DNA of 63,715 bases, the filler included, from Stramenopiles sp. TOSAG23-2 (taxonomy: Eukaryota), in assembly GCA_900128395.1 (NCBI GenBank). It is 11 parts of 11 records of this genome, joined end to end, with 100 filler letters (N's around TTAATTAATTAA, not from the genome) between each part and the next. Parts side by side here need not be neighbours in the genome. Positions count along the whole stretch, not along the records: positions 29,740 to 37,061 come from LT650334.1; 10 more parts are not named here. One strand, written 5' to 3'. This document shows, piece by piece, positions 1-63,715 of this stretch. Numbering within the stretch: the first letter of the stretch is position 1; each line of letters starts with the position of its first letter. Both the position numbers and the translations under genes were made by a program. The notes under the pieces are model-generated. The model did not search any database, was not told the DNA's origin, and saw nothing but the letters and a program-made list of their open reading frames with translations.

Positions 1-414
1 GATTAATTCACTGCCAGATATAATTTTTTTCGATGATAAAATAATATGTTTAAAATTATTTGATGAGTTACAAATCTTGATAATTTTTGCAAATATATTA
101 ATTGGTAATGTTTGGCCTACAATTGATAATGTAACTAGACCACCATTCCTCTCAATCATTTTTGATCGTCGTTTTAGAAACTTTAATAATAAATCATGTT
201 TTACCACATTAGTGCTACGAATATTTTTTACATTAATAATTAATTTTTCAAATGAACAAATTAAAATAAATATTTCCTTTGATATAACTGATACATTCAA
301 AATTACCTCGTTGGAAAAGTCTAAATAGGAACATATATTTTGCAATACATCTTTGATTAATAATGGTGAGGATGGAAGTGAATTGTTATTTACATTGTTT
401 GCATTTTCTTCCAT
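1..414 (-). CDS. F-box-like protein, 3'-partial (runs off the window; absent from the ORF track)
   Basis: ATG at 414 opens a stop-free frame to position 1: MEENANNVNNNSLPSSPLLIKDVLQNICSYLDFSNEVILNVSVISKE..., resembling the F-box pattern L..lL..IfsyL......l..VsK. Confidence 0.55.
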   Translation of the reverse strand, partial: MEENANNVNNNSLPSSPLLIKDVLQNICSYLDFSNEVILNVSVISKEIFILICSFEKLIINVKNIRSTNVVKHDLLLKFLKRRSKMIERNGGLVTLSIVGQTLPINIFAKIIKICNSSNNFKHIILSSKKIISGSELI

Positions 415-1052
415 GATTGTTGATTTTGTACTTATTTATGGAAGGGTGTTGGAGGTGAGGAATTTGAATGATGAAATTGAAATACATAATTTATAACATT
501 TGAAAATAAATTATATATTAGTAGTGTTTTATATATCATCATACTACATTTTTTTTTTATTTATACTGCTGGACTGCTGTGCCAGGTGGTTAGTAATTAT
601 TTTGAAATATTAATTTCAATAATAGAAATAGTTGTACGTTTTATTTTTTTTAATTTCCGAAAAAGCTAGTTGCTCTCTTGTGGAAAGCGTTTTGTATGTA
701 TTTTGTTTTGAAATAAAAGGACATCAATTGTACTAAATCCTTCATTACAATATATCTAACTGTATACATAAATAATTGTCTATATTTCAAATTTCGGATT
801 TCTTATAAATAGTGAAATTTAATATTTTATTAGTTTAATGATAATTGCGTTCACGTGTAACCTGGCTAACCGTAGCACCGTGCTAGCTAACGTGCTACTT
901 GTGCACTTACCTATAAAATAAATACTATACTGTCGAACAAACATAGATGTGTGCAGATAGAAATACAGAAACAAACAACAAAACCTATAAAGAATATTTA
1001 ACTAATCACGAACAAGATTTTTACTTCAAACGATTTAATAAGAGATTTATAT

Positions 1053-3586
1053 ATGATGATGCACTTAACATATAATAATAATAAAAAGAAATTAAGTAAA
1101 AGTACAAATTATTTAGTTGCTTTAACAATAATTTTAGTGGTTCAATTCAGCTATACTACTGTTGCGACAGAATCATGTACGGCAAAAGATGGAAAAATCT
1201 TTAATAACAAGTGTTATTTTGTACCAAAAGACGTATATACCACACAATGTGGATGCCAACATTATTGTAACGCAAATGGTGAAAACGGCACACTGGCTTG
1301 CATTGATTCAGAAGAGCATTTAAAATGGATTGGTAAAAATTTTCAAAAAAACTTTCTTCGGCACGCCCAGGCTTGGGTTGGGTTATATAAAAGCAAATAT
1401 ACTGAAAAAAAGAAACATCCCTTTTCATGGGTATCTCAGCAATGCAATACAACGATATCTTCTTCTAATAGTATGTGGATGGATGGGGAACCGAGCGATC
1501 ATGGGGCAGACGGGGCGCATACAGGGTTTGAACCTTGTGTTGGATACATTTATAAAAGAGGATTAGTGGATTATTCTTGCGGATTACGTCAGGCATGTAT
1601 ATGTCAACAAGATTCAACTTTCACGTCAAAATATATATCTCTTGTAGATAATGGATATAATAACGGCCCCAACAATGAGAAAGATTTTAAATTTGGATGT
1701 AGTTTTGACGATAGAGATCCTTTCCAAACTGGTTCGGATATGCAATTAATAGCTACGATATTTTTTTTGGCTGCAATAACAGCTTTCAATTTTTTCTTTT
1801 GTTTACCAACAAAGAAAAATGCGGAAAATGGTGGCGAAAATGACGTGCCAATAGTCCCAAGAAAAATTGATACAGTTGCTTTAAATGGCTTACGTGGAAT
1901 AGTTGCCATGCATATCGCACTTGGTCATTATTCCGGTATTCTTGGTGTTGATTTACTAGGAGGTGCAAGCCTCCCTTTATTTTATTTACTTTCTGGTTAT
2001 ATTATGACAATTGGATATGGCTCGAAATTAACAAATCCCAGTTCGAGACAAAGGAATTTGGCTAAACCGCTGAATAGAAAACGATTTATGATGAATCGAG
2101 TGGCAAGATTATGCCCGCTGTATTGGTGCACTAATATCTGTTGTTGTGTTTTCTGCATACTTATTGTCCTTCTGACTTTTGGAGGGGTATTTGCGATGGA
2201 TTGCGACTATGGCGCAGATGCCTGTCTCGACCCGTTGGCTAATTTTTTCATGAGTTTAACATTATTAAACGTTTGGGTGCGTCCCTTTAATTTATGGATT
2301 CCTAGAGGTGGCCGGGTTGATTTACCTTCAAATGGGGTTACCTGGACAATGCAAACGATGTTTATGTTCTATGTTGTATTTCCATACGTCATACCATGGT
2401 TAGCTTCATTGCGCAAACGAATCAAAAATTTATCAGTAGCTATTGAATTATTATTTTATATGCAACTGATCATTTTTTTCAGCATACTCGATTTTGGTTT
2501 ATTTTATTTACATAATGTTCAATTTGCATATTGGACAGCAAGATCATATCCTCCAAGTCGTTTGCCAGTATTTATGATGGGATGTGTATTAGCACTTCGT
2601 TCAATGTATGGGAATGAGAATGATTCAGTGCGGGTATATTGTACTTGCTGTTGTAAAAGTAATATGAAAAAAATGGCAAATGACAATGCAATTATTAATA
2701 ATGACAACAACAACAATGGTATTAACCCAGTACCATCGCCTGAAAATATAGCAGCAGCGAAAGGTGCAGATAGAATATCTATATGTATCCTAGTAACTGT
2801 GCTATTATCAGTCATTCTGACCTTGGCAATATCAATGGAATTAAACGGAGTATTTCGTGTTTTGTGGGAAGCTATTTTCCCTATATTCTTTGCACAATTG
2901 ATGGTAGATTTAACAAATGCCGGGAAAACAGCAGGTATAGTGAATAGAATCTGTCGTTCGAAATTTGGAATATTCATTGGTCGAATTTCGATGGCTTTAT
3001 ATTTGATACATATGATAGTTGTTTTACCTGTGTTAGGCTTAATCTGGACTTTGCCATTTATTATAAAGTTAATTGCCTTGCTAATTACATTTCTATGTGG
3101 ACTTGCAATAGCATATGTTATCACTATATACATTGAAGATCCGTGTAGAAGATGTATACGTCAAGATAAAAAGAACCAACAACAATTTCACAACCCACAA
3201 ACTATCGTCATCCAACCACAACAAGTGATGATTGGTAATGCAGGTAATGGATTTCGTTCGGGTACGTTGGCAACGCCATTCCTTCCAACACAAACAGCAT
3301 CAGTACAACCATCACAAAATAACTCGTCGTTAGTCCACCCAGTTACAATTCCACAAGGTATGTAAATTATATTTGTATTTCCATATATATATCCGAATAA
3401 AATTGAAACTAACAAAGTTTTTGTTTTTTTTTAAATCATAAAAATTTATATAACTAACTTCTTTTAATATTTTCCACAGGGTATTCTCCAGGAATGCAAA
3501 TGCAAGTAAGATTAAGTAATGGTCAGACTAGAGTAGTGGTTGTGCCACAAGGAGCTACGCCTGGAACAGTCATTCATGTTGTATAA
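1053..3586 (+). CDS. C-type lectin domain fused to acyltransferase-3 (OafA/NRF-6-like) membrane O-acyltransferase; join(1053..3357,3480..3586)
   Basis: Signal-like hydrophobic segment; CTLD motifs (FNNKCYF, AWVGL, W.DGEP, C..C...IC); AT3 motifs LNGLRG...H, FYLLSGY, RVARLCPLY, SMALYLIH; many TM helices. Intron GTATGT 3358 .. ACTAAC .. CAG 3479 keeps frame into a last exon GYSPGMQMQVRLSNGQTRVVVVPQGATPGTVIHVV*. Confidence 0.8.
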
Positions 3587-4318
3587 AAAAATCATAATAC
3601 GTAAAAAAGTAGTACGAGTATATGTTTAGTAGCTTGTTCACCTAACTCTGAATCACAGACAGAGGAAGATTCTTTTGAATACTAAAATAATTTACGAAGT
3701 ACTATGTTTATACGTAATATAATAAATGAGTATTTAAATCACTTTTGATTTGAGATGTTAACTTTCAATCAATCCAAGCACCCAATGGAATAATATTCAT
3801 CAATGATGGAATATTATTTAATCTATTACAATGTACCTGGTATTGTTACAGTACAGTATGGTCTCTATTCAATCTAAAATGGAATATTACAAAAAAAAGT
3901 TGCTATAGCACCATACAGTAAAGTTAAAGTAGAAGAGATGAATACTAATAGTGCCTAGTAGAATTAAGGAGGAGATTTTTTTGATGTGATTGTTGATATT
4001 TTCCATTTTAAGGGTTCATTCGAAATATACAGTCGTTTCTGTTTTTAGACTAAGGTACTGTACCAGGTACAGTACTTTAAAAAAACTCCTGTGTCGGCTG
4101 TCCTGTCCTGGCTGTGGTCGGCGGATGTGAAAGAGATGTGAAAAAAAAGCGTTGCCGACTGTCCGGCTGTGTGTGTGATAATCCCAAACATACATATTGC
4201 ACCACATAGTATTATTTATTGCTATATAATTATTATACATGAAGAATACTTTAACTTCCTTTCTATTTCTCCTTCTCCCTCTCTTTGTTATAATAAATAC
4301 ATGTTATAATCATCAAAG

Positions 4319-5704
4319 ATGAGCACGGTTGATAATATAGATACGATGGGTACTGCCCAAGAAAATAATAATCCAAGTGTAGCACTTTCCAATTCAGTTG
4401 TATCCGCACATTCCTCATTTGAGAATAACGTCGTTGTAGAAGAATGGAAAGGAAAGATCGATAGAGAGTTTACGTTAGAAAAACTACCACCTTCCAGATC
4501 CAGTGCAGCGTTGATGATACAAAATTTTTTCCGTTCATTTAGAAATAGACGTACGTTTAAAATTATTAAAACGGTCCTGGCACAAGCAGAAGAAACCATT
4601 ACGAAGAAAGTTTTAAGACAAGTTAATCCGTCAGAAGCACATTTAACTAACGACCCTTCTTTACGTGCCAGAGTCCGTTTTCGTCTTGGTGGTTCAAGTT
4701 GGCCACCTATTGTCTTGTATAAAATTTATACTTCCGTTCCATTTCGATATATAGACGGAAAAATTGTTCAAAGCAATTATGCTGGAAAGATTGAAAACCA
4801 AGGTGTATATACAAGGCGGCAGTATCAAAAATTTATTTCATGTTTAGATAAAAAACCTGTACATGCAGGTGGAAGAGGTAACTCATGGAGACCTTTATTT
4901 CGTACCCAAAAAGTTGATAATAGTAATACTACTAAAAATTTTAACAACTATAATAATAGTTTAATAAACAATAACTATAATAGACGAGGTAAATTATCGT
5001 TTCCGTCTAAAATGAGGTCAAATGTAATAGAAACCAGACTTGGTGCTGGCGGTGGCATGGTTGGGCCGAAACATTTAATTGGAAAAGAAATACAACAAAA
5101 TGGAAGTAGAGATAATAATACACCACGAAAATATAATGCGAGGTGGCAAAGTAGTATACCCAAACGTCGTCCAGGTACGACGACTGATGCTGGCAGACGC
5201 ATGCTTCGCGAAGGAATGAACAATAACAATAATAATAGAAAGAATAGACGTAGAATGAACCGACCACGTAGCGCAGCAGCATCAAGATCAAGAAGGAATC
5301 GTCGTGGGATTACCAGTTCAAATAAAAGTATTGGATTTGATAAAAAAAATAGAAAACACATGAAACGATCAAAGTCATCTTCTTCTAATCGTAAACTGCG
5401 TTTAAAAGGTAACGAAATACCGAAAACAATGACGCAGCCAAAGCCTTCTTTAATGAAGAAGGCACCATCAAGTAGTAAACTTTTAACACCGAAGAAGTAT
5501 CGCTCATTTGTAAATAAAAATAGTCGCCCATCATCAGGTAGAAGACGACGTGGTGAGAGTGGGAAAAAGAACATATTAAACACAATAACAAGTTGGGATA
5601 CTGTTCCGGAAAGTGAAGTCAACGATTTATATGCATGGAGTACTGCATTAAATATAGACCAAGACCTGCAAAAATTGCTATGGGTTAAAACCAGTCCATC
5701 TTGA
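4319..5704 (+). CDS. C11orf65/MFI-like protein with IQ-like motif
   Basis: AALMIQNFFR IQ-like motif; VNPSEAHL...VRFRLGGSSWPPIVLYKIYT and C-terminal EVNDLYAWSTALNID match the C11orf65 family blocks. Confidence 0.7.
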   Translation: MSTVDNIDTMGTAQENNNPSVALSNSVVSAHSSFENNVVVEEWKGKIDREFTLEKLPPSRSSAALMIQNFFRSFRNRRTFKIIKTVLAQAEETITKKVLRQVNPSEAHLTNDPSLRARVRFRLGGSSWPPIVLYKIYTSVPFRYIDGKIVQSNYAGKIENQGVYTRRQYQKFISCLDKKPVHAGGRGNSWRPLFRTQKVDNSNTTKNFNNYNNSLINNNYNRRGKLSFPSKMRSNVIETRLGAGGGMVGPKHLIGKEIQQNGSRDNNTPRKYNARWQSSIPKRRPGTTTDAGRRMLREGMNNNNNNRKNRRRMNRPRSAAASRSRRNRRGITSSNKSIGFDKKNRKHMKRSKSSSSNRKLRLKGNEIPKTMTQPKPSLMKKAPSSSKLLTPKKYRSFVNKNSRPSSGRRRRGESGKKNILNTITSWDTVPESEVNDLYAWSTALNIDQDLQKLLWVKTSPS

Positions 5705-6236
5705 ATCAAGGAAAATTGTTAACCAAAGTAAAATTGTAAAACTTACTTTTCTTTTGTAATTTGTGTGTATAATATATGTATGCGCGACCCCCATATTAAA
5801 AACATAGTATGCATACTCGTTTATATATTTTTTTTAAAAATACGCTCCTCGTAATATGTTTTACGCGGGGTTATAAAACTTGTACGATTCGTATTTTAAA
5901 ACTACTTGTACGAATAAGCTTTTTTTTTATAATATTTAGAATTTTTTTGTTTTTTTGTTGTTTTTTAAATTTTACGAAGTTCGTATTTTTTAAATAAAAA
6001 TAATGTGTTAATATACGACGTCGGAGTATAATATATACGAGGTAAAATATGTTTATCATACTGAGAGGATTAACATAAAATATGTACGAAGTTCGTAAAT
6101 ATTATTTCTGAGATTAAGTATTGACCGTAGTAGCATTTTCCACGGGAAGTAAAATTATTATAACTTTAGATTTTAACCATCACATATTTTATCATACTAT
6201 TAATAAAAACTTTTTTATAAAATCAATGTCTCTTCA

Positions 6237-7319
6237 TCATGAGTATAATTGAACTTTAACTGTTTCTTCTAAAAATTTTCTTTCTGATGGACTGACAATT
6301 CTGCTCTTTATTTGTTTTTTTCTCATAGCCTCTGGTGATCGTTTAGCTTCCTCTCCACGTTTCCATATAGTTTTCCTTGCATCAAAATATTCGCCATCAA
6401 GTATTACTTTTGGATCATATGAATTTGGACCAGGAATCTGCTTTGCACGATATTGAATCCATTCTAATTGAGTTTTTGGTTTACTTTCATTAAAGCGACC
6501 TCCTCCGATTTTTGGATTGGGCAACATACCATAAGTGGCGGGACCAGGTGTATTTTTATTATAATAAATAATCCATTCAATTTCAGATTTACTATTACCC
6601 ACATTAAACCTCCCACCGCCTTTTTTTGGTAATGGTGGTCTCGCATAAGCATTTGGACCAGGTGTATCCTTAGCAAAATATTGTATCCAATCTATTTCTG
6701 ATTTTACTACTGCTGTACTAATTCGACCGCCTTTAGGCAGCGGCATTGGTGCTGGTTTGTACTCAGCTGGTCCAGGTAAATTTTTCGCACGATAGATGAC
6801 CCACTCGATGTTCGATTTTGGTTTCGATTCATTAAATTTTCCTCCTCCACGCTTCGGAGCTTTTGGTCTTGGATATGCATTTGGTCCAGGTGTGTCCTTT
6901 GCATAGTATATTGTCCAATCTATTTCACTTTTTGGTGTAGATGTACTAAATATGCCACTGTATTTAGACAAACTGCGCCCCATCATCCTGCTATCCGATA
7001 CATCATATGTTGCTGGGCCTGGGGGTGGTGGGAAAAGTTCATCTCGGCTTTTTCCAAGTTTTTTTGGACTTTTTGATGTTTCTAATGCTTTCAATTTCTC
7101 TTTTGCTAATCTTTTCTTTTTAAGTTTTTTCATTAATGCTCTTTGTTCCATTACTTTAAATGGTTCAAAGTGTATACCAGAACCCAAAAAAGAAACACGA
7201 TTTACTTGATTTTTAAAGGCAATTGAATCTTTCTTGATACTAGCTAATTTACGTATTTTCTCCTTTTTCTTCCTTCTGACTCTCTTCCTCTTAAATTTAT
7301 TTAAATTATACCTATTACT
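6237..7319 (-). CDS. SHIPPO/ODF3-type PGP-repeat axonemal protein, 5'-partial
   Basis: Six ~38-aa repeats K[ST]EI[DE]W..Y.AK..PGP..Y; bases 7320-7352 are a chimeric inverted copy of 4505-4537, so the true start is missing. Confidence 0.75.
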   Translation of the reverse strand, partial: SNRYNLNKFKRKRVRRKKKEKIRKLASIKKDSIAFKNQVNRVSFLGSGIHFEPFKVMEQRALMKKLKKKRLAKEKLKALETSKSPKKLGKSRDELFPPPPGPATYDVSDSRMMGRSLSKYSGIFSTSTPKSEIDWTIYYAKDTPGPNAYPRPKAPKRGGGKFNESKPKSNIEWVIYRAKNLPGPAEYKPAPMPLPKGGRISTAVVKSEIDWIQYFAKDTPGPNAYARPPLPKKGGGRFNVGNSKSEIEWIIYYNKNTPGPATYGMLPNPKIGGGRFNESKPKTQLEWIQYRAKQIPGPNSYDPKVILDGEYFDARKTIWKRGEEAKRSPEAMRKKQIKSRIVSPSERKFLEETVKVQLYS

Positions 7320-7352
7320 TGAACGGAAAAAATTTTGTATCATCAACGCTGC

Positions 7353-7452
7353 NNNNNNNNNNNNNNNNNNNNNNNNNNNNNNNNNNNNNNNNNNNNTTAA
7401 TTAATTAANNNNNNNNNNNNNNNNNNNNNNNNNNNNNNNNNNNNNNNNNNNN
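7353..7452. other. Artificial contig linker (N-TTAATTAATTAA-N); identical linkers at 14793-14892, 22217-22316, 29640-29739, 37062-37161, 44476-44575, 51886-51985, 59293-59392, 60768-60867, 62242-62341
   Basis: 100-nt spacer carrying stops in all six frames; contig lengths decrease monotonically (7340, 7324, 7323, 7322, 7314, 7310, 7307, 1375, 1374). Confidence 0.98.
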
Positions 7453-7517
7453 AAAATATATATCGAATACTCTTTTTTTTTTCATTTTATTTTGGTTATC
7501 TTTCCACCCTTGATCAG

Positions 7518-8975
7518 ATACTTGGTGGCGCAGCAAAGAATCAAGAGAAATTCCATTGGTCAAAACTTCCGATACAAACGATGAAAAAAAGGACAACATT
7601 AAAGGCCTTGATTCTGAGAGTACAAAATTACGAAAAGATTTTTCTTCATGGTTTAATAAATCGTTTGAAAATGACGAAGATGATGTAGAAAAAAAGACCA
7701 ATTCTATAACTAGTAAAAAAAAGAAAAAAAACATTTCACCTAAGAAACCAAACTCACCAAGAAAGAAATATGTCAATGGTGGGCGTAAAGGAAAGTATAC
7801 TCGGCAACTAATTGATTTAAACCAAGGATTACGAAAGCCTATGAGTTCTATATGGTCACCATCAATTTTACGACCACATCCACCTATATTAATAGAAGCA
7901 ATCGAAACAATGGTACCAGATAATGTAAAGAAAGATGTTACAGCAAGAAGTCCATCGCATGTTTTAGAAGAATCACTATCTTCTTTATTATCAATAGATA
8001 TTAGAAACCATCGGGAAAATGTTAACAGAAGAATTCAAAAATACATCTGATATATGTAGATACATGTTCATGAAAATTATTGTTTTAGTATCCCAATCTA
8101 TCTATATTGATATTTTGGAAGTCGCCTCTGAAATTGCTACAGCTGTGGAATTGTTCATGGAAGATTTTTTCGTTCCATATGCAAATGCAACAGGCTTACA
8201 GAAAGATGAAAATGAATACAGAAAAAATCGCATATACAATAAAAGTGTTGGAAAAGAATTGAAAAGTGCACAAGATACATTGAAACGAGTATTTATACGT
8301 TATTGCAAACGTCCAAAGTGGATCAACGATGAAATATTTAAAGAGCAAGAGGAGAAAAAAATGGTAGATGCAATTAAAGAAGCCGAGGAGAAAGCAAAGA
8401 AAGGAAAAAAAAAGAAACAGAAAAAAGTAAATGATGATAGCGTTAATCCATTAACTGGAAGTAGAAAACTGTCCCCAAAAGGTCGCAAAGTATATTGGAT
8501 GGATTTAACAAATTGGTTAGAAATTTTAAATGATTTAAAATTATTCAATGAAGATTTCTCAGTACGAGATGGAAGAAGATTTTTCTTTCTTTCTCGAATG
8601 ATGAGTAAGGATGAAAGTAAATATTTGTTGATACGTAAAACATTAAATTATGCTGATTTTCTAGAAGCAATATGTCGACTTGTAGACAATTTACAAATTC
8701 CAACGAAAGCAGAGTTAAAAGCAAACGAAGTTTCTACTTTTTCTGAATTGTTAATAAAGAGGCAAATTGAACACGCAGTAGGCGATGATACTTTGGATGG
8801 GTGGAACTCAGTAGGTATGCATAAAGCATGGAAAATGAAAGAACCAATGACAGGATCATTAGTTAGTAAATTATCGATTATGATGCCATTTTTAGTCGAC
8901 CAGATTAAAAATTCTATTGCAATAGGGAAAATCAAAAGTGTGGAGAGAGCAAAAATTAAAAACCAATCATTGTAA
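7518..8975 (+). CDS. Hypothetical protein with degenerate EF-hand-like C-terminus (possibly flagellar); frame break near 8020-8050, probably 5'-partial
   Basis: Two overlapping ORFs (7556-8050, 8019-8975); pyrimidine tract plus CAG before 7518; C-terminal MDLTNWLEIL...FFLSRMM...LNYADFLEAICRL. Confidence 0.45.
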
Positions 8976-9038
8976 AAAATTACGTAATATTATACTAATC
9001 GTACGAAAGCGTCGTACGGATCAAAAATCAAAGTATTT

Positions 9039-9497
9039 TTAAAAATGGTAGTCCATGCTTCTTGGTGTTGCAACAAATCTACCAGTAGATCTACGATGAA
9101 TGCCAGACGGTTGTCTACGTGAACTATTTGGTGTTCTAGTATTATTAGCTACCCTTTTAAACGAACTATCAAGTCTTCGAAATAATTCCCCCGTATTAGG
9201 CTCATATACATTACCATCTTTCATACCTAAAGGCACATTGTTCCATGGAGTTGCATACTTGTCGACTAAATTACTATTGACATTATTATTATATTGATTG
9301 CTACTGCTACCTGTGTATATATTTTCTTTCTCTTGTTTTTTAATACTTTTTGATGATGTAGATAGGACACCAATATGTTTTGAAATTTTCCATCTTGGCG
9401 CGTTCTTTTTTGAATTTTGGTTTCGTTTGATTAATGACAAAATAGCATACCTAATCAATAGTGCAAAAATGATTGTAAACAAAATATAATAAAACAT
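9039..9497 (-). CDS. Small single-pass membrane protein, hypothetical
   Basis: 152-aa ATG ORF with N-terminal hydrophobic helix followed by basic residues. Confidence 0.5.
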   Translation of the reverse strand: MFYYILFTIIFALLIRYAILSLIKRNQNSKKNAPRWKISKHIGVLSTSSKSIKKQEKENIYTGSSSNQYNNNVNSNLVDKYATPWNNVPLGMKDGNVYEPNTGELFRRLDSSFKRVANNTRTPNSSRRQPSGIHRRSTGRFVATPRSMDYHF

Positions 9498-10238
9498 GTC
9501 TTCCTTTTTTTCCCTTCGATTGTAATATAAACAGTTGTCAAATTACGTTATTGTTGCCGTCTATATCGTTCTTTCTCTAAATATTATTACAGGTACTATA
9601 ATATATATAATATGTACTTTTATTATTGAAAATATTCTTTCTCCAGCATTTACATTCTTTCTTCTTCTGTGGCATTCATTCATACCTGTAAAATATTAAT
9701 TTAATAACGTAATAATAAAAAATAAAAAAAATAATAAATAAGGTGCTAAGTAACTATAAACAGGAATTACAGACGACTGTACTGTATGTAGCCTTACGCA
9801 ATTAGCAGCTAACGACCGCCCTTTCTCCCTTTCCTTAAATTAAAAATGACACAGATGCAACCACCTTAAAAGCTAAAATAATAACAACAACTAGCTATAC
9901 TATACTATACTTATACTACGTAGCGGTACTCTGGCAAGCGCAGAGTCTTCCCTTTAACGTAGCGGTATGGAGGATGATGAAGAAGAAGATGATAATAAAA
10001 TTGAATATTGAATGGAAAAAATATGTTACTATATGTAGATGTATCCTTTATACATCAGTATACTCTGCTGATGTATTAGTATATCAACTGTTGAGGCATA
10101 AACTTACAAGAGATGTCTCGAATAAATCCAAGCATATATTTCTATAATCAAAAATAATATTTTTCTTTTCAGTAGGTCAACTTGTGTTATTTATACATTA
10201 TTATAGATAATATATATAATATAAAGTAATTAATAATA

Positions 10239-12815
10239 ATGCAACGATATATTAATAAAATAATCCTTTTGCAATGGTGTTTAATATTATCAATATTATA
10301 CATTTTTTCGAGAAATACTAACAACAACAACAATCATATTTTTGTACAAGCAATTCAAGACTCTTACAATCCAGAGGAAGAAGAATCACAAGGTGGATAC
10401 AATGATGGTGATGATGATGATGATTTTATGTTCAGTTCTGATAAAAGGACTGGCGCTCTATTAGAATCAGAATTTTACATACGTGTTTTATTAGTAGGTT
10501 TTTCAAATGATGGTCAACAACAAATATCTTTACCAATTAATACAATAGAAGAGCATTTACAACATTCAATATCATCCCACCAACCTTCGTCTGGAGATGA
10601 ATATGGTGGCAAATTCCAGCAATTAAATGCCAAATTTCATTTAAAGTTTGAAGTCGCAAAAGCATCTACGGAGAGTTTACGTAATTACGAAAGTATTTTA
10701 GGAGAAAATTTAAAGTTAGCTGACCAAAATACAGTATCCATTTTTGAAGATGTGAAAACATATGATGTCGAAGTTATTGGGCAAGTTGAGGAATATTTTG
10801 ATAGCGTTTTTGAAGATGAATTTATTAATAAGGCATCGTCTAAATATGGTGACGTAGCATTAGATAGTTTGCATGGTGTAATTATAGTGAATCCAGATAA
10901 ATTAAATAGCGATGGCAAGATGATTCCAAAAGGACATGTGCCAAAAAATGCACCTTTTCGATATCGATATACATATGGTGGTGCAGGTTATGCACAAAGT
11001 TGGCTTGCGAAAAAAAAGTATATTGTAATAGATTTAAGTTCAGGACCATGTTCCTTTGGACCAGTTCATGCTAATGAAGGTACCGTAGCATCATCATCGT
11101 TTCCTAGAATTAGTTTTTATAAATATGAATTCATGTCCGATGAAAAAAGCAAAGCAATGAAGTTACCACAACATGATATCATTTCTTCCATAACTAGTTT
11201 AATTGGTTCTGCAGTGAAACACGTGTTTTTACCTGACATATCACGTGAAACAGTGTATTTTGCAGAAAAAGTTATTGTGCCAATCATAGCATTGCGAGAC
11301 CACAAACGGTTTAATCCATTGTTGTTGGATAGTAATACAGAGGACAATTCAAACATGAATGTAAATAATAATGTCAACAAAATTGTGCATGATGTGTTGG
11401 AACAATCATTATTGCCAGATCAAGAATTAGTTATAGTTGATTCATTACATGATTTGAATGATCATAAACAAATATTTGCAGCGTTATACAGCTCTATACG
11501 CACGGATACGGTATATGACTTGCGTGGAGATAAATACATTCCCACAATACATCGATATATTGATGAAGACATCTTGCTAGATAGTTTGCGTGATGCTGGT
11601 GATATGCTTGCTGAAGGATTACTCCGATCTGCTCAGCTGTACCATGTAGATCCATTACTCGCAGCAATGGAAAATGCAGAGGAGCAAATGGATGCAGATT
11701 CACTTTCTCATATGAAATTGCCGTATCAGCATAGTGATAAAACGCATTTAAGTAAAGATGGAAAGGCAATAAACCCGGAAACAATGCCAAAATTATCCAT
11801 GGAAAATATGAAAGAAAGAAATAAGTACAATAAACAAAACAGAAAGAACAATAGGCAAAAAATCAAAGGAGCTAAAATAATTCCAGTGTATTTGTTCTCT
11901 TTCGGTAGTGGATTAGATAATGGATTGGATGGTTTGTTATTTAAAGATCATAGTAGCGTCAAAGCTATTGGTGATTGTGTCATTGTATTGCAAAGTGATG
12001 TACCAAATCCGGTTATTCCATTTTTTGCAGATGGCAGCAAAGTAGAATTGAACGTACGTGATCCAACTCGCCATATAATCGCTGGATTGGCAAAGACGAT
12101 TGGCGGCTTGATGGAACCATATCGTTTTTACTCACCAAAACATGAAAAAATCTTAGTTGATTACAAATGGGCATTTGGTTGCACACCGTTTGGTCCATTT
12201 TCAAAATTAAATTGTATTTCTGATATTTATATTGATATGGCATTCCGAAACGAAGTCATATCAAGACTTAACAGTGCTTTAAAAATCTCTAGAAAGGCAA
12301 TACGGCTTGTCGATGTCTTTGCACGTAAATATTTATTCGATTATGGACACAATAATTCATGGATCGATCGTACCTATCATGAAAATGAAGAATCACATGC
12401 AATGAGGGTAAATTCACCTATGGCATTTGACGTTGTTGCTAGGTTACATGAATCAGTCCAAGGACTTGTACAACAATTTGGAGAGTCAACTCAATTAATG
12501 TGGGATTCAAAATTTCGCGAGTTGCATTTTAAGTCCGTAACCATTCTTCGTAGTGCATCCGCATTTCATGCATATACAATCGGGGAGTTGGATTTAATAC
12601 GCCATGAAATGTCATGCTGCCGTGTGAAGTATAATGTTTTGAAAACTGATATTACACTTTGGGATTATCTCTTGATGACAGATTGGATACGCGAGTATAC
12701 TGTGTTGATTTCCATTTCTTGTATTTTGTTTTGTTGTTTACGAATATTTGTTTTTGGTGGCGGTGATAATAATAAAAGACGGAGTCGTCCAAGACCTGGG
12801 AGAGGATATTTGTAA
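10239..12815 (+). CDS. Type I secretory-pathway membrane protein, plant At4g16180-like family
   Basis: 858 aa; signal peptide; IVIDLSSGPCSFG, WAFGCTPFGPFS and D.AFRNEVISRLNSAL blocks recalled from that family; single C-terminal TM with basic tail. Confidence 0.6.
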   Translation: MQRYINKIILLQWCLILSILYIFSRNTNNNNNHIFVQAIQDSYNPEEEESQGGYNDGDDDDDFMFSSDKRTGALLESEFYIRVLLVGFSNDGQQQISLPINTIEEHLQHSISSHQPSSGDEYGGKFQQLNAKFHLKFEVAKASTESLRNYESILGENLKLADQNTVSIFEDVKTYDVEVIGQVEEYFDSVFEDEFINKASSKYGDVALDSLHGVIIVNPDKLNSDGKMIPKGHVPKNAPFRYRYTYGGAGYAQSWLAKKKYIVIDLSSGPCSFGPVHANEGTVASSSFPRISFYKYEFMSDEKSKAMKLPQHDIISSITSLIGSAVKHVFLPDISRETVYFAEKVIVPIIALRDHKRFNPLLLDSNTEDNSNMNVNNNVNKIVHDVLEQSLLPDQELVIVDSLHDLNDHKQIFAALYSSIRTDTVYDLRGDKYIPTIHRYIDEDILLDSLRDAGDMLAEGLLRSAQLYHVDPLLAAMENAEEQMDADSLSHMKLPYQHSDKTHLSKDGKAINPETMPKLSMENMKERNKYNKQNRKNNRQKIKGAKIIPVYLFSFGSGLDNGLDGLLFKDHSSVKAIGDCVIVLQSDVPNPVIPFFADGSKVELNVRDPTRHIIAGLAKTIGGLMEPYRFYSPKHEKILVDYKWAFGCTPFGPFSKLNCISDIYIDMAFRNEVISRLNSALKISRKAIRLVDVFARKYLFDYGHNNSWIDRTYHENEESHAMRVNSPMAFDVVARLHESVQGLVQQFGESTQLMWDSKFRELHFKSVTILRSASAFHAYTIGELDLIRHEMSCCRVKYNVLKTDITLWDYLLMTDWIREYTVLISISCILFCCLRIFVFGGGDNNKRRSRPRPGRGYL

Positions 12816-13237
12816 GAAAAGTACGACAGAGAACAATTTGATATACACTAGTACGATTCACTTTGGACAAAGCAAATGAAGTCTTTCCTAAAACATTATT
12901 AAAGTGGTATGAGTTTCGTAATATTTTATATTTTTTTTCTTTTTTTTTTCCAACAAATTCTAATCAAACTGGCAAAGTCTTTTTTGTAATAATAATTATT
13001 AATAATAAAAATATAATCTTCTTTCTTATTACCTGTATACCAGTATACCAGGTACCAGGTATATATTAGCACACAACAATTCTATTATGAATGAATAATA
13101 ATAATGAAAAATAAAATATTACTCGTATCAAATTATCAAATAATATGTACATTGATAAATACAATCAAGGTGTATTCCATATCCTATATTTAATTTTATT
13201 ATATGTATGTATAAATTGAATATTCTATATTACCATA

Positions 13238-14548
13238 ATGAATATAATACCACCACCATTGAAAAAACATGTTGATATTAAAATAAGAATTCTTTATTGT
13301 TTAACATTTGCAGTGGCAGCAGCAATTTTATCAAAATGGCAATTATTTGGACCAATAGCTTGGTTGTTTTTTGGCATATCATTGCAATGGGTCTGGGTAA
13401 GCTTTCCCATAGTAAAGGCAAAACGTAGACGTAAGCTTGGGAATAGAAAAGCAAACAAACTGCAAAAGAAAGCTAAAAAGAATAAGACATTACAAGAGAA
13501 TAGTAACAATAAAGAGATTACAAAATTACCTTCTAGAAGATTAGAAAACGCAACACAATATCCAAAATATGACATAGAGTTAGACTATTCGTTTGAGCAG
13601 GTAGTACATGCATTTTTTAATAAATATAAAGATCCTTTACCCGACCCAGAGTTTCCTGAAATTTTGAGTATAGTTGTAAATAAAGATGAAACTTTGTCAA
13701 ACGGTTTGATTTTGAAACGACGAACATTCACAATTAAAAATGAGGAAGATATGCCATATGTAATGCGCCAAATGTTGTCAGCTGATACGGTAGTTTTCGA
13801 AGAGAATTGTATTATTGATATGAAAAATAAAACTTTAGAAATGTCAACTCATAACGCAAATTTTTCTGGTTTGGGGCAAATGTTAGACTTGCAATATTTA
13901 AAAGTAGATCCAGCGAAACCTGGCAAAACTATATTTACAGAAACGGGAGAAGTATCTTTATTTGGAGTCCCATGGTTATTACGGAGTAAAGCAGAAGGGC
14001 TAGTAGTTGAAGGTTTTAAAGAAAAATTTGATGATTCCATTACATATTTTAAGCAACGATTAGCTAAATTATTTCCACCGTCAACATCTTCGTCCTCAAC
14101 ATCGTCAGCACCATTATTATCATCATCATCAACAACAACAACTACAGTAGCTGCAGTAGCACCAGAGGAGGATAAAGAAGAAAAGAAAGCAGATAACTAC
14201 CCAGGCGATGATGATACAAATGTCACAGAAACTAAAAGTAACGAGGATAATGAAATTATCAATACAAAGGACAATGATATACAAATCAAATTTGAAAGGG
14301 CAGTAAAATATCTAAAAGAAGAAGCGAAGGATCTAAAAATATCCAATGCGGATGGTCTTGAGCTATATGGCTATTACAAAGTTGTTATGGTTGGTAAGTG
14401 TAACATTCAACAACCTGGACTTTTTGATGTAAAAAAAAAAGCTAAGTATGAAGCATGGAAAAGAAAGGAAACTATGTCAAAAGTCGAAGCAATGAATGGA
14501 TACATAAATGTACTACAAAAATTATCACCGAATTGGGAACAGAGTTAG
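13238..14548 (+). CDS. Membrane-anchored PRELI/MSF1 domain plus acyl-CoA-binding (ACBP) domain protein
   Basis: Two N-terminal TM helices; YSFEQVVHAFFNKY..P.P...EIL...NG..L..R PRELI pattern; C-terminal FERAV...LELYGYYK...GKCN...PGLFD.KKKAKYEAW...AM..YI ACBP signature. Confidence 0.75.
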   Translation: MNIIPPPLKKHVDIKIRILYCLTFAVAAAILSKWQLFGPIAWLFFGISLQWVWVSFPIVKAKRRRKLGNRKANKLQKKAKKNKTLQENSNNKEITKLPSRRLENATQYPKYDIELDYSFEQVVHAFFNKYKDPLPDPEFPEILSIVVNKDETLSNGLILKRRTFTIKNEEDMPYVMRQMLSADTVVFEENCIIDMKNKTLEMSTHNANFSGLGQMLDLQYLKVDPAKPGKTIFTETGEVSLFGVPWLLRSKAEGLVVEGFKEKFDDSITYFKQRLAKLFPPSTSSSSTSSAPLLSSSSTTTTTVAAVAPEEDKEEKKADNYPGDDDTNVTETKSNEDNEIINTKDNDIQIKFERAVKYLKEEAKDLKISNADGLELYGYYKVVMVGKCNIQQPGLFDVKKKAKYEAWKRKETMSKVEAMNGYINVLQKLSPNWEQS

Positions 14549-15468
14549 AGTTTTTTCGTTTGTGTAGAGAAGAGATATTTTTTTCATAATAAAAATACGA
14601 AGCGTACGTATATATAATACTTCGTAAAAAAACATTTTAATTTTGATTTAAAATAAAATATTGATTCTTCATTTGTACGTATTCGTATGAGACACTAATC
14701 CTGACAAAACAACCAGAGATGTTGGCTCTTCTGAGTCGACCAAATATGGTCGCTATATTTCTTTATAATAATACAGGGGCTCTAAGTAAAATNNNNNNNN
14801 NNNNNNNNNNNNNNNNNNNNNNNNNNNNNNNNNNNNTTAATTAATTAANNNNNNNNNNNNNNNNNNNNNNNNNNNNNNNNNNNNNNNNNNNNAACATTAA
14901 TTCCGTTTTTCATAAAATTCTACCAAATATGAGTTTCCTGAATTCCGGGATATCCCGGAATTCGCATTCCCCCGTTAGGGGATATTACTTATAAAATCTC
15001 GTAAGCACCATCTCATCGTGCCATTCGACTACCGCACATCCATAATAAAAAAAATCTGGCGGCCTTTCGGCAAACAGGCTACTATTATACTACAAGTATT
15101 CGACTACATGGTATTATACGAAAATAATATAGGCATGAAAGCGAACCGAGGAAATCTGGAAATCCAAAAAAATCCAAAAAAAGAAACCAATGTGCCAACA
15201 GGGAGAACTCCCTGGTGCCAATCTAAATCACCAATCCACGTAAAAGGCAGTTATTTTCCTCATCATCATCACTGTAAGTAGTATTATTTTTTTTATAATA
15301 ATAATATTACATAGCCCGATAGCACCATAGCACAGTGTTTATATATATATATATATGTCTATGCACCTATAATACTGTAAAATTAATACTTACTAATACA
15401 TAAACAAAATTTAAAAACAAAAAAGAAATAATAGAAGACAAAATATATACATTATTTAAGAATAACTC

Positions 15469-15685
15469 TTTTAAGTATCTATTACACCAGTTATGGTATA
15501 GGTTTTGTATCAACAATAAAACCATAAATAGAAGCAATATAATTTAAATATACATAGATAAAGAAATGAAAAACAATTTTAAGTATCTATTACACCAGTT
15601 ATGGTATAGGTTTTGTATCAACAATAAAACCATAAATAGAAGCAATATAATTTAAATATACATAGATAAAGAAATGAAAAACAAT
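15469..15685 (+). repeat. Head-to-tail duplication, ~108-bp unit, spanning the start codon region (probable assembly artefact)
   Basis: TTTTAAGTATCTATTACACC...GAAATGAAAAACAAT occurs twice consecutively. Confidence 0.85.
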
Positions 15686-17524
15686 AACAGTAGTCGTAGT
15701 AATTCAAATAACAGCCCTTCTAATACAACCACTAATAGTAGTGATAGGAAAAAAGCAAAGATTCGTAGTAAAAATGAAAGATCGCCAAATTCAAAACAAA
15801 ATGATTTAGTCGCCCAATTACAACTACAAGGGGATCATTACATGTTAAAAATTGAAGAAGAGAAGCAGTGCATAGACAGATTGGAACGTGATCTCGAAGA
15901 TTTAGAGAAAAAAGAGGAAGACAATGTGAAAAAAATATTACAAGAACGTTTGTCTGCTAAGGAATCACCTAAAACTATTGGAAGAAGGGAAAAGGCTATA
16001 GAAGATCGATTAGTAATAGACATCCAAAATTTAAACAATTTATTTTCAACCAATACGATGCTTCAAAATCAAGTAAATGATTATCGGCAAGAACGAATGA
16101 AATTGGTCTCTTTTATTAAAGGTTTGGATGAGGAAATGTCAACTGGAAAGAATAAATTAAAAGAATATTTGAAGAAAATAGATGTACAAAGCAAAATTAA
16201 TAATACGTTAACCACGGATGTTAAAGAGTTAAAAAAATTAATATTAAAAGAAGAGAAAGAACACCAGGCCTTGATTGTAAAATTATCAGATACAATCGAT
16301 AGAGATAAATTAAAGAGCAGAAATACTAAAATTGATTTGGAACGAAAAAGAAAGAAAGATATGGGAGAGGAGGATGAAGAATTAAAAGAAAGAGAAATGG
16401 AAGTCCGACAAGCAGAGGTAAAGTTAAAGAAGAAGAAAGTGCAAGGAGCATGGAAATTAGCAAAGCAAAGAGCGCATTTAAAATTATCAACAGCCAAGAT
16501 ACGTAAATATGAACATGCGTTCAATGGTATTTTACGAACGAAAAACATTGGCAATTTAAATGAACTAATAAATGTATTTGTATCTTCAAGTCGTCGTGAT
16601 ATTGAAATGGTCAATAAATTAAATAAATTAACATTGCAAACAGATCAATGCAATAGGGAGATACAGGAATTATGGCAAGATATAGATAGCAGGCGTGCGC
16701 CAATGCGTAATGCAGAAGAAACGGTCAATCAACGTATAGTTAGAGAATTAGAAGAAAAAATATTACGATTTCAAGATCATCAAAATCAATATAATCAGCA
16801 ATTTCAATATTCCAATACAATAGTTAATGATATGAAACATGGCGTATATGAAATAGCATCACATCTAGCATGTTTACCAAATAATGGTACGCAAAGCATA
16901 TATTCACATTACGGTGGTAGTACCGGTGGTGGCGACGATGATGGTGGTGGTACGGTAGCAGAGGTTAGGCGTGGCAGCTTTAATGATAACACCAACAATA
17001 TGAATAAAGGCAATGGGCTTGATTTATTAGATAAAGATATGATAAAGACAGTTGCATTGATAGAACAACGATTAAATGAAATTATTGAATTATCATACAA
17101 TTTTACACCTGATGATCAAGTAAAAGATATCAACATTGCAAATAGGGGACCAAACATGCCAGCACGATTAAAACAGAAAGATTTGAGAAGAAGCGTTGTT
17201 GAAAAGCAACGTAAAATAAGTGAGTTAGAAAAAAAATTGAATGAACTAGGCAATAATATAAATAATAATGATGATAATAATAGTGAAGAGAATGCAATAA
17301 ATAAAGAAAATAATAATAACAACCAATTATTAGTGAAGGAAGAGAAATCTGTGGATCTTGATGTTTTTGAGGACAACATTGGTGGCGATGAAGATGAAAA
17401 AAACAATACTTACAGTATTAAAGCACCATCTGTAAATATTACTAAAAGTAGAAAAAAATCCATTCCAAAACGTTTGACGCGTATTGAAATTGAAAAATCA
17501 TTGAGTGAAAAGTTCAGTATTTAG
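15674..17524 (+). CDS. Outer dynein arm docking complex subunit, ODAD1/CCDC114/DC2-like coiled coil
   Basis: IEDRL...N.L...N..LQ.QVND.RQER and KIRKYEHAF..I.....I.NLNELI..F blocks typical of the CCDC63/114/ODA1 family. Confidence 0.65.
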   Translation: MKNNNSSRSNSNNSPSNTTTNSSDRKKAKIRSKNERSPNSKQNDLVAQLQLQGDHYMLKIEEEKQCIDRLERDLEDLEKKEEDNVKKILQERLSAKESPKTIGRREKAIEDRLVIDIQNLNNLFSTNTMLQNQVNDYRQERMKLVSFIKGLDEEMSTGKNKLKEYLKKIDVQSKINNTLTTDVKELKKLILKEEKEHQALIVKLSDTIDRDKLKSRNTKIDLERKRKKDMGEEDEELKEREMEVRQAEVKLKKKKVQGAWKLAKQRAHLKLSTAKIRKYEHAFNGILRTKNIGNLNELINVFVSSSRRDIEMVNKLNKLTLQTDQCNREIQELWQDIDSRRAPMRNAEETVNQRIVRELEEKILRFQDHQNQYNQQFQYSNTIVNDMKHGVYEIASHLACLPNNGTQSIYSHYGGSTGGGDDDGGGTVAEVRRGSFNDNTNNMNKGNGLDLLDKDMIKTVALIEQRLNEIIELSYNFTPDDQVKDINIANRGPNMPARLKQKDLRRSVVEKQRKISELEKKLNELGNNINNNDDNNSEENAINKENNNNNQLLVKEEKSVDLDVFEDNIGGDEDEKNNTYSIKAPSVNITKSRKKSIPKRLTRIEIEKSLSEKFSI

Positions 17525-17691
17525 AAAGTCGTCTCTATACATTTATTTTAAATTTTATGATAAATGAGTAAAAACGTTTTTTATATTATTCCTTCGTAGT
17601 AGACACATAAATATTCCAGATTTTACCAAATTTCATATATTTGTACTTGTTAGTACACTATAAGTTCATATTCTATTTTTTTATTTTTTTT

Positions 17692-17895
17692 CCACTATCC
17701 ACTATTATTGAAATTATTAATAGCACATTACGTAGAATTATACGAACAAGTTTAAAGTACAGGTATTTATATTTTGACGGGATTTTTTGGATCGCCACTA
17801 TCCACTATTATTGAAATTATTAATAGCACATTACGTAGAATTATACGAACAAGTTTAAAGTACAGGTATATATTTTGACGGGATTTTTTGGATCG
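17692..17895 (+). repeat. Head-to-tail duplication, ~104-bp unit; similar near-duplicates at 18072-18458, 20632-20940, 21840-21995, 26813-26995 and 29280-29572
   Basis: Direct repeats read from the sequence, several differing by small indels. Confidence 0.8.
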
Positions 17896-18576
17896 TGGAT
17901 TTACTCTAACTCCTCAGGAAACCCCGCTATGCTATTCGCATAGTATTATATGGCAAAGGTATCATTATCTATTCCTATTTGTTCTACTGTATTATTACCC
18001 CAATAGTGCAATATAATAAGCTCTTTACTCGTCCAGAATTAGAATTCTGAGATTCTGAGCGCAATAGTACATGTATGTTAAATGTGGATATCCCTCTTGT
18101 GCTCTTCTAATTTTCTGATTATTATTATTCTTATATTTAAATAAGAAATGTTATATTATTAGTGCATTCCATTTACTCTTTAGTGCTTTATATTTATATA
18201 TTTACATGTAGATATATAGAAAGAGAGAACAGAAAGAGATAGGAGAGAGCGTCGTGTTTTTCCAAGTGGGCCATGTTGATCGCAAACTATTTGTATGTTA
18301 AATGTGGATATCCCTCTTGTGCTCTTCTTCTAATTTTCTGATTATTATTCTTATATTTTTTAAATAAGAAATGTTATATATTATTAGTGCATTCCATTTA
18401 CTCTTTATATTTATATATTTACATGTAGATATATAGAAAGAGAGAACAGAAAGAGATTATTTAGTGAATACAGATAGAGATTCAATATTACATATATTCA
18501 TTGTAGAAAGTATAGGGCAACGTGTGTGTGTGTGTGTGTGTGTATTTTATAGATAATAGCTGTTACTGATAATAAT

Positions 18577-19971
18577 ATGGAAGGGGGGAAATTAAAGCAT
18601 AACTGTGTAGCTTGTAGAAAAGCCAGAACAAAATGTGATAGGACTGCACCCACTTGCCGACGTTGTAAAAGATTAGGTCTAGCATGCGTGTCTGTTGCTG
18701 TGAAAATTGGTCGACCAACCACACAATCGCGTGAGAAATCAAAATTGCTGTATGATAAAGCAGTGCAGATTGCACTGGAAAGCAAAAATGACAAAGGTCC
18801 AGCAAAAATAATTAAGGATAGTATTTTACACGAAGTTGACTTAGTTGGCAGCATAGTTAAAAAAGATGGGCCAGTTTATCAAGCAATAAAGGCTTTTGTG
18901 ACGTATTGGGTATGGACTGCCGTTAGGCGTGAAACTGTGTTCCTGATGTCAGAGGCTTTATCATTAGCTAGTACGTTTAGGATACCATTTGAATATGTCT
19001 CGAAAATTATGACAAAAATCAAAGAACCTACGTTAACATCTGAACCTTGGGTATACTTTGGTATGATATCAGAAAATACATTTAAAACTAGAATACCAAA
19101 CACAACTTTGGAATCTTGTTATGGGGGTATAAAACTAGTGCGGTGTACATATTTTGGTAGGTCATTATTTCTAGTGTCCGATAAAATGAATAAATATATG
19201 ACTGAAGAACTAGCAAATGAGATGTGGAGAAATAATACTGGAGATGTCTTTGCAAAAATTATGACATCTCCATCGTTGGAACGTTTGTTGAAACCATTTG
19301 GCAAGATGATTTTTAAAAATGATACGACGAAGTATACTTTTGATAAATTAAAAGGAGATATCGAAGCATATGTTTTGGTAAGAACTTTTCATAATATGGA
19401 ATTAATCGATGTAAAAGGTAATACCACTAATCGAAATACAATTATTGTCCAGTTTTTACTTTCCACCTGTGGTGAATATTATCAAGTACATCTTACAATA
19501 AGTAATGATAATAATAATAATAATAATAATCATAATAATAATAGTGAGGGTGATGGTAGCAGTAGTAGTTCTGGTAAGGATACTAACAACACTGCTAAAA
19601 TAACAACAAGCATCAAAACTAGCTCAAACAATGATGTTGTGACTACAACCACCACCGCCGCCAATACAAATAGCAATCATGATAATAATAAAATAGAAAT
19701 GAAGTCGATTAAAACTGAACACAAAGCCGTCAAGCGCTCAATAGAGTCAAGTAATGATAATATTTTAACACCTATAAAAAAGAAGAAAATTGAACTGCCG
19801 CAACAAAAACAAAGTGAAGTAGATTCCCCTAATATTTTTTCAAATAATAATGAGGAAGACGAGAAATACAACTATCTAGACGTTAATTCTGTAAACAATT
19901 TTGATAAGCATTTGTTTCCAGAAATGATTATTGAAGATTTTGACTTTGATACTGACTTCAATTTTACATAA
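18577..19971 (+). CDS. Zn(II)2Cys6 binuclear-cluster transcription factor
   Basis: CVACRKARTKCDRTAPTCRRCKRLGLAC = CX2CX6CX6CX2CX6C, followed by K.GRP; acidic C-terminal tail. Confidence 0.9.
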   Translation: MEGGKLKHNCVACRKARTKCDRTAPTCRRCKRLGLACVSVAVKIGRPTTQSREKSKLLYDKAVQIALESKNDKGPAKIIKDSILHEVDLVGSIVKKDGPVYQAIKAFVTYWVWTAVRRETVFLMSEALSLASTFRIPFEYVSKIMTKIKEPTLTSEPWVYFGMISENTFKTRIPNTTLESCYGGIKLVRCTYFGRSLFLVSDKMNKYMTEELANEMWRNNTGDVFAKIMTSPSLERLLKPFGKMIFKNDTTKYTFDKLKGDIEAYVLVRTFHNMELIDVKGNTTNRNTIIVQFLLSTCGEYYQVHLTISNDNNNNNNNHNNNSEGDGSSSSSGKDTNNTAKITTSIKTSSNNDVVTTTTTAANTNSNHDNNKIEMKSIKTEHKAVKRSIESSNDNILTPIKKKKIELPQQKQSEVDSPNIFSNNNEEDEKYNYLDVNSVNNFDKHLFPEMIIEDFDFDTDFNFT

Positions 19972-20853
19972 AGAACGCATGTTTATTTGATATTTTTCTT
20001 CCAATCAGTTAATCATTTTTGACAACAACAAGTGTATGTATATGTATGCATATTTCTTTGTTTTAAATCATATAAATATATATATGATATATATTATAAT
20101 ATATCGTATCATACGAATATTATAAATCAATGTATTCGTACACATGTGTGTAATTATTAGTATCGTTTCGTTTTGCATTCTATACCCAATTTTTTTATTT
20201 GAAGGGTTTTTTTGTGTATTATAAAAATTTGAAATGAGTGTGATTAAAATAAAAATACATATCATATGACCCTGATAGTCTCAGTGCCAGTATGATATTC
20301 GTATAAAATTTTGGTTAAAATCTAAGTTATAAATATACGTAAAATACTTCGTATATAAAATACGGCGGTGTTCGTATTTTTAAATAAAATTTTTTATGTT
20401 TTTAATAATTGTAAAAACAGAGTCTCTCTGGTGAAAAAGTGCATATCATATATATTATTTACGTATTATATTTTTCATTTTATGTAGCGAGTGTATCATA
20501 TCATCATATCACACGAAAATTAAAAAATAAAAGAGAGTGTTTTTTATTTTTTTTTTTTTTTTAAATATTTGAATATATCATATTTTTTATATTACACAAT
20601 TTTATAATATAGAGTATATTAGTCTCTCACGACTTTCGTAAAAAAATGTGATTATTTAGCTCCTCTCTCTAGTGTTCGTAGATATATATGCGTAATTTAT
20701 GTTATTTATTTTTCTTCTTTTTTTTCTTCTTCTTTTTCTTTTTATGAGGATTATTATTATTGTTACTATTATTATTCGCTTCAACTTTCGTAAAAAAATG
20801 TGATTATTTAGCTCCTCTCTCTAGTGTTCGTAGATATATATGCGTAATTTATG

Positions 20854-21783
20854 TTATTTATTTTTCTTCTTTTTTTTCTTCTTCTTTTTCTTTTTATGAG
20901 GATTATTATTATTGTTACTATTATTATTCGCTTCAACTTCTTGTTTTCCTTTTTGTTGATTGTTGTTGTTTCCATCCTCATTATATAAAAAGCTTAATCT
21001 TGTAGTTGGTGTTGATGAATTTGCATCATCGATTAGCTTTTTGTTGTTCAGCTTTTTATCATTATCATTATTCATTAATTTATTCAGTTTTGATGTTGGT
21101 GTCGATATATGTTGCACCGCATTATTATCTGGTTTATCTTTCTGATTGGTTCCCATTAATCGATTTAACTTAGTTGTTGGCGTACTTATTGATTCAGGAG
21201 TGCTACTGATTGAAATATTATTATTATCGATACTTGCTACCTTCTCGTTGCTGCTACTACTACCATTGTTTTTTCCCGAGTGAGGTTGAACCGGGGTTCC
21301 TACCATTCCTAATGATTGGCGTTGCAATTCTTCAAAACGCAGATTGATTAATTCTTCATCTGCCTCAGTATTTGATTCTACAATTTTTTCACTTGCCACT
21401 TTAAATTTATTTTCATCTTGTTCAATTTTTAACAAGGTATTTCTAGCTAATTCTCTCTCTTTTTTCCACACTGCACTTTGAGAGCGTGTTCTTTTCTCTC
21501 TATTGACCACATTGTTTGCTCCAGTATTGTTACTTTTATCATGTGTGGCCGACGAGATATAGTTTTCCACCACTTGTGGTGGCAAATATTCTTTGGATGG
21601 TGTAACTTTACCACCTTCTATATCATTTAATACAATATTTAACTCACTTACATTTGAATAACTTTCTTGAAAAGTATATCTTCGATATTTATAATAATAT
21701 TGATATATCAAATACGAAAACACGATACCTATAATTAATATTCCTCCTGGTATGACGAACATATATAGTATCGGGTCCATCAT
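20854..21783 (-). CDS. Single-pass membrane protein, hypothetical, with low-complexity tail
   Basis: Likely start MMDPILYMFVIPGGILIIGIVFSYLIY (TM); three STPT.[KR]L repeats; the upstream ORF extension lies in duplicated or microsatellite DNA. Confidence 0.55.
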   Translation of the reverse strand: MMDPILYMFVIPGGILIIGIVFSYLIYQYYYKYRRYTFQESYSNVSELNIVLNDIEGGKVTPSKEYLPPQVVENYISSATHDKSNNTGANNVVNREKRTRSQSAVWKKERELARNTLLKIEQDENKFKVASEKIVESNTEADEELINLRFEELQRQSLGMVGTPVQPHSGKNNGSSSSNEKVASIDNNNISISSTPESISTPTTKLNRLMGTNQKDKPDNNAVQHISTPTSKLNKLMNNDNDKKLNNKKLIDDANSSTPTTRLSFLYNEDGNNNNQQKGKQEVEANNNSNNNNNPHKKKKKKKKKKKNK

Positions 21784-22316
21784 TATCCTATTCTGTGCGT
21801 GCGTGCGTGTGTGTGTGTGATATATATATATATCTATATAAATATATCGATATTCCGATATCCCACACATAATTTTGTTTTCTATCATTACACGATATGG
21901 TGGTGCAATCCTCCGCATATTAATATCCAGGCCCAGGCAGAATATATCGATATTCCGATATCCCACACATAATTTTGTTTTCTATCATTACACGACTACA
22001 CGACACTATAAAAGATATATATTTTAAAATGAAGAATGGTGCATAATCATCCAGCAATCCAGGCAATCCAGCAATCCAGGCAATCCAGCAGCAATCCAGC
22101 AATGCCTGAAAATGATGCTGAAATAATTGTAAAAAAATTGCTGCATTTTTCTCTATCACCTCCTTAATTCACTTAACCTTGTAAATGAGCAGGATTGTTA
22201 GTGCATTTCAAAACAGNNNNNNNNNNNNNNNNNNNNNNNNNNNNNNNNNNNNNNNNNNNNTTAATTAATTAANNNNNNNNNNNNNNNNNNNNNNNNNNNN
22301 NNNNNNNNNNNNNNNN

Positions 22317-23275
22317 AGTAACTTTTTAAATCTTGGATCATTTTTTTCAAATCCAATGCTCCATTGTTGTGGTTCCGTTCCATCCTCTGTCTCTTGACCA
22401 TCATTATAAGCAGTCAAAGCAACTTCTAATTCTTGTGTTGTCATGGTACCATCGCCATCTTTGTCGTATTGGCCAAGCCATTCTTGTAAATTAGTTTCAT
22501 TTTTACTTAGTTCCTCTTGAATAAAATGTAAAATATCATCAGGACTTAGTTCTGCATGTTTTTTCGCATCTTCTTTATTTTTCTTTTTCCTACCAGTTTT
22601 TCTTGGACTGAGACTACCTGATCGTGGACTACCTTTACTTCTGGATGTTTGCCCACCTTTGGAACCTTTGCTTCTATTGCCACTCGCAGCTTTATATTTC
22701 ACTTGAAATGTGATTGTACCAAGTTGTTGTTTTGCTAATTCAGCATCTGTTTTAAAGTATTTTTTGTACCTTTTATTTTGTTTTAACGACTTGCATTTTG
22801 TTGTAATCTTAAGATTTTCTGTAAACGTTAAAGGTGGGGAATCTTTTGTCATTTTGTATCGGAAAACTTTGTTCGGTATTGTCCATTCGCAACTACCAAT
22901 AAACGCTGGTTTGGTCAACTTGTTTGCATCATTAACGGTAATCGATAATTTAACATCTTCGTCATCTTTAATATTACCTTTTACAAATTGAAATGTTAAT
23001 GTTGCTTTGCCATTTAACTTTTCCAAAAAGTTTGGGTTTCTACCAGCCCCATTCAAATCTTTCGTCTTCGAAGATGCTTTGCTACTATTGGGTTCCACCC
23101 AGGACGGGCGAATTTCAACGTATGGATCGATATCATCATGTGACATAGATCCAAAGTATCCTGAATATTTTTGATCACAATCAAATAAATCTTGACATTT
23201 CACAACGGTGACAATAAGTTCACCGTTTTCACGTGTGAAATCATCCATATCCTCCTCATCCATATTCTCAGCCAT
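22317..23275 (-). CDS. N-terminal part of a multi-C2/EF-hand calcium-binding protein (continues at 26813-29359)
   Basis: C2 domain (GELIVTVVKCQDL..D...IDPYV...NP...DAN...FIG); EF-hand DKDGDGTMTTQE; ends QQWSIGFEKNDPRFKKL at the contig edge. Confidence 0.8.
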
Positions 23276-23769
23276 ATTGTTTTTCAAATGATTCTTTTTT
23301 CTTGTTTTTTAGAATTATGAGTGGTATAGCTGCTGCTGTTTTTTATTTTTTGTATATCTATTTTACGTTGTTAGATATCTATATAAATATAATTTCTTTC
23401 TATATTATATATATATATATACAGACACATACACAATTTATTATATATATATATATGAACTTTGATACCTGTTGACGAACGATAATACAAGCAGCAATCT
23501 GGCAATATATATAATAATATTATATTTTGACGGTTAGCCAGTTATATTTTAACGGCTGACTAGAAACATCCTAATAAGGACAAAAATATACAGTATACCT
23601 TTACCTCTAAAATCCCTATCAAATTTTACGCCCAACCTTATTTGCCTACTAAAATATAGGTGCGTATCTGATTAGGTATAAATTAAAAGGGATAATCAAT
23701 ATCAAATTACAATTTACCATAATTTATACTTGAAAGTGAACTTAGAATACCAAACATCGATTTCGTTCG

Positions 23770-24010
23770 CAGTGCTACCCTCTAAACCGTGAGAAAACTG
23801 TGCACTTAACAAATAACACTATTCACTATGGGAAATATGTATATATCGTTTTCTAAAATGCCAATTTTATTTTTCATATATTTGTAAAAACTTGCAAATA
23901 TCCGAAAATATAGAAAAAAAAGATGAATATTTCCCCCATAGTGAATAGTGTTAAGTGCACAGTTTTCTCACGGTTTGCACAGTTTTCTCACGGTTTAGAG
24001 GGTAGCACTG
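23770..24010. mobile_element. MITE, copy 1 (CAGTG...CACTG termini, ~60-bp TIRs, apparent 6-bp TSD CGTTCG)
   Basis: CAGTGCTACCCTCTAAACCGTGAGAAAACTGTGCACTT / AAGTGCACAGTTTTCTCACGGTTT..AGAGGGTAGCACTG; CGTTCG at 23764-23769 and 24011-24016; second copy on another contig. Confidence 0.88.
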
Positions 24011-24389
24011 CGTTCGTTCTCCCTATCAATAAAATCAAATGACATCTAAAAAAAAATAAATAATCATCGCACGGCACCACGCACAACAACAATGCTGGAA
24101 TAATGCTGCTGGAATGATTGAAATCCAGGACGGAAATGATGTGCTGCCAATCTATAAAAAAAATATATAATATTTGCTATAATATCTAAAACAGACGACT
24201 TCAAGTTTGGTTGTGATGCTTTATGCGTTTGTATACGATATCCAATGAATCATATTTAAATTGAAACAATAAGTTTTTGCATTTGTACAATATAATTTAA
24301 CAATTGAAAATTTAAACAAATATAATTCACTGGTTTTGGTGATAGAATAAGTGAATTATATTTTTTGTATTATTTTTATAGTAATTATT

Positions 24390-26812
24390 ATGGAATTTAT
24401 CCTCCAAGAAGAAGGACAAGAAGATGTGGAAGAAGATGTGCAAAATATTTTATTAAATAAATTTAGTATTGAAATGGGTACAGCATGTGTTTTATCATCA
24501 TATATTAGTGGTATTGTCGAAGATGCATATAACGATCCATTAGAAGCACGAGATTCGATCCAAACGTTATTAAATGATTCAATTGATGATAAAAATATGA
24601 AACAACATGTAAATCAATTTGCTAAAGCTTTAGTCCAACACCATGTAAATTTGAAAAAAGTAGAATTAAAAAATGCAAATAATTTAAAACAACAACAAAA
24701 TAATAAAAAACAATATGAAAGAATAACAGATGATGATAGAAAAAACATTAATAACAATGTAAACAATATTATATCACAAAGATCCTCTTCTAATAAATTT
24801 GGAAATAATATGATTGATTTAAACGACAACAACAGCAGTAATAATAATAATAATAGTAATGCTTCAACACGTAAAAATCGACGTAATAAAAAACGTGCAG
24901 AGAAAAAAAAGAAACAACAACGACGACAAGAGGGCAATGTGGATGCCACAAAAAATCCCCAACAATCAATATTAAAAGAAGGAAATAAATTCACGTTAGA
25001 AAAATATGACAAATTAAAAGCGGATGGGGATGATCTTGATGATTGGGGTACACAATGGGTGGAAACGAGAGAAACAAATGGAATTTGGGGTGGAAGAGGA
25101 CGTGGTGGCCGAGGAATCCAATTGAGAAACATTAATGATGAAGTAAATGATGTCATACTGGAAGGTGTTACGTTGGCATATGATGGAGAAGAATTATTAA
25201 CACGTACACGATTACAAATTGTAAAAGGGAAAATATATGGTTTAATTGGTAGAAATGGATGTGGAAAGTCAACTTTATTGAAAAAAATTAGCCGCGGTGA
25301 AGTTCCAGGTTGGCCAAATAGTGTTAGCGTAGAATATGTTGAGCAAGAAATTGATATTTCTAGTGATAAATCCGCAATTGAATTAGTTGTAGAAGCATCT
25401 AAAAAATCATTAACCAGGAAATATGGTAGTGTGGAAAATTTAATGTTTGAACGTAAAAAAAATCGAAGAACATATATCAGAAGAAAATGAAGAGGATGAT
25501 GATGATGCTGATACTTTAAATTTAATGATGGAACGATTGTGTGAAATAGAAGAAGCTTTGGCAGTTTTAGGTGTAAACGATGATGATGACGACGAAACGC
25601 AGAACAACAACGATAACAACAATAGTAATAGTAGTACAAGTAGGGTAAATATGGAAGCAATTGCAAATGCTAAAAAATTATTGTTACAATTTAATTTTTC
25701 CAAGGAACAACTTGAATTACCTTTAAAAAAACTTTCTGGAGGATTTCGTATGCGTATTGCCATAGCACGTGCAATTATTTGCAAACCTGATATTATATTA
25801 TTTGACGAACCAACTAATCATATGGATTTACATGGTGTCATCTGGTTAGAAAGGTTTATGAATAATTGTGTAAAACGAGGTCCAACTACAAAAAAGAAGA
25901 AGAAGAATAGTAAGAACAATTCACCTTCTTCTTCTTCTTCTTCTTTCTCCTCGTCTGGAATTTTAAATTATCCAAACTTTAAATCGATTATTATTGTATC
26001 ACATGATGAAAAGTTTTTAGATAATGTCATTACAGATGTTATACTTTTTTACCAAAAGCGTTTACAATATTTTGTTGGAACATATACCGCATATAAAAAA
26101 ATGTGTGATGAATCAGATCTAAGAAAACAAAGATTGTTGGAAAAGAAATCAGATGCAGAGAAAAAAGCCAAAGAATTGGCGGCAAAGCAAGCGCAATTAG
26201 TTGCAAAGTCAAAAAAAGGAAGAAAAGGCCATAGTTTTGATCCAAATAAACAGCGACAAGCAGCAGAAAAATTGAGAAAAGCGGAACGTGCCGGTTTCTA
26301 TCGGGAAGATGGTAAACGGTATCATACAATGTCATTAAAAGATATGAACACAAGTTTTTTACCAAAATCAATTTCTGTAAATGATTTAAGAAAAGATAAA
26401 CATTTAAGATTTAAATTTCCATCAGTAAATGCTCAAGAATTGAGATTAGCATCTCCTGAATCTGTGTTGATTAATTTAGATAAAATAAATTTCAAATATG
26501 GTGGTAACAACAACAATAACAACAATAATATGTACAAGACGAATGGCGAAAAAGAATATTTATTGCAAAACGTAACCGTGCAGGTCAATTTAAAGAGTAG
26601 AATAGCAATTGTAGGACCCAATGGTGCTGGGAAAACAACTTTAATTAAATTAATATGTGGTAAATTAACAGGTAGTAATAAAATTGATATAAATTCCAAT
26701 GCAAGAATAGCATTAGTTTCACAACATCATATAGATATGTTAAAAAACCATCTCAATATGTCCTCCACTCAATATTTACAACAAGAATTTCGTGATGTAA
26801 AGGCAACGGAAG
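24390..26812 (+). CDS. ABCF-family ATPase; frameshift in an A8 run near 25455-25462 and 3'-truncated by a chimeric junction
   Basis: Walker A GRNGCGKST, signature LSGG, DEPTNH, VSHD, second Walker A GPNGAGKTT; no TM helices. Confidence 0.85.
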
Positions 26813-29359
26813 CACAACAATGGAGCATTGGATTTGAAAAAAATGATCCAAGATTTAAAAAGTTACTAGAAAGATTTGATTTGAAAGATTCGACCCATAA
26901 TCCCACAACAATGGAGCATTGGATTTGAAAAAAATGATCCAAGATTTAAAAAGTTACTAGAAAGATTTGATTTGAAAGATTCGACCCATAATCCAAATGG
27001 CAAAAAGAAAATGGTTAGCATTAGTAATATCATTTCAACTGCTACTGGAAAATTAGCAAATGGTTCTGGTACGCAAATTTTACTTTCTGCATTGCGTGAA
27101 AAACTTGGTGATGATCTTCATAATGCAAAAAATGCTGAAAATGGGGAAGTTATGAAATTTTTCAAAGGTATCGTTGAAGATGATGAGGAGGATAAAGGTA
27201 AAGATATATTTGAACGTGCTATCGATAAACCGGATGAAATGAAAAATTTCAAAACGAAGGTACGTGAATTTGTATCAGGTTCTATGAACGAAAATGATCA
27301 AGCCAAAAAAGAGGAAATTCAAGTTGAATGGGAAAAAAGAAATCATATTGAATGGCCACATGATTACGATGATTTATTGATTTTCTTCGATACTGATGGT
27401 GATAAAAAGATTGTTTTAAAAGAATTTGCTCATGTATTGACAAAAGGTATGGTAAATTCAGTGGAGGAAAGAAATGCAGAAGCTGAAAAAAATGAAGAAA
27501 GAAAAGCGTCGAAACCATTACCGTTGAATGATGACGATATACCTGTAACAATGCCTGGCTTTTTAGAGATAAAATGTGTCAGTGCTGAAGCTTTGCGTGA
27601 CACTAGCTCTTGGAGAGACAAGGAAATGGATCCATATGTAAAGATCAGAGCACCTTGGAAAACACAAGCAAAATGCACGAAACCTGCTACTAATATGCAT
27701 ACGGAACCAAGATGGCAAGAATCACAAAATAATTTGCTTTCATTTGAAGTGACGGAGCAACATATTGCTGGTGGGCAATCGCTTTCAGAAATTACAATTT
27801 TCTTTCACGACGACAAAAGTTTAGCAATTGATCCTTTAGTTGGCAAATCAACTGTGAGTATTGAACGTTTCTTAACTGATAAAAAACTTGCAAAAACAGG
27901 TCGATATAGACGTATGCGAACTGAATTAGTTCATAAAGACGGTTCGAGCAGTGGCACGTTGAACTTAGAAATGCGTTTTGTACCAAAAGCTGGCATCATA
28001 GAAGAATCAAATGTCGAAGAAGAAGAAGAAGAAGAAGGAGCTAAAACGGAAACAAAAGTAGGGTCGCACGATGGTGATGAGACAAAGGAAGAAGAAGTTG
28101 AACCAAAAATGTTATGCCCAGGTATCTTCGCAATTCGTGTTGTCGGTGGAGTGAAGGAAGGGGTAAAAGAGGTAACGGATGATTCAAATTTTAAACTTGG
28201 TATAATTCCTCTATGGGCGGGACGCCGTGGGCTACAAGAGCCGGCATACCCAAAGAAAAAAAATAAAAAAGGAAGCCAGAAAAAGCATTTTTCTTTCCCT
28301 GGAGCCCTTGGTGAGGAAGCATACAATAATACAATTGATAATATCGGATTTAGACTTGAAATCGCTGATAAAGTCGGTTTTATGGGGTTTAAGAAATACC
28401 AACTTGCATATTATGGTACTATTACTAAAAAACAAATTATGGATGTGAAAAAATATAAAGAAAGATTGACTACAAAGTATCAAACAAAAGTTGATAAGGA
28501 CGGTGAGAGGAAGAAACAAGTAGAAGAGATGACTACCATTGAGGTGCTCTTATCTGCAGGAACCAAAAGTAAAAAATCGAAACAAGACGGTAAAAAAATT
28601 TCAATGAAGGTTGCTATCGATTTTCAACAAACTAGTGAGCAACCCTTAAAAGAGGAGGAAACAATCCTACCGTCGGAAGCGTTTGCTGATGGAGAACCGC
28701 CATCAACAACAGGAATATTGGAAGTTGAATTGATAGAATCAAGAAACGTAGCAGATCAAGATTGGTTTGGCTCATCCGATCCATATATCAATTTACAATT
28801 GCTTCCGACGAACAAAAATTTAAATAAAACAACATTAAAATTAGAGAAAAATAAAACAATGGTTTACAAAGACGCAGGTGCTACCGTTGAAATAAATGAA
28901 ACATTTAAATTTCCAATGTTTTGTTCCTCTCACCAAGATTATAACCATGGCAAAGGAAAAGAACGTGCTGGAAATTTAAAATTGAAAATGGAAATGAAAG
29001 ACAAAGATTTGATTTCTGATGATGCATTAGGTGTATTTGCAGAGAGTTTAGATGATTATTTAAAAGCAGGTGTAAAAGGTTTGAAGCTATTAAAACAAAG
29101 TCATTCACATTTCTATAAAAGTTTGAAAAATACGGATGACAAAAATAAACGGAAAACAACGTTGTGGTATAAAATTAATTTCATACCCGCAACAAAACTT
29201 ATAGAAAATGCCGTGAAAGAAAATTCAAAAGCGGGCAAAGATGATGCTGACAAAAAAGTAAATCCAACCAATAGGCTCATACAATGCTTAAAGGAAAGGA
29301 CTGGAAAATGCCAAATTTTGGTAATGGATGCAAATGTATATATATATATATATATATGA
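26813..29359 (+). CDS. C-terminal part of the multi-C2/EF-hand protein
   Basis: Begins with the same QQWSIGFEKNDPRFKKL sequence that ends 22317-23275; EF-hand DTDGDKKIVLKE; C2 domains with MDPYV and SSDPYI...DKDLISDDALG. Confidence 0.8.
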
Positions 29360-29845
29360 TATAGTAGGTGTATCGCTTTTAAACAAGATAGATAGATAGA
29401 TAAATAAATATTCGTTTCTCTCAAGATACAATGCTTAAAGGAAAGGACTGGAAAATGCCAAATTTTGGTAATGGATGCAAATGTATATATATATATATAT
29501 ATATGATATAGTAGGTGTATCGCTTTTAAACAAGATAGATAGATAGATAAATAAATATTCGTTTCTCTCAAGAATCTTATTATGTATACACTTATGTACA
29601 AGTTGTCACACACAGCTATTTCTACATATTTATCTTTTTNNNNNNNNNNNNNNNNNNNNNNNNNNNNNNNNNNNNNNNNNNNNTTAATTAATTAANNNNN
29701 NNNNNNNNNNNNNNNNNNNNNNNNNNNNNNNNNNNNNNNAATTCATCATAAATTTTCTCATCCATCAAAGGTATCAATGCTCGTTTTAAATTACAATCTT
29801 TAATTTTTTATTTTATGAAGAAGAATAATTAGTCAAAATTCTCTT

Positions 29846-30092
29846 TCAAGAATCTAATATACCTTTATATTGACGTTGAGAAATTGAGAATAACAAATAT
29901 CCATTTGTACACTATTAAAAGGATAATATTAAACGCAAGTTCCCTAAATATCTTAAATAGGAATATAATAAAAATCCTGATTAATACTTTTAATTGCTTA
30001 ATTATTACTTTAATACTTATAATAGTGTAAAAAAGGATATTTTTTATTTATAATTTCTTAACGTCAATATAAATGTATATTAGTATTCTTGA
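29846..30092. mobile_element. Degenerate foldback/MITE-like element with ~72-bp imperfect inverted repeats
   Basis: 29846-29917 (TCAAGAATCTAATATACCTTTATATTGACGTTGAGAAATT...TACACTATTA) pairs with 30020-30092. Confidence 0.6.
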
Positions 30093-30606
30093 TAGAAAAA
30101 AATGCAAATCTATTATTTTTAACCACAAAATGTTCTTTTTATAAAGAATAATAACTTTAAAAAAATAAAAATAACAAAAAAAAATTATCAATTTTTTTTA
30201 TTTTGGATGGCACAAGGCCACATATGGATGGATCAGAAGAATCGAACGAAGTACGAAGTCCAATAATATATACACGCGTAAATACTACAAATACGTTCTC
30301 CCACACTCACACACACACACACATTCCACCATACTTATTCTTCATCCATTATTAAGATTTGACAACTATATCATCAACTGCAATCACATCTTAATATATT
30401 AAATATAATAACAATAAAAATATTCAACACAACACGTGATTTATATTATATAAGAATAGAATTATAATAATTATCACAGACAACAAACAAAATCTAGGAA
30501 ATATCTATAATTATAATATATACCAATATATCAAGCAATATCATAGGTGTACCTAAAAACAATTACACACACACACACAGATAACATACCAACAAGATAT
30601 ATAATC

Positions 30607-33600
30607 ATGGAAGAAAATCATCGTGAATTTTATAGTTTCAATAATAATAATAACGAATCCATCAATAACAAGTTACAAAAACAAAGAAACACTACCTCCT
30701 CTCTCATCAATAAATTGATACCTTCCTCTAATATCATTGGAAATGGTAGAGCATTTAGCTCCCCATTTGGTGAAAGACATATATTATATGCTGATTATGT
30801 TGCATCTGGTAAAGCATTGCATTCGATTGAAAATTATATTGCCGACAATGTGCTTCCATTGTATGCAAATACACACACAACAGCTTCGATAACTGGTATA
30901 CAATCATCTGCATTTCGAAATGAAGCACGTCAAATCATTGGACAATCATTAAATGTTAATGTCAAAGAAGATGTTGTTTTATTTGTTGGTAGTGGTTCAA
31001 CAGCAGCTATTAATCGTGTTATTGGCATATTAGGCTTAAAAAACAATATTAATAATATCGATGACGCAAAGAAATGTGTCATTTTCGTTGGGCCTCATGA
31101 ACACCATTCCAATCTTCTTCCATGGAGAGAAACTGGTTCAACAATTGTTGAAATTAAAGAGACGAAAGAAGGATTATTTGATTTAAATGATTTAAAAGAA
31201 CAATTACACAACTATAAAGATTATCCATTTAAAATTGGTACGTTTTCATTGGCATCTAATTTAACCGGTATAAAAGCGCCGGAACATGATATATGTGAAT
31301 TAATGCATCGTAATGGTGGCTTAGTCTTTTTTGATTGTGCAACTGCTGGTCCGTATATGGATATTAATATGAACCCCGTGATTATTGGAGAGAAACGACC
31401 GTATGTATATAAAGATGGTGTATTTCTCTCACCACATAAAATGATTGGAGGGCCAAATACACCTGGTATATTAGTTATTAAAAAGAAATTATTATCAAAT
31501 AAAGTTCCAACGAATCCAGGTGGGGGTACGGTTTTCTTTGTTACTTCTAAAGATCATCGATATTTATCGAATAGAATTGAACGTGAAGAAGGTGGTACGC
31601 CTGATATTATAGGTAGTATCCGTGCCGGTTTATGTTTTCATTTGAAACATACTATTGGTACTGATACGATACATCGTTTGGAGCAAAAAAATTGGGACAT
31701 TGTTTATAATAAATTAAAAACTATCCCAAATATACATATATTAGGTGGTGGATTGGATAATCATGAAAGGTTACCAGTATTATCATTTCTCATTGAAGTA
31801 TATGAGAATAAGAAGAAACATTTTTTACATTATAATTTTGTTTGTTCCTTATTAAATGATTTATATGGTATTCAGTCACGTGGTGGATGCCAATGTGCTG
31901 GCCCATATGCACAAAGATTATTATCATTGACATATAATACTGCACAAAAATATGAAAATGAATTAATTGATAAGAAAGAATATTTAAGACCTGGCTTTAG
32001 TCGATTAAGCTTCCCATATTTTATGGAAACAATGCAAGTGGAATATATTTGCAATGCAATTACAAATATAGCTAAATATGGTTGGAGATTACTGCCATTG
32101 TATAAATTTATTCCCAAAACAGGTGAATTTAAACATGTTAGTCGTGTAACGAATTTTAAAGATCGAATATGGTTGTCACATATATTTAATGATAATGTCA
32201 GTGCTGGTGGTGCAAATTCTACGAATAGTAGTAGTAGTAGTAGTAGTAGTACTAACAACGCAGTGGTGTCTACTAGTGGTCAAAGTAAAATATGGATGGA
32301 AACATCATTGAAACAATCTATTGAAATTTTTAAAACTGCTAAAACAACTATGCGTAAAAATGCATCAAGTAATACTAATATTGATCAAACACAAATGTTT
32401 AACGATCCATCTATGCAATGGTTTTTAATGCCATCGGAAGCGAGAGATATATTAATGAAAGAAGATGATACTGAAATATTAAAAGTTGCTACAATGATTC
32501 AACAACAACCAGAGGAAGATATAACTATTATTAATCATAATAATAATAATATGATCTATCCAAAAAAATATGCCAGTGTTATTAATAATAATAGTAATAA
32601 GAATCTTAATAACTTAAGTGAAGCAGAGGAAAAAAAAGAAATTGATTCAATCGATAATATAATAGTATTGAAAAAACGTAAATTATCAGATACCACCACT
32701 ACTACCAATAATAATGTTATTGCAATAAGCAATAATGACAATACCGCTCCACAGAAGAATAGTAAACAACAAAAAATAGAGACAACGGGTAATGCTACCA
32801 CTACCACCACCGCCACCACCACCACCACAATTGCACGTAAAGTATCAAAAAAATACCCTTTGCGTAAAGTTGGAGATATTGAAGAAAAATCACAATTATT
32901 ATCAAAAGCTATTGATACGACTAAAACGAATTTAATTAAAAATACAAATGCAAAATTATTCCCAACACCACCAAAAAAATTAATGCGTGTTGTTGGGAAA
33001 GCAATTGCACAATGGGATATGATACAAGAGGGCGATCGTTTATGTTTAGGATTATCAGGTGGGAAGGATTCATTAGCATTGTTACATGTTTTACATACAG
33101 TTCAAAAAAGGTCTCCAAAACAATTCACACTAGCAGCAGCAACAGTTGATCCTGGTACAGAAGCATTTAATCCAAGGCCGCTAATTGGATATTTGAAATC
33201 ATTAAATATACCATATCATTTTCTATCTGAAAATATATTCGAACGCGCCAGTTGTGAAATGGAAGGTAATTCGATATGTTCATATTGTAGCCGTATGAAA
33301 CGTGGAACATTATATACATGTTGTCGCAAAAACAATTACAACGTATTGGTATTAGCACAACATTTAGATGATTTAGCTGAAAGTTTCATGATGTCAGCAC
33401 TGCATAATGGCCAAATTAGGACTATGAAAGCAAATTATACGATTGGTAAGGGTGATATACGTGTTATACGCCCATTTGTGTACACCCGTGAATCGCAATT
33501 GAAAGAATTTAGTTACAACGCTAAATTGCCTGTGATCAATGAAAATTGCCCAGCATGTTTTGAAGCACCAAAAGAACGTCATCGTATTAAAAAGATGTTA

Positions 33601-33846
33601 GCACAAGAAGAATCGTTATTAACTGGTATGTATGGTAATTTAAAACGAGCATTGATACCTTTGATGGATGAGAAAATTTATGATGAATTTAAAAATATAC
33701 AAAAGGAGGTAGATCAACGTGGTAAGAAACGTGTATGGGAAAGTTCAAAAAGAAGTAGTAATAACAATAATAACATCAACATCAGCAGTGGTAGTAGTAG
33801 TATTAAATCTAATTCAAACGACGGTGGTTCAAATAGTAAGAATTAG
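30607..33846 (+). CDS. ttcA: Fusion of a class V PLP cysteine desulfurase-like domain and a TtcA-type tRNA 2-thiocytidine(32) synthetase
   Basis: N-half: YADYVASG, HEHHSN, FDCA, SPHK (PLP Lys, 31429-31440), EEGGTP, RGGCQCA (31879-31899). C-half: MIQEGDR, PP-loop SGGKDS (33055-33072), CSYC (33277-33288), QHLDD, VIRP, CPAC (33547-33558). Confidence 0.9.
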   Translation: MEENHREFYSFNNNNNESINNKLQKQRNTTSSLINKLIPSSNIIGNGRAFSSPFGERHILYADYVASGKALHSIENYIADNVLPLYANTHTTASITGIQSSAFRNEARQIIGQSLNVNVKEDVVLFVGSGSTAAINRVIGILGLKNNINNIDDAKKCVIFVGPHEHHSNLLPWRETGSTIVEIKETKEGLFDLNDLKEQLHNYKDYPFKIGTFSLASNLTGIKAPEHDICELMHRNGGLVFFDCATAGPYMDINMNPVIIGEKRPYVYKDGVFLSPHKMIGGPNTPGILVIKKKLLSNKVPTNPGGGTVFFVTSKDHRYLSNRIEREEGGTPDIIGSIRAGLCFHLKHTIGTDTIHRLEQKNWDIVYNKLKTIPNIHILGGGLDNHERLPVLSFLIEVYENKKKHFLHYNFVCSLLNDLYGIQSRGGCQCAGPYAQRLLSLTYNTAQKYENELIDKKEYLRPGFSRLSFPYFMETMQVEYICNAITNIAKYGWRLLPLYKFIPKTGEFKHVSRVTNFKDRIWLSHIFNDNVSAGGANSTNSSSSSSSSTNNAVVSTSGQSKIWMETSLKQSIEIFKTAKTTMRKNASSNTNIDQTQMFNDPSMQWFLMPSEARDILMKEDDTEILKVATMIQQQPEEDITIINHNNNNMIYPKKYASVINNNSNKNLNNLSEAEEKKEIDSIDNIIVLKKRKLSDTTTTTNNNVIAISNNDNTAPQKNSKQQKIETTGNATTTTTATTTTTIARKVSKKYPLRKVGDIEEKSQLLSKAIDTTKTNLIKNTNAKLFPTPPKKLMRVVGKAIAQWDMIQEGDRLCLGLSGGKDSLALLHVLHTVQKRSPKQFTLAAATVDPGTEAFNPRPLIGYLKSLNIPYHFLSENIFERASCEMEGNSICSYCSRMKRGTLYTCCRKNNYNVLVLAQHLDDLAESFMMSALHNGQIRTMKANYTIGKGDIRVIRPFVYTRESQLKEFSYNAKLPVINENCPACFEAPKERHRIKKMLAQEESLLTGMYGNLKRALIPLMDEKIYDEFKNIQKEVDQRGKKRVWESSKRSSNNNNNINISSGSSSIKSNSNDGGSNSKN

Positions 33847-34365
33847 TTTTTCGAAAGAGAGCAAGAGAAGAAGAGAAAAAGTAGGAGAGAGTGTGTTTTT
33901 TAAAAAAAAGTTTATTTTCAGGTGTATACACAAACAATAAATACATTTTTATATGCATGGTACGCACATTTATATAATTGAGATATTTTTTTATGATCCT
34001 CAAAAATAATATTTTTTCGGTAAAAAAAAAAGAATTTTTAATGCATACACACACACACACACACACACACAGATCTCTCAATATTTTTCAATATTAACAA
34101 GATCGTAATTATAAATTATATTATATGCATCATATATGCATTGTCATCAATGTTACGAAGTACTTCGTACGAATTATAAAATACGACTTCTCGTCTCGTT
34201 ATTCATATATACGCGCGTCCATTTAAATACATCACATACACACGACGGAAATTACCTCATTAACCTCGTGTGTACATACGAAGCGTATATGACATAATAT
34301 ATTATACACAAGTCATATCTACCCTGAGTAGCATAATAAAAATATACGCTAATTTTAAAACACAT

Positions 34366-35928
34366 TTACATACCATATGCATCATCACCATATCCAGATC
34401 CACCATATCCAGAACCATCATAAGTGTCATATGCAGAATTGTTATTATTATTATTATTGTCATTAGTAGTAGTAGTATCATCCTCATCATCATCATCATC
34501 AAATGACATACCATATTCCTCAATGAAACGTTGAATTTTACCATCTTGAAGATATTCATCCATTTTCAATCCACTACTTTTACCAATACCATCCACTTTG
34601 TGTTTTTTTGAACTCCCTAATTGTTTACCAGTCGCTGTTCCTTCGCTACCGAAAATAAAATTAAGATTTTGAATTGCATATGCTACCTTTTTATACGCTG
34701 CTTTTTTAAAGCCGTCTGCATGTGTTGATGCTTCCAAGAATATACCAGCAAGCTTCGCATTCTCTGGGCATTTACATGCAGCGGCTGCTTTTTCAGCTTG
34801 TTTTTTTTCTTCTTCAACAGTACCCAATTCCTTCTTTGCAGCAACTAACGTATCCGTAATATTTTTATCATTTGCATTATATATACCAGCTAACGCGATG
34901 CGTGCATCCCCATCATTACTTGATAATTTAATGCCAATTCCACGTGCTTTTTCCAATAATGAATCTAAAACAGCACGTTGATCCATATTACTAGTATCAA
35001 ATTCAACATTTTCCATTCCTTTTGAATTTTCGATTTTTTCTTTAGCTGCTTGATTTTGAAGCAATTCCTCATATTGTTCCACCGTTCGTACCCATGGTAC
35101 TTCCCCTCGTTCAAGGTGATCAGTAACAAAATTGCACGTGACGCGATAATGACCATTATGATATCCTTTGCAAGTCCATTTGCCTTGTCCATCATTTTTA
35201 CCACTAGGTATACATGTTAATGTAGTAGATTTACGACCAGTAGTGGAACGTTCTGGATCATCTTCCCCACCATGACATTCTGGACAACGTGGAATCGTGC
35301 CAAAGACATGGCCATCGATTACCCTTGATACTAGCTCTTCTTTTTTACCACTTTGAACTAAATAATTCCATTTTAAAATTTGTTTTAAATCAGATGTTGT
35401 CATTTTTCCATACAATGCAATAGCTTCAACTAATTTTGGTGACATACCTTTTTCTTTTGCAACACGTTCGATATCTGCTTGTGATAATGTTGTGCTAAAA
35501 GAAGAAGAAGATCCTTTCTTTTTACCACTACTTTTTTTTGCTTTTTTTGATGACGAAGATCCACCGTCGCTGCTACTGCTAACATTGGCAAGTGCATCTG
35601 AAATTTCATTAAATGTTCGTTTTAAACCATTATCATGTTCTTCTTTTTCTGCTGCGGACTTTTGAAACGAAGCTCTGAATTCTTTCACTAATTCTTCATC
35701 TACGTTTTGAAATTCACCTGCAATAAAAGCTTCCAAATCTTTTTTATAATTCTTTTTTGGTATTTTAAAACACGCTGCATTAGCACATCTCCATGAACAC
35801 ATCGTATATTCCCCATTATCACTTTCCGTTCCTACTCTTAATGCACCTTTTGGTATTTTTTCTTTACAACCTTTGCATGATGAACGACCAGTTTTTGCTT
35901 TTTCAAGGACATATCCTACAATTGGCAT
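34366..35928 (-). CDS. PARP-type zinc finger, SAP, PADR1 (Zn3) and PolX 8-kDa (HhH_8) domain protein
   Basis: YVLEKAKTGRSSCKGCKEKIPKG.LRVG; MTTSDLKQILK.N....SGKKEELVSRV; DG.VFG..P.CPEC...W.CKGY...C; ENAKLA.IF...FKKAAYKK...DGIGKSSGLKMDEYLQDGKI. Confidence 0.8.
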   Translation of the reverse strand: MPIVGYVLEKAKTGRSSCKGCKEKIPKGALRVGTESDNGEYTMCSWRCANAACFKIPKKNYKKDLEAFIAGEFQNVDEELVKEFRASFQKSAAEKEEHDNGLKRTFNEISDALANVSSSSDGGSSSSKKAKKSSGKKKGSSSSFSTTLSQADIERVAKEKGMSPKLVEAIALYGKMTTSDLKQILKWNYLVQSGKKEELVSRVIDGHVFGTIPRCPECHGGEDDPERSTTGRKSTTLTCIPSGKNDGQGKWTCKGYHNGHYRVTCNFVTDHLERGEVPWVRTVEQYEELLQNQAAKEKIENSKGMENVEFDTSNMDQRAVLDSLLEKARGIGIKLSSNDGDARIALAGIYNANDKNITDTLVAAKKELGTVEEEKKQAEKAAAACKCPENAKLAGIFLEASTHADGFKKAAYKKVAYAIQNLNFIFGSEGTATGKQLGSSKKHKVDGIGKSSGLKMDEYLQDGKIQRFIEEYGMSFDDDDDEDDTTTTNDNNNNNNNSAYDTYDGSGYGGSGYGDDAYGM

Positions 35929-35954
35929 TGTTGTTTTTTATTTTTTCTCTTTGT

Positions 35955-35990
<36 letters not shown>

Positions 35991-37187
35991 TATTATCTTA
36001 TACCGTATTGATAGAAATCAAAATACGATTCTTCGAAATGTTTTGTTAATCACGTCGTAGATGTATATGTCTTTACTGATGATACAAACTTATAATCTAT
36101 CTCTATCCCTTTTCCTCGAGGTCGTCTTCAATTCAATTTGTTCTATAATAAATAAATATTTTTTTTTTTTGTTTTTGTTGTTTTTGTTGTTTTTTTTGTT
36201 TTGTTGATTTTTTTCATCGAATTTTAACGCTATTATACCTTAACCTACTATCAAATGATGATTTAATTATACTTCAAAGGAGAATTAGAATACTAAAACT
36301 ATACTTGATATTTTAATCATTTTTACCTCATCTTCAAAAACCAGCATCACACATATATAAGATAGATATTTTTAGATGGGTTATTAAAACCTAAATAAAC
36401 AAGTATACATTATTATAAACATATTTAAGAAACAGACATTATTTTATACATAGATTACAATAATATTACATGCAACACGTTTTACGATACTCAAACAAAC
36501 GATGCTAAGTTTTATATGACAACTGAATAGTTTGTTTTTAAAGGTATTATTTGTATCATAGAAAAATTTACTTTTTATTTTTTTTTTTTCATTTTAACCG
36601 TGTTTATACCCAAAAAGCAGTTATATTGCTAATATTAAAAAAATGATCTGAAAAAGTAAGTTCTTCTTCAATTCAAGTAATACAAATGAACACGGTCTTT
36701 TTTAGTAATATTGCACAGGATTTAAAGCTATCCGGACAAATATTGAAGCATAAGAAAGTCATTTTCTATCATGGTGGTGTGTATAGACAAATTCTCCGCA
36801 TTTTGTAAAAGCAGGAGGCGTAGAGGAGGAGAAGAACTAGAATTAACAATAAGAAACCCACAAAAGTAGTGGAAGACGCAGGAGACGTAGGAGAAGAGAA
36901 GAAGTAGAATTAATCAAGACGTAGGAGATGTAGAGAAAGTAGTGAAGAAATTAAATATTAGAAAGTAGAGAAAGAATAGAATAGTAAATAGCGTAGAAGA
37001 GAAAGTAGAATATGTACGACCTAATCGGAGACGTCTGATTGGAGGAGTCATAAACATACATNNNNNNNNNNNNNNNNNNNNNNNNNNNNNNNNNNNNNNN
37101 NNNNNTTAATTAATTAANNNNNNNNNNNNNNNNNNNNNNNNNNNNNNNNNNNNNNNNNNNNAATGTACGAACGTTTTAGGAACGCGC

Positions 37188-38193
37188 GCGTGTTCTGTAT
37201 AAAACAACATTCTTGATGTATTTCCATATCCTTTTTTTTACTATATCATAAAACCCATTTCATACACTTCAATACACGTATCAATCATACCGCGTCTACT
37301 TTAAGCAAACACATATATTAACACCTTCATATACCAATAACAATAAAATCTCTCATTTTATACAATCCATACCATCATCATCATTACCATCTTAATGCAA
37401 ATTATCATGTGGTTGATGTGTTTTATTACTAAATTGTGTTTTAATGTAAAAATGTGTATCATCAACTTTAACTGAATTGACAGTACCATGGCGTACTAAA
37501 TGCAAATCATATTTAAACCATTTACGATCAACATATATTTCTTTCGTATCAAAAATTTTATCACTTTCTACACCATCTTCAAATAAATGGCAAATAGATG
37601 CATATCCACGATATTTTGCCATATCATATGCGCACATACCCCACATTTGCCTCAATGAATAATCGGCACCATGTCTTAAAAGCATAAATGCGTGTTCTGT
37701 ATAAAACAACATTCTTGATGTATTTCCATATCCTTTTTTTTACTATATCATAAAACCCATTTCATACACTTCAATACACGTATCAATCATACCGCGTCTA
37801 CTTTAAGCAAACACATATATTAACACCTTCATATACCAATAACAATAAAATCTCTCATTTTATACAATCCATACCATCATCATCATTACCATCTTAATGC
37901 AAATTATCATGTGGTTGATGTGTTTTATTACTAAATTGTGTTTTAATGTAAAAATGTGTATCATCAACTTTAACTGAATTGACAGTACCATGGCGTACTA
38001 AATGCAAATCATATTTAAACCATTTACGATCAACATATATTTCTTTCGTATCAAAAATTTTATCACTTTCTACACCATCTTCAAATAAATGGCAAATAGA
38101 TGCATATCCACGATATTTTGCCATATCATATGCGCACATACCCCACATTTGCCTCAATGAATAATCGGCACCATGTCTTAAAAGCATAAATGC
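37188..38193. repeat. 502-bp head-to-tail duplication of the 3' end and 3' flank of the WW-ankyrin gene (probable artefact)
   Basis: 37188-37689 matches 37690-38193 and generates the spurious ORF 37392-37712. Confidence 0.85.
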
Positions 38194-38976
38194 AACGCGT
38201 AAATGTCCTCTATTACATGCATTGATTAATGGTGTATATTTACGATTATCTCTACAATTTATATTTGCTTTACCAACTTCTAATAAATACTGTACAATAT
38301 TTTCATGACCAGCTTCCGATGCGACATGCAATGCCGTGCTACCTTTTATATTTGTATCATCCACATCGATGGGACTTGGTTTTTTAATACATGCTTTGAC
38401 AACGCTAAGATCACCATTTTTACATGCCTTAAATAAACTTTCAAATTTTATTTTACGTTCTTCCTCATGTTGTATATCATCTTTCGATACAGTATCTCCT
38501 AATTTTTTTAAACGATTAATTGATGTTGGATCAGCAAAACCAAATCCTTTTTGTTTTTTATGTGATGGTGATGCAGGGACAGATGAATGAAACGTTGCCG
38601 GTTCTTCCCATGAACTTTGTTTTGTTACTGTATTGTAATAATATGGTTTCCCACTTCCATCATCAAAATGTTTTTCCCATACAGGTTTTAAAAATTTACG
38701 TTTTAAACTAACGGCTGCACGTACTTTATTTAATGCACGTACCCATTTGGGAGACATTTTTTTCGGACCACGTCCAACACTACCATCTACTAAATTATCT
38801 TGATAATATGGATCATCTTCGTTATTTTGATCGTCTGTATTGTAATATTGACCTCGTGTTGATTCTAAATCAAGTCCTTCCGGTGGCCATATCCAAGAGG
38901 ATTGTCCAGTAAAAGTATTGTAATAATATTCATCCCCTGATTCTGGATCTTGTTGTGTTATCCATCCATCTGTCAT
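37894..38976 (-). CDS. Two WW domains plus ankyrin repeats
   Basis: W...D..SG..YYYN..T.QSSW..P twice; ankyrin TALHVAS..GH, TPLINAC.RGH. Confidence 0.88.
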   Translation of the reverse strand: MTDGWITQQDPESGDEYYYNTFTGQSSWIWPPEGLDLESTRGQYYNTDDQNNEDDPYYQDNLVDGSVGRGPKKMSPKWVRALNKVRAAVSLKRKFLKPVWEKHFDDGSGKPYYYNTVTKQSSWEEPATFHSSVPASPSHKKQKGFGFADPTSINRLKKLGDTVSKDDIQHEEERKIKFESLFKACKNGDLSVVKACIKKPSPIDVDDTNIKGSTALHVASEAGHENIVQYLLEVGKANINCRDNRKYTPLINACNRGHLRVAFMLLRHGADYSLRQMWGMCAYDMAKYRGYASICHLFEDGVESDKIFDTKEIYVDRKWFKYDLHLVRHGTVNSVKVDDTHFYIKTQFSNKTHQPHDNLH

Positions 38977-39442
38977 GTTATGAGGTGTGTATGAATATGT
39001 ATATGTGTGTGTGTGTGTGTGTGTGTGGATTGAGTAGAAATTAGTTGTATGAGGACGTGTGTGTATATAGAGATAGAGATAGACAGATAGTTGAAGATAG
39101 ATATGATTTACAATATATTATCGTAGTTTAGTATGTTTATATGCATTGACTAGCTCTACCTGGACACCTGGACTACTAGCCCTTAGCTGGTTAGCCAGGC
39201 TAGCTAAAAGACTGTGCACAACAATAGAAAAGATAATTATGGGGATTTAAGCGCTTGACTGAAAATAGCATGCACATACCATTGCATTCAACTGTCGATA
39301 TGAACGTAAATAAGGATGAAAATATTTAAATTTTTAATAATATAAATTTTTTTTTTTGTGTTTCATTTTGTGTAATCTCTCTCGCTCTCGGCACACACAA
39401 ATACAAAGAAAAATTCTATTCTCCCTCTCTCATAACATGTTT

Positions 39443-39905
39443 TTACTGTTCTTCTTTTTTCTTTGCATTGTACGCATCACGTTTTGCTTGATAAATTTTA
39501 TAATCTGCATCATATTCTTTTTGTAATTTCTTTTTCATCGCTTTTTCATATCCTTCTTTTTTGTATAATTCACCGAATTTTTTAAAATCATTTTTCATAC
39601 CTTTTTCTTTGATTAAATATGCATTAAAACGTTGAAATATATTTGGTGGTCGTTTAGGAGCATTTGGATCAATAACACGTTTTTTTTTCTTCTTTTTTCC
39701 AGTTGTAGTAGTAGTAGTTGTTGTTGTCGTTGTTGTTGATGATGCTTTTTTTTTCCCGGGCGTTTTTGTACTATTACTACTATTATCAGATTTTTTCTTT
39801 TTCGATTTTGTTGTTGGTATTACGACGGCAACATTATTATTATCTTCATTATCAGAATCCGATGAACTATCACTATCATTTCCATTACTACTATCACTAT
39901 CACTT

Positions 39906-39944
<39 letters not shown>

Positions 39945-41167
39945 TCCGATTTATTACTCGTTTTTTTCTTTGCTTTTGTAGCATTAACGGTTGTTGTCGT
40001 TGTCGTCGTTGTTGTTGCTTTTGGCACTACAATTGCAACTTCTGGTGTTGTATTTTTCTTCTTTTTCTTTTTCTTTTTTGTGGTTGCACTTTTCGGTCCC
40101 GTCAATGGTGTACTTTCTTCTGCTTCATCATCTTCATCGCCACCACCACCTTCTTTTGTTGCTAAATACGTTTCATTCTTTTTCTTCCATATTTGAAATT
40201 CTTTCGTATATTTCTTTTCTAATGATAAACGAACTTTTGCTTGTTTTTTCGATTTCCATGCTTCTGTAATATCAGCCATTTCAATTTTACTTGAACCTTT
40301 CCAATTTTTCCTCATTATATTACTAAATGAAATAAATGCATTTGTTGGTCGTTTAGGTGCATTTGGATCTTTAACTTTTTTCTTTTTTTTTGCTTTTGTT
40401 TTAGCTGCTACTGGTAATGCTGGCATCGATGCTACTTGTTTTGGATCTTTAACTTTTTTCTTTTTTTTTGCTTTTGTTTTAGCTGCTACTGGTAGTGCTG
40501 GTATCGATGCTACTTGTGCCGTTGCAGAATTGTTGCTATTATCACCATCATCATCTTGATTATTATTACTATTACTACTACTATTATCCTCATCATTAGC
40601 ATCATTTTTTGCTTTTTTCTTTTTCTTTTTTCTGATCTTTTTTTTCTTCTGATTATTATTATTATCATCGTTAGAGGAAGAAGATGAGGATGACGACGAA
40701 GAAGGTGTTAATGTTGGTTTATTCAACGTATCAGCTTTTCTTTTCTGTTTTTTTGGACTACTCTTTGCTATTTGATTGTTGTTATTTTTCTTGTTTGTTG
40801 TTGAAATAAATATTTCGCCATCAAAGTTAGGAAAATAATTTCCAATTCTTTCGTTACTTCCAAGAGGTATACTATAACCAAATCTTGAAACAGTTGATAA
40901 GCTTATCTTGTCTTCATTTGGTAATCCAACATTAAAATTCGTTTTTGCTTGTGATTTAATACGTATAATAGTATTTTCCACAGTCATGTCACGGTCCACG
41001 ATACAGCTTATCGCGTTGCTGTTTGGCAATTTACATACGAGTAAGAGTTGCGCAGGTTGTTGGTACATGTTGTATGGTGTGTGTCTGGATGAAGAACGTG
41101 AACTATTATTATTATTATTATTTCCACCATTCATCATTGACCCCGGGGTATGAGGGTAATTATTCAT
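39443..41167 (-). CDS. Lys/Ser-rich protein with two HMG-box-like domains
   Basis: DPNAPKRPTNAFISF and DPNAPKRPPNIFQRF; S/D/T/K tracts; internal 2x QVAS[IM]PALPVAAKTKAKKKKKVKDP repeat. Confidence 0.75.
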
Positions 41168-41384
41168 GTTTCGTGTAATAATGGCAATGTATAAATGTTT
41201 TTATTTTTGCAACTGTGTAAAAATAATACACCGTGTTGTCAATATCTACGTTGTTATATATATGATGCAATGTAAATGTTTGTTTCTACTTTCTTGTCAA
41301 TTCATGTGTTGTCGTTATTATTCATTATTTTAACTCTGTCGTTACCATTGCACCATTATTATTGTTAACGAAAAAGTGTCTTCG

Positions 41385-41612
41385 CAGTGCTATATACCCT
41401 CTAAACCGTGTCAAAACTGTGCACTTCACAAATAACACTATTCACTATGGGAAATATGTACATATCGTTTTCTAAAATGCCAATTTTATTTTTCATATAT
41501 TTGTGAAAAAATAGCAAATATCCGAAAATATAGAAAAAATGATGAATATTTCCCCCATAGTGAATAGTGTTAAGTGCACAGTTTTGACACGGTTTAGAGG
41601 GTAGTAGCACTG
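41385..41612. mobile_element. MITE, copy 2
   Basis: Same termini and interior as 23770-24010; flanks CTTCG (left) and CTTACG (right). Confidence 0.88.
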
Positions 41613-42127
41613 CTTACGGCAATATGTGCAATATCTCGATTTTAGCTATCCTTATAGCCTAAGATTCAAAATCGGCGGACCGTAATTTTATCAAAAAATG
41701 AATTTAAAAAAAAGATTTTGTGATTTTATTTTTTTAAAATAAATAACTTAATCGATATATCATTTTACAAAATAAAATCGGATATTTGTATGTTAATAAT
41801 ATCAATAATCGGCATATTTTGATCCAATTTCGTTCCGCTTGATTTCGTTCCCTTTTGATCCCTACTCTTCAACTCTGGTATAATGCTATTCCCGTGCTAA
41901 TATTTGTGTCATGAAAATAAATAATTATTATATTTTTTTATTTAAAAAAATAAAAAAAATGAATAAAATGAATGGAGATTGACCACATACATTGCTGGAT
42001 TGACAATCAGAATGTAGATATATTTTATTGATATTTTTACAAGAAAGAAAGAAAGAATATACATATTTACCGTAGATAATACATTTATTTACACTGGAAC
42101 TGTATACTATTACAAATTCAATTTGCA

Positions 42128-42159
<32 letters not shown>

Positions 42160-42426
42160 GATAGACATATATTTTTAGTTTAATTTTTACGTAAATTAGC
42201 CTAAATATTAGCATTATTGTGGATATAGAAGTAAGATTTGAAAGATATATCCACAAAAAAAAAGTTATTTCACAGTTTTGTTCAATAAAAATATAACATT
42301 TATTGTACAGCAAATATATTCGCATACAAGTAACGTACATTGCGATATATACATATACCATATTGACATATTGTTCTTATTATTATTAGTGAATAGATAA
42401 TAGGAATATATATATATATATAGATT

Positions 42427-44217
42427 ATGAATCCATTAAACAATTATTTACCACCAAAACCAGCAACGCCACCCCTGGCACAATCAACAATAAGTGTTGA
42501 AAATCCAAAATTATTAAATATGAAGACAAATAAAGAAGAAGAAGAAGAACAACAACAACAAATACAAATACAAAAGAAATCACAAACCCCAACGCCCGTC
42601 GAAAACAATAACAACAACAACAATAAAACAACAATACAACCTTCCTCCTCCTCGTCTTCAAATATTGATCAAATAGCAACAACAAACCCAATAGCAACAA
42701 CAACAAACCCAGCAGCAATAACAACAAACCCGACAGCAGCAACAACAACAACAAACCCAACAACAACAACAGCAACAAACCCAACAACAACAACAACAAA
42801 AACAAACCCAACAACGACAACAACCAAGCCTGTTAAAAAAAAAAGAAAATATGAAAGAAATGAATGTATTCGATTGGATACAAATTTAATGTCATCGGTA
42901 TTTCATCAAGTTGATAAATTATATCCATGTCCATTATGTGGAAAACCATTTCGATCTGCACAAAGTAGATGGCAACATAAACAACGATGTAGGAGAAAGC
43001 AAGAAAAACTTCTTCAACAAAAATTAGCAGAAGGTAATAATGGCGATGATTTGATCGATACATCAAAAAAAGGAAATCAAGATATTGATAATAATCTACC
43101 AGCAGATGGTGCAACATCATCAGGAACCGGAGGACTTGATAGTAATGGACAGATGAAAAAACCTCGTAAAAAACGTCGTTCAGCTGGTGCATATATTACT
43201 ATACCAGCACAAGCCGATAAAATATTATTATATGAACAAATCATACCAATAAATATTGCAACTTCTGTATTAAAAACGGAAGAACAATGGGTATGTAATA
43301 TTTGTTCATTTAAAAATAAAATCTTTCCAGATATTTGTTCGATGTGTTTATCCAACAGAGATAATAAATTGAATAATTTTTTTGTATATACAAATGATAG
43401 TATGACGAAAAAATATGAACCATTTAAACCAAAAGACGATATGAAGAAGAGAAACAGTAAGAAAAAAAAGCAAAACAACAAACAAGTAGTAGTAGCATCA
43501 TCAGTTGCAACACTTGGTACACCTGGAGCAGCAGAGAACGATGATGGTGAGGATAATAATAATAATAACAATAATACAACGAACCAAACAACATCGAAAG
43601 CATCACCACCACCACCACCACCATTATTTACGATTAATAAAAGTTCACGTATATTTTCATATAATAATAAAGAAATTATTGCAAATACAAATAAAATGTT
43701 AGGTATTAAACAAGGAAGGGGTTTAAAACGTAAACGTAGTGGTCGTAATAAAAATTGGGTACCACCAGAAAGAAAGAAAAATTCCATGGGATTTAGTATT
43801 ACAAAACATATGTGTTTACAAAATGATATAGTAATTGTAAAACATCTAAAATCAAAAACAAATTTAAGATGTACAATAACAGTTGCAGTAGATCCAAGTC
43901 GTCCAGCTGGTTGGTTACCAGTAACTCCAATTGATCCAAATATTCCAGCATTTTCTACCAGAGTAACAAATATCATTGATACACCATCATGGAATGAACG
44001 TGAGAAAGAAGGCAAAAATATACATAAAACACCAAAAAAGAAACGTGGTGGAAGAAAGAAAAAGAAAATGAGCAGTAAAAAGAAAAAAAGACGTAAGAAA
44101 GATGATGATAGTGGAAACGATAAAAAGAAAAAGAAGAAAATTTCTACCGAAGCAAAGAAAAAATTATTGGATGAACAAGAAGCGGAAGATGATGATGAAA
44201 GTTCAGATGATGAAGAA
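42427..44217 (+). CDS. Nuclear protein with C2HC/C2H2-like and RanBP2-type zinc fingers, 3'-truncated by an inverted chimera
   Basis: YPCPLCGKPFRSAQSRWQHKQRC; WVCNICSFKN.....CSMC; basic NLS-like tracts. Confidence 0.7.
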
Positions 44218-44779
44218 GATGTTGTTTGGTTCGTTGTATTATTATTATTATTATCTTTGTTGTTGTTATTATTATCCTCATCATCATCGTTCTCTGCTGC
44301 TCCAGATGTACCAAGTGTTCCAACTGATGATGCTACTACTCCTTGTTTGTTTTTTTGCTTTTTTTTCTTACTGTTACTCTTCTTCATATCGTCTTTTGGT
44401 TTAAATGGTTCATATTTTTTCGTCATACTATCATTTGTATATACAAAAAAATTATTCAATTTATTATCTCTGTTGNNNNNNNNNNNNNNNNNNNNNNNNN
44501 NNNNNNNNNNNNNNNNNNNTTAATTAATTAANNNNNNNNNNNNNNNNNNNNNNNNNNNNNNNNNNNNNNNNNNNNATTATATAAATTTCTTTTACTCCCG
44601 TTCATTAACATCTCAAATCAAAAATGATTTTTAAATACTTATTTATTATACTGGTACGTATAAACATAGGAAATTATTTATATATATCTCATCACGAGAG
44701 TTCTCAATTCGTGAGCTATCGGTTTTTGTATTTGTTTTTGGTGATATATATATATATTGATACATGATGACATTTTTGT

Positions 44780-46456
44780 TTACAAGACAATTTTGCCATT
44801 AGTTGTAAGAGGACGATCTACCTCTGGTGTCTCTGGGGGCTGATACATTTCTTTCGTTTCCTTCTTCTTGGATGAAGGAGAACCTAATGTTTGTTCTAGT
44901 GCCTTTTTTTGCAACATTCTTGCTAGTTTTTCCTTCCAGAGTTTCTCCTTCAAATCTGCTAAACGTTTGCGCTCGCCATTTTTCTTCCTAGTATAATACC
45001 GTATACCATACGTCAAACTTTTTGCTTTCTCCTTTGCCTTATTTTCATGTTTTTTCATTAAATATTCTTTTGCTACATCATCAGACGATTGAAAACGCTT
45101 TTCTACCCTTTTGGACATAATTTTCTTTGCCTGTCTTGAAATTATCATATTCGCATCTTCTTTTGTTAAAGATAGTAGCTCGACTGGCGTTTGGGCAACA
45201 ACAGTACATTTGCGAATATTTAGTCCTAGTACTCCTTCTTCACAACAATAATCACCTTTGAAAGATTTGTCCAATTCAACATTATGTTTTACAGTATGAG
45301 TTATAGTTTCCTTACTATGTTTTGAAGTTGGCCATTTATTTGATTTGACATATTCAATTGCACGCATAATAGATACAGTTCCTTTTCGTATAAAATACAT
45401 TTTTTCCGCTGGATCGCCTTGTTTTGCAATAGTTGAACCAGCAGGGTACCTTTCCAACTCTAACATTTCAGCAAGTTGTAGTAAACGCTGCCATGACCAT
45501 CCATTTACTAATGGTACAGACGATTCTAGAAAATCACGGTTGCTATTTGTTCGCATTGATTCAAAATTTTTCATGCTTTCCCTATATGTATAACCACGTA
45601 ACATAGCAACAATTGTGTGTGACTCTAATGCTTCGCAAGTTTCTTGTCGAGTACTAGTAGTATTATTGAGTTCCAGGGCATCTTGACCGAAATCATCACT
45701 AGCTTTATATTTTCTACCATTTGTAATACTAGGTAATGAGGAATCGTTACTTTTACTTCTAGTTTTACTGGACGAAGCGGTTGATGGTTTTGAGTACGTG
45801 CGCAAAGAACCAGAGACCACCATGTAATAAACTTGCTCTGTATCACCTTGTTGATATAGTTTCTCACCTTTTACCAATTCTTTATGTTTAATTTTTTGAC
45901 AGACGATACGTAGACGTTGTTTATTTAAGTGGCATAAGCTATCAAACTGTCTTACCCATTTCATGATTATTTTCACATCATCGTCAGATCTTTCCTCGGG
46001 GTGCTTACGTATGGGTACAACAACACGCATGTTGATTGGGATTACCCTTTCATTAAATCTATTGAATACACGTTGAAAGTCTTTGCGCTTCTTAACCCAC
46101 ATTGGAAACAAAGTATCGTTGGTCCGTGCTCCTATTGCCCTATCTTTCACTTGCTCCTTATCATACACAGGCTCTACAATTGCCCAATCTGGAACTTCCA
46201 ATTTCCTTTGTACTTTTATTTTCATATCGTCTATTAATTTAGTTACATTGTCTTCATGCGATGTTTGTTTAACTTCTGGGCCGATGTACCACTCGACCAT
46301 AGGCAAAAGTCCCGGGCGTGCTTTAAGCGGGTCTACTAAGTTACTTTCATCTTCAGGCAGTTGTTCTAATTCGTCGTATTCATCATCAGAATCTAATAAA
46401 GCTAACAAGTCTTTATCTTTCTGAGATAGCGTCGGTGCAGATGCGGAGGAAATCAT
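44780..46456 (-). CDS. Protein with two cyclic-nucleotide-binding domains (CNBD2-like)
   Basis: KHPEERSDDDV; GEKLYQQGD..YYMVVSG..FGQ.AL..R; AGSTIAKQGD..MYFIRKG..R.CTVVA. Confidence 0.8.
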   Translation of the reverse strand: MISSASAPTLSQKDKDLLALLDSDDEYDELEQLPEDESNLVDPLKARPGLLPMVEWYIGPEVKQTSHEDNVTKLIDDMKIKVQRKLEVPDWAIVEPVYDKEQVKDRAIGARTNDTLFPMWVKKRKDFQRVFNRFNERVIPINMRVVVPIRKHPEERSDDDVKIIMKWVRQFDSLCHLNKQRLRIVCQKIKHKELVKGEKLYQQGDTEQVYYMVVSGSLRTYSKPSTASSSKTRSKSNDSSLPSITNGRKYKASDDFGQDALELNNTTSTRQETCEALESHTIVAMLRGYTYRESMKNFESMRTNSNRDFLESSVPLVNGWSWQRLLQLAEMLELERYPAGSTIAKQGDPAEKMYFIRKGTVSIMRAIEYVKSNKWPTSKHSKETITHTVKHNVELDKSFKGDYCCEEGVLGLNIRKCTVVAQTPVELLSLTKEDANMIISRQAKKIMSKRVEKRFQSSDDVAKEYLMKKHENKAKEKAKSLTYGIRYYTRKKNGERKRLADLKEKLWKEKLARMLQKKALEQTLGSPSSKKKETKEMYQPPETPEVDRPLTTNGKIVL

Positions 46457-46699
46457 GTGAAGGTTGTGCGTCAAATACACGCGCGTATAATAATTGTTTG
46501 CCACAGCGTTTAGCCTTGCTCTTTTTTCTTCGTATATAATTTAGGAAGCATAATAATCACGAATATATAAAAACACTGTGTATGTATATGTATGTATGTA
46601 TGTAATATTATTATTTATTTTTTTGTTGTTTGTTGTTGTTAAGTTTTTTTTAGCAGAGTTATATAGTAGCAGTGTAATAGCAGTATACTAAGTATAATA

Positions 46700-46925
46700 C
46701 TCAGGACAGTCTAAGTCGGAAAGCTGGAAGAAAGCCTGGAAAGCTGGAAAGCTGGAAAAAGCTGGAACGTTGTAGTTGCTTTGCCAGCCTGGCCAGCGGG
46801 CCAGGCTTGCCAGCTTGCCTGGCTTGCCCGTTAATTATTACGATCCTGGCTTGCACTTTTGTGCATGGTAATGGCTTGCTGGCTTGCCAGGCTTGCACTT
46901 TTGTGCATGCCTGGCATGCAAGAAA
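46700..46925. promoter_or_regulatory. CWG/CCWGG-rich tract between divergent genes (putative bidirectional promoter)
   Basis: Repeats of GGAAAGCTGG, CCTGG/CCAGG and GGCTTGC in otherwise very AT-rich DNA; function is inferred from position only. Confidence 0.5.
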
Positions 46926-47168
46926 TCCTCAGTGGTGGTGGTAGCTCTACTACTAACAACTACAGCAGCAGCAGCATTTTTTTATTTTTTTTTTTTTTTA
47001 TTTTTTTTTACAACAATTATTATATTGCACAATTTAAATTCTGATATAATTACTTATCGTCTACTGTAATATTAATATGACAACCATACTAGTATATGAT
47101 CTAAATCGTTCGTATAGTTTAGAATTAGTAAAAGACCGTTGTTTATAATTTCACATTACTATTTTCCC

Positions 47169-47924
47169 ATGTTTAAGTCTCTTTACTATTTTATTGTGGT
47201 AATATATACTGCTCTTTGTATTTATGTAGTTTCAGGATATTCCAACCCTAATTATCCTCACATTGGGAGGCAGTGTCCATGTTTTTGCTCGATAAGAAGT
47301 GGTGATAGCTCGTCTCCGTATTGGGATAATCAATTTGGTGGTGAGATTGACGAAGCAACGTGCAATACAACGACTTGTCTAGATGCAAATAAATACGCGG
47401 ATTATATGCCGTTTTGCAGAGAGGTTATTACATATAAATTTTGCCCGAGGCAGTTTGATAATAGATATTTAGATTTGCAAGGTGTGGAGTTAATCTCAAG
47501 TTTAGATACGCACGCTAGAACTTGCCATACGGAAAGTATGGCGGATCCAGATAAAAAACTAAGAAAAGGAAGTGAGGAAGATCATGAAAAATGTAAACAA
47601 AATGTTCGAAAAGGGGCTTGCTATATTGTATTTCCAGGTTGTGCTACTGGCAAAGTACAACCTCTAGGGGTCTGTACAAGTTTTTGTAAGGAAGAACGAG
47701 AAAGCTGTAGAGCTGAGAACTCTTTCGTAGGTGACCAACGTGCAATATCGGAAAGTTGTAGTGAATCACCATGGGTTGTCAATGCCAGATGGAAAGATGG
47801 AGTGTGGACAGTTGATGATGGTTCAAATAATATTTGCATTGGATCTGGGATCTCCGTATCTGAAAATATGAGTGTTGTTGTATTTGTTATGTTAAGTCTA
47901 GTTTCAATGTGGCTGATAGTATAA
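47169..47924 (+). CDS. Secreted or membrane-anchored Cys-rich protein with Frizzled-like CRD
   Basis: Signal peptide; C......GAC...FP.C.......VC.SFC......C; hydrophobic C-terminus (TM or GPI signal). Confidence 0.6.
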   Translation: MFKSLYYFIVVIYTALCIYVVSGYSNPNYPHIGRQCPCFCSIRSGDSSSPYWDNQFGGEIDEATCNTTTCLDANKYADYMPFCREVITYKFCPRQFDNRYLDLQGVELISSLDTHARTCHTESMADPDKKLRKGSEEDHEKCKQNVRKGACYIVFPGCATGKVQPLGVCTSFCKEERESCRAENSFVGDQRAISESCSESPWVVNARWKDGVWTVDDGSNNICIGSGISVSENMSVVVFVMLSLVSMWLIV

Positions 47925-48051
47925 AAGCATATCATGTCATATATCATTTAATATATATATATCGGAGACTATGATATATAAATTATTTTTATTTTTAAAA
48001 AATATATCATATTAATTATAATATTGGATATTTTATGAATATATTACATGA

Positions 48052-48256
48052 TGGTTAAAATCAAAAAGTTATAATAATTTTACACTTCCCGTGCTAAGTA
48101 ATATGCTCAATACTCAATCGCAAGAATAATATTCTATCCTGCTATAGTAAAGCTCTAATACACCTCTGCAAACTATATACTCTATAAGCATGAGTAGGAT
48201 TCTATCCTTCCATGCGCACTCGTTGAACGCGCTGGACGTCGGGGTCATTCGAAAAC
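48052..48256 (-). repeat. Dispersed ~205-215-bp non-coding element (inverted relative to 54333-54547)
   Basis: Reverse complement aligns end to end with 54333-54547; partial copies at 54691-54862, 6097-6182 and 20312-20332. Confidence 0.9.
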
Positions 48257-48970
48257 GGTGAGGTTGTCGAAGAAAAAGATCCTGCTGTGAACAACAACCG
48301 GTAACTATCCGGATTTTTATAATATATATTTATTAATATCATAAATATATTATGGCATATTAAATACGAAATATATTTTAATAAATATCAATATTACGTA
48401 CGAAGTATATAGGTACGCGTATTTTAATTTTTATTTCTACTCGTGTGATAATTCCTACTGCCAAAAGAAAAATTTAACCAAGCCAGTATTAATTATCTAT
48501 CTCATAATATGTACCAATAACTCCCGAAACTGGATTTACCGATGAGGTAAAATAGATGTTATCAACCTTATTTTAAAATAAATTATATATAATTTTCTCT
48601 TACTCATATATTATATAAATTTCTTTTACTCCCGGAAAAAAAATTATATTATATATATATATATATGATATGAGTAAGAGAACATTTTATATATATATCA
48701 TATGCATATTATTATCGTGTAATTTTTTAAATTTACTCGCACATCATGATAATATTCCTACTCTACGAAAAATAAATTCGGACAAATACATCAGCCAAGA
48801 ATTAAATGTTATCTCTAGATCTCACTGAAATCGAAGACCGGTTATATATATATACATGAGTAAGAGAACATTTTATATATAATAATATAAATTATGCGTA
48901 AATTATATTACGTATATAATATTATATCATTCGTATGCCACTACTAACATATATTATCATATTTCATTAT

Positions 48971-51576
48971 TCAAATATTACTCTTATTAAACATCCCTTT
49001 TGCAGACATTTCAGCTGCTAAATTAAATGCAATCTCTTTATTGCTTATAACTAATGCTGTTCCATCGTTGTGCAATACAGATCCATCTAGAGTGGTTAAC
49101 TCAAAGGATAACAAACACTTAACCACTTTCCCATCGCTTGATTTTGTAATACTATCTACTTTTGTTTCAATTTTCATAGTTGTGTTCAACATGACGTGTT
49201 TTCTATAATTTACAGTAAGATTTGCCGTAACAGAAAGAATACCATTTTTGCTAGCCCCATTACCACCTCCAGCTTCATCTATTCTTTTAGACAGCTCATC
49301 TGCATTCAGAGCATCCTTTTTTGTTTGAGCCCAAATAAATAATGTCTCATCAATTGCTGCTGCAATTGCACCGCCATGTGCCAGGTTACCGGCGCCTTCA
49401 GCGGTCCATAAAAATTTAACAAAACTAGTTGTAACCTTTGTTCTTTCATTAAAAAATGTTACATGAAACATCTTCCCATCTAATGCACCTATTAGAATAT
49501 GTTTCTGTTGTTCCTGTGGATTACCTGTGTAACCATTACTATTACCTTGTGAAGCTTGATAACAATTTACATCAGTCAACAAATCATCAATGGAAGCTTT
49601 AATTTCTGTTTTGATCCAATTTTCTCGTTCTATCGACGCATGCGGCAATAATGTGTAAAGAGCTCCATCTGATCCTTTGTATGGAATCAAATTATTTTCT
49701 CGTACAACTTGTACTTTCTTAATCATTATTTCCATTTCATGTTGTTTATTACTTTTCATCATAGTTTCATGACTGTTGAAATAATTATCATTATTATCAT
49801 TGTAAAATTGCAACTTTCCTAGTGATGGACGTATAAATAGTGCCTTTCCCACAGCAATTACATCACCTTTTAAAGTTTGCAAGTGACCTCTTACATGAAA
49901 TTTTTTCGATTTACCACTGCCTTTATCTTCTACATTTTCAATTTTTCCAACACATTTTAGCGTTTGTAATAATGGACATTTTAATCGCAAATCAACTGAT
50001 AAATTTGCTGTATATGCTACCTCAGTAGTTCCAACTGCAATTCCTAATAGCTCGTCAATTGCTGTAAATACCATTCCCCCATGAGCCGCATCTTTCGGTC
50101 CTTGTGCATTTGATAAGAAATACACAAAGCTGGTTGCTATATTTTCTGTTGTATTGACGAAAGCAATGGTAAAGCATTTACCACTTAAATATTGTATCCC
50201 ATGGGATGGGGGCTCACCGGTCAATAAATAATGTGATTCCAATGATTGGTCAATTGTATGAGTAAAATCAAACATTTTCCACTCTTTGTCATTTACATAT
50301 GGTTCTATTATATTTTTAATATCCTCTAGCCATTTCATTGCTATCGGTGAACATTGATCTACAGTCAATGGTAATGTACTATCCGTATTTATTTTTTGCA
50401 TGTTGATGGCATAATTTTCCTTCAAGCGTTGAAGGCATAGTTGCTCTAACTCATGTGCAACACCATAATTTTGACATTGATATTTTGTTATTGATTTAGC
50501 AGATTCATAAACTTTTTGATATGATCCACGAAGAGCGTATGAATATTTAGACCATTGTAGCATTTGATAATCATTGGAATCGTTACCAAATGTACAAACA
50601 TTTTCATATGTTACATCCATGTTATGGCTACCAATACTACTGCTATTGCTATTACTATTACCAGTAGTAGTTAATTCCTTGGCACACAATTTGTTTAAAC
50701 CAATTGCTTTATTAATGTTTATACTATCGAGTTGCATGATATTTTTACCAGCACTCAGTTGAAAAGATTGATTTAATTGTTTGAACTCTTTTTTTCTTGA
50801 AAATTTATCAGTTAATTGAATCCAATCTGGCACTTCGTCTGGCCTATAAATCCAACCATGTAACACAAGCGCATTTACATCGTATTTGTCGGAATAATTC
50901 GTTATTAAATCATTTAAAAACAATTCAAGTGAATTAACTATGGTAACATGTGGATACCTGCGAAGCGTAGCGTATGAATGAGTGATGTGTTAGAAAGGAT
51001 ATCCTTTGTAGGTTTAAAGGAATAGAATTTTACTTACCATGTATTTGTTTGACCATATGCTTTCCATGCCCAGTCGGCATGCCACGCATCACGTATGTAA
51101 TACGTATTAGAAGATGATCCATTACTGCTGATTCCAAAGATGGTGCCGCCTTTATTTTTTACATGCTGTTTTATAATATCATATCCATTTGCTACAACAA
51201 ATGTAAAAGTGATTCGAGAATCAATTGATCGTAAAGTTTGGACCAATGTTAATAAATCCTTAGCATTTAATCCACTGCCTTCTTCTAATGTGTTAATAAT
51301 GCCTCTATTGGTGTTCATCAAATCAATTGTATGCTTTCCGTTTGAACAAATACCATAAGAAAATAGATGTTTTGGAAACCTTGTTGAAAATTCATAAACC
51401 TCTGGAACAGAACGGCCTGTTGCAATTGCAAGTGTACAAGGATGAAATACGATTTTTAATTTTATTAAAGCTTTTATTAAACGTGTCGTTGGTTCATCAC
51501 TCTTTGCGCTACCATCTTCAGGTATTAACGTACCGTCTATATCAAATGCGAACAATTTAATATTTAAAAACTCCAT
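48971..51576 (-). CDS. Cof-type HAD phosphatase fused to two hotdog-fold (THEM4/PaaI-like) thioesterase domains; join(51576..51038,50957..48971)
   Basis: FDIDGTL, ATGR, NKAIGL, FGNDSND; then GPKDAAHGG....IDE and GAGNLAHGGAIAAAIDE. An 80-nt intron (GTAAGT at 51037, CTAAC, CAG at 50958) joins the two ORFs in frame (...NTW-YPHVTIVNSLELFLN). Confidence 0.85.
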
Positions 51577-52249
51577 GATATTACAATATGAAAACGTATG
51601 ACTTATGTATTTACTTTCTTGGATTGAATGGATGAACGAATCGAATTAACTTTTTTTAGGTCTTCATCTGTTCCTTTTTGTGTTCCTCTTGTTTTTGGTT
51701 ATTGGTTTATGTCATATATATATTAATCCCAGTCCAATATGTACCTACTCAGTCTAACAACTGCTGGAGAGTAGCGGATCCTACTCTGGTCCAGAACGCC
51801 AACATCCATTATGAATAGTGTTCATGAAATCAATTTGATGAAAAATGAAAATCCGAGAATCATGATTTCATGCCCAAAATTCCAGNNNNNNNNNNNNNNN
51901 NNNNNNNNNNNNNNNNNNNNNNNNNNNNNTTAATTAATTAANNNNNNNNNNNNNNNNNNNNNNNNNNNNNNNNNNNNNNNNNNNNGATTTTACACCTATC
52001 CAAAAATCTGGTGAATTCCAGAAACAGCGCTTGTATGAATCCTATAGATTAAGTTGCACCAATTTGTTGCAATTGCACATTTCCAGATTTCATCATTGCA
52101 ACCATAACCATTATTTCAATCAATTTTATTAATTTTTAATTTGTAAATGTATACCTGGTAAATGAGAAGATGAATAAAGTGTATATATATGTAAAGGTAT
52201 CATATATATTTGAAAGGTATATAGATCTAGTGAGAGAATAGATCGAAAA

Positions 52250-53173
52250 ATGATGATGATATTAAATACAAGAATTGGAAGGACGATCTTATTTTATCTC
52301 TGTTGTATTGTTGTCATACAAGCAAAAAAAATTAATAATATATTTTTTGGCTTTTATGATGATCCTGATGGTGACGCTGTTGCAACCGCTGGTGCAAATG
52401 TGATAATCACTGAAAAAATCAATACTATAACAAAAAAAATCGATGGAATCCAACCTGTTGTGTTTTTTAGAACTGAAAATACATTTTTAAAACATATTGG
52501 AACAGGAAAAATGAGAATTCCAAATCCTAATTGGAAAGAAGAATGGGAAAAATTACGTATCCAATTAAACCCTTTTGTAAAGAATAAAACAATTGCAGGA
52601 TTTTTTTTAGGAGATGAGTTATTATGTGCATGTGTAACATTAGAGTTCATTGAAGTGATGGCAAAGACTGTAGTTGAAGCGTATCCAAACACGAATATTT
52701 GGTATAATGAAGGAAGTGGTGAAGTTGTGAAACCAAGCAAATGTACAAATGCAACTCAATTTTTTATACCTTCCCATGTGTCTCTATTTTCAACTGATAT
52801 ATATCATTATAGTTACGAACCTGGATGGGTTAGCACAACTATTAAGAAATATTATAATTCATACATATTTCCTCTCCTTGATCCAACTACACAACAAGCT
52901 GCATTTGTACCTGGATCATTTTCTAGCACAACTGGTGGACCAAAGGATCAACCTTGTAATTCTACATGTTATCGTGAAATGATCATGCAAGATGCTGAAG
53001 AATATTTCAAATGGGCTAAAGAAGATACAAGGATTGGAGGTATTTTTCCATGGCATTGGCAAAGTTGTAAAACTAACCCTGATTGTGTAAAACATTTTGA
53101 TGAAGTCGGAACTGTAGATATGCCAGAAGTCATTGCAAAATGGAAAGATCTTGCAACAGACAATATTATTTGA
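52250..53173 (+). CDS. Secreted protein, possibly glycoside-hydrolase-like TIM barrel
   Basis: Signal peptide; IAGFFLGDEL, WYNE, STDIYH, GIFPWHW. Confidence 0.5.
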   Translation: MMMILNTRIGRTILFYLCCIVVIQAKKINNIFFGFYDDPDGDAVATAGANVIITEKINTITKKIDGIQPVVFFRTENTFLKHIGTGKMRIPNPNWKEEWEKLRIQLNPFVKNKTIAGFFLGDELLCACVTLEFIEVMAKTVVEAYPNTNIWYNEGSGEVVKPSKCTNATQFFIPSHVSLFSTDIYHYSYEPGWVSTTIKKYYNSYIFPLLDPTTQQAAFVPGSFSSTTGGPKDQPCNSTCYREMIMQDAEEYFKWAKEDTRIGGIFPWHWQSCKTNPDCVKHFDEVGTVDMPEVIAKWKDLATDNII

Positions 53174-53615
53174 TATTCGTATATTATAAAATACGATTCG
53201 TATAAGAAATGCGTTTGTTGATATAAAGATGCTACGAAATAGATATAACATAAAGAAATATTTCCTCTTTTCTTTTACATGTGCTTTATTGCTGTACAAA
53301 TATTTTTTTCTCATCTCTATTATACCAAGTATTTCTTCTTCTTCTTTTATTTATTATTATATATATATGTTATATGCCTGGTATGCTTATTATTAAAAAA
53401 AAATGATGTGCACAGTTAATAATGTTATTTAATGGTAATTATTACTAATACACATGTTGTTTAAAAGATCATAGACAGAGAGAGATAAGTGTCATATATA
53501 TACACATATATATATAGAAATTGTATAATTATATATAATAGTTAGGTGAGGAAGTTATTATCAATTGTTTATTGTTTTTGTTCTATTTTCATTGTTTGGG
53601 GCATAGTGTTTAAAT

Positions 53616-54218
53616 ATGTACACACACCACCATGTAAAAAACCAACATCCTCACCATCATCATCATAAAAGAAATAAATCGATACCACTAATTATTTCTT
53701 TCATCTGCGGTATGTGTTTTTTTGCTGTTTCTCAATATACAACCACATTCATCACGTCTTCTCAAAATTCAAAATTACGTGGTTCTGCATCAGGGGACGA
53801 TTTTTTTACCAGTCGAGTACCCGCAAAAGAAGAGTTAGGCAGGGCTGGATGGACTATATTACATCGAATTTCATCTAAATTTTCAAAAGAACCAGATAAT
53901 GAAGAGACAAAAAATATGAAACAATTTTTAACTTTATTTGCTAAATTATACCCGTGTCCTGACTGTGCAAAACATTTTCAACAATACATCGAAAAACACC
54001 CTCCTGCTCTTGGTAGTAATGAAGGGCTTATGAAATGGATGTGTAAAGCTCATAATGAAGTTAATGAAAGAAATAACAAAGACATATTTCCATGCAAAAT
54101 GGATGATTTAATTACAAGATGGGGTGCTTGTGGATGTGATGAAGATGAATCTGTTACTATTTCCAAAATTTTAGAACGTAGACGAAGAAGTAGAGAACAA
54201 AAAAATAATATATATTAA
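53616..54218 (+). CDS. Erv1/ALR-family FAD sulfhydryl oxidase, Erv2-like architecture
   Basis: ELGRAGWTILH, YPCPDCAKHF, WMCKAHNEVN; N-terminal TM and C-terminal CGC. Confidence 0.9.
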   Translation: MYTHHHVKNQHPHHHHHKRNKSIPLIISFICGMCFFAVSQYTTTFITSSQNSKLRGSASGDDFFTSRVPAKEELGRAGWTILHRISSKFSKEPDNEETKNMKQFLTLFAKLYPCPDCAKHFQQYIEKHPPALGSNEGLMKWMCKAHNEVNERNNKDIFPCKMDDLITRWGACGCDEDESVTISKILERRRRSREQKNNIY

Positions 54219-54332
54219 TATATATTCCCCCCAGGGTAGGTAATTATTCACGTATAAAACGAGATAATATCTTAATAATTTAACTATGATCTAATATATA
54301 TATGTTGCATATATATATATATATATATATAT

Positions 54333-54547
54333 GTTTTCGAATGAACCCGACGTCCAGCGCGATTAACGAGTGCGCACGGAAGGATAGAAACCTACTCATG
54401 CTTGTAGAGTATTAGTTTGCAGAGGGTGCATTAAGAGCTTTACTATTACGACTCGTAGTGTAGGATAGAGTCTTATTTCTTGCGATTGAGTATTGGGCAT
54501 ATTACTTAGCACGGGAAGTAAATTTATTATAACTTAGATTTTAACCA
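54333..54547 (+). repeat. Dispersed ~215-bp non-coding element; 5'-truncated variant at 54691-54862
   Basis: GTTTTCGAATGAACCCGACGTCCAGCGCG...CACGGGAAGTAAA...TTATAACTTAGATTTTAACCA. Confidence 0.9.
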
Positions 54548-54973
54548 CTCAATTTATATATATATAATTACGAGAATATATCTAGACGTAAAATTAATAT
54601 CATATATGCATAGTATTAAAAATATACGTGTGTATTATTATGTGAAAAATGTTTTCAAATCATCTAGATTCAATGCTCTACTTTTTTTTAAACGAGTGCG
54701 CACGGAAGGATAGAAACCTACTCATGCTTGTAGAGTATTAGTTTGCAGAGGTGCATTAGAGCTTTACTATAGAGTGTAGGATAGAGTCTTATTCTTGCGA
54801 TTGAGTAATGAACATATTACTTAGCACGGGAAGTAAAATTATTATAACTTAGATTTTAAACACTCTATTATATACGAAGTACGATGTGAATATATTACGA
54901 GAATATATACGACGTACGTACTCTTCGTAATTAATATTTTAGTATTAAAGATATTACGTGTGTATTTTATTTA

Positions 54974-57900
54974 TTATGTGAAAAATGTTTTCAAATCATC
55001 TAGATTCAATGCTCTACTTTTTTTTGAATTGCCCATACTACTTCCCTCCAACAATAATGCCTTTGATAATTTCTTTTTTTTCTCATGAATTTTAATCATT
55101 TTTGTCTCGCAACTTCCTTCAACAATAAATCTATACACTTCTACATCTCGCGTTTGCCCAATCCTATGGCACCTATTGATAGCTTGATCTTCCACAGCGG
55201 GGTTCCACCACAAATCCATTAGCATCACCAATGAGGCACATGTTAAATTTAATCCTAGTCCACCAGCTTTTAAACTCATTACCATAATTTGTATATGATC
55301 TTCCTCTTTAAATTCTTGTACAGCTTTTTCACGTTTAGCTTGTGACATGCTTCCATCTAATCGAACGAAGTTGAAATTTTCCTTTTTTAAAACAATACTT
55401 ATTAAATCAAGCATGTATGTCCATTGAGTAAATATCACAGCTTTTTTATGTTTTGCTATTTTTTTCAATACAGTGCTTTGAACGACCTTATTTGAAGGTG
55501 CAGATGAAGTTCCTGGAGAATTGGATTCGCTTTTGATGACATTAATATCATGATACAAGCTTTTAGCTTTATCAATAACATTTAACCCTAAACCATTGTT
55601 TGCACTTCTACTACCATCTACACTCCCTGCAGGGACTATTATGTTATCCCGTAAAATAGTTACCATGGCATCTAATTTCGCACTGCGGACAGCTTTACCA
55701 TTATTTTGCAAATCATGCATTGTTGGTGCAGCTGTAGCATCAACGGAATCGTTGATTGGTACTACATTTTTCATATCAACCTTTGCCCTACATACAGGGC
55801 ATTTTGCACCGCCGAAATATTGTAATGATCCAAATAAACATTCTCTACACAACAAATGTCCACAAGGTGTTAGAACGCCGTTGTCAGGTGGATCTAAGCA
55901 TACTGGGCATTCCATTTTAGATACACCATCTTTTTCTAATTCATTAAATAAATTACGTATAAATTCCGGCTGAGTAGATAATGCAGAGGACATCTTATTG
56001 TTATTATCCAATACACTGCTAGATGAACTGCCATCACTATTATTTATATCATCGCTTTCGATTTTATTATTGTTACTACTACTACTACTACCACACCTAC
56101 TACTATTACCATTGTTCCCTACTGTTGATGTACTGGATAGAAAACGACGATATAATTTACCAACATATTTTTTTTTGTTTTCATTAACACTACCATCACC
56201 GGAATTTTTTCCCAAAACCAAAAAAGGGTGATCACAGGCTTGTCTTAAACGTAATAATAAGGTCAATATGGTTGCATAGTTATTTGCCAACGTGCCAGAG
56301 GCAACGTAGCCATCAAATTCAGCTTTACTTCTTTGAAATAATGATTGGTAAAATTCATTTTCTGCTTTTGAGAATTGTACTTGATGCAAATAAATGGAAC
56401 GTTTTGGCAAGGTAACAATGGCTTTGCCAGTTGTTTTATCCACCGTATCTTTCGTGCGTCTTAAAATAATCGGACCTAATACAGCACGTAAACGCTCTTT
56501 TGCTTTTTCATCACCATCATCAAATGGTTTTTTTATCACTCTGTTCCACCATAATGGAACAGACCATGGTTGGTGGTTTAAAAATTTTATTAACGAGTAC
56601 AAGTCTTGGATACCATTTTGCATGGGAGTACCTGTTACACACCATCTTCGCGTGGCATTGATACGGTTGCATCCTTGCGCTACGAGGGTTGAGCGATTTT
56701 TAATCGTATGTGCTTCATCTAATACTACGCGACGCCACTTTATTAAAAGTAATGGACATTGGAGTGAGGTAGTACTTGTAGCATTTGTTGCATTGGACAA
56801 CCTCTGTGCTTCATATGATAATGTACCATACGTAGTTAAAACTACGTCAAATTGTTTCAAGCGATTAACGTGTATATCTTTGTCATTACTATAATAAGTG
56901 TAATACGATAAGTCTTTTACATGATTTTTGATTTCGTTGCCCCATTGCGCTAATACAGACATTGGGAGTACGATTAAAGTTTGCGTTCTTTTTGAATCAT
57001 TCTCTTCTTCCTCCTCTTCTTCGTTATCTTTATTATCAGTTTCGTTCGTGTTTTGCTTAGAATTTCCATCAGCATCCTCATCATCATCACTATCATAATT
57101 TCTTGAATTTATATGTTTTAAATTGTCTTCCTTATCCTTTGCAATCAATGATAAGACTTCAATCGTTTTACCCATTCCCATTTCATCTGCCAAAATACCA
57201 CCTCGGCATTCTTGTATGGTTGGTGGCTTTTTAATTTGTACAGTTTGGCTATATGGGTTTATATAAATCGATATATGTTGTGCGTCTTGATCTTGGAAGC
57301 GACATTCAAGCCATAGAGGATGGACATTTAAAAGTTCTTGTGTTTTTGATTGTGATTTGTGTTGATTGAAAGATGGATTTTGCATTTCATATGTCGGTGA
57401 CTTAATTACTTCACGATCCGTCATCCATGACAATGCATCTTGTTGATAGGGTCGCAATGTTACATTTAATGATTTACTAGGTTCGACTGTATGAATATTA
57501 TTCATTATATCAATAAAATCATCATCTCCATTCCCAGTATTTATCAGTGTTTCTTCTAATAACAAATCAACTTGTGAATTAGAGGCACCATCCTCCTCCT
57601 CCTCTTCTGATCTGCTACGGCTATTATTATTGTTGTTGTTGTTGTTGTTATTATTATTATTATTACCATCCAGTGAATGGACCACGATATCTTCATCATC
57701 TCCATCAGAGCTACTATTTGCTTTGTCGCTAAGATCTTCTGCATTACTATCTGTATCCGTATTGCTGCTACTGCTACGATTGTTTCCAGCTAAACCTTTA
57801 CATGTTGCACTTACGATAGGAAATATCCAACGGGCTAATTTAAAAACTGCTTTTCTTAATATTGTACATTCCTCTATAATTGGGCTGGGAGCTTCGGAAA

Positions 57901-58690
57901 AAATTAACGGATCATGTACATTTATTTGCACAAGTAATTGGATCGTATTTAAAAAATTCAAATTTTCAGGGCAATATTGACACATTGCACTTGCAGTAAT
58001 CAAGCCATTATCTAACAATGGTCCTAAAAAAATAGCAACGTCTTGCTCTAATTTTCCTATAATAGATGTTTCACTATAACCAAAACGAACAAAATCACTA
58101 TTTGAAGATTGTCGAAAAATTTTCAATTGATCTCCACTTCTAACACGATTTCTTCCTTTTACTGTAGATAAGCCAGAGATTAAGTTCCATCCTAAAACTT
58201 TTCCTTTATCCCCCCATTGTTTATTTCCAAGTAGTCGGTTGTCATTTTTCCAAGATTGTATTTGTATCGTTTTACGATTCCGGTTAAAATTATTGTTACC
58301 GCGTTTTTGTTTCTTTTTTATATTATTATTATTGTTGTTGTCATTATTATTTGCATTATTACGTTTTTTTTTCTTTGAATGTTTAGTCATTATTGAAAAA
58401 GCATTTTTTGTTACTTTTTTGGCCTTGATGTTACTATTATTATTCATTTGATTTGAGCCATTCATGTTGAAGGATGAACTTCCTGTATGATTATTGATGT
58501 TGGTATTATTATTATTATTGCTGGAGGAAGATGTTATTGTTGTTGTTGATGATGAAGAAGATGACGTGGTGGAAGATGGTGAAAAACCTGAAAAATTGGT
58601 ACATGTAGCAGCGTGTTTTTCAATAAATTTGACCGGGAAACTTCTGGAACATATTGGACATTGTCCATACTCTCTTTGATACGTCGTCAT
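54974..58690 (-). CDS. RAD5: Rad5/HLTF-like SNF2 DNA translocase and RING E3 ligase with N-terminal UBZ and HIRAN-like domains
   Basis: CPIC...H...C UBZ; HIRAN-like region; GGILADEMGMGKT, LDEAH, TGTPMQN, LRQACDHP, RING CPVC..CGH..C..C..CPVCR, LNLT, QAINRCHRIGQ. Confidence 0.9.
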   Translation of the reverse strand: MTTYQREYGQCPICSRSFPVKFIEKHAATCTNFSGFSPSSTTSSSSSSTTTITSSSSNNNNNTNINNHTGSSSFNMNGSNQMNNNSNIKAKKVTKNAFSIMTKHSKKKKRNNANNNDNNNNNNIKKKQKRGNNNFNRNRKTIQIQSWKNDNRLLGNKQWGDKGKVLGWNLISGLSTVKGRNRVRSGDQLKIFRQSSNSDFVRFGYSETSIIGKLEQDVAIFLGPLLDNGLITASAMCQYCPENLNFLNTIQLLVQINVHDPLIFSEAPSPIIEECTILRKAVFKLARWIFPIVSATCKGLAGNNRSSSSNTDTDSNAEDLSDKANSSSDGDDEDIVVHSLDGNNNNNNNNNNNNNNSRSRSEEEEEDGASNSQVDLLLEETLINTGNGDDDFIDIMNNIHTVEPSKSLNVTLRPYQQDALSWMTDREVIKSPTYEMQNPSFNQHKSQSKTQELLNVHPLWLECRFQDQDAQHISIYINPYSQTVQIKKPPTIQECRGGILADEMGMGKTIEVLSLIAKDKEDNLKHINSRNYDSDDDEDADGNSKQNTNETDNKDNEEEEEEENDSKRTQTLIVLPMSVLAQWGNEIKNHVKDLSYYTYYSNDKDIHVNRLKQFDVVLTTYGTLSYEAQRLSNATNATSTTSLQCPLLLIKWRRVVLDEAHTIKNRSTLVAQGCNRINATRRWCVTGTPMQNGIQDLYSLIKFLNHQPWSVPLWWNRVIKKPFDDGDEKAKERLRAVLGPIILRRTKDTVDKTTGKAIVTLPKRSIYLHQVQFSKAENEFYQSLFQRSKAEFDGYVASGTLANNYATILTLLLRLRQACDHPFLVLGKNSGDGSVNENKKKYVGKLYRRFLSSTSTVGNNGNSSRCGSSSSSNNNKIESDDINNSDGSSSSSVLDNNNKMSSALSTQPEFIRNLFNELEKDGVSKMECPVCLDPPDNGVLTPCGHLLCRECLFGSLQYFGGAKCPVCRAKVDMKNVVPINDSVDATAAPTMHDLQNNGKAVRSAKLDAMVTILRDNIIVPAGSVDGSRSANNGLGLNVIDKAKSLYHDINVIKSESNSPGTSSAPSNKVVQSTVLKKIAKHKKAVIFTQWTYMLDLISIVLKKENFNFVRLDGSMSQAKREKAVQEFKEEDHIQIMVMSLKAGGLGLNLTCASLVMLMDLWWNPAVEDQAINRCHRIGQTRDVEVYRFIVEGSCETKMIKIHEKKKKLSKALLLEGSSMGNSKKSRALNLDDLKTFFT

Positions 58691-59392
58691 CGTTTTTAAT
58701 CAATTTAGTATAATCGGTGGTGGTTATTATTATTATTATTTCCCCTCCCCTCCTTTTGACTATATTTCATCTTTACAAACTAACAACTAAATAAACTTTC
58801 ATCCATCACCAGTATGCTGGTATGCATTATTATATTTTTTTGAATTTTTTCCCGGGCGGGCGGCTTCGGCAGTATTCTGGCATCAGTCCAGCAGTGGGCC
58901 AGTGGGCATCAGCAGAGCCATAGCATCATTAGAATTTGTGAAAAATAAATAAAACTACACAGTATTAAAACGATAGGCAGTCTGGCAATCAACAATTTAT
59001 TATCATAGAGCAATCTAATGAAAAAACTGATTAGTAGGTAAATATAATTGGCTCAGGGGTGGTTTTTTTTTGTGTCGTCGTCGCGTCGTGCACGCCTGGC
59101 ACCACGTTGTGTTGCTCGTCGTCTTTTTTATTTTTATTTATTTGAAAATAATATATTTTTTTGAAGAATTGATATTATGAGGGGTTGTGGACTATATACC
59201 ATTGCTGTATATCAATATTAAAGATAAATAACAACAGAAAGACATTCAAAAAAGATTTATAGCGAAAATTACGATGATGGAATATATGACGGNNNNNNNN
59301 NNNNNNNNNNNNNNNNNNNNNNNNNNNNNNNNNNNNTTAATTAATTAANNNNNNNNNNNNNNNNNNNNNNNNNNNNNNNNNNNNNNNNNNNN

Positions 59393-60032
59393 TTCGATGG
59401 TCTTCTCTCTCGTGTTCCTCGCGTTGTCCTCGGTGTTGGTTTCCATCATCCCGCGCGTGCGCGCGCGCGCGCGCGTCTCTCTTTTTATGCGACGACGACG
59501 ACGACGACCGATTCGAAACCAAAACGCCTCTCTTTTTACGTAGGGAAATGATCAGATCACACGGGATCACGAATGTGTCCCGAGAGAAATTCCCAAACGA
59601 AAAACCACGGGCTCTCTTTCGTCGTCTCTCCGCTTTTCGCGCGCGTTTGTACCGAAACCAATTATTCGAACAACGCTTTTTTACGAATCGATCGATCGAT
59701 ACAACCACCTCCCCTTTTTCGAAGTGGACTTTTTTGGTCGAGACTTTGCGAGCGCGCAATGAAGGATCGAATGTATTAGAGTATTTCTTTTTTCTTCGTT
59801 CTTTTTTTTTTTCTTTTACAACCCTAAACAATACTCTCGACACAATCACTTTTTTGACCTTTATAATTGTGGAAGTTTTTTCTCAGGGCACCACCTGCGA
59901 CGCCGGGTCGGGCGCGTCGGGCGCGTCGGGCATCTCTCGATCTCCTCCACCTCCATCTTCGGTATCATTCGCTTCTTCTTCGGTATCCTTCGCCTCTGCG
60001 GGTGCGACTTCCTCTTTCTTCGCATCTTCTGG

Positions 60033-60080
<48 letters not shown>
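59393..60080 (-). other. GC-richer foreign-looking segment with a gene 3' end (...PEDAKKEEVAPAEA...PDAPDAPDPASQVVP*) and a gene start near 59448
   Basis: Abundant CpG, (CG)n and (CGA)n unlike the rest of the window; joined to AT-rich DNA at a (TTG)n tract, 60033-60080. Confidence 0.6.
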
Positions 60081-60081
<1 letters not shown>

Positions 60082-60867
60082 AGTTGAAGACATTATTATT
60101 ATTATTATTATCCATTTTACTTGTAAAAATGTTGAATAATATCACAATATGTAATTATTACTATACGACTGTTTCCACGAGTGATAAAATTTATTTGTTA
60201 AGTTCTGTCTTTGTTTATTTCATTTATGAAACTGTTGTAACTGATTAAATTATATATAAATCCAATTAAATAGTTCTAAAAGGTGTTGCAAATACAATAC
60301 TACACACATATATATCATGTAGTATCATGTATTTATAATATACTAGCACTATAAGGATAAATATGTGTCATTGTGTCATTCATCATTAATAAATCATTCA
60401 TTATTTACTATGTATTTAATATCAGTAATTTTAGCTGCCCAGCCCCACCTAACCTGATTAAACTGATGCCCACCTTTTTATCAATGCTATGTCTATATTA
60501 TTCACTAAGCTATTTTCAGTGCTATATCTATGCTATGAAATCATGAAACAAACTGTTTCCCGATTTAGATTCCTATCCATTAATTATTAAGACTAAAAAA
60601 TATATATACCAGGTATAGTGCTATACGAAGTATTATTATACGATATCGTATATATATTATATGTGTCGTATTTTTTAATATACAACCCACATATGCCACA
60701 GTAAATACTACCAGTCCCGTGTATTGAAATATGTACGAAGTACGTCGTACTTCGTAAGTAATACTACNNNNNNNNNNNNNNNNNNNNNNNNNNNNNNNNN
60801 NNNNNNNNNNNTTAATTAATTAANNNNNNNNNNNNNNNNNNNNNNNNNNNNNNNNNNNNNNNNNNNN

Positions 60868-61075
60868 CAAGCATAATATTGAAGGTGATACGATAATTAG
60901 ATCCAAGCATAAGTGGTTGTTCCAATGGATGTATTGTTGATATTCGATCATTTCATTCAAGCATAAGTGGTTGTTCCAATGGATGTATTGTTGATATTCG
61001 ATAATTAGATCCGAGCATAAGTGGTATAAACACATATATATTGTTGATAATCGATAATTTCATCCCCCCAAGCAT
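60868..61075. repeat. Degenerate minisatellite, ~54-bp unit
   Basis: AGCATAAGTGGTTGTTCCAATGGATGTATTGTTGATATTCGAT.ATT repeated, with degenerate flanking units. Confidence 0.7.
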
Positions 61076-61187
61076 TAATATGAGTAGTATTTTGTGTTAG
61101 TGATATGATCAGTTCAACAACGATGTGATTTGTTTTTCTAATAATACGAAATCAACAAAAAGAAGCGATATATATGATTTCTACTTA

Positions 61188-61730
61188 CCGTTTAAACAAA
61201 TAAATACAATCTTGTAAGCATCTTTGTTTATACGTCGTTTCATTGCTGCTAAACAGATTATTGCTACATGTAGTATGATTGCTTTTCGAATTCCAAAGTC
61301 TTAACAATAAGTTCAAGATTTCGTTTATTAGTTCATCATTATTTCGTATTTGTTCTAACCAAAACATGACATAGTTGTTATTACTTACATTATTATTATT
61401 ATTATTATTATTATGAAAGGATGGAATTCCATTATGTACACGATACACTTTTAAACCTAATAATAGTAATTGTTCTCCAACATGGTGAAACAATCGATTT
61501 GCTGGTTTATGACTAAAGTATTTATTGCTTTCTAATATACAATAGTGTGCATCATGCAATAGTTTCGTTTTAAAGACTATACTGGAAAGTTTTGATAATA
61601 TATTATTAATATTATTTACATTTTGTGTATTGATTAATAATGCCAATATTTTAAATATACCAGCAAGTTCATCATTAATAGTAGTAGTTGTTAACGTGTT
61701 CCTGTTATTGTTTGTGTTTGATTTTAACAT
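61188..61730 (-). CDS. Hypothetical protein exon ending at a GTAAGT donor
   Basis: 181-aa ORF whose stop lies within CG|GTAAGTAG; no recognisable domain. Confidence 0.4.
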
Positions 61731-62341
61731 TTGGTGATGGTAGTGTGCGTGTGGTCACATGGGTTGTAATATAATGAGAATGATACTAGAATGGTTGTGT
61801 GAATGTGCCATATATATATTAATATACCTCTAAAGGTATTCCAGTGTACATTGTTGGTTAATAAAAGCTATTATTTCAATTATTATATTCTATAAAAATT
61901 AATTTAAATTTTGATATAATTTAAAATTTTTACATTCTTTATTTAATTTTTTCAAAGTCATTATTTTGGAGTAAAAAAAGTGTTGTTCGTTAACATAATG
62001 AACATTAGAGTAATATTAATCTTCTATTACGTAAATTAAATATTAAAAAAGCTATTTTTTAAAAAGGCTTTTTAAAACTTTTAAATTATTATAACCCTAT
62101 TAATAGTCTATATTACGTACAAATTACGTTATATATATTAATTTATCTATTAACGTAATTAATAATTAAAATCCCTTTTTATAAGTTAATTCTCTTATTA
62201 CACTTATTATTACTTAAAAATAGGATATAATCATATTGTAGNNNNNNNNNNNNNNNNNNNNNNNNNNNNNNNNNNNNNNNNNNNNTTAATTAATTAANNN
62301 NNNNNNNNNNNNNNNNNNNNNNNNNNNNNNNNNNNNNNNNN

Positions 62342-63714
62342 TCACCCGGTCGGCATGTTTTAAATTTTGTGCAGCTTTTAGCGTTAATTACTTCTGAAAA
62401 TGTTCCATTTGGACATTTATCACAGCTACGCTCATATCTTTCATTATATACTGCATTTTTCGATTTTATGGTGCCAGGAGGACAAGATGGCATTTGATTG
62501 TCATCAATTTTGAAAAAATCAAGTAGATCGGAAGAAATTTTCATAGTAACCATTGTTGTCGGTATTGTTACCTTAACCGTGTTCTCGCCGATAATCATTG
62601 AATCAAGGATTGTCGGAGTTAACTCATTTATAACAATCTGCTTGTATAAAAATTCGCCAGTGCTCGTTCCTTCTGGCACGCGAATCGATAATTGACTTGA
62701 TGCTACGTTCAATGCAATTGCAAAAGTTTCAATTACATTGGTAGGATGTGCTGCAGTCTCCTTCATTTTTGATTTTATGGTTGCTTTTGCTTCTTCATCA
62801 TTAACTTTCACTTCGTAGAGCACAGCAATTTGTGAACTGATTAAATACCTTCGCCGTCTATTGCTATTTGTATTCATCTCGCATATTCTCTTACCATCTG
62901 CATGCACTTCACATATTTCAATAATTTCGATATCATCGGGGTGAATTCCAAACACGTTTTTTGCAAGCGTATTACGAATATTTTCTATGTTTTCCTTGGT
63001 GTCCGCAAGCGATATGCCACTGAATGCTATTTCTTGTCTAACAAAAGAAGTATCTTCTGTTGATGCGGATGCTTTTGCCTTGCAATCCTCCCTAACTATT
63101 TCGTCAGTACAACATTGAGATGCGACAACTCTAAGCTCCATCGCCCCAACCCCCTTGCACCAATTATTGATGGTGTCTTCTAACGCATATTTTGCCTCTA
63201 TATATACCATAGCTTCATTACAAAGTGCCCTATTTCGCATATTTCCATCTACATCTGTTAACCCGAAAACATTTTCTTGGGGGTTAAATTTAGAAGCATC
63301 TTCACAAATTTCTGAATAATCCGTAGTAACTAAAGGTTTGAAAATAGATGTTTTTCCCGTCATACCGCCTTTGCAAATTCCAAATCCTATCTTAACTTCT
63401 CCAACGACACCATTTTCAATATGTATTGTTCCACCTTTGTTGCAATCCAAATTACCAGAGATCAAAACATGTTTCTTCATCACTATTGATCCTTTATTTG
63501 TACCACCATGCATTGTATAATCCCCGTGATTCAATATAATTTTCCCAGATGCTTTGTTGACAACGTTGACTAATTCTATTTTGCCCATGTAATTTCCATA
63601 GTTGTAATGAATGGTCAAAACACCTTGGTTAATTAAGTTCCCGATGATTATATCATTGGAGTTGGAATTGGAAGAAAAGGAGAAAAAGCAAAAAAGAGAG
63701 GAAGAGCTGTTGAA
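62342..63714 (-). CDS. Large cell-surface protein fragment with TNFR/GCC2-like Cys repeat, partial at both ends
   Basis: Frame open across the whole contig; N.G..I beta-repeat-like region, RRRRYL motif, CPPGT...CDKCPNGTFS....A.SC..F..C.PG. Confidence 0.6.
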
Positions 63715-63715
63715 A

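Follow-up and report, generated by a model that had tools for sequence, protein, structure and literature searches.

Thiolation of eukaryotic cytosolic tRNA is described in textbooks as the formation of s2U34 via Nfs1, Uba4, Urm1 and Ncs6. A long reading frame in the genome of Stramenopiles sp. TOSAG23-2 (GCA_900128395.1) raises the question of whether some eukaryotes possess a different route, in which sulfur donor and thiolase reside in one polypeptide. The window, i.e., the whole stretch of DNA analysed here, comprises 63,715 nucleotides, with 11 parts of this genome joined end to end by filler. An initial annotation of its sequence proposed that the frame at 30607-33846 encodes a cysteine desulfurase fused to a bacterial-type TtcA.

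A single uninterrupted gene in a protist genome

The region 30607-33846 (plus strand) is occupied by a single ORF of 1079 codons. The open frame itself spans 30547..33846 on the same strand and has its first ATG at 30607; translation of 30607-33843 gives 1079 residues and zero stops, in line with the uninterrupted chain of about 1080 residues first described. At ~31% GC the stop expectation is ~0.078 per codon, and by our own arithmetic a frame of this length would arise by chance with a probability of ~1e-38. Base composition is uniform, with GC of 0.30-0.32 throughout the gene and its flanks. The adjoining genes (C2, zf-PARP, WW+ankyrin, ODAD1, SNF2+RING+HIRAN) are eukaryotic, which upholds the view of a resident eukaryotic gene.

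Contigs from RNA libraries of three studies tile positions 30405-33827, with the caveat that metatranscriptome libraries may contain DNA. One contig, from an oligo-dT library, covers 32480-33118 and bridges the linker into the PP-loop, and none of the RNA-library contigs matching the gene covers both domains. DNA contigs from 14 runs contain half or more of the words sampled from this stretch. An independent occurrence, the 1084-residue protein P0002, is 99% identical to the protein encoded here (P0001), which is also colinear with 150 fused homologues and possesses every conserved block. The nuclear genome of a marine protist, probably one related to stramenopiles, genuinely carries this gene.

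Pfam assigns Aminotran_5 to residues 61-477 (E 3e-34) and ATP_bind_3 to residues 812-977 (E 4.8e-16). All five motifs on which the initial annotation was built were found at the places given for them: SPHK (275-278), RGGCQCA (425-431), SGGKDS (817-822), CSYC (891-894) and CPAC (981-984). The AF2 model of the whole chain (pTM 0.83, mean pLDDT 83) is compatible with a fixed two-domain arrangement, as judged without PAE or contacts. The features are listed in Table 1.

Table 1 Features of the fusion gene and its product, with positions counted from the first letter of the window
Feature	Position	Strand	Basis
Fused desulfurase-TtcA protein (P0001)	30607..33846	+	single-exon CDS, 1079 codons + stop
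N-rich variable N-terminal segment (aa 1-40)	30607..30726	+	N 25%; pLDDT <50 at residues 1-16
Class-V PLP cysteine-desulfurase-like core, SufS/Nfs2-like fold (aa 41-528)	30727..32190	+	Pfam PF00266, E 3e-34
Lys278 in SPHK, predicted PLP Schiff-base lysine	31438..31440	+	aligns with SufS K226 (SGHKL) and the CsdA and IscS lysine
Cys428-x-Cys430 in RGGCQCA; Cys430 predicted persulfide-forming cysteine	31888..31896	+	alignment
Poly-Ser/Asn low-complexity insert (aa 529-555)	32191..32271	+	pLDDT <50 at 534-552; alignment occupancy 0.45
Conserved helical extension of the N-module (aa 556-633), QWFLMPSEA island at 604-612	32272..32505	+	pLDDT mostly 84-97
Variable linker, probably disordered, T/N/K-rich (aa 634-757)	32506..32877	+	column conservation 0.06-0.25
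TtcA-like PP-loop ATP-pyrophosphatase domain (aa 758-1045; HMM match 786-1045)	32878..33741	+	NF007972, PF01171
PP-loop SGGKDS (aa 817-822), predicted ATP binding and adenylation	33055..33072	+	aligns with E. coli TtcA SGGKDS
CSYC (Cys891, Cys894), predicted [4Fe-4S] ligands	33277..33288	+	aligns with E. coli TtcA CSLC (Cys122/Cys125)
CPAC (Cys981, Cys984); Cys984 predicted third cluster ligand	33547..33558	+	aligns with E. coli TtcA CNLC
S/N low-complexity C-terminal tail (aa 1046-1079)	33742..33843	+	S 38%, N 29%; pLDDT <50 at 1058-1079

The desulfurase-like module and its extension

The N-terminal half has near its start a small R6-x-F motif, almost invariant in an 18-sequence alignment (R6 in at least 90%). 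The best PDB sequence match of the core is SufS (8d8s, E 2e-24); its pLDDT is mostly >90, and Foldseek superimposes the N-module model on SufS/Nfs2 with target-normalised TM scores of 0.85-0.90. Cys430 is invariant in the alignment with SufS (C364), CsdA (C358), IscS (C328) and four stand-alone relatives, and Cys428 is the second invariant cysteine of the loop. The original comparison of this loop with SufS/CsdA enzymes holds: E. coli SufS has RTGHHCA and CsdA RAGQHCA at the position of RGGCQCA, the loop being as short as R-x-G-x-H-C-A, with Gln or another residue in place of His. Across the 150 aligned fused proteins, Lys278 is conserved in 148, His277 in 149, Asp243 in 148 and Arg466 in all; neither these four positions nor the cysteines 891, 894, 981 and 984 discussed below played any part in choosing the sequences.

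The module scores below the curated cut-offs of both SufS (124.8 against 475 bits) and CsdA (45.7 against 494 bits). Its tree shows a separate clade with 100% support and a long stem, and the family also includes many stand-alone proteins, both eukaryotic and bacterial. By these sequence comparisons the N-module is group II-like in its predicted function and is not an orthologue of SufS or CsdA. Group-II desulfurases normally require an acceptor such as SufE, SufU or CsdE; a Pfam search of P0001 detected no acceptor domain of these types.

The initial annotation placed a linker of ~260 residues, rich in N, T and S, between the two domains. Composition agrees with this (T 13%, N 13% and S 11% in residues 530-785), and the part at about 634-757 is indeed variable and modelled with low confidence (pLDDT <50 at 642-645, 658-665 and 688-748), apart from two short conserved islands, YPKKY (651-655, with P652 in 135/150) and KYPLR (749-753). 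Residues 556-633, on the other hand, are a conserved, folded part of the desulfurase module, with predicted helices, and not linker. Their island LRWFxxPSEA is kept in the fused sequences (W605 in 148/150, F606 in 140/150), and an LRWF..P.EA tail is also found in two bacterial stand-alone relatives of the N-domain, P0465 and P0480.

Some relatives end in a thioredoxin domain or a Cys-rich tail, both absent from the C-terminus of P0001. The two closest relatives carry an appended thioredoxin-like domain, which may supply reductant.

The TtcA-like domain and its bacterial relatives

Terminal zinc fingers define the Ncs6/Ctu1/TtuA family. The full list of cysteines in the C-domain (813, 883, 891, 894, 905, 906, 981 and 984) contains no terminal CxxC pairs, as had been noticed at first reading. 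The best-scoring family is TtcA (NCBIfam NF007972, 193 bits, E 6.6e-57), far ahead of TilS (62 bits), TtuA (42.7 bits, cut-off 450) and NcsA (28.5 bits, cut-off 500), with a score that lies below the curated TtcA equivalog cut-off of 272 bits. A tree groups the domain with TtcA-type proteins and apart from E. coli TilS; TtuA and Ncs6 sequences were outside this tree. Taken together, scores and tree agree with the proposed pairing of a group-II-like desulfurase with a PP-loop domain of TtcA type rather than of Ncs6, TtuA or TilS type. The domain is modelled with pLDDT mostly >90, and its predicted ligands are widely conserved in the fused proteins (C891 in 147, C894 in 146, C981 in 139 and C984 in 137 of 150).

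In E. coli (PMC4081106), TtcA depends on ATP, on sulfur derived from IscS and on a [4Fe-4S] cluster bound by three cysteines, and Cys122, Cys125 and 'Cys222' are essential. We take 'Cys222' as the second Cys of CNLC, the numbering of the second motif there being 9 off RefSeq.

The closest bacterial relatives are gammaproteobacterial proteins of ~250 residues (~245-260) labelled TtcA, with 50-60% identity to the C-domain (54-55% in direct alignment). They too stay below the 272-bit cut-off (201-220 bits), and in 5/5 gammaproteobacterial genomes this short type is the only strong match (>200 bits) to the TtcA family. Among 81 sampled Pseudomonadota genomes, 22 have the E. coli type, three the short type and none both. 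The clade of eukaryotic fused C-domains sits among the short bacterial proteins in the tree. None of 77 bacterial loci has a homologue of the N-module within 8 kb of the TtcA-like gene, so there is no operon precedent for a functional coupling of the two.

A fused family across eukaryotes

About 200 fused homologues were found, several of them transcriptome ORFs and others in chromosome-scale animal assemblies. SGGKDS is present in 203 and GGCxC[AS]G in 186 of the 214 relatives of 880-1420 residues; 22 of 25 re-examined sequences failing the stricter motif have GCxC, and in the other three the loop was not located. Named members come from oomycetes, labyrinthulids, brown algae, Euglena, Rhodelphis, Chromera and Besnoitia and, among animals, from shrimp (Penaeus), fluke (Opisthorchis), sea star (Patiria) and sponge (Oscarella). 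The expectation that similar fusions would be annotated yet uncharacterised in other eukaryotes is borne out by this spread over many lineages.

The 43 fused C-domains sampled all fall into a single clade inside the TtcA family (SH-aLRT 98, quick search), and this clade includes clusters named Penaeus, Opisthorchis and Patiria. Common descent of the protist gene with the animal fused genes may be inferred from it, and orthology with the Aplysia gene discussed below would follow by way of the other animals. The gene belongs to a pan-eukaryotic and already known family of fusions between a SufS/CsdA-like desulfurase and a TtcA-type domain.

One member of this family has been described in a preprint on molluscs, which mentions 'birds and insects' without data (bioRxiv 10.64898/2026.09.27.754811). 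It reports s2C32 in Aplysia tRNA-Lys-UUU by LC-MS/MS and proposes as the enzyme a CsdA+TtcA-like fusion of 1177 residues with SGGKDS and C-CSFC-CPAC, named 'IscS-TtcA'; the link between the two is co-occurrence only, cleavage of the fusion is raised as an option, and the catalytic cysteine could not be named. The initial statement that no s2C32 was known in eukaryotic cytosolic tRNA is thereby outdated, this tRNA being of cytosolic type.

Proposed mechanism and alternatives

We favour, with a probability of roughly 0.6, an enzyme that has the architecture described above and performs TtcA-type tRNA thiolation with sulfur supplied in cis, yielding s2C most likely at cytidine 32. Lys278 of the N-module would bind PLP, and sulfur from free L-cysteine would be loaded onto Cys430 as a persulfide, perhaps relayed by the invariant Cys428. 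In the C-domain, Cys891, Cys894 and Cys984 would ligate a [4Fe-4S] cluster in which one iron stays free, while the SGGKDS PP-loop would activate a pyrimidine of the tRNA, cytidine 32 in the likeliest case, by adenylation at C2. Sulfur reaching the free iron, in cis or across a dimer, would then attack the adenylated base to give s2C. The fusion would thus take the place of the separate IscS donor of bacteria and act independently of the Urm1/Uba4/Ncs6 route, the cell still providing Fe-S cluster supply and reductant.

The rival with the best standing keeps architecture and chemistry and changes the target, the PP-loop domain thiolating another position or base (e.g., uridine) or a non-tRNA substrate. 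The eukaryotic clade is set apart from the E. coli type by 29% identity, sub-cut-off scores and a long intervening branch; TtuA and NcsA are PP-loop Fe-S enzymes with the same ligand pattern that make s2U (PDB matches 6scy, 5mko); and tRNA-Lys-UUU, the Aplysia substrate, is unlike the Arg and Ser substrates of E. coli. Nevertheless, no other family comes close to TtcA in score; the nearest bacterial relatives, each the sole strong TtcA-family match (>200 bits) in its genome, occur in alternation with the E. coli type, as expected of isofunctional enzymes; and s2C32 is reported from an animal that carries the fusion. On balance we consider a different target unlikely.

Somewhat less likely again is an N-module that is not the direct donor and instead builds or repairs the Fe-S cluster of the C-domain, works as a selenocysteine lyase or some other C-S lyase, or has an independent role, with the fusion kept only for co-expression or cleaved post-translationally. 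Such a module would fit the many stand-alone members of its family, its place outside curated SufS and CsdA, the absent acceptor domain, the cleavage option in the Aplysia preprint, and the double role of SufS-type enzymes as selenocysteine lyases (PDB titles 1jf9, 1kmk). Against it stand the catalytic Lys, Cys, His, Asp and Arg, retained in nearly all 150 fused proteins, and the independent recurrence of prokaryotic desulfurase fusions with partners of ThiI, MnmA and PAPS_reduct type, which are leads only and fit donor-acceptor pairing. That the ORF is a chimera of the assembly, or a host gene to which contaminating bacterial DNA was joined, is extremely improbable: the split RNA coverage of the two domains and the unusual closeness of the C-domain to gammaproteobacterial proteins are outweighed by P0002, by the DNA contigs of 14 runs and the RNA-library tiling of the junctions, by the ~200 colinear homologues and by the uniform GC.

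Thiolation with in-cis sulfur supply remains the preferred reading, and a wider proposal can be attached to it, tentatively and at somewhat less than even odds. Eukaryotes would have invented the fusion in ancient times, the fused C-domain arising only once, and would use it to form s2C32, or a thio-base akin to it, in their cytosolic tRNAs. The enzyme would need neither a hand-off from IscS/Nfs1 nor a SufE-type acceptor nor the Urm1 pathway, sulfur moving inside a single polypeptide or dimer from Cys430 (via Cys428) directly onto the open iron of the cluster in the TtcA half.

If true, a self-contained desulfurase-TtcA enzyme would constitute a second, mechanistically different route of eukaryotic tRNA thiolation, and s2C would become a eukaryotic modification. 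It would be widespread and overlooked in stramenopiles, alveolates (including coccidian parasites), euglenids and many invertebrates, and would have been missed since the lineages of standard model organisms may lack the gene. Several points go beyond what is in print: the family is pan-eukaryotic with a monophyletic C-domain; its thiolase half is tied to the short bacterial TtcA type; Cys430 is, from alignment, the likely persulfide cysteine; the desulfurase module is redefined to include the helical extension; and the redox add-ons of relatives hint at how the catalytic cycle is closed. As an intronless template, the protist gene is handy for expression and for work on in-cis sulfur transfer without an acceptor protein.

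Comparison with known systems

With SufS, CsdA and Nfs2 the N-module has in common the fold, the PLP lysine, Asp243, Arg466, the EHH(S/A)N histidine and a short R-x-G-x-x-C-A loop that carries the catalytic Cys, at an identity of about 21-24%. Unlike them, it possesses an additional Cys two residues ahead of the catalytic one and a C-terminal extension of ~150 residues (~478-633).

E. coli TtcA (b1344; tRNA cytosine(32) 2-sulfurtransferase) aligns with the C-domain in SGGKDS and both CxxC motifs, at an identity of 29%. It is, however, a stand-alone protein of 311 residues reliant on separate IscS and IscU, whereas the domain described here is fused and lacks the C-terminal extension of the E. 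coli enzyme. The short TtcA-like proteins of sulfur-oxidising Gammaproteobacteria (Thioalkalivibrio, Guyparkeria, Thiotrichales and others) are likewise stand-alone, and their identity extends over the entire domain, including the NENCPACF and DLAESF blocks. The s2U thiolases Ncs6/Ctu1 and NcsA/TtuA belong with the C-domain to the PP-loop superfamily and share its predicted Fe-S-dependent chemistry. PDB matches of the fusion protein to them are weak (6scy, E 1e-7; 3vrh/5mko, E 3e-5), and it is without their terminal CxxC zinc-finger pairs, with no Urm1/TtuB-type carrier implied.

The design of a desulfurase joined to an ATP-pyrophosphatase-type sulfur-insertion domain has prokaryotic counterparts, in which Aminotran_5 is fused to ThiI, MnmA or PAPS_reductase-like domains. 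Their partner domains and taxa (Bacillota, Myxococcota, Methanobacteriota) differ, and they were retrieved as language-model neighbours in Atlas clusters (scores 0.83-0.87), to be read as leads only.

A further close system is that of Aplysia californica (LOC101861551), compared here by its description in the preprint. Both proteins have the same order of CsdA-type desulfurase, poorly conserved linker and TtcA-like domain, and share the PLP lysine, SGGKDS and C-CS[FY]C-CPAC; the pair of cysteines two residues apart, Cys448/Cys450 in Aplysia, corresponds to Cys428/Cys430. That a fusion of this kind thiolates tRNA is plausible and was already anticipated by this 2026 preprint. The Aplysia gene contains introns and encodes 1177 residues with a linker of 405, whereas the gene described here is an intronless protist gene for 1079 residues.

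Structure of the fused gene and its genomic setting

The fused gene occupies the only open frame listed for its locus, and translation of 30607-33843 gives 1079 residues, stop-free. GC content is ~30-32% around the gene and even across gene and flanks; the stop frequency expected from GC is ~0.078 per codon, so that a frame of this length would arise by chance with a probability of ~1e-38. Translation, motif positions and Pfam matches thus bear out the uninterrupted ORF of ~1080 amino acids with five motifs described in the initial annotation.

Features of the fused gene, its product and the surrounding window (nucleotide positions, unless residues of the product are indicated)
Feature	Position	Strand	Details
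ORF	24390-25490	+	ABC_tran, E 3.2e-8
ORF	25525-26928	+	ABC_tran, E 1.2e-24
ORF with repeated segment	29113-29613	-	~55-residue segment, present twice
(CA)n microsatellite	30306-30325		short
(CA)n microsatellite	30567-30581		short
Open frame of fused gene	30547-33846	+	first ATG 30607
Aminotran_5	residues 61-477		E 3e-34
SPHK	residues 275-278		N-module
RGGCQCA	residues 425-431		N-module
ATP_bind_3 (PP-loop family)	residues 812-977		E 4.8e-16
SGGKDS	residues 817-822		C-domain
CSYC	residues 891-894		C-domain
CPAC	residues 981-984		C-domain
RNA contigs, run X15	30405-31766, 31759-32189, 32187-32453		tile fused gene
RNA contigs, run X17 (oligo-dT)	32151-32503, 32480-33118, 33120-33601		tile fused gene
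RNA contig, run X16	33335-33827		tiles fused gene

Flanking ORFs encode eukaryote-typical domains (C2, PARP-type zinc finger, WW with ankyrin, ABC transporter, Zn2Cys6, ODAD1, SNF2+RING+HIRAN, PRELI+ACBP and cNMP-binding). No tRNA genes were found within the window. The two adjacent ABC_tran ORFs, 35 nt apart, probably represent one ABC-transporter gene split by a short intron or a frameshift. The repeated segment of the minus-strand ORF (…RETNIYLSIYLSCLKAIHLLYHIYIYIYTFASITKIWHFPVLSFKHC…) points to a tandem direct repeat at DNA level, immediately downstream of the C2-domain gene. Both microsatellites lie upstream of the start codon of the fused gene; as an RNA-library contig of run X15 reaches at least 30405, some of this upstream sequence may be 5' UTR. 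The gene downstream of the fused gene is on the opposite strand.

DNA contigs of many marine runs match the stretch, 14 rows having half or more of the sampled words, and six RNA-library runs also contain it. RNA contigs from four runs of three studies were aligned to the gene. They tile the linker, as the initial annotation had proposed to check, and one X17 contig (32480-33118) starts at residue ~625, crosses the variable linker and ends past the PP-loop motif, but no contig from these four runs covers both domains. Credible splice joints were likewise absent from the RNA contigs of the four runs: three apparent joints, skipping 808, 31 and 1182 nt, were rejected as false, having low-complexity sides of 20-21 nt and no GT..AG ends. 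The tiling is therefore supportive rather than decisive, since both domains never share a contig and such libraries can hold DNA.

The fusion is widespread in eukaryotes

The decisive evidence on whether the gene is a chimera comes from its homologues. Searching for proteins of comparable length gave 900 matches, with both Pfam domains in nearly all of the best 120, and an exhaustive search of 50%-identity representatives added about a hundred fused clusters. Among 214 fetched relatives of 880-1420 aa, SGGKDS is present in 203 and GGCxC[AS]G in 186; R-x-G-C-x-C is kept in 22 of 25 re-checked sequences that failed the stricter motif, the loop not being located by pattern in the other three. Fused proteins occur in oomycetes (Phytophthora, Pythium, Aphanomyces, Saprolegnia, Albugo), labyrinthulids (Hondaea, Mucochytrium), other stramenopiles (Pylaiella, Chrysoparadoxa, Paraphysomonas), further protists (the euglenid EG_transcript_1552 of EukProt, taken to be Euglena gracilis, Rhodelphis marinus, Chromera velia, Besnoitia besnoiti) and animals (Penaeus shrimps, Opisthorchis viverrini, Patiria miniata, Oscarella lobularis). 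Several are complete ORFs of transcriptome assemblies. The suspicion that similar fusions are annotated, and experimentally uncharacterised, elsewhere in eukaryotes was thus correct, with ~200 found from oomycetes to animals.

On this comparative evidence a chimera is excluded for practical purposes, and the gene and its fusion are almost certainly genuine. Eukaryotic neighbour domains, uniform composition and the many fused homologues identify a resident gene, as previously argued, and no bacterial contaminant; it has no introns and belongs, as a protist member, to a widespread fusion family.

Among the BLASTP matches listed, the closest non-identical relatives are P0003 and P0004, at 53-54% identity overall. 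Both possess an extra Thioredoxin_8 domain with WCPPC after the TtcA domain (residues 1030-1138 and 1010-1127, respectively). Another C-terminal addition is a conserved Cys-rich tail, C-x(5-7)-x-C-x-x-C-x-E-[LI]-x, found in 11 of 207 fused proteins (P0074, P0079, P0081, P0082, P0087, P0088, P0099, P0112, P0120, P0122 and P0145), carriers including Paraphysomonas, Chrysoparadoxa and Pylaiella (for example ...C-x5-7-Y-C-[VPA]-[PA]-C-[YF]-E-L-A); the tail may serve as a site for redox chemistry or for a metal. In the window protein, S/N low-complexity sequence forms the C-terminus, with neither thioredoxin domain nor Cys-rich tail.

The N-terminal desulfurase-like module and the linker

SufS enzymes are the best sequence relatives of solved structure for the N-module (8d8s, E 2e-24). 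An AlphaFold model of the window protein, built from a 98-row alignment (mean pLDDT 83.2, pTM 0.83), matches SufS and plastid Nfs2 in its N-module (~21% identity; target-normalised TM 0.85-0.90). The best 50 fold-search matches listed were all SufS-type cysteine desulfurases, none being informative on the C-domain.

The proposed PLP lysine (SPHK) and persulfide-loop-like RGGCQCA are supported by alignment. When aligned with E. coli SufS, CsdA and IscS, Lys278 is invariant and equivalent to SufS Lys226; Cys430 is invariant and corresponds to SufS Cys364, CsdA Cys358 and IscS Cys328; and His166, Asp243, His277 and Arg466 are invariant as well. For residues outside the selection criteria, 150 fused proteins keep K278 in 148, H277 in 149, D243 in 148 and R466 in all 150; the invariance of C428, C430 and SGGKDS in this set is circular, as those motifs had served to choose its members. 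By the alignment with the E. coli enzymes, the putative catalytic cysteine is Cys430, the second Cys of the CxC.

The module scores 124.8 bits against a SufS cut-off of 475 and 45.7 against a CsdA cut-off of 494, and forms its own clade with 100% support in the N-domain tree; by these measures it is neither a SufS nor a CsdA orthologue. Many proteins of the clade stand alone; bacterial ones (~565-590 aa, 45-47% identity) include those of Bradymonadia and a 'Deltaproteobacteria' MAG. Stand-alone eukaryotic paralogues exist in oomycetes, a chytrid, Micromonas, Balamuthia, Hanusia and arachnids and interleave with fused proteins lineage by lineage, which suggests either that duplications in which the thiolase half was lost occurred repeatedly, or that the gene models are incomplete. 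The oomycete stand-alone copies nest within the oomycete fused clade, and in Phytophthora nicotianae a fused protein (P0012, F441_17268) and a stand-alone N-module (P0409, F441_17267) have consecutive locus tags, suggesting a tandem duplication.

The ~260-aa N/T/S-rich linker of the initial annotation holds in composition but not in extent. Residues 530-785 are N/T/S-rich, yet not uniform: 556-633 are confidently predicted helices with a QWFLMPSEA island (W605 in 148/150), the like of which also stands at the C-terminus of the bacterial stand-alone relatives. This segment is part of the desulfurase module; the variable linker, predicted with low confidence, spans ~634-757 and has two short conserved islands, YPKKY and KYPLR. 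The whole-chain pTM is compatible with a defined two-domain arrangement in the predicted structure; a complex prediction of N-module (40-615) against C-domain (786-1048), with alignments not used, scored 0.00 and counts neither way on docking.

The C-terminal TtcA-like domain

The top NCBIfam model for the C-domain is TtcA (NF007972; 193 bits, residues 786-1045), against 62 for TilS-N, 43 for TtuA and 28.5 for NcsA, and the window C-domain has no terminal CxxC pairs. This agrees with a TtcA-type domain without terminal zinc fingers, as first described; the score does not reach the curated equivalog threshold of 272 bits. E. coli TtcA shares 29% identity with the C-domain, its CSLC (Cys122/Cys125) aligning with CSYC and its CNLC with CPAC. 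Cys122, Cys125 and 'Cys222' of the E. coli enzyme are reported as essential and as binding a [4Fe-4S] cluster on which activity depends (Bouvier et al. 2014, PMC4081106). In the RefSeq protein (311 aa; L086:11014-11949) cysteines lie at 45, 122, 125, 191, 210 and 213, and in the paper they are numbered 46, 122, 125, 200, 219 and 222 (PMC4081106). The second RefSeq motif, Cys210/Cys213, thus lies nine below the paper's numbering, and as the offset is not constant the published numbers cannot be mapped directly; motif spacing would equate 'Cys222' with the second motif, CNLC.

With the C-domain alone as query, eukaryotic fragments rank first, followed by many bacterial proteins of ~245-260 aa with identities of 55-60%. 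Some of these bear the label TtcA, and they belong to Chromatiales, Thermithiobacillus, Thiotrichaceae and other Gammaproteobacteria. When species-representative genomes were scanned, with a bias from exact-peptide seeding, 78 loci with 48-59% identity emerged, almost all from sulfur-oxidising Gammaproteobacteria. This short type scores 201-220 bits on the TtcA model, likewise below 272, and is the sole TtcA-family match above 200 bits in 5/5 genomes, two of which also have a weak match of ~25 bits. An even sample of 81 Pseudomonadota genomes contained 22 with the E. coli type (>272 bits), three with the short type (196-216 bits) and none with both, a distribution as expected if the two forms were isofunctional. 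The two types look mutually exclusive in Pseudomonadota (G001-G085), and the equivalog model misses the short type.

A maximum-likelihood tree of 96 rows (43 fused eukaryotic, 28 short bacterial, 23 phylum-sample, E. coli TtcA and a TilS outgroup) was obtained by quick search with SH-aLRT support only; TtuA and Ncs6 were left out, and TilS, with a branch length of 10, gives no reliable root. The 43 eukaryotic domains all group together (support 98), amid the bacterial short type, and a long stem sets the clade of E. coli-type TtcA apart. Metagenomic P0004 is the sister of the window protein, and the pair is sister to oomycetes, inside an 18-row clade (support 97) of named stramenopiles, several unnamed sequences and the Euglena sequence.

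The two halves show no operon link in bacteria: tblastn of the N-module matched none of 77 bacterial TtcA-like loci. Its sole match among the 78 loci was L040, from an 'uncultured Verrucomicrobiota' MAG, where an N-module homologue in frame-shifted pieces (one exon being FLHYNYVCALLNDVFGIQSRGGCQCSGPY) is followed by a TtcA-like ORF of 50% identity (L040:5400-8800). Because the locus resembles an intron-bearing eukaryotic fused gene, the contig is probably mis-binned eukaryotic DNA, and we rejected it as a bacterial operon precedent.

Proposed function and comparison with known systems

We consider it moderately probable (roughly 0.6), judging from sequence, that the window protein is a self-supplying tRNA s2C32-type thiolase. 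A PLP-dependent persulfide would form on Cys430; Cys891, Cys894 and Cys984 would hold a [4Fe-4S] cluster with one iron open; the PP-loop would adenylate C32 at the expense of ATP; and sulfur would be handed over inside the chain or within a dimer, with no part played by IscS, a SufE-type acceptor or Urm1. Both the DTT requirement of E. coli TtcA in vitro (PMC4081106) and the Thioredoxin_8 domain of P0003 and P0004 would fit a dependence on some dithiol reductant. Against this reading stand the sub-threshold equivalog score, the low identity to the sole assayed enzyme compared, the similarity of the C-domain to a short bacterial form of predicted function, the missing operon link, the absence of an acceptor domain from the window protein and the want of a single spanning transcript. 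A conserved R-x-F motif at the extreme N-terminus, occurrence in plastid-lacking lineages and, by analogy, the cytosolic type of the modifications reported on Aplysia tRNA (bioRxiv 10.64898/2026.09.27.754811) weakly suggest a cytosolic location.

The fused family offers a good lead, open to testing, towards a second eukaryotic route of tRNA thiolation. A preprint already contains the central idea, and databases widely annotate fused proteins. Literature searches for a desulfurase-TtcA fusion under various names found only this preprint, of 28 Sept 2026, which reports that s2C was detected by LC-MS/MS for the first time in a eukaryote, the site being position 32 of Aplysia tRNA-Lys-UUU (bioRxiv 10.64898/2026.09.27.754811). 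The earlier statement that s2C32 is unknown in eukaryotic cytosolic tRNA therefore no longer stands, and the hypothesis of the initial annotation was anticipated there, with correlative support, since the preprint names both s2C32 and the fusion. It also mentions the fusion in birds and insects, without presenting the data, and its supplements 6 (gene information) and 7 (taxonomy) may overlap with our taxon list. According to the preprint, the catalytic cysteine could not be picked by comparison with IscS. The Aplysia protein, of 1177 aa and fused across molluscs, combines CsdA (COG0520) and TtcA-like (cd24138) domains and shows a conserved PLP lysine, Cys448/Cys450, SGGKDS, C-CSFC-CPAC and a poorly conserved linker of 405 aa (bioRxiv 10.64898/2026.09.27.754811).

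What the first reader, a model, noticed from the sequence alone, without database searches (positions are those of the whole stretch)
34366..35928. PARP1 break-sensing modules attached to a stand-alone Pol beta-type dRP-lyase domain, with no PARP or polymerase catalytic domain
Seen: zf-PARP, SAP, PADR1/Zn3 and a C-terminal 8-kDa HhH domain, then an acidic GYGG tail and a clean stop. By-eye alignment to Pol beta keeps the lyase residues: FKKAAYKK matches HKYNAYRK (K35, Y39, K41) and GIGKSSGLKMDEYL matches GVGTKIAEKIDEFL (K72 nucleophile). The zinc finger has W-R-C in place of the usual W-x-H. Inference: a nick sensor and 5'-dRP lyase in one protein, i.e. an alternative base-excision or single-strand-break repair module that separates lyase from polymerase.
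Basis: partly seen in the sequence, partly recalled or inferred. Interest (0 to 1): 0.7.

Follow-up and report, generated by a model that had tools for sequence, protein, structure and literature searches.

The report
PARP-finger protein with Pol-beta lyase domain
A gene of an AT-rich marine protist joins the DNA-break-sensing zinc fingers of PARP1 to the small DNA-end-binding 'lyase' domain of DNA polymerase beta, carries neither enzyme's main catalytic part, and belongs to an unstudied protein family found in many protists.

Summary
Window 34366-35928 (-) is one uninterrupted 520-aa ORF. It has a zf-PARP finger, a Lys-rich linker, a PARP1-type Zn3/PADR1 module, a helical region, a C-terminal PolX-type 8-kDa HhH domain and an acidic Gly/Tyr tail.

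The window's own HHH_8 score is below Pfam's cut-off (24.8 against 30 bits). A family profile matches Pol beta residues 12-97 at E 8e-19. An AlphaFold model (pLDDT 94) superposes on Pol beta's 8-kDa domain at Z 11.7, rmsd 1.6 A over 76 residues.

The protein is not a one-off. An exhaustive search found 151 relatives, labelled as diatoms, labyrinthulomycetes, a choanoflagellate and a green alga. None of the 65 scanned has a PARP or polymerase catalytic domain. RNA-library contigs cross the stop codon unspliced.

Lyase activity is plausible for this clade but unproven. The Lys72 equivalent is missing in 30 of 119 relatives. I read it as a nick/gap sensor that holds the 5' end and probably removes 5'-dRP. 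It is a new variant of known kinds, and I found no paper on it.

The parts
34366..35928 (-). Whole gene: a single 520-aa ORF from ATG to TAA. The stop codon is at 34366-34368.
   Evidence: ORF list and translation. Same-length relatives with the same start and end. RNA-library contigs X4 record 12 and X7 record 25 cross the stop collinearly.
35737..35904 (-). zf-PARP zinc finger (residues 9-64). Putative ligands are C18, C21, C48 and C53. R31 aligns with PARP1 R34.
   Evidence: Pfam PF00645: E 6.9e-10, 40.0 bits against cut-off 39.3. PARP1 finger alignments.
35785..35787 (-). Codon of C48. The third zinc ligand is Cys here, where four more distant relatives have His (W-R-C against W-R-H).
   Evidence: Alignment A1. 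15 of 15 listed members of the 90% cluster carry WRC.
35515..35547 (-). Lys-rich linker (residues 128-138, KKAKKSSGKKK). It is NLS-like and aligns with the Lys-rich stretch between the fingers and Zn3 of PARP1.
   Evidence: HMMER alignment to PARP1 chains. The NLS role is inferred.
35089..35412 (-). PARP1-type Zn3/PADR1 module (residues 173-280). It has a helical SAP-like half (173-210) and a zinc ribbon with C215, C218, C253 and C265. This clade carries an extended hairpin.
   Evidence: SAP and PADR1_N hits lie on one segment. PARP1 Zn3 chains 2jvn_A at E 0.0022 and 2riq_A at E 0.0026. Family profile against 2riq_A at 2.9e-12 and 2jvn_A at 3.5e-11. C215, C218 and C253 are nearly invariant in A4. 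C265 is invariant in A1.
34777..35082 (-). Conserved helical region (residues 283-384) with no assigned family. It contains the family motif LPxD...AR...G.
   Evidence: AF2 helices at model 7-26, 41-55, 63-76, 81-92 and 95-108. Only weak matches to UBA, EF-Ts N-terminal and clamp-loader lid folds, Z 4.6-6.1. No Pfam hit.
34510..34767 (-). PolX-type 8-kDa helix-hairpin-helix domain (residues 388-473, HHH_8).
   Evidence: Pfam HHH_8 at 24.8 bits, below the cut-off of 30. Family profile against Pol beta 12-97 at E 8e-19. VIA-align: 4rpx_A Z 11.7, rmsd 1.6 A, 76 residues, model 112-197 against chain 10-90. All 50 listed Foldseek matches are Pol beta or Pol lambda.
34564..34566 (-). Codon of K455, the equivalent of the Pol beta Schiff-base nucleophile K72.
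   Evidence: Register. Lys in 89 of 119 relatives. Invariant in alignment A1, 5 of 5. The role of K72 is taken from passages of PMC5537341.
34369..34500 (-). Acidic, Asn-rich and Gly/Tyr-rich tail (residues 477-520). It is shared only by the window's subclade and P0045.
   Evidence: Alignments A1 and A4. In 109 of 119 relatives the HHH_8 domain ends within 30 aa of the C-terminus.

Best explanation
The gene encodes a nuclear DNA strand-break protein with no polymerase domain and no PARP catalytic domain.

Shown:
- It combines a PARP1-type break-recognition module (one zf-PARP finger, a Lys-rich linker and Zn3) with a PolX-type 8-kDa HhH domain. A conserved helical region separates the two.
- It belongs to a widespread protist family with this build.

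Inferred:
- The finger and Zn3 bind the exposed base and backbone at a nick or gap, as they do in PARP1.

Inferred with less certainty:
- In this clade K455, helped by K408, K414, K444 and K450, forms a Schiff base and removes the 5'-dRP left by AP endonuclease.
- The lyase step of base-excision repair would then be done by a protein separate from the gap-filling polymerase.

Speculative:
- The acidic Gly/Tyr tail, specific to this subclade, may mask the basic domain or mediate protein contacts.
For: - Domain calls for the window protein come from Pfam and solved structures.
- Family profile matches: Pol beta 8-kDa domain at E 8e-19, PARP1 Zn1+Zn3 fusion at 8e-16, Zn3 alone at 2.9e-12.
- The AF2 model of residues 277-476 has mean pLDDT 94.0.
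- The eight best VIA matches are all PolX 8-kDa or lyase domains, Z 11.7 to 7.4. They include a designed dRP-lyase domain (6h5h, Z 9.6) and the Pol lambda lyase domain (1nzp, Z 7.4). Mus81 HhH follows at Z 7.0 and everything else is at or below 6.1.
- The equivalents of Pol beta K35, Y39, K41 and K72 are present in the window. K408, K414 and K455 are invariant in A1.
- Passages of PMC5537341 state that K35, K60 and K72 act in Pol beta lyase catalysis. They also state that the K72-type lysine is present in the lyase-proficient Pol lambda and absent from the lyase-deficient Pol mu and TdT.
- 151 relatives were found at E <= 0.001. Of 65 scanned, 62 carry HHH_8 at E <= 0.01 and 54 of these score 30 bits or more. 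23 also carry zf-PARP at E <= 0.01, and 15 of these reach its cut-off. None carries a PARP, WGR or PolX palm/thumb family.
- Near-identical pieces of the ORF occur in contigs of four marine polyA or oligo-dT RNA libraries from three studies.
Against: - The window's own HHH_8 score is below Pfam's cut-off.
- The K72 equivalent is not Lys in 30 of 119 relatives. These include full-build members P0135 (His), P0058 (Leu), P0064 (Ile), P0076 (Val), P0088 (Tyr) and P0181 (His).
- The K35 equivalent is Ala in 53 of 119 relatives.
- In the window the K60 and K68 equivalents are His443 and Ser451, although the neighbouring K444 and K450 are Lys.
- Y412 is not conserved even among close relatives, where it is Tyr, Leu or Ala.
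- The same fold occurs without lyase activity in Pol mu and TdT (Z 10.9 and 9.8; their lack of activity is from the PMC5537341 passage) and in Mus81.
- No DNA-binding or activity data exist.
- The RNA evidence comes from assembled contigs, which can contain DNA.
Confidence: 0.5

Rival explanations
1. A non-catalytic break-binding adaptor. The fingers and the 8-kDa domain only hold a nick, gap or end, with the 5'-phosphate gripped. The helical region and tail recruit or exclude other repair factors. There is no lyase chemistry.
For: A quarter of the family (30 of 119) lacks the Lys72 equivalent yet keeps the fold and the build. Near-invariant positions are structural or phosphate-binding ones: N390, K444, G447, G449, E458 and G463. 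Pol mu and TdT share the fold at Z 10.9 and 9.8 and are described as lacking lyase activity (PMC5537341 passage).
Against: In the window's own clade K408, K414 and K455 are invariant, 5 of 5. 89 of 119 relatives keep the nucleophile position. Many members that lack it have Lys at the K68-equivalent position instead, which would fit a shifted nucleophile.
Confidence: 0.3
2. A trans-acting DNA-sensing subunit for a PARP that has only WGR and catalytic domains. This would be a 'split PARP1' in which finger and Zn3 are supplied by this protein.
For: Zn3 is kept together with the finger, and the profile matches the PARP1 Zn1+Zn3 fusion at E 8e-16. That Zn3 makes activating interdomain contacts in PARP1 is recalled knowledge, not a call.
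Against: No partner was identified and no genome is held. The hypothesis does not explain the strongly conserved 8-kDa domain. No WGR or PARP family appears in any of the 65 relatives scanned.
Confidence: 0.08
3. A Mus81-type HhH used for protein or branched-DNA contacts in recombination rather than in base-excision repair.
For: Pfam HHH_8 also covers the Mus81 N-terminus. Mus81 HhH (2kp7) matches at Z 7.0. The nearest Atlas clusters are auto-named 'MUS81-like HHH domain-containing protein', with scores of 0.82 and 0.78, which count as leads only.
Against: PolX domains match much better, at Z 9.6-11.7 with rmsd 1.5-2.2 A against Z 7.0 with rmsd 3.4 A. By sequence, Pol beta matches at E 8e-19. 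No nuclease domain is present.
Confidence: 0.05
4. A gene-model artefact: a fragment of a larger spliced gene, or a pseudogene.
For: The last codons, 'ggt atg taa', resemble a GTATGT splice donor.
Against: - P0006 ends ..AYGY and P0045 ends ..GGY in place of ..GM.
- Two eukaryote gene models in the relatives' clusters have matching lengths (527 and 501 aa). The 527-aa one (P0022) ends in ..GYGM.
- Two RNA-library contigs cross the stop collinearly, and no GT..AG joint was reported.
- Only 520 bases separate the stop from the end of a convergent gene.
- 14 full-length population variants keep the frame open with 1-4 substitutions.
Confidence: 0.02

Closest known systems
PARP1 N-terminal region (Zn1/Zn2 fingers, Lys-rich NLS linker, Zn3/PADR1)
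   Same: It has a zf-PARP finger with the R34-type backbone-grip arginine (R31), a Lys-rich linker in the same place and a Zn3 with four Cys. Matches to PARP1 are E 6.5e-11 for the single sequence and 8e-16 for the profile.
   Different: It has one finger instead of two. The third ligand is Cys, not His, and the ligand spacing is wider. The Zn3 hairpin is extended. There are no BRCT, WGR or catalytic domains.
8-kDa dRP-lyase domain of DNA polymerases beta and lambda (Pfam HHH_8)
   Same: The fold matches at Z 11.7, rmsd 1.6 A over 76 residues with 24% identity. The HhH G-I-G motif is present, as are the equivalents of K35, Y39, K41 and K72.
   Different: It stands at the C-terminus of a protein with no polymerase domain. 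The loop between helices 1 and 2 is shorter. The K60 and K68 positions are His and Ser, with Lys at the adjacent positions. Activity is untested.
Other repair enzymes that carry a zf-PARP finger: DNA ligase III alpha and plant ZDP 3'-phosphatase (recalled knowledge; ligase III appears only as a weak hit, E 0.15)
   Same: They follow the same design logic, with a PARP-type nick sensor fused to a module that acts on DNA ends.
   Different: The end-processing module here is a PolX 8-kDa domain, not a ligase or a phosphatase. Zn3 is also present.
Mus81 N-terminal HhH domain and the 8-kDa domains of Pol mu and TdT (same fold, no lyase)
   Same: They share the helical HhH fold, at Z 7.0, 10.9 and 9.8.
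   Different: The window keeps the Lys at the nucleophile position. That lysine is reported absent in Pol mu and TdT (PMC5537341 passage).

Membership tests
zf-PARP (PF00645) | Profile score at or above Pfam's gathering cut-off | tested here: met
   40.0 bits against 39.3, E 6.9e-10, residues 9-64 matching profile positions 1-60 of 87.
zf-PARP (PF00645) | Cys-Cys-His-Cys zinc ligand set | tested here: not met
   The window has Cys48 at the His position (W-R-C), giving a Cys4 set. Four more distant relatives keep His. A Cys4 set can still bind zinc, but that is inferred.
PADR1 / PARP1 Zn3 (PF21728 + PF08063) | Profile score at or above the cut-off for the window protein itself | tested here: not met
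   PADR1_N scores 13.8 bits against 25.7. Zn_ribbon_PADR1 is not listed.
PADR1 / PARP1 Zn3 (PF21728 + PF08063) | Homology to solved PARP1 Zn3 and four conserved Cys | tested here: met
   Single sequence against 2jvn_A at E 0.0022 and 2riq_A at 0.0026. Family profile against 2riq_A at 2.9e-12 and 2jvn_A at 3.5e-11. C215, C218 and C253 are nearly invariant. C265 is invariant in A1.
HHH_8 / PolX 8-kDa domain (PF14716) | Profile score at or above the cut-off for the window protein itself | tested here: not met
   24.8 bits against 30. 54 of 65 scanned relatives reach 30 bits or more.
HHH_8 / PolX 8-kDa domain (PF14716) | The fold of the 8-kDa domain | tested here: met
   Model pLDDT 94.0. Pol beta 4rpx_A matches at Z 11.7, rmsd 1.6 A, 76 residues. 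The eight best rows are all PolX 8-kDa or lyase domains. Family profile against Pol beta at E 8e-19.
PolX-type 5'-dRP lyase (functional class) | Lys at the Pol beta K72 (nucleophile) position | tested here: met
   K455. Invariant in A1. Across the family it is Lys in 89 of 119 relatives.
PolX-type 5'-dRP lyase (functional class) | Lys at the Pol beta K35 and K60 positions (listed as catalytic helpers in a PMC5537341 passage) | tested here: inconclusive
   The K35 equivalent is K408. The K60 equivalent is His443, while the adjacent K444 is Lys in 113 of 119 relatives.
PolX-type 5'-dRP lyase (functional class) | Schiff-base (borohydride-trappable) removal of 5'-dRP | not testable with these tools
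   This needs a biochemical assay.
PARP (ADP-ribosyltransferase) | WGR and PARP catalytic domains | tested here: not met
   No such Pfam hit in the 520-aa protein at E <= 1. None in 65 relatives. None in the 11 large neighbouring ORFs scanned.
Family X DNA polymerase | Fingers, palm and thumb polymerase domains | tested here: not met
   No such Pfam hit. The solved-structure matches cover only Pol beta residues 12-97. The domain ends 47 residues before the stop codon.

The most novel reading that the evidence does not exclude
This is a member of a widespread, unstudied protist family of polymerase-independent 'break sensor plus dRP lyase' enzymes. A PARP1-type finger and Zn3 place a free-standing PolX lyase domain on incised abasic sites. 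In these lineages the lyase step of base-excision repair would then be uncoupled from gap filling. The same module would also be a portable 5'-end reader, fused elsewhere to exonuclease and helicase domains.
Probability: 0.4. Interest if true: 0.75.

Novelty: new variant of a known kind. Interest (0 to 1): 0.6.

Why it matters
In the textbook pathway the 5'-dRP lyase of short-patch base-excision repair is part of the gap-filling polymerase (Pol beta or Pol lambda). PARP-type fingers are known as nick sensors attached to PARP, ligase III or a 3'-phosphatase.

A free-standing 8-kDa domain attached to PARP1's break-sensing module would be a different division of labour, if it is active. It occurs in proteins labelled as diatoms, labyrinthulomycetes, a choanoflagellate and a green alga.

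It would also give a compact natural protein for studying two things apart from polymerase or PARP catalysis: 5'-end recognition, and cooperation between the finger and Zn3.

Four literature searches found no paper on this architecture. The library does not hold most subscription journals.

Tried and rejected
- **Full-length AF2 model.** With only 5 sequences it was poor: mean pLDDT 52.7, and below 40 from residue 380 onward. I did not use it.
- **Small profile against solved structures.** The 4-sequence profile A2 gave nothing significant. The best hit was AMA1 at E 0.033, judged spurious, and Pol beta scored 0.19-0.9.
- **Search for longer fused forms.** Using residues 285-480, none of 2883 candidates scored. 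This is weak evidence.
- **Word-indexed search with A4.** It gave only 12 hits at E <= 1e-5 and no new names of use.
- **Host genome.** No whole genome is held. The test of whether the host's PolX lacks an 8-kDa domain could not be done.
- **Protein Atlas.** The C-terminal part gave HHH_8 clusters at 0.78-0.82, which count as leads only. The helical region gave no usable hit.
- **Helical region 283-384.** It gave only UBA, EF-Ts N-terminal, CUE and clamp-loader lid matches at Z 4.6-6.1.
- **Splice donor at the stop codon.** I considered and rejected it; see the rivals.
- **First guess of the organism.** I guessed a dictyostelid. I dropped this because near-identical sequence sits in marine RNA and DNA runs, and the nearest labelled relative carries a MAST-4 stramenopile label.
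- **Read laying.** Bins 35822-36425 had no cover in any of the 4 runs, and I draw nothing from that. The four listed 'skip' joints (three of them inside the ORF) have sides of 20-24 letters and non-GT..AG ends. The three inside the ORF land in A/T-rich low complexity. I treat all four as artefacts.
- **Earlier findings of this scan.** None were found by place, sequence or words.
Full report
**What is there.** On the - strand, 34366..35928 is one uninterrupted ORF of 520 codons from ATG to TAA. The window is about 31% G+C. Its other large ORFs are ordinary eukaryotic genes: C2, ABC transporter, WW plus ankyrin, cNMP-binding, and HIRAN-SNF2-RING. Neither neighbour of this gene is a PARP or a polymerase. 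Downstream, a convergent 1099-aa aminotransferase/PP-loop ORF ends at 33846, 520 bases from the stop. Upstream lies a WW-ankyrin ORF.

**Domains in the window protein itself.** Pfam gives four hits:
- zf-PARP, residues 9-64: E 6.9e-10, 40.0 bits against a cut-off of 39.3.
- HHH_8, residues 390-464: E 2.9e-5, 24.8 bits, below the cut-off of 30.
- SAP, residues 173-204: E 2.6e-4, below cut-off.
- PADR1_N, residues 175-210: E 0.079.

SAP and PADR1_N lie on the same segment.

A phmmer search of solved structures returned 17 distinct sequences at E <= 1. Sixteen are PARP1 constructs and one is DNA ligase III (E 0.15). The best is 9mi8_A at 6.5e-11. The alignments run from the finger through the Lys-rich linker into Zn3. 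R31 aligns with PARP1 R34.

**Relatives.** The word-indexed search found only five same-length relatives at 100, 72, 63, 56 and 41% identity, plus one weak nematode PARP fragment. They share the start, the four Zn3 cysteines and the HhH motif, and four of the five share the Gly/Tyr tail. The window has W-R-C where the four more distant relatives have W-R-H. All 15 listed members of the 90% cluster have W-R-C, so this is a lineage trait and not an error.

I built a profile of the C-terminal 200 residues (A2) and ran it exhaustively against 1.84 billion representatives. It found 151 proteins at E <= 0.001, 22 at <= 1e-10 and 6 at <= 1e-30.

I scanned 65 of the 150 listed with Pfam, mostly the longer ones:
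- 62 have HHH_8 at E <= 0.01, and 54 of these score 30 bits or more (one at exactly 30.0). The other three are ankyrin or repeat proteins that I regard as spurious.
- 23 also have zf-PARP at E <= 0.01, and 15 of these reach its cut-off.
- 16 show SAP, PADR1_N or Zn_ribbon_PADR1.
- None shows a PARP catalytic, WGR or PolX palm/thumb/fingers family.

In an alignment of 119 of the 150 hits plus P0003 and P0004 (A3), the domain ends within 30 residues of the C-terminus in 109 of 119. I left 31 hits out of A3: tandem or multi-stretch hits, the three repeat proteins, three with other builds, and the near-duplicate P0005.

Source labels on relatives name the following:
- Diatoms: Odontella aurita ('PARP-type domain-containing protein'), Mayamaea pseudoterrestris and Thalassionema nitzschioides.
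- Labyrinthulomycetes: Aplanochytrium and Mucochytrium.
- A MAST-4 stramenopile.
- The choanoflagellate Salpingoeca macrocollata.
- A Pyramimonas transcriptome.

At least two of these are labelled complete transcript ORFs. The architecture is therefore a family, not a one-off.

**The 8-kDa domain.** Profile A3 matches Pol beta residues 12-97 at E 7.8e-19 to 2e-18 (about 70 bits). It also matches Tth PolX at 1.7e-12, Pol lambda at about 1e-10, the PARP1 Zn1+Zn3 fusion at 8e-16 and Zn3 alone at 2.9e-12.

A first full-length AlphaFold model with 5 sequences was unusable (pLDDT 52.7). A model of residues 277-476 built with A3 reached mean pLDDT 94.0 and pTM 0.74.

Foldseek found no match at E <= 0.001. 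However, all 50 listed matches are Pol beta or Pol lambda, with about 83 columns, rmsd about 3 A and E 0.1-0.4.

VIA-align against 48,161 representative chains gave these matches over model 107-198, which is residues 383-474:

| Match | Z |
|---|---|
| Pol beta 4rpx_A (rmsd 1.6 A, 76 residues, model 112-197 against chain 10-90, 24% identity) | 11.7 |
| Tth PolX | 11.6 |
| Pol mu | 10.9 |
| Deinococcus PolX | 10.8 |
| Pol lambda | 10.4 |
| TdT | 9.8 |
| Designed dRP-lyase domain | 9.6 |
| Pol lambda lyase domain (NMR) | 7.4 |
| Mus81 HhH | 7.0 |

All other matches fall on a different part of the model and score 6.1 or below. The would-refute condition 'structure prediction does not support the HHH_8 fold' is not met.

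**Register and key residues.** I read the profile-to-Pol-beta alignment against the column table and A4. This gives:

| Window | Pol beta |
|---|---|
| N390 | N12 |
| F407 | H34 |
| K408 | K35 |
| Y412 | Y39 |
| K414 | K41 |
| H443 | K60 |
| K444 | K61 |
| G447, G449 | G64, G66 |
| K450 | T67 |
| S451 | K68 |
| K455 | K72 |
| E458 | E75 |
| G463 | G80 |
| R467 | K84 |

The independent small profile A2 puts the HhH part in the same register.

Passages of PMC5537341 (I read passages only) state three things. K35, K60 and K72 act in Pol beta lyase catalysis. K72 is the Schiff-base nucleophile. The homologous Lys is present in Pol lambda and absent in Pol mu and TdT, which lack the activity.

**Conservation of those residues.** Across the family:

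| Position | Counts |
|---|---|
| K72 equivalent | Lys in 89 of 119 |
| K41 equivalent | Lys 97, Arg 8 |
| Y39 equivalent | Tyr 87 |
| K35 equivalent | Lys 47, Arg 9, Ala 53 |
| K61 equivalent | Lys 113 |
| T67 equivalent | Lys 96 of 118 |
| K68 equivalent | Ser 49, Gly 36, Ala 13, Lys 13 |

In alignment A1, K408, K414 and K455 are invariant in 5 of 5, but Y412 varies.

The 30 relatives without Lys at the K72 position include full-build members, and many of them have Lys at the K68 position instead. This cuts two ways. The family's common function is more likely 5'-end or gap binding than a chemistry tied to one lysine. The window's own clade nevertheless looks lyase-competent.

**Is the gene complete?** The last codons, 'ggt atg taa', resemble a splice donor. 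Several points argue against a missing exon:
- P0006 ends ..AYGY and P0045 ends ..GGY.
- Two eukaryote gene models in the relatives' clusters have matching lengths, 527 and 501 aa. The 527-aa one ends in ..GYGM.
- Near-identical sequence is held by marine polyA or oligo-dT RNA libraries.
- When four of these libraries were laid on the window, X4 record 12 (34322-34431) and X7 record 25 (34310-34431) ran collinear across the stop, with more than 31 letters on each side. They come from two studies.
- No GT..AG joint was reported.

These are assembled contigs, so they show presence and continuity. They do not prove transcription, strand or transcript ends. A search for longer fused forms found none (weak evidence).

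**What could not be settled.**
- Residues 283-384 form four or five helices with high confidence. They match only small helical bundles (UBA, EF-Ts N-terminal, CUE, clamp-loader lid) at Z 4.6-6.1. I leave this region unassigned.
- The acidic Gly/Tyr tail occurs only in the window's subclade and P0045. Its role is a guess.
- No genome is held, so whether the host has a PolX, and of what kind, is unknown.

**Mechanism.** My best reading (0.5) is a two-handed nick or gap sensor. The PARP1-type finger and Zn3 sit on the break. The PolX 8-kDa domain holds the downstream 5'-phosphate or 5'-dRP. In this clade K455 probably removes the dRP.

The rivals are:
- The same binding without chemistry (0.3).
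- A trans-acting sensing subunit for WGR-CAT PARPs (0.08).
- A Mus81-type HhH role (0.05).
- A gene-model artefact (0.02).

**Novelty.** All the modules are known. The combination is present in databases only under automatic names. Four full-text searches found no paper on it. For PMC4245714 I read passages only, and they do not mention it. I rate it a new variant of a known kind, with interest 0.6.

Noticed in passing
window 30547-33846 (+): A 1099-aa ORF that joins a class-V aminotransferase (cysteine-desulfurase type, E 3.1e-34) to a PP-loop ATPase domain (ATP_bind_3, E 4.8e-16). This looks like a sulfur-donor and thiolation-enzyme fusion.
   Followed up: no
window 54974-58699 (-): A 1241-aa ORF with the HIRAN, SNF2, RING and Helicase_C build, which is the Rad5/HLTF type. 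It is another DNA-damage gene in the window, about 19 kb away.
   Followed up: no
proteins P0054, P0060, P0062, P0063, P0065, P0096 (hits): Proteins of 259-409 aa made of 2-4 tandem HHH_8 domains, with no polymerase family listed. One source labels P0054 'DNA polymerase/3'-5' exonuclease PolX', and it sits on contigs of up to 190 kb.
   Followed up: partly
proteins P0051, P0192, P0210: The same HHH_8 subfamily is fused to other DNA enzymes. P0051 has a weak RNase_T-type exonuclease hit. P0192 has Pif1_2B and UvrD_C_2 helicase parts. P0210 has an AP_endonuc_2 domain with PolX pieces.
   Followed up: no
window about 37106-37117: A run of N, probably a scaffold gap, about 1.2 kb upstream of the gene. 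It blocked the first read-laying request.
   Followed up: no
window about 34040-34075 and 35960-35990: Microsatellites, (TG)n and (AT)n, flank the gene in its 3' and 5' intergenic regions.
   Followed up: no
window 36426-36727: Summed contig depth of 4405-8383 in oligo-dT RNA run X1 over an A-rich low-complexity stretch. This is most likely an oligo-dT or low-complexity artefact rather than a highly expressed RNA.
   Followed up: no
window 24351-25490 and 25444-26928 (+): ABC-transporter ATPase matches are split over two overlapping reading frames. This suggests an intron or a frameshift.
   Followed up: no
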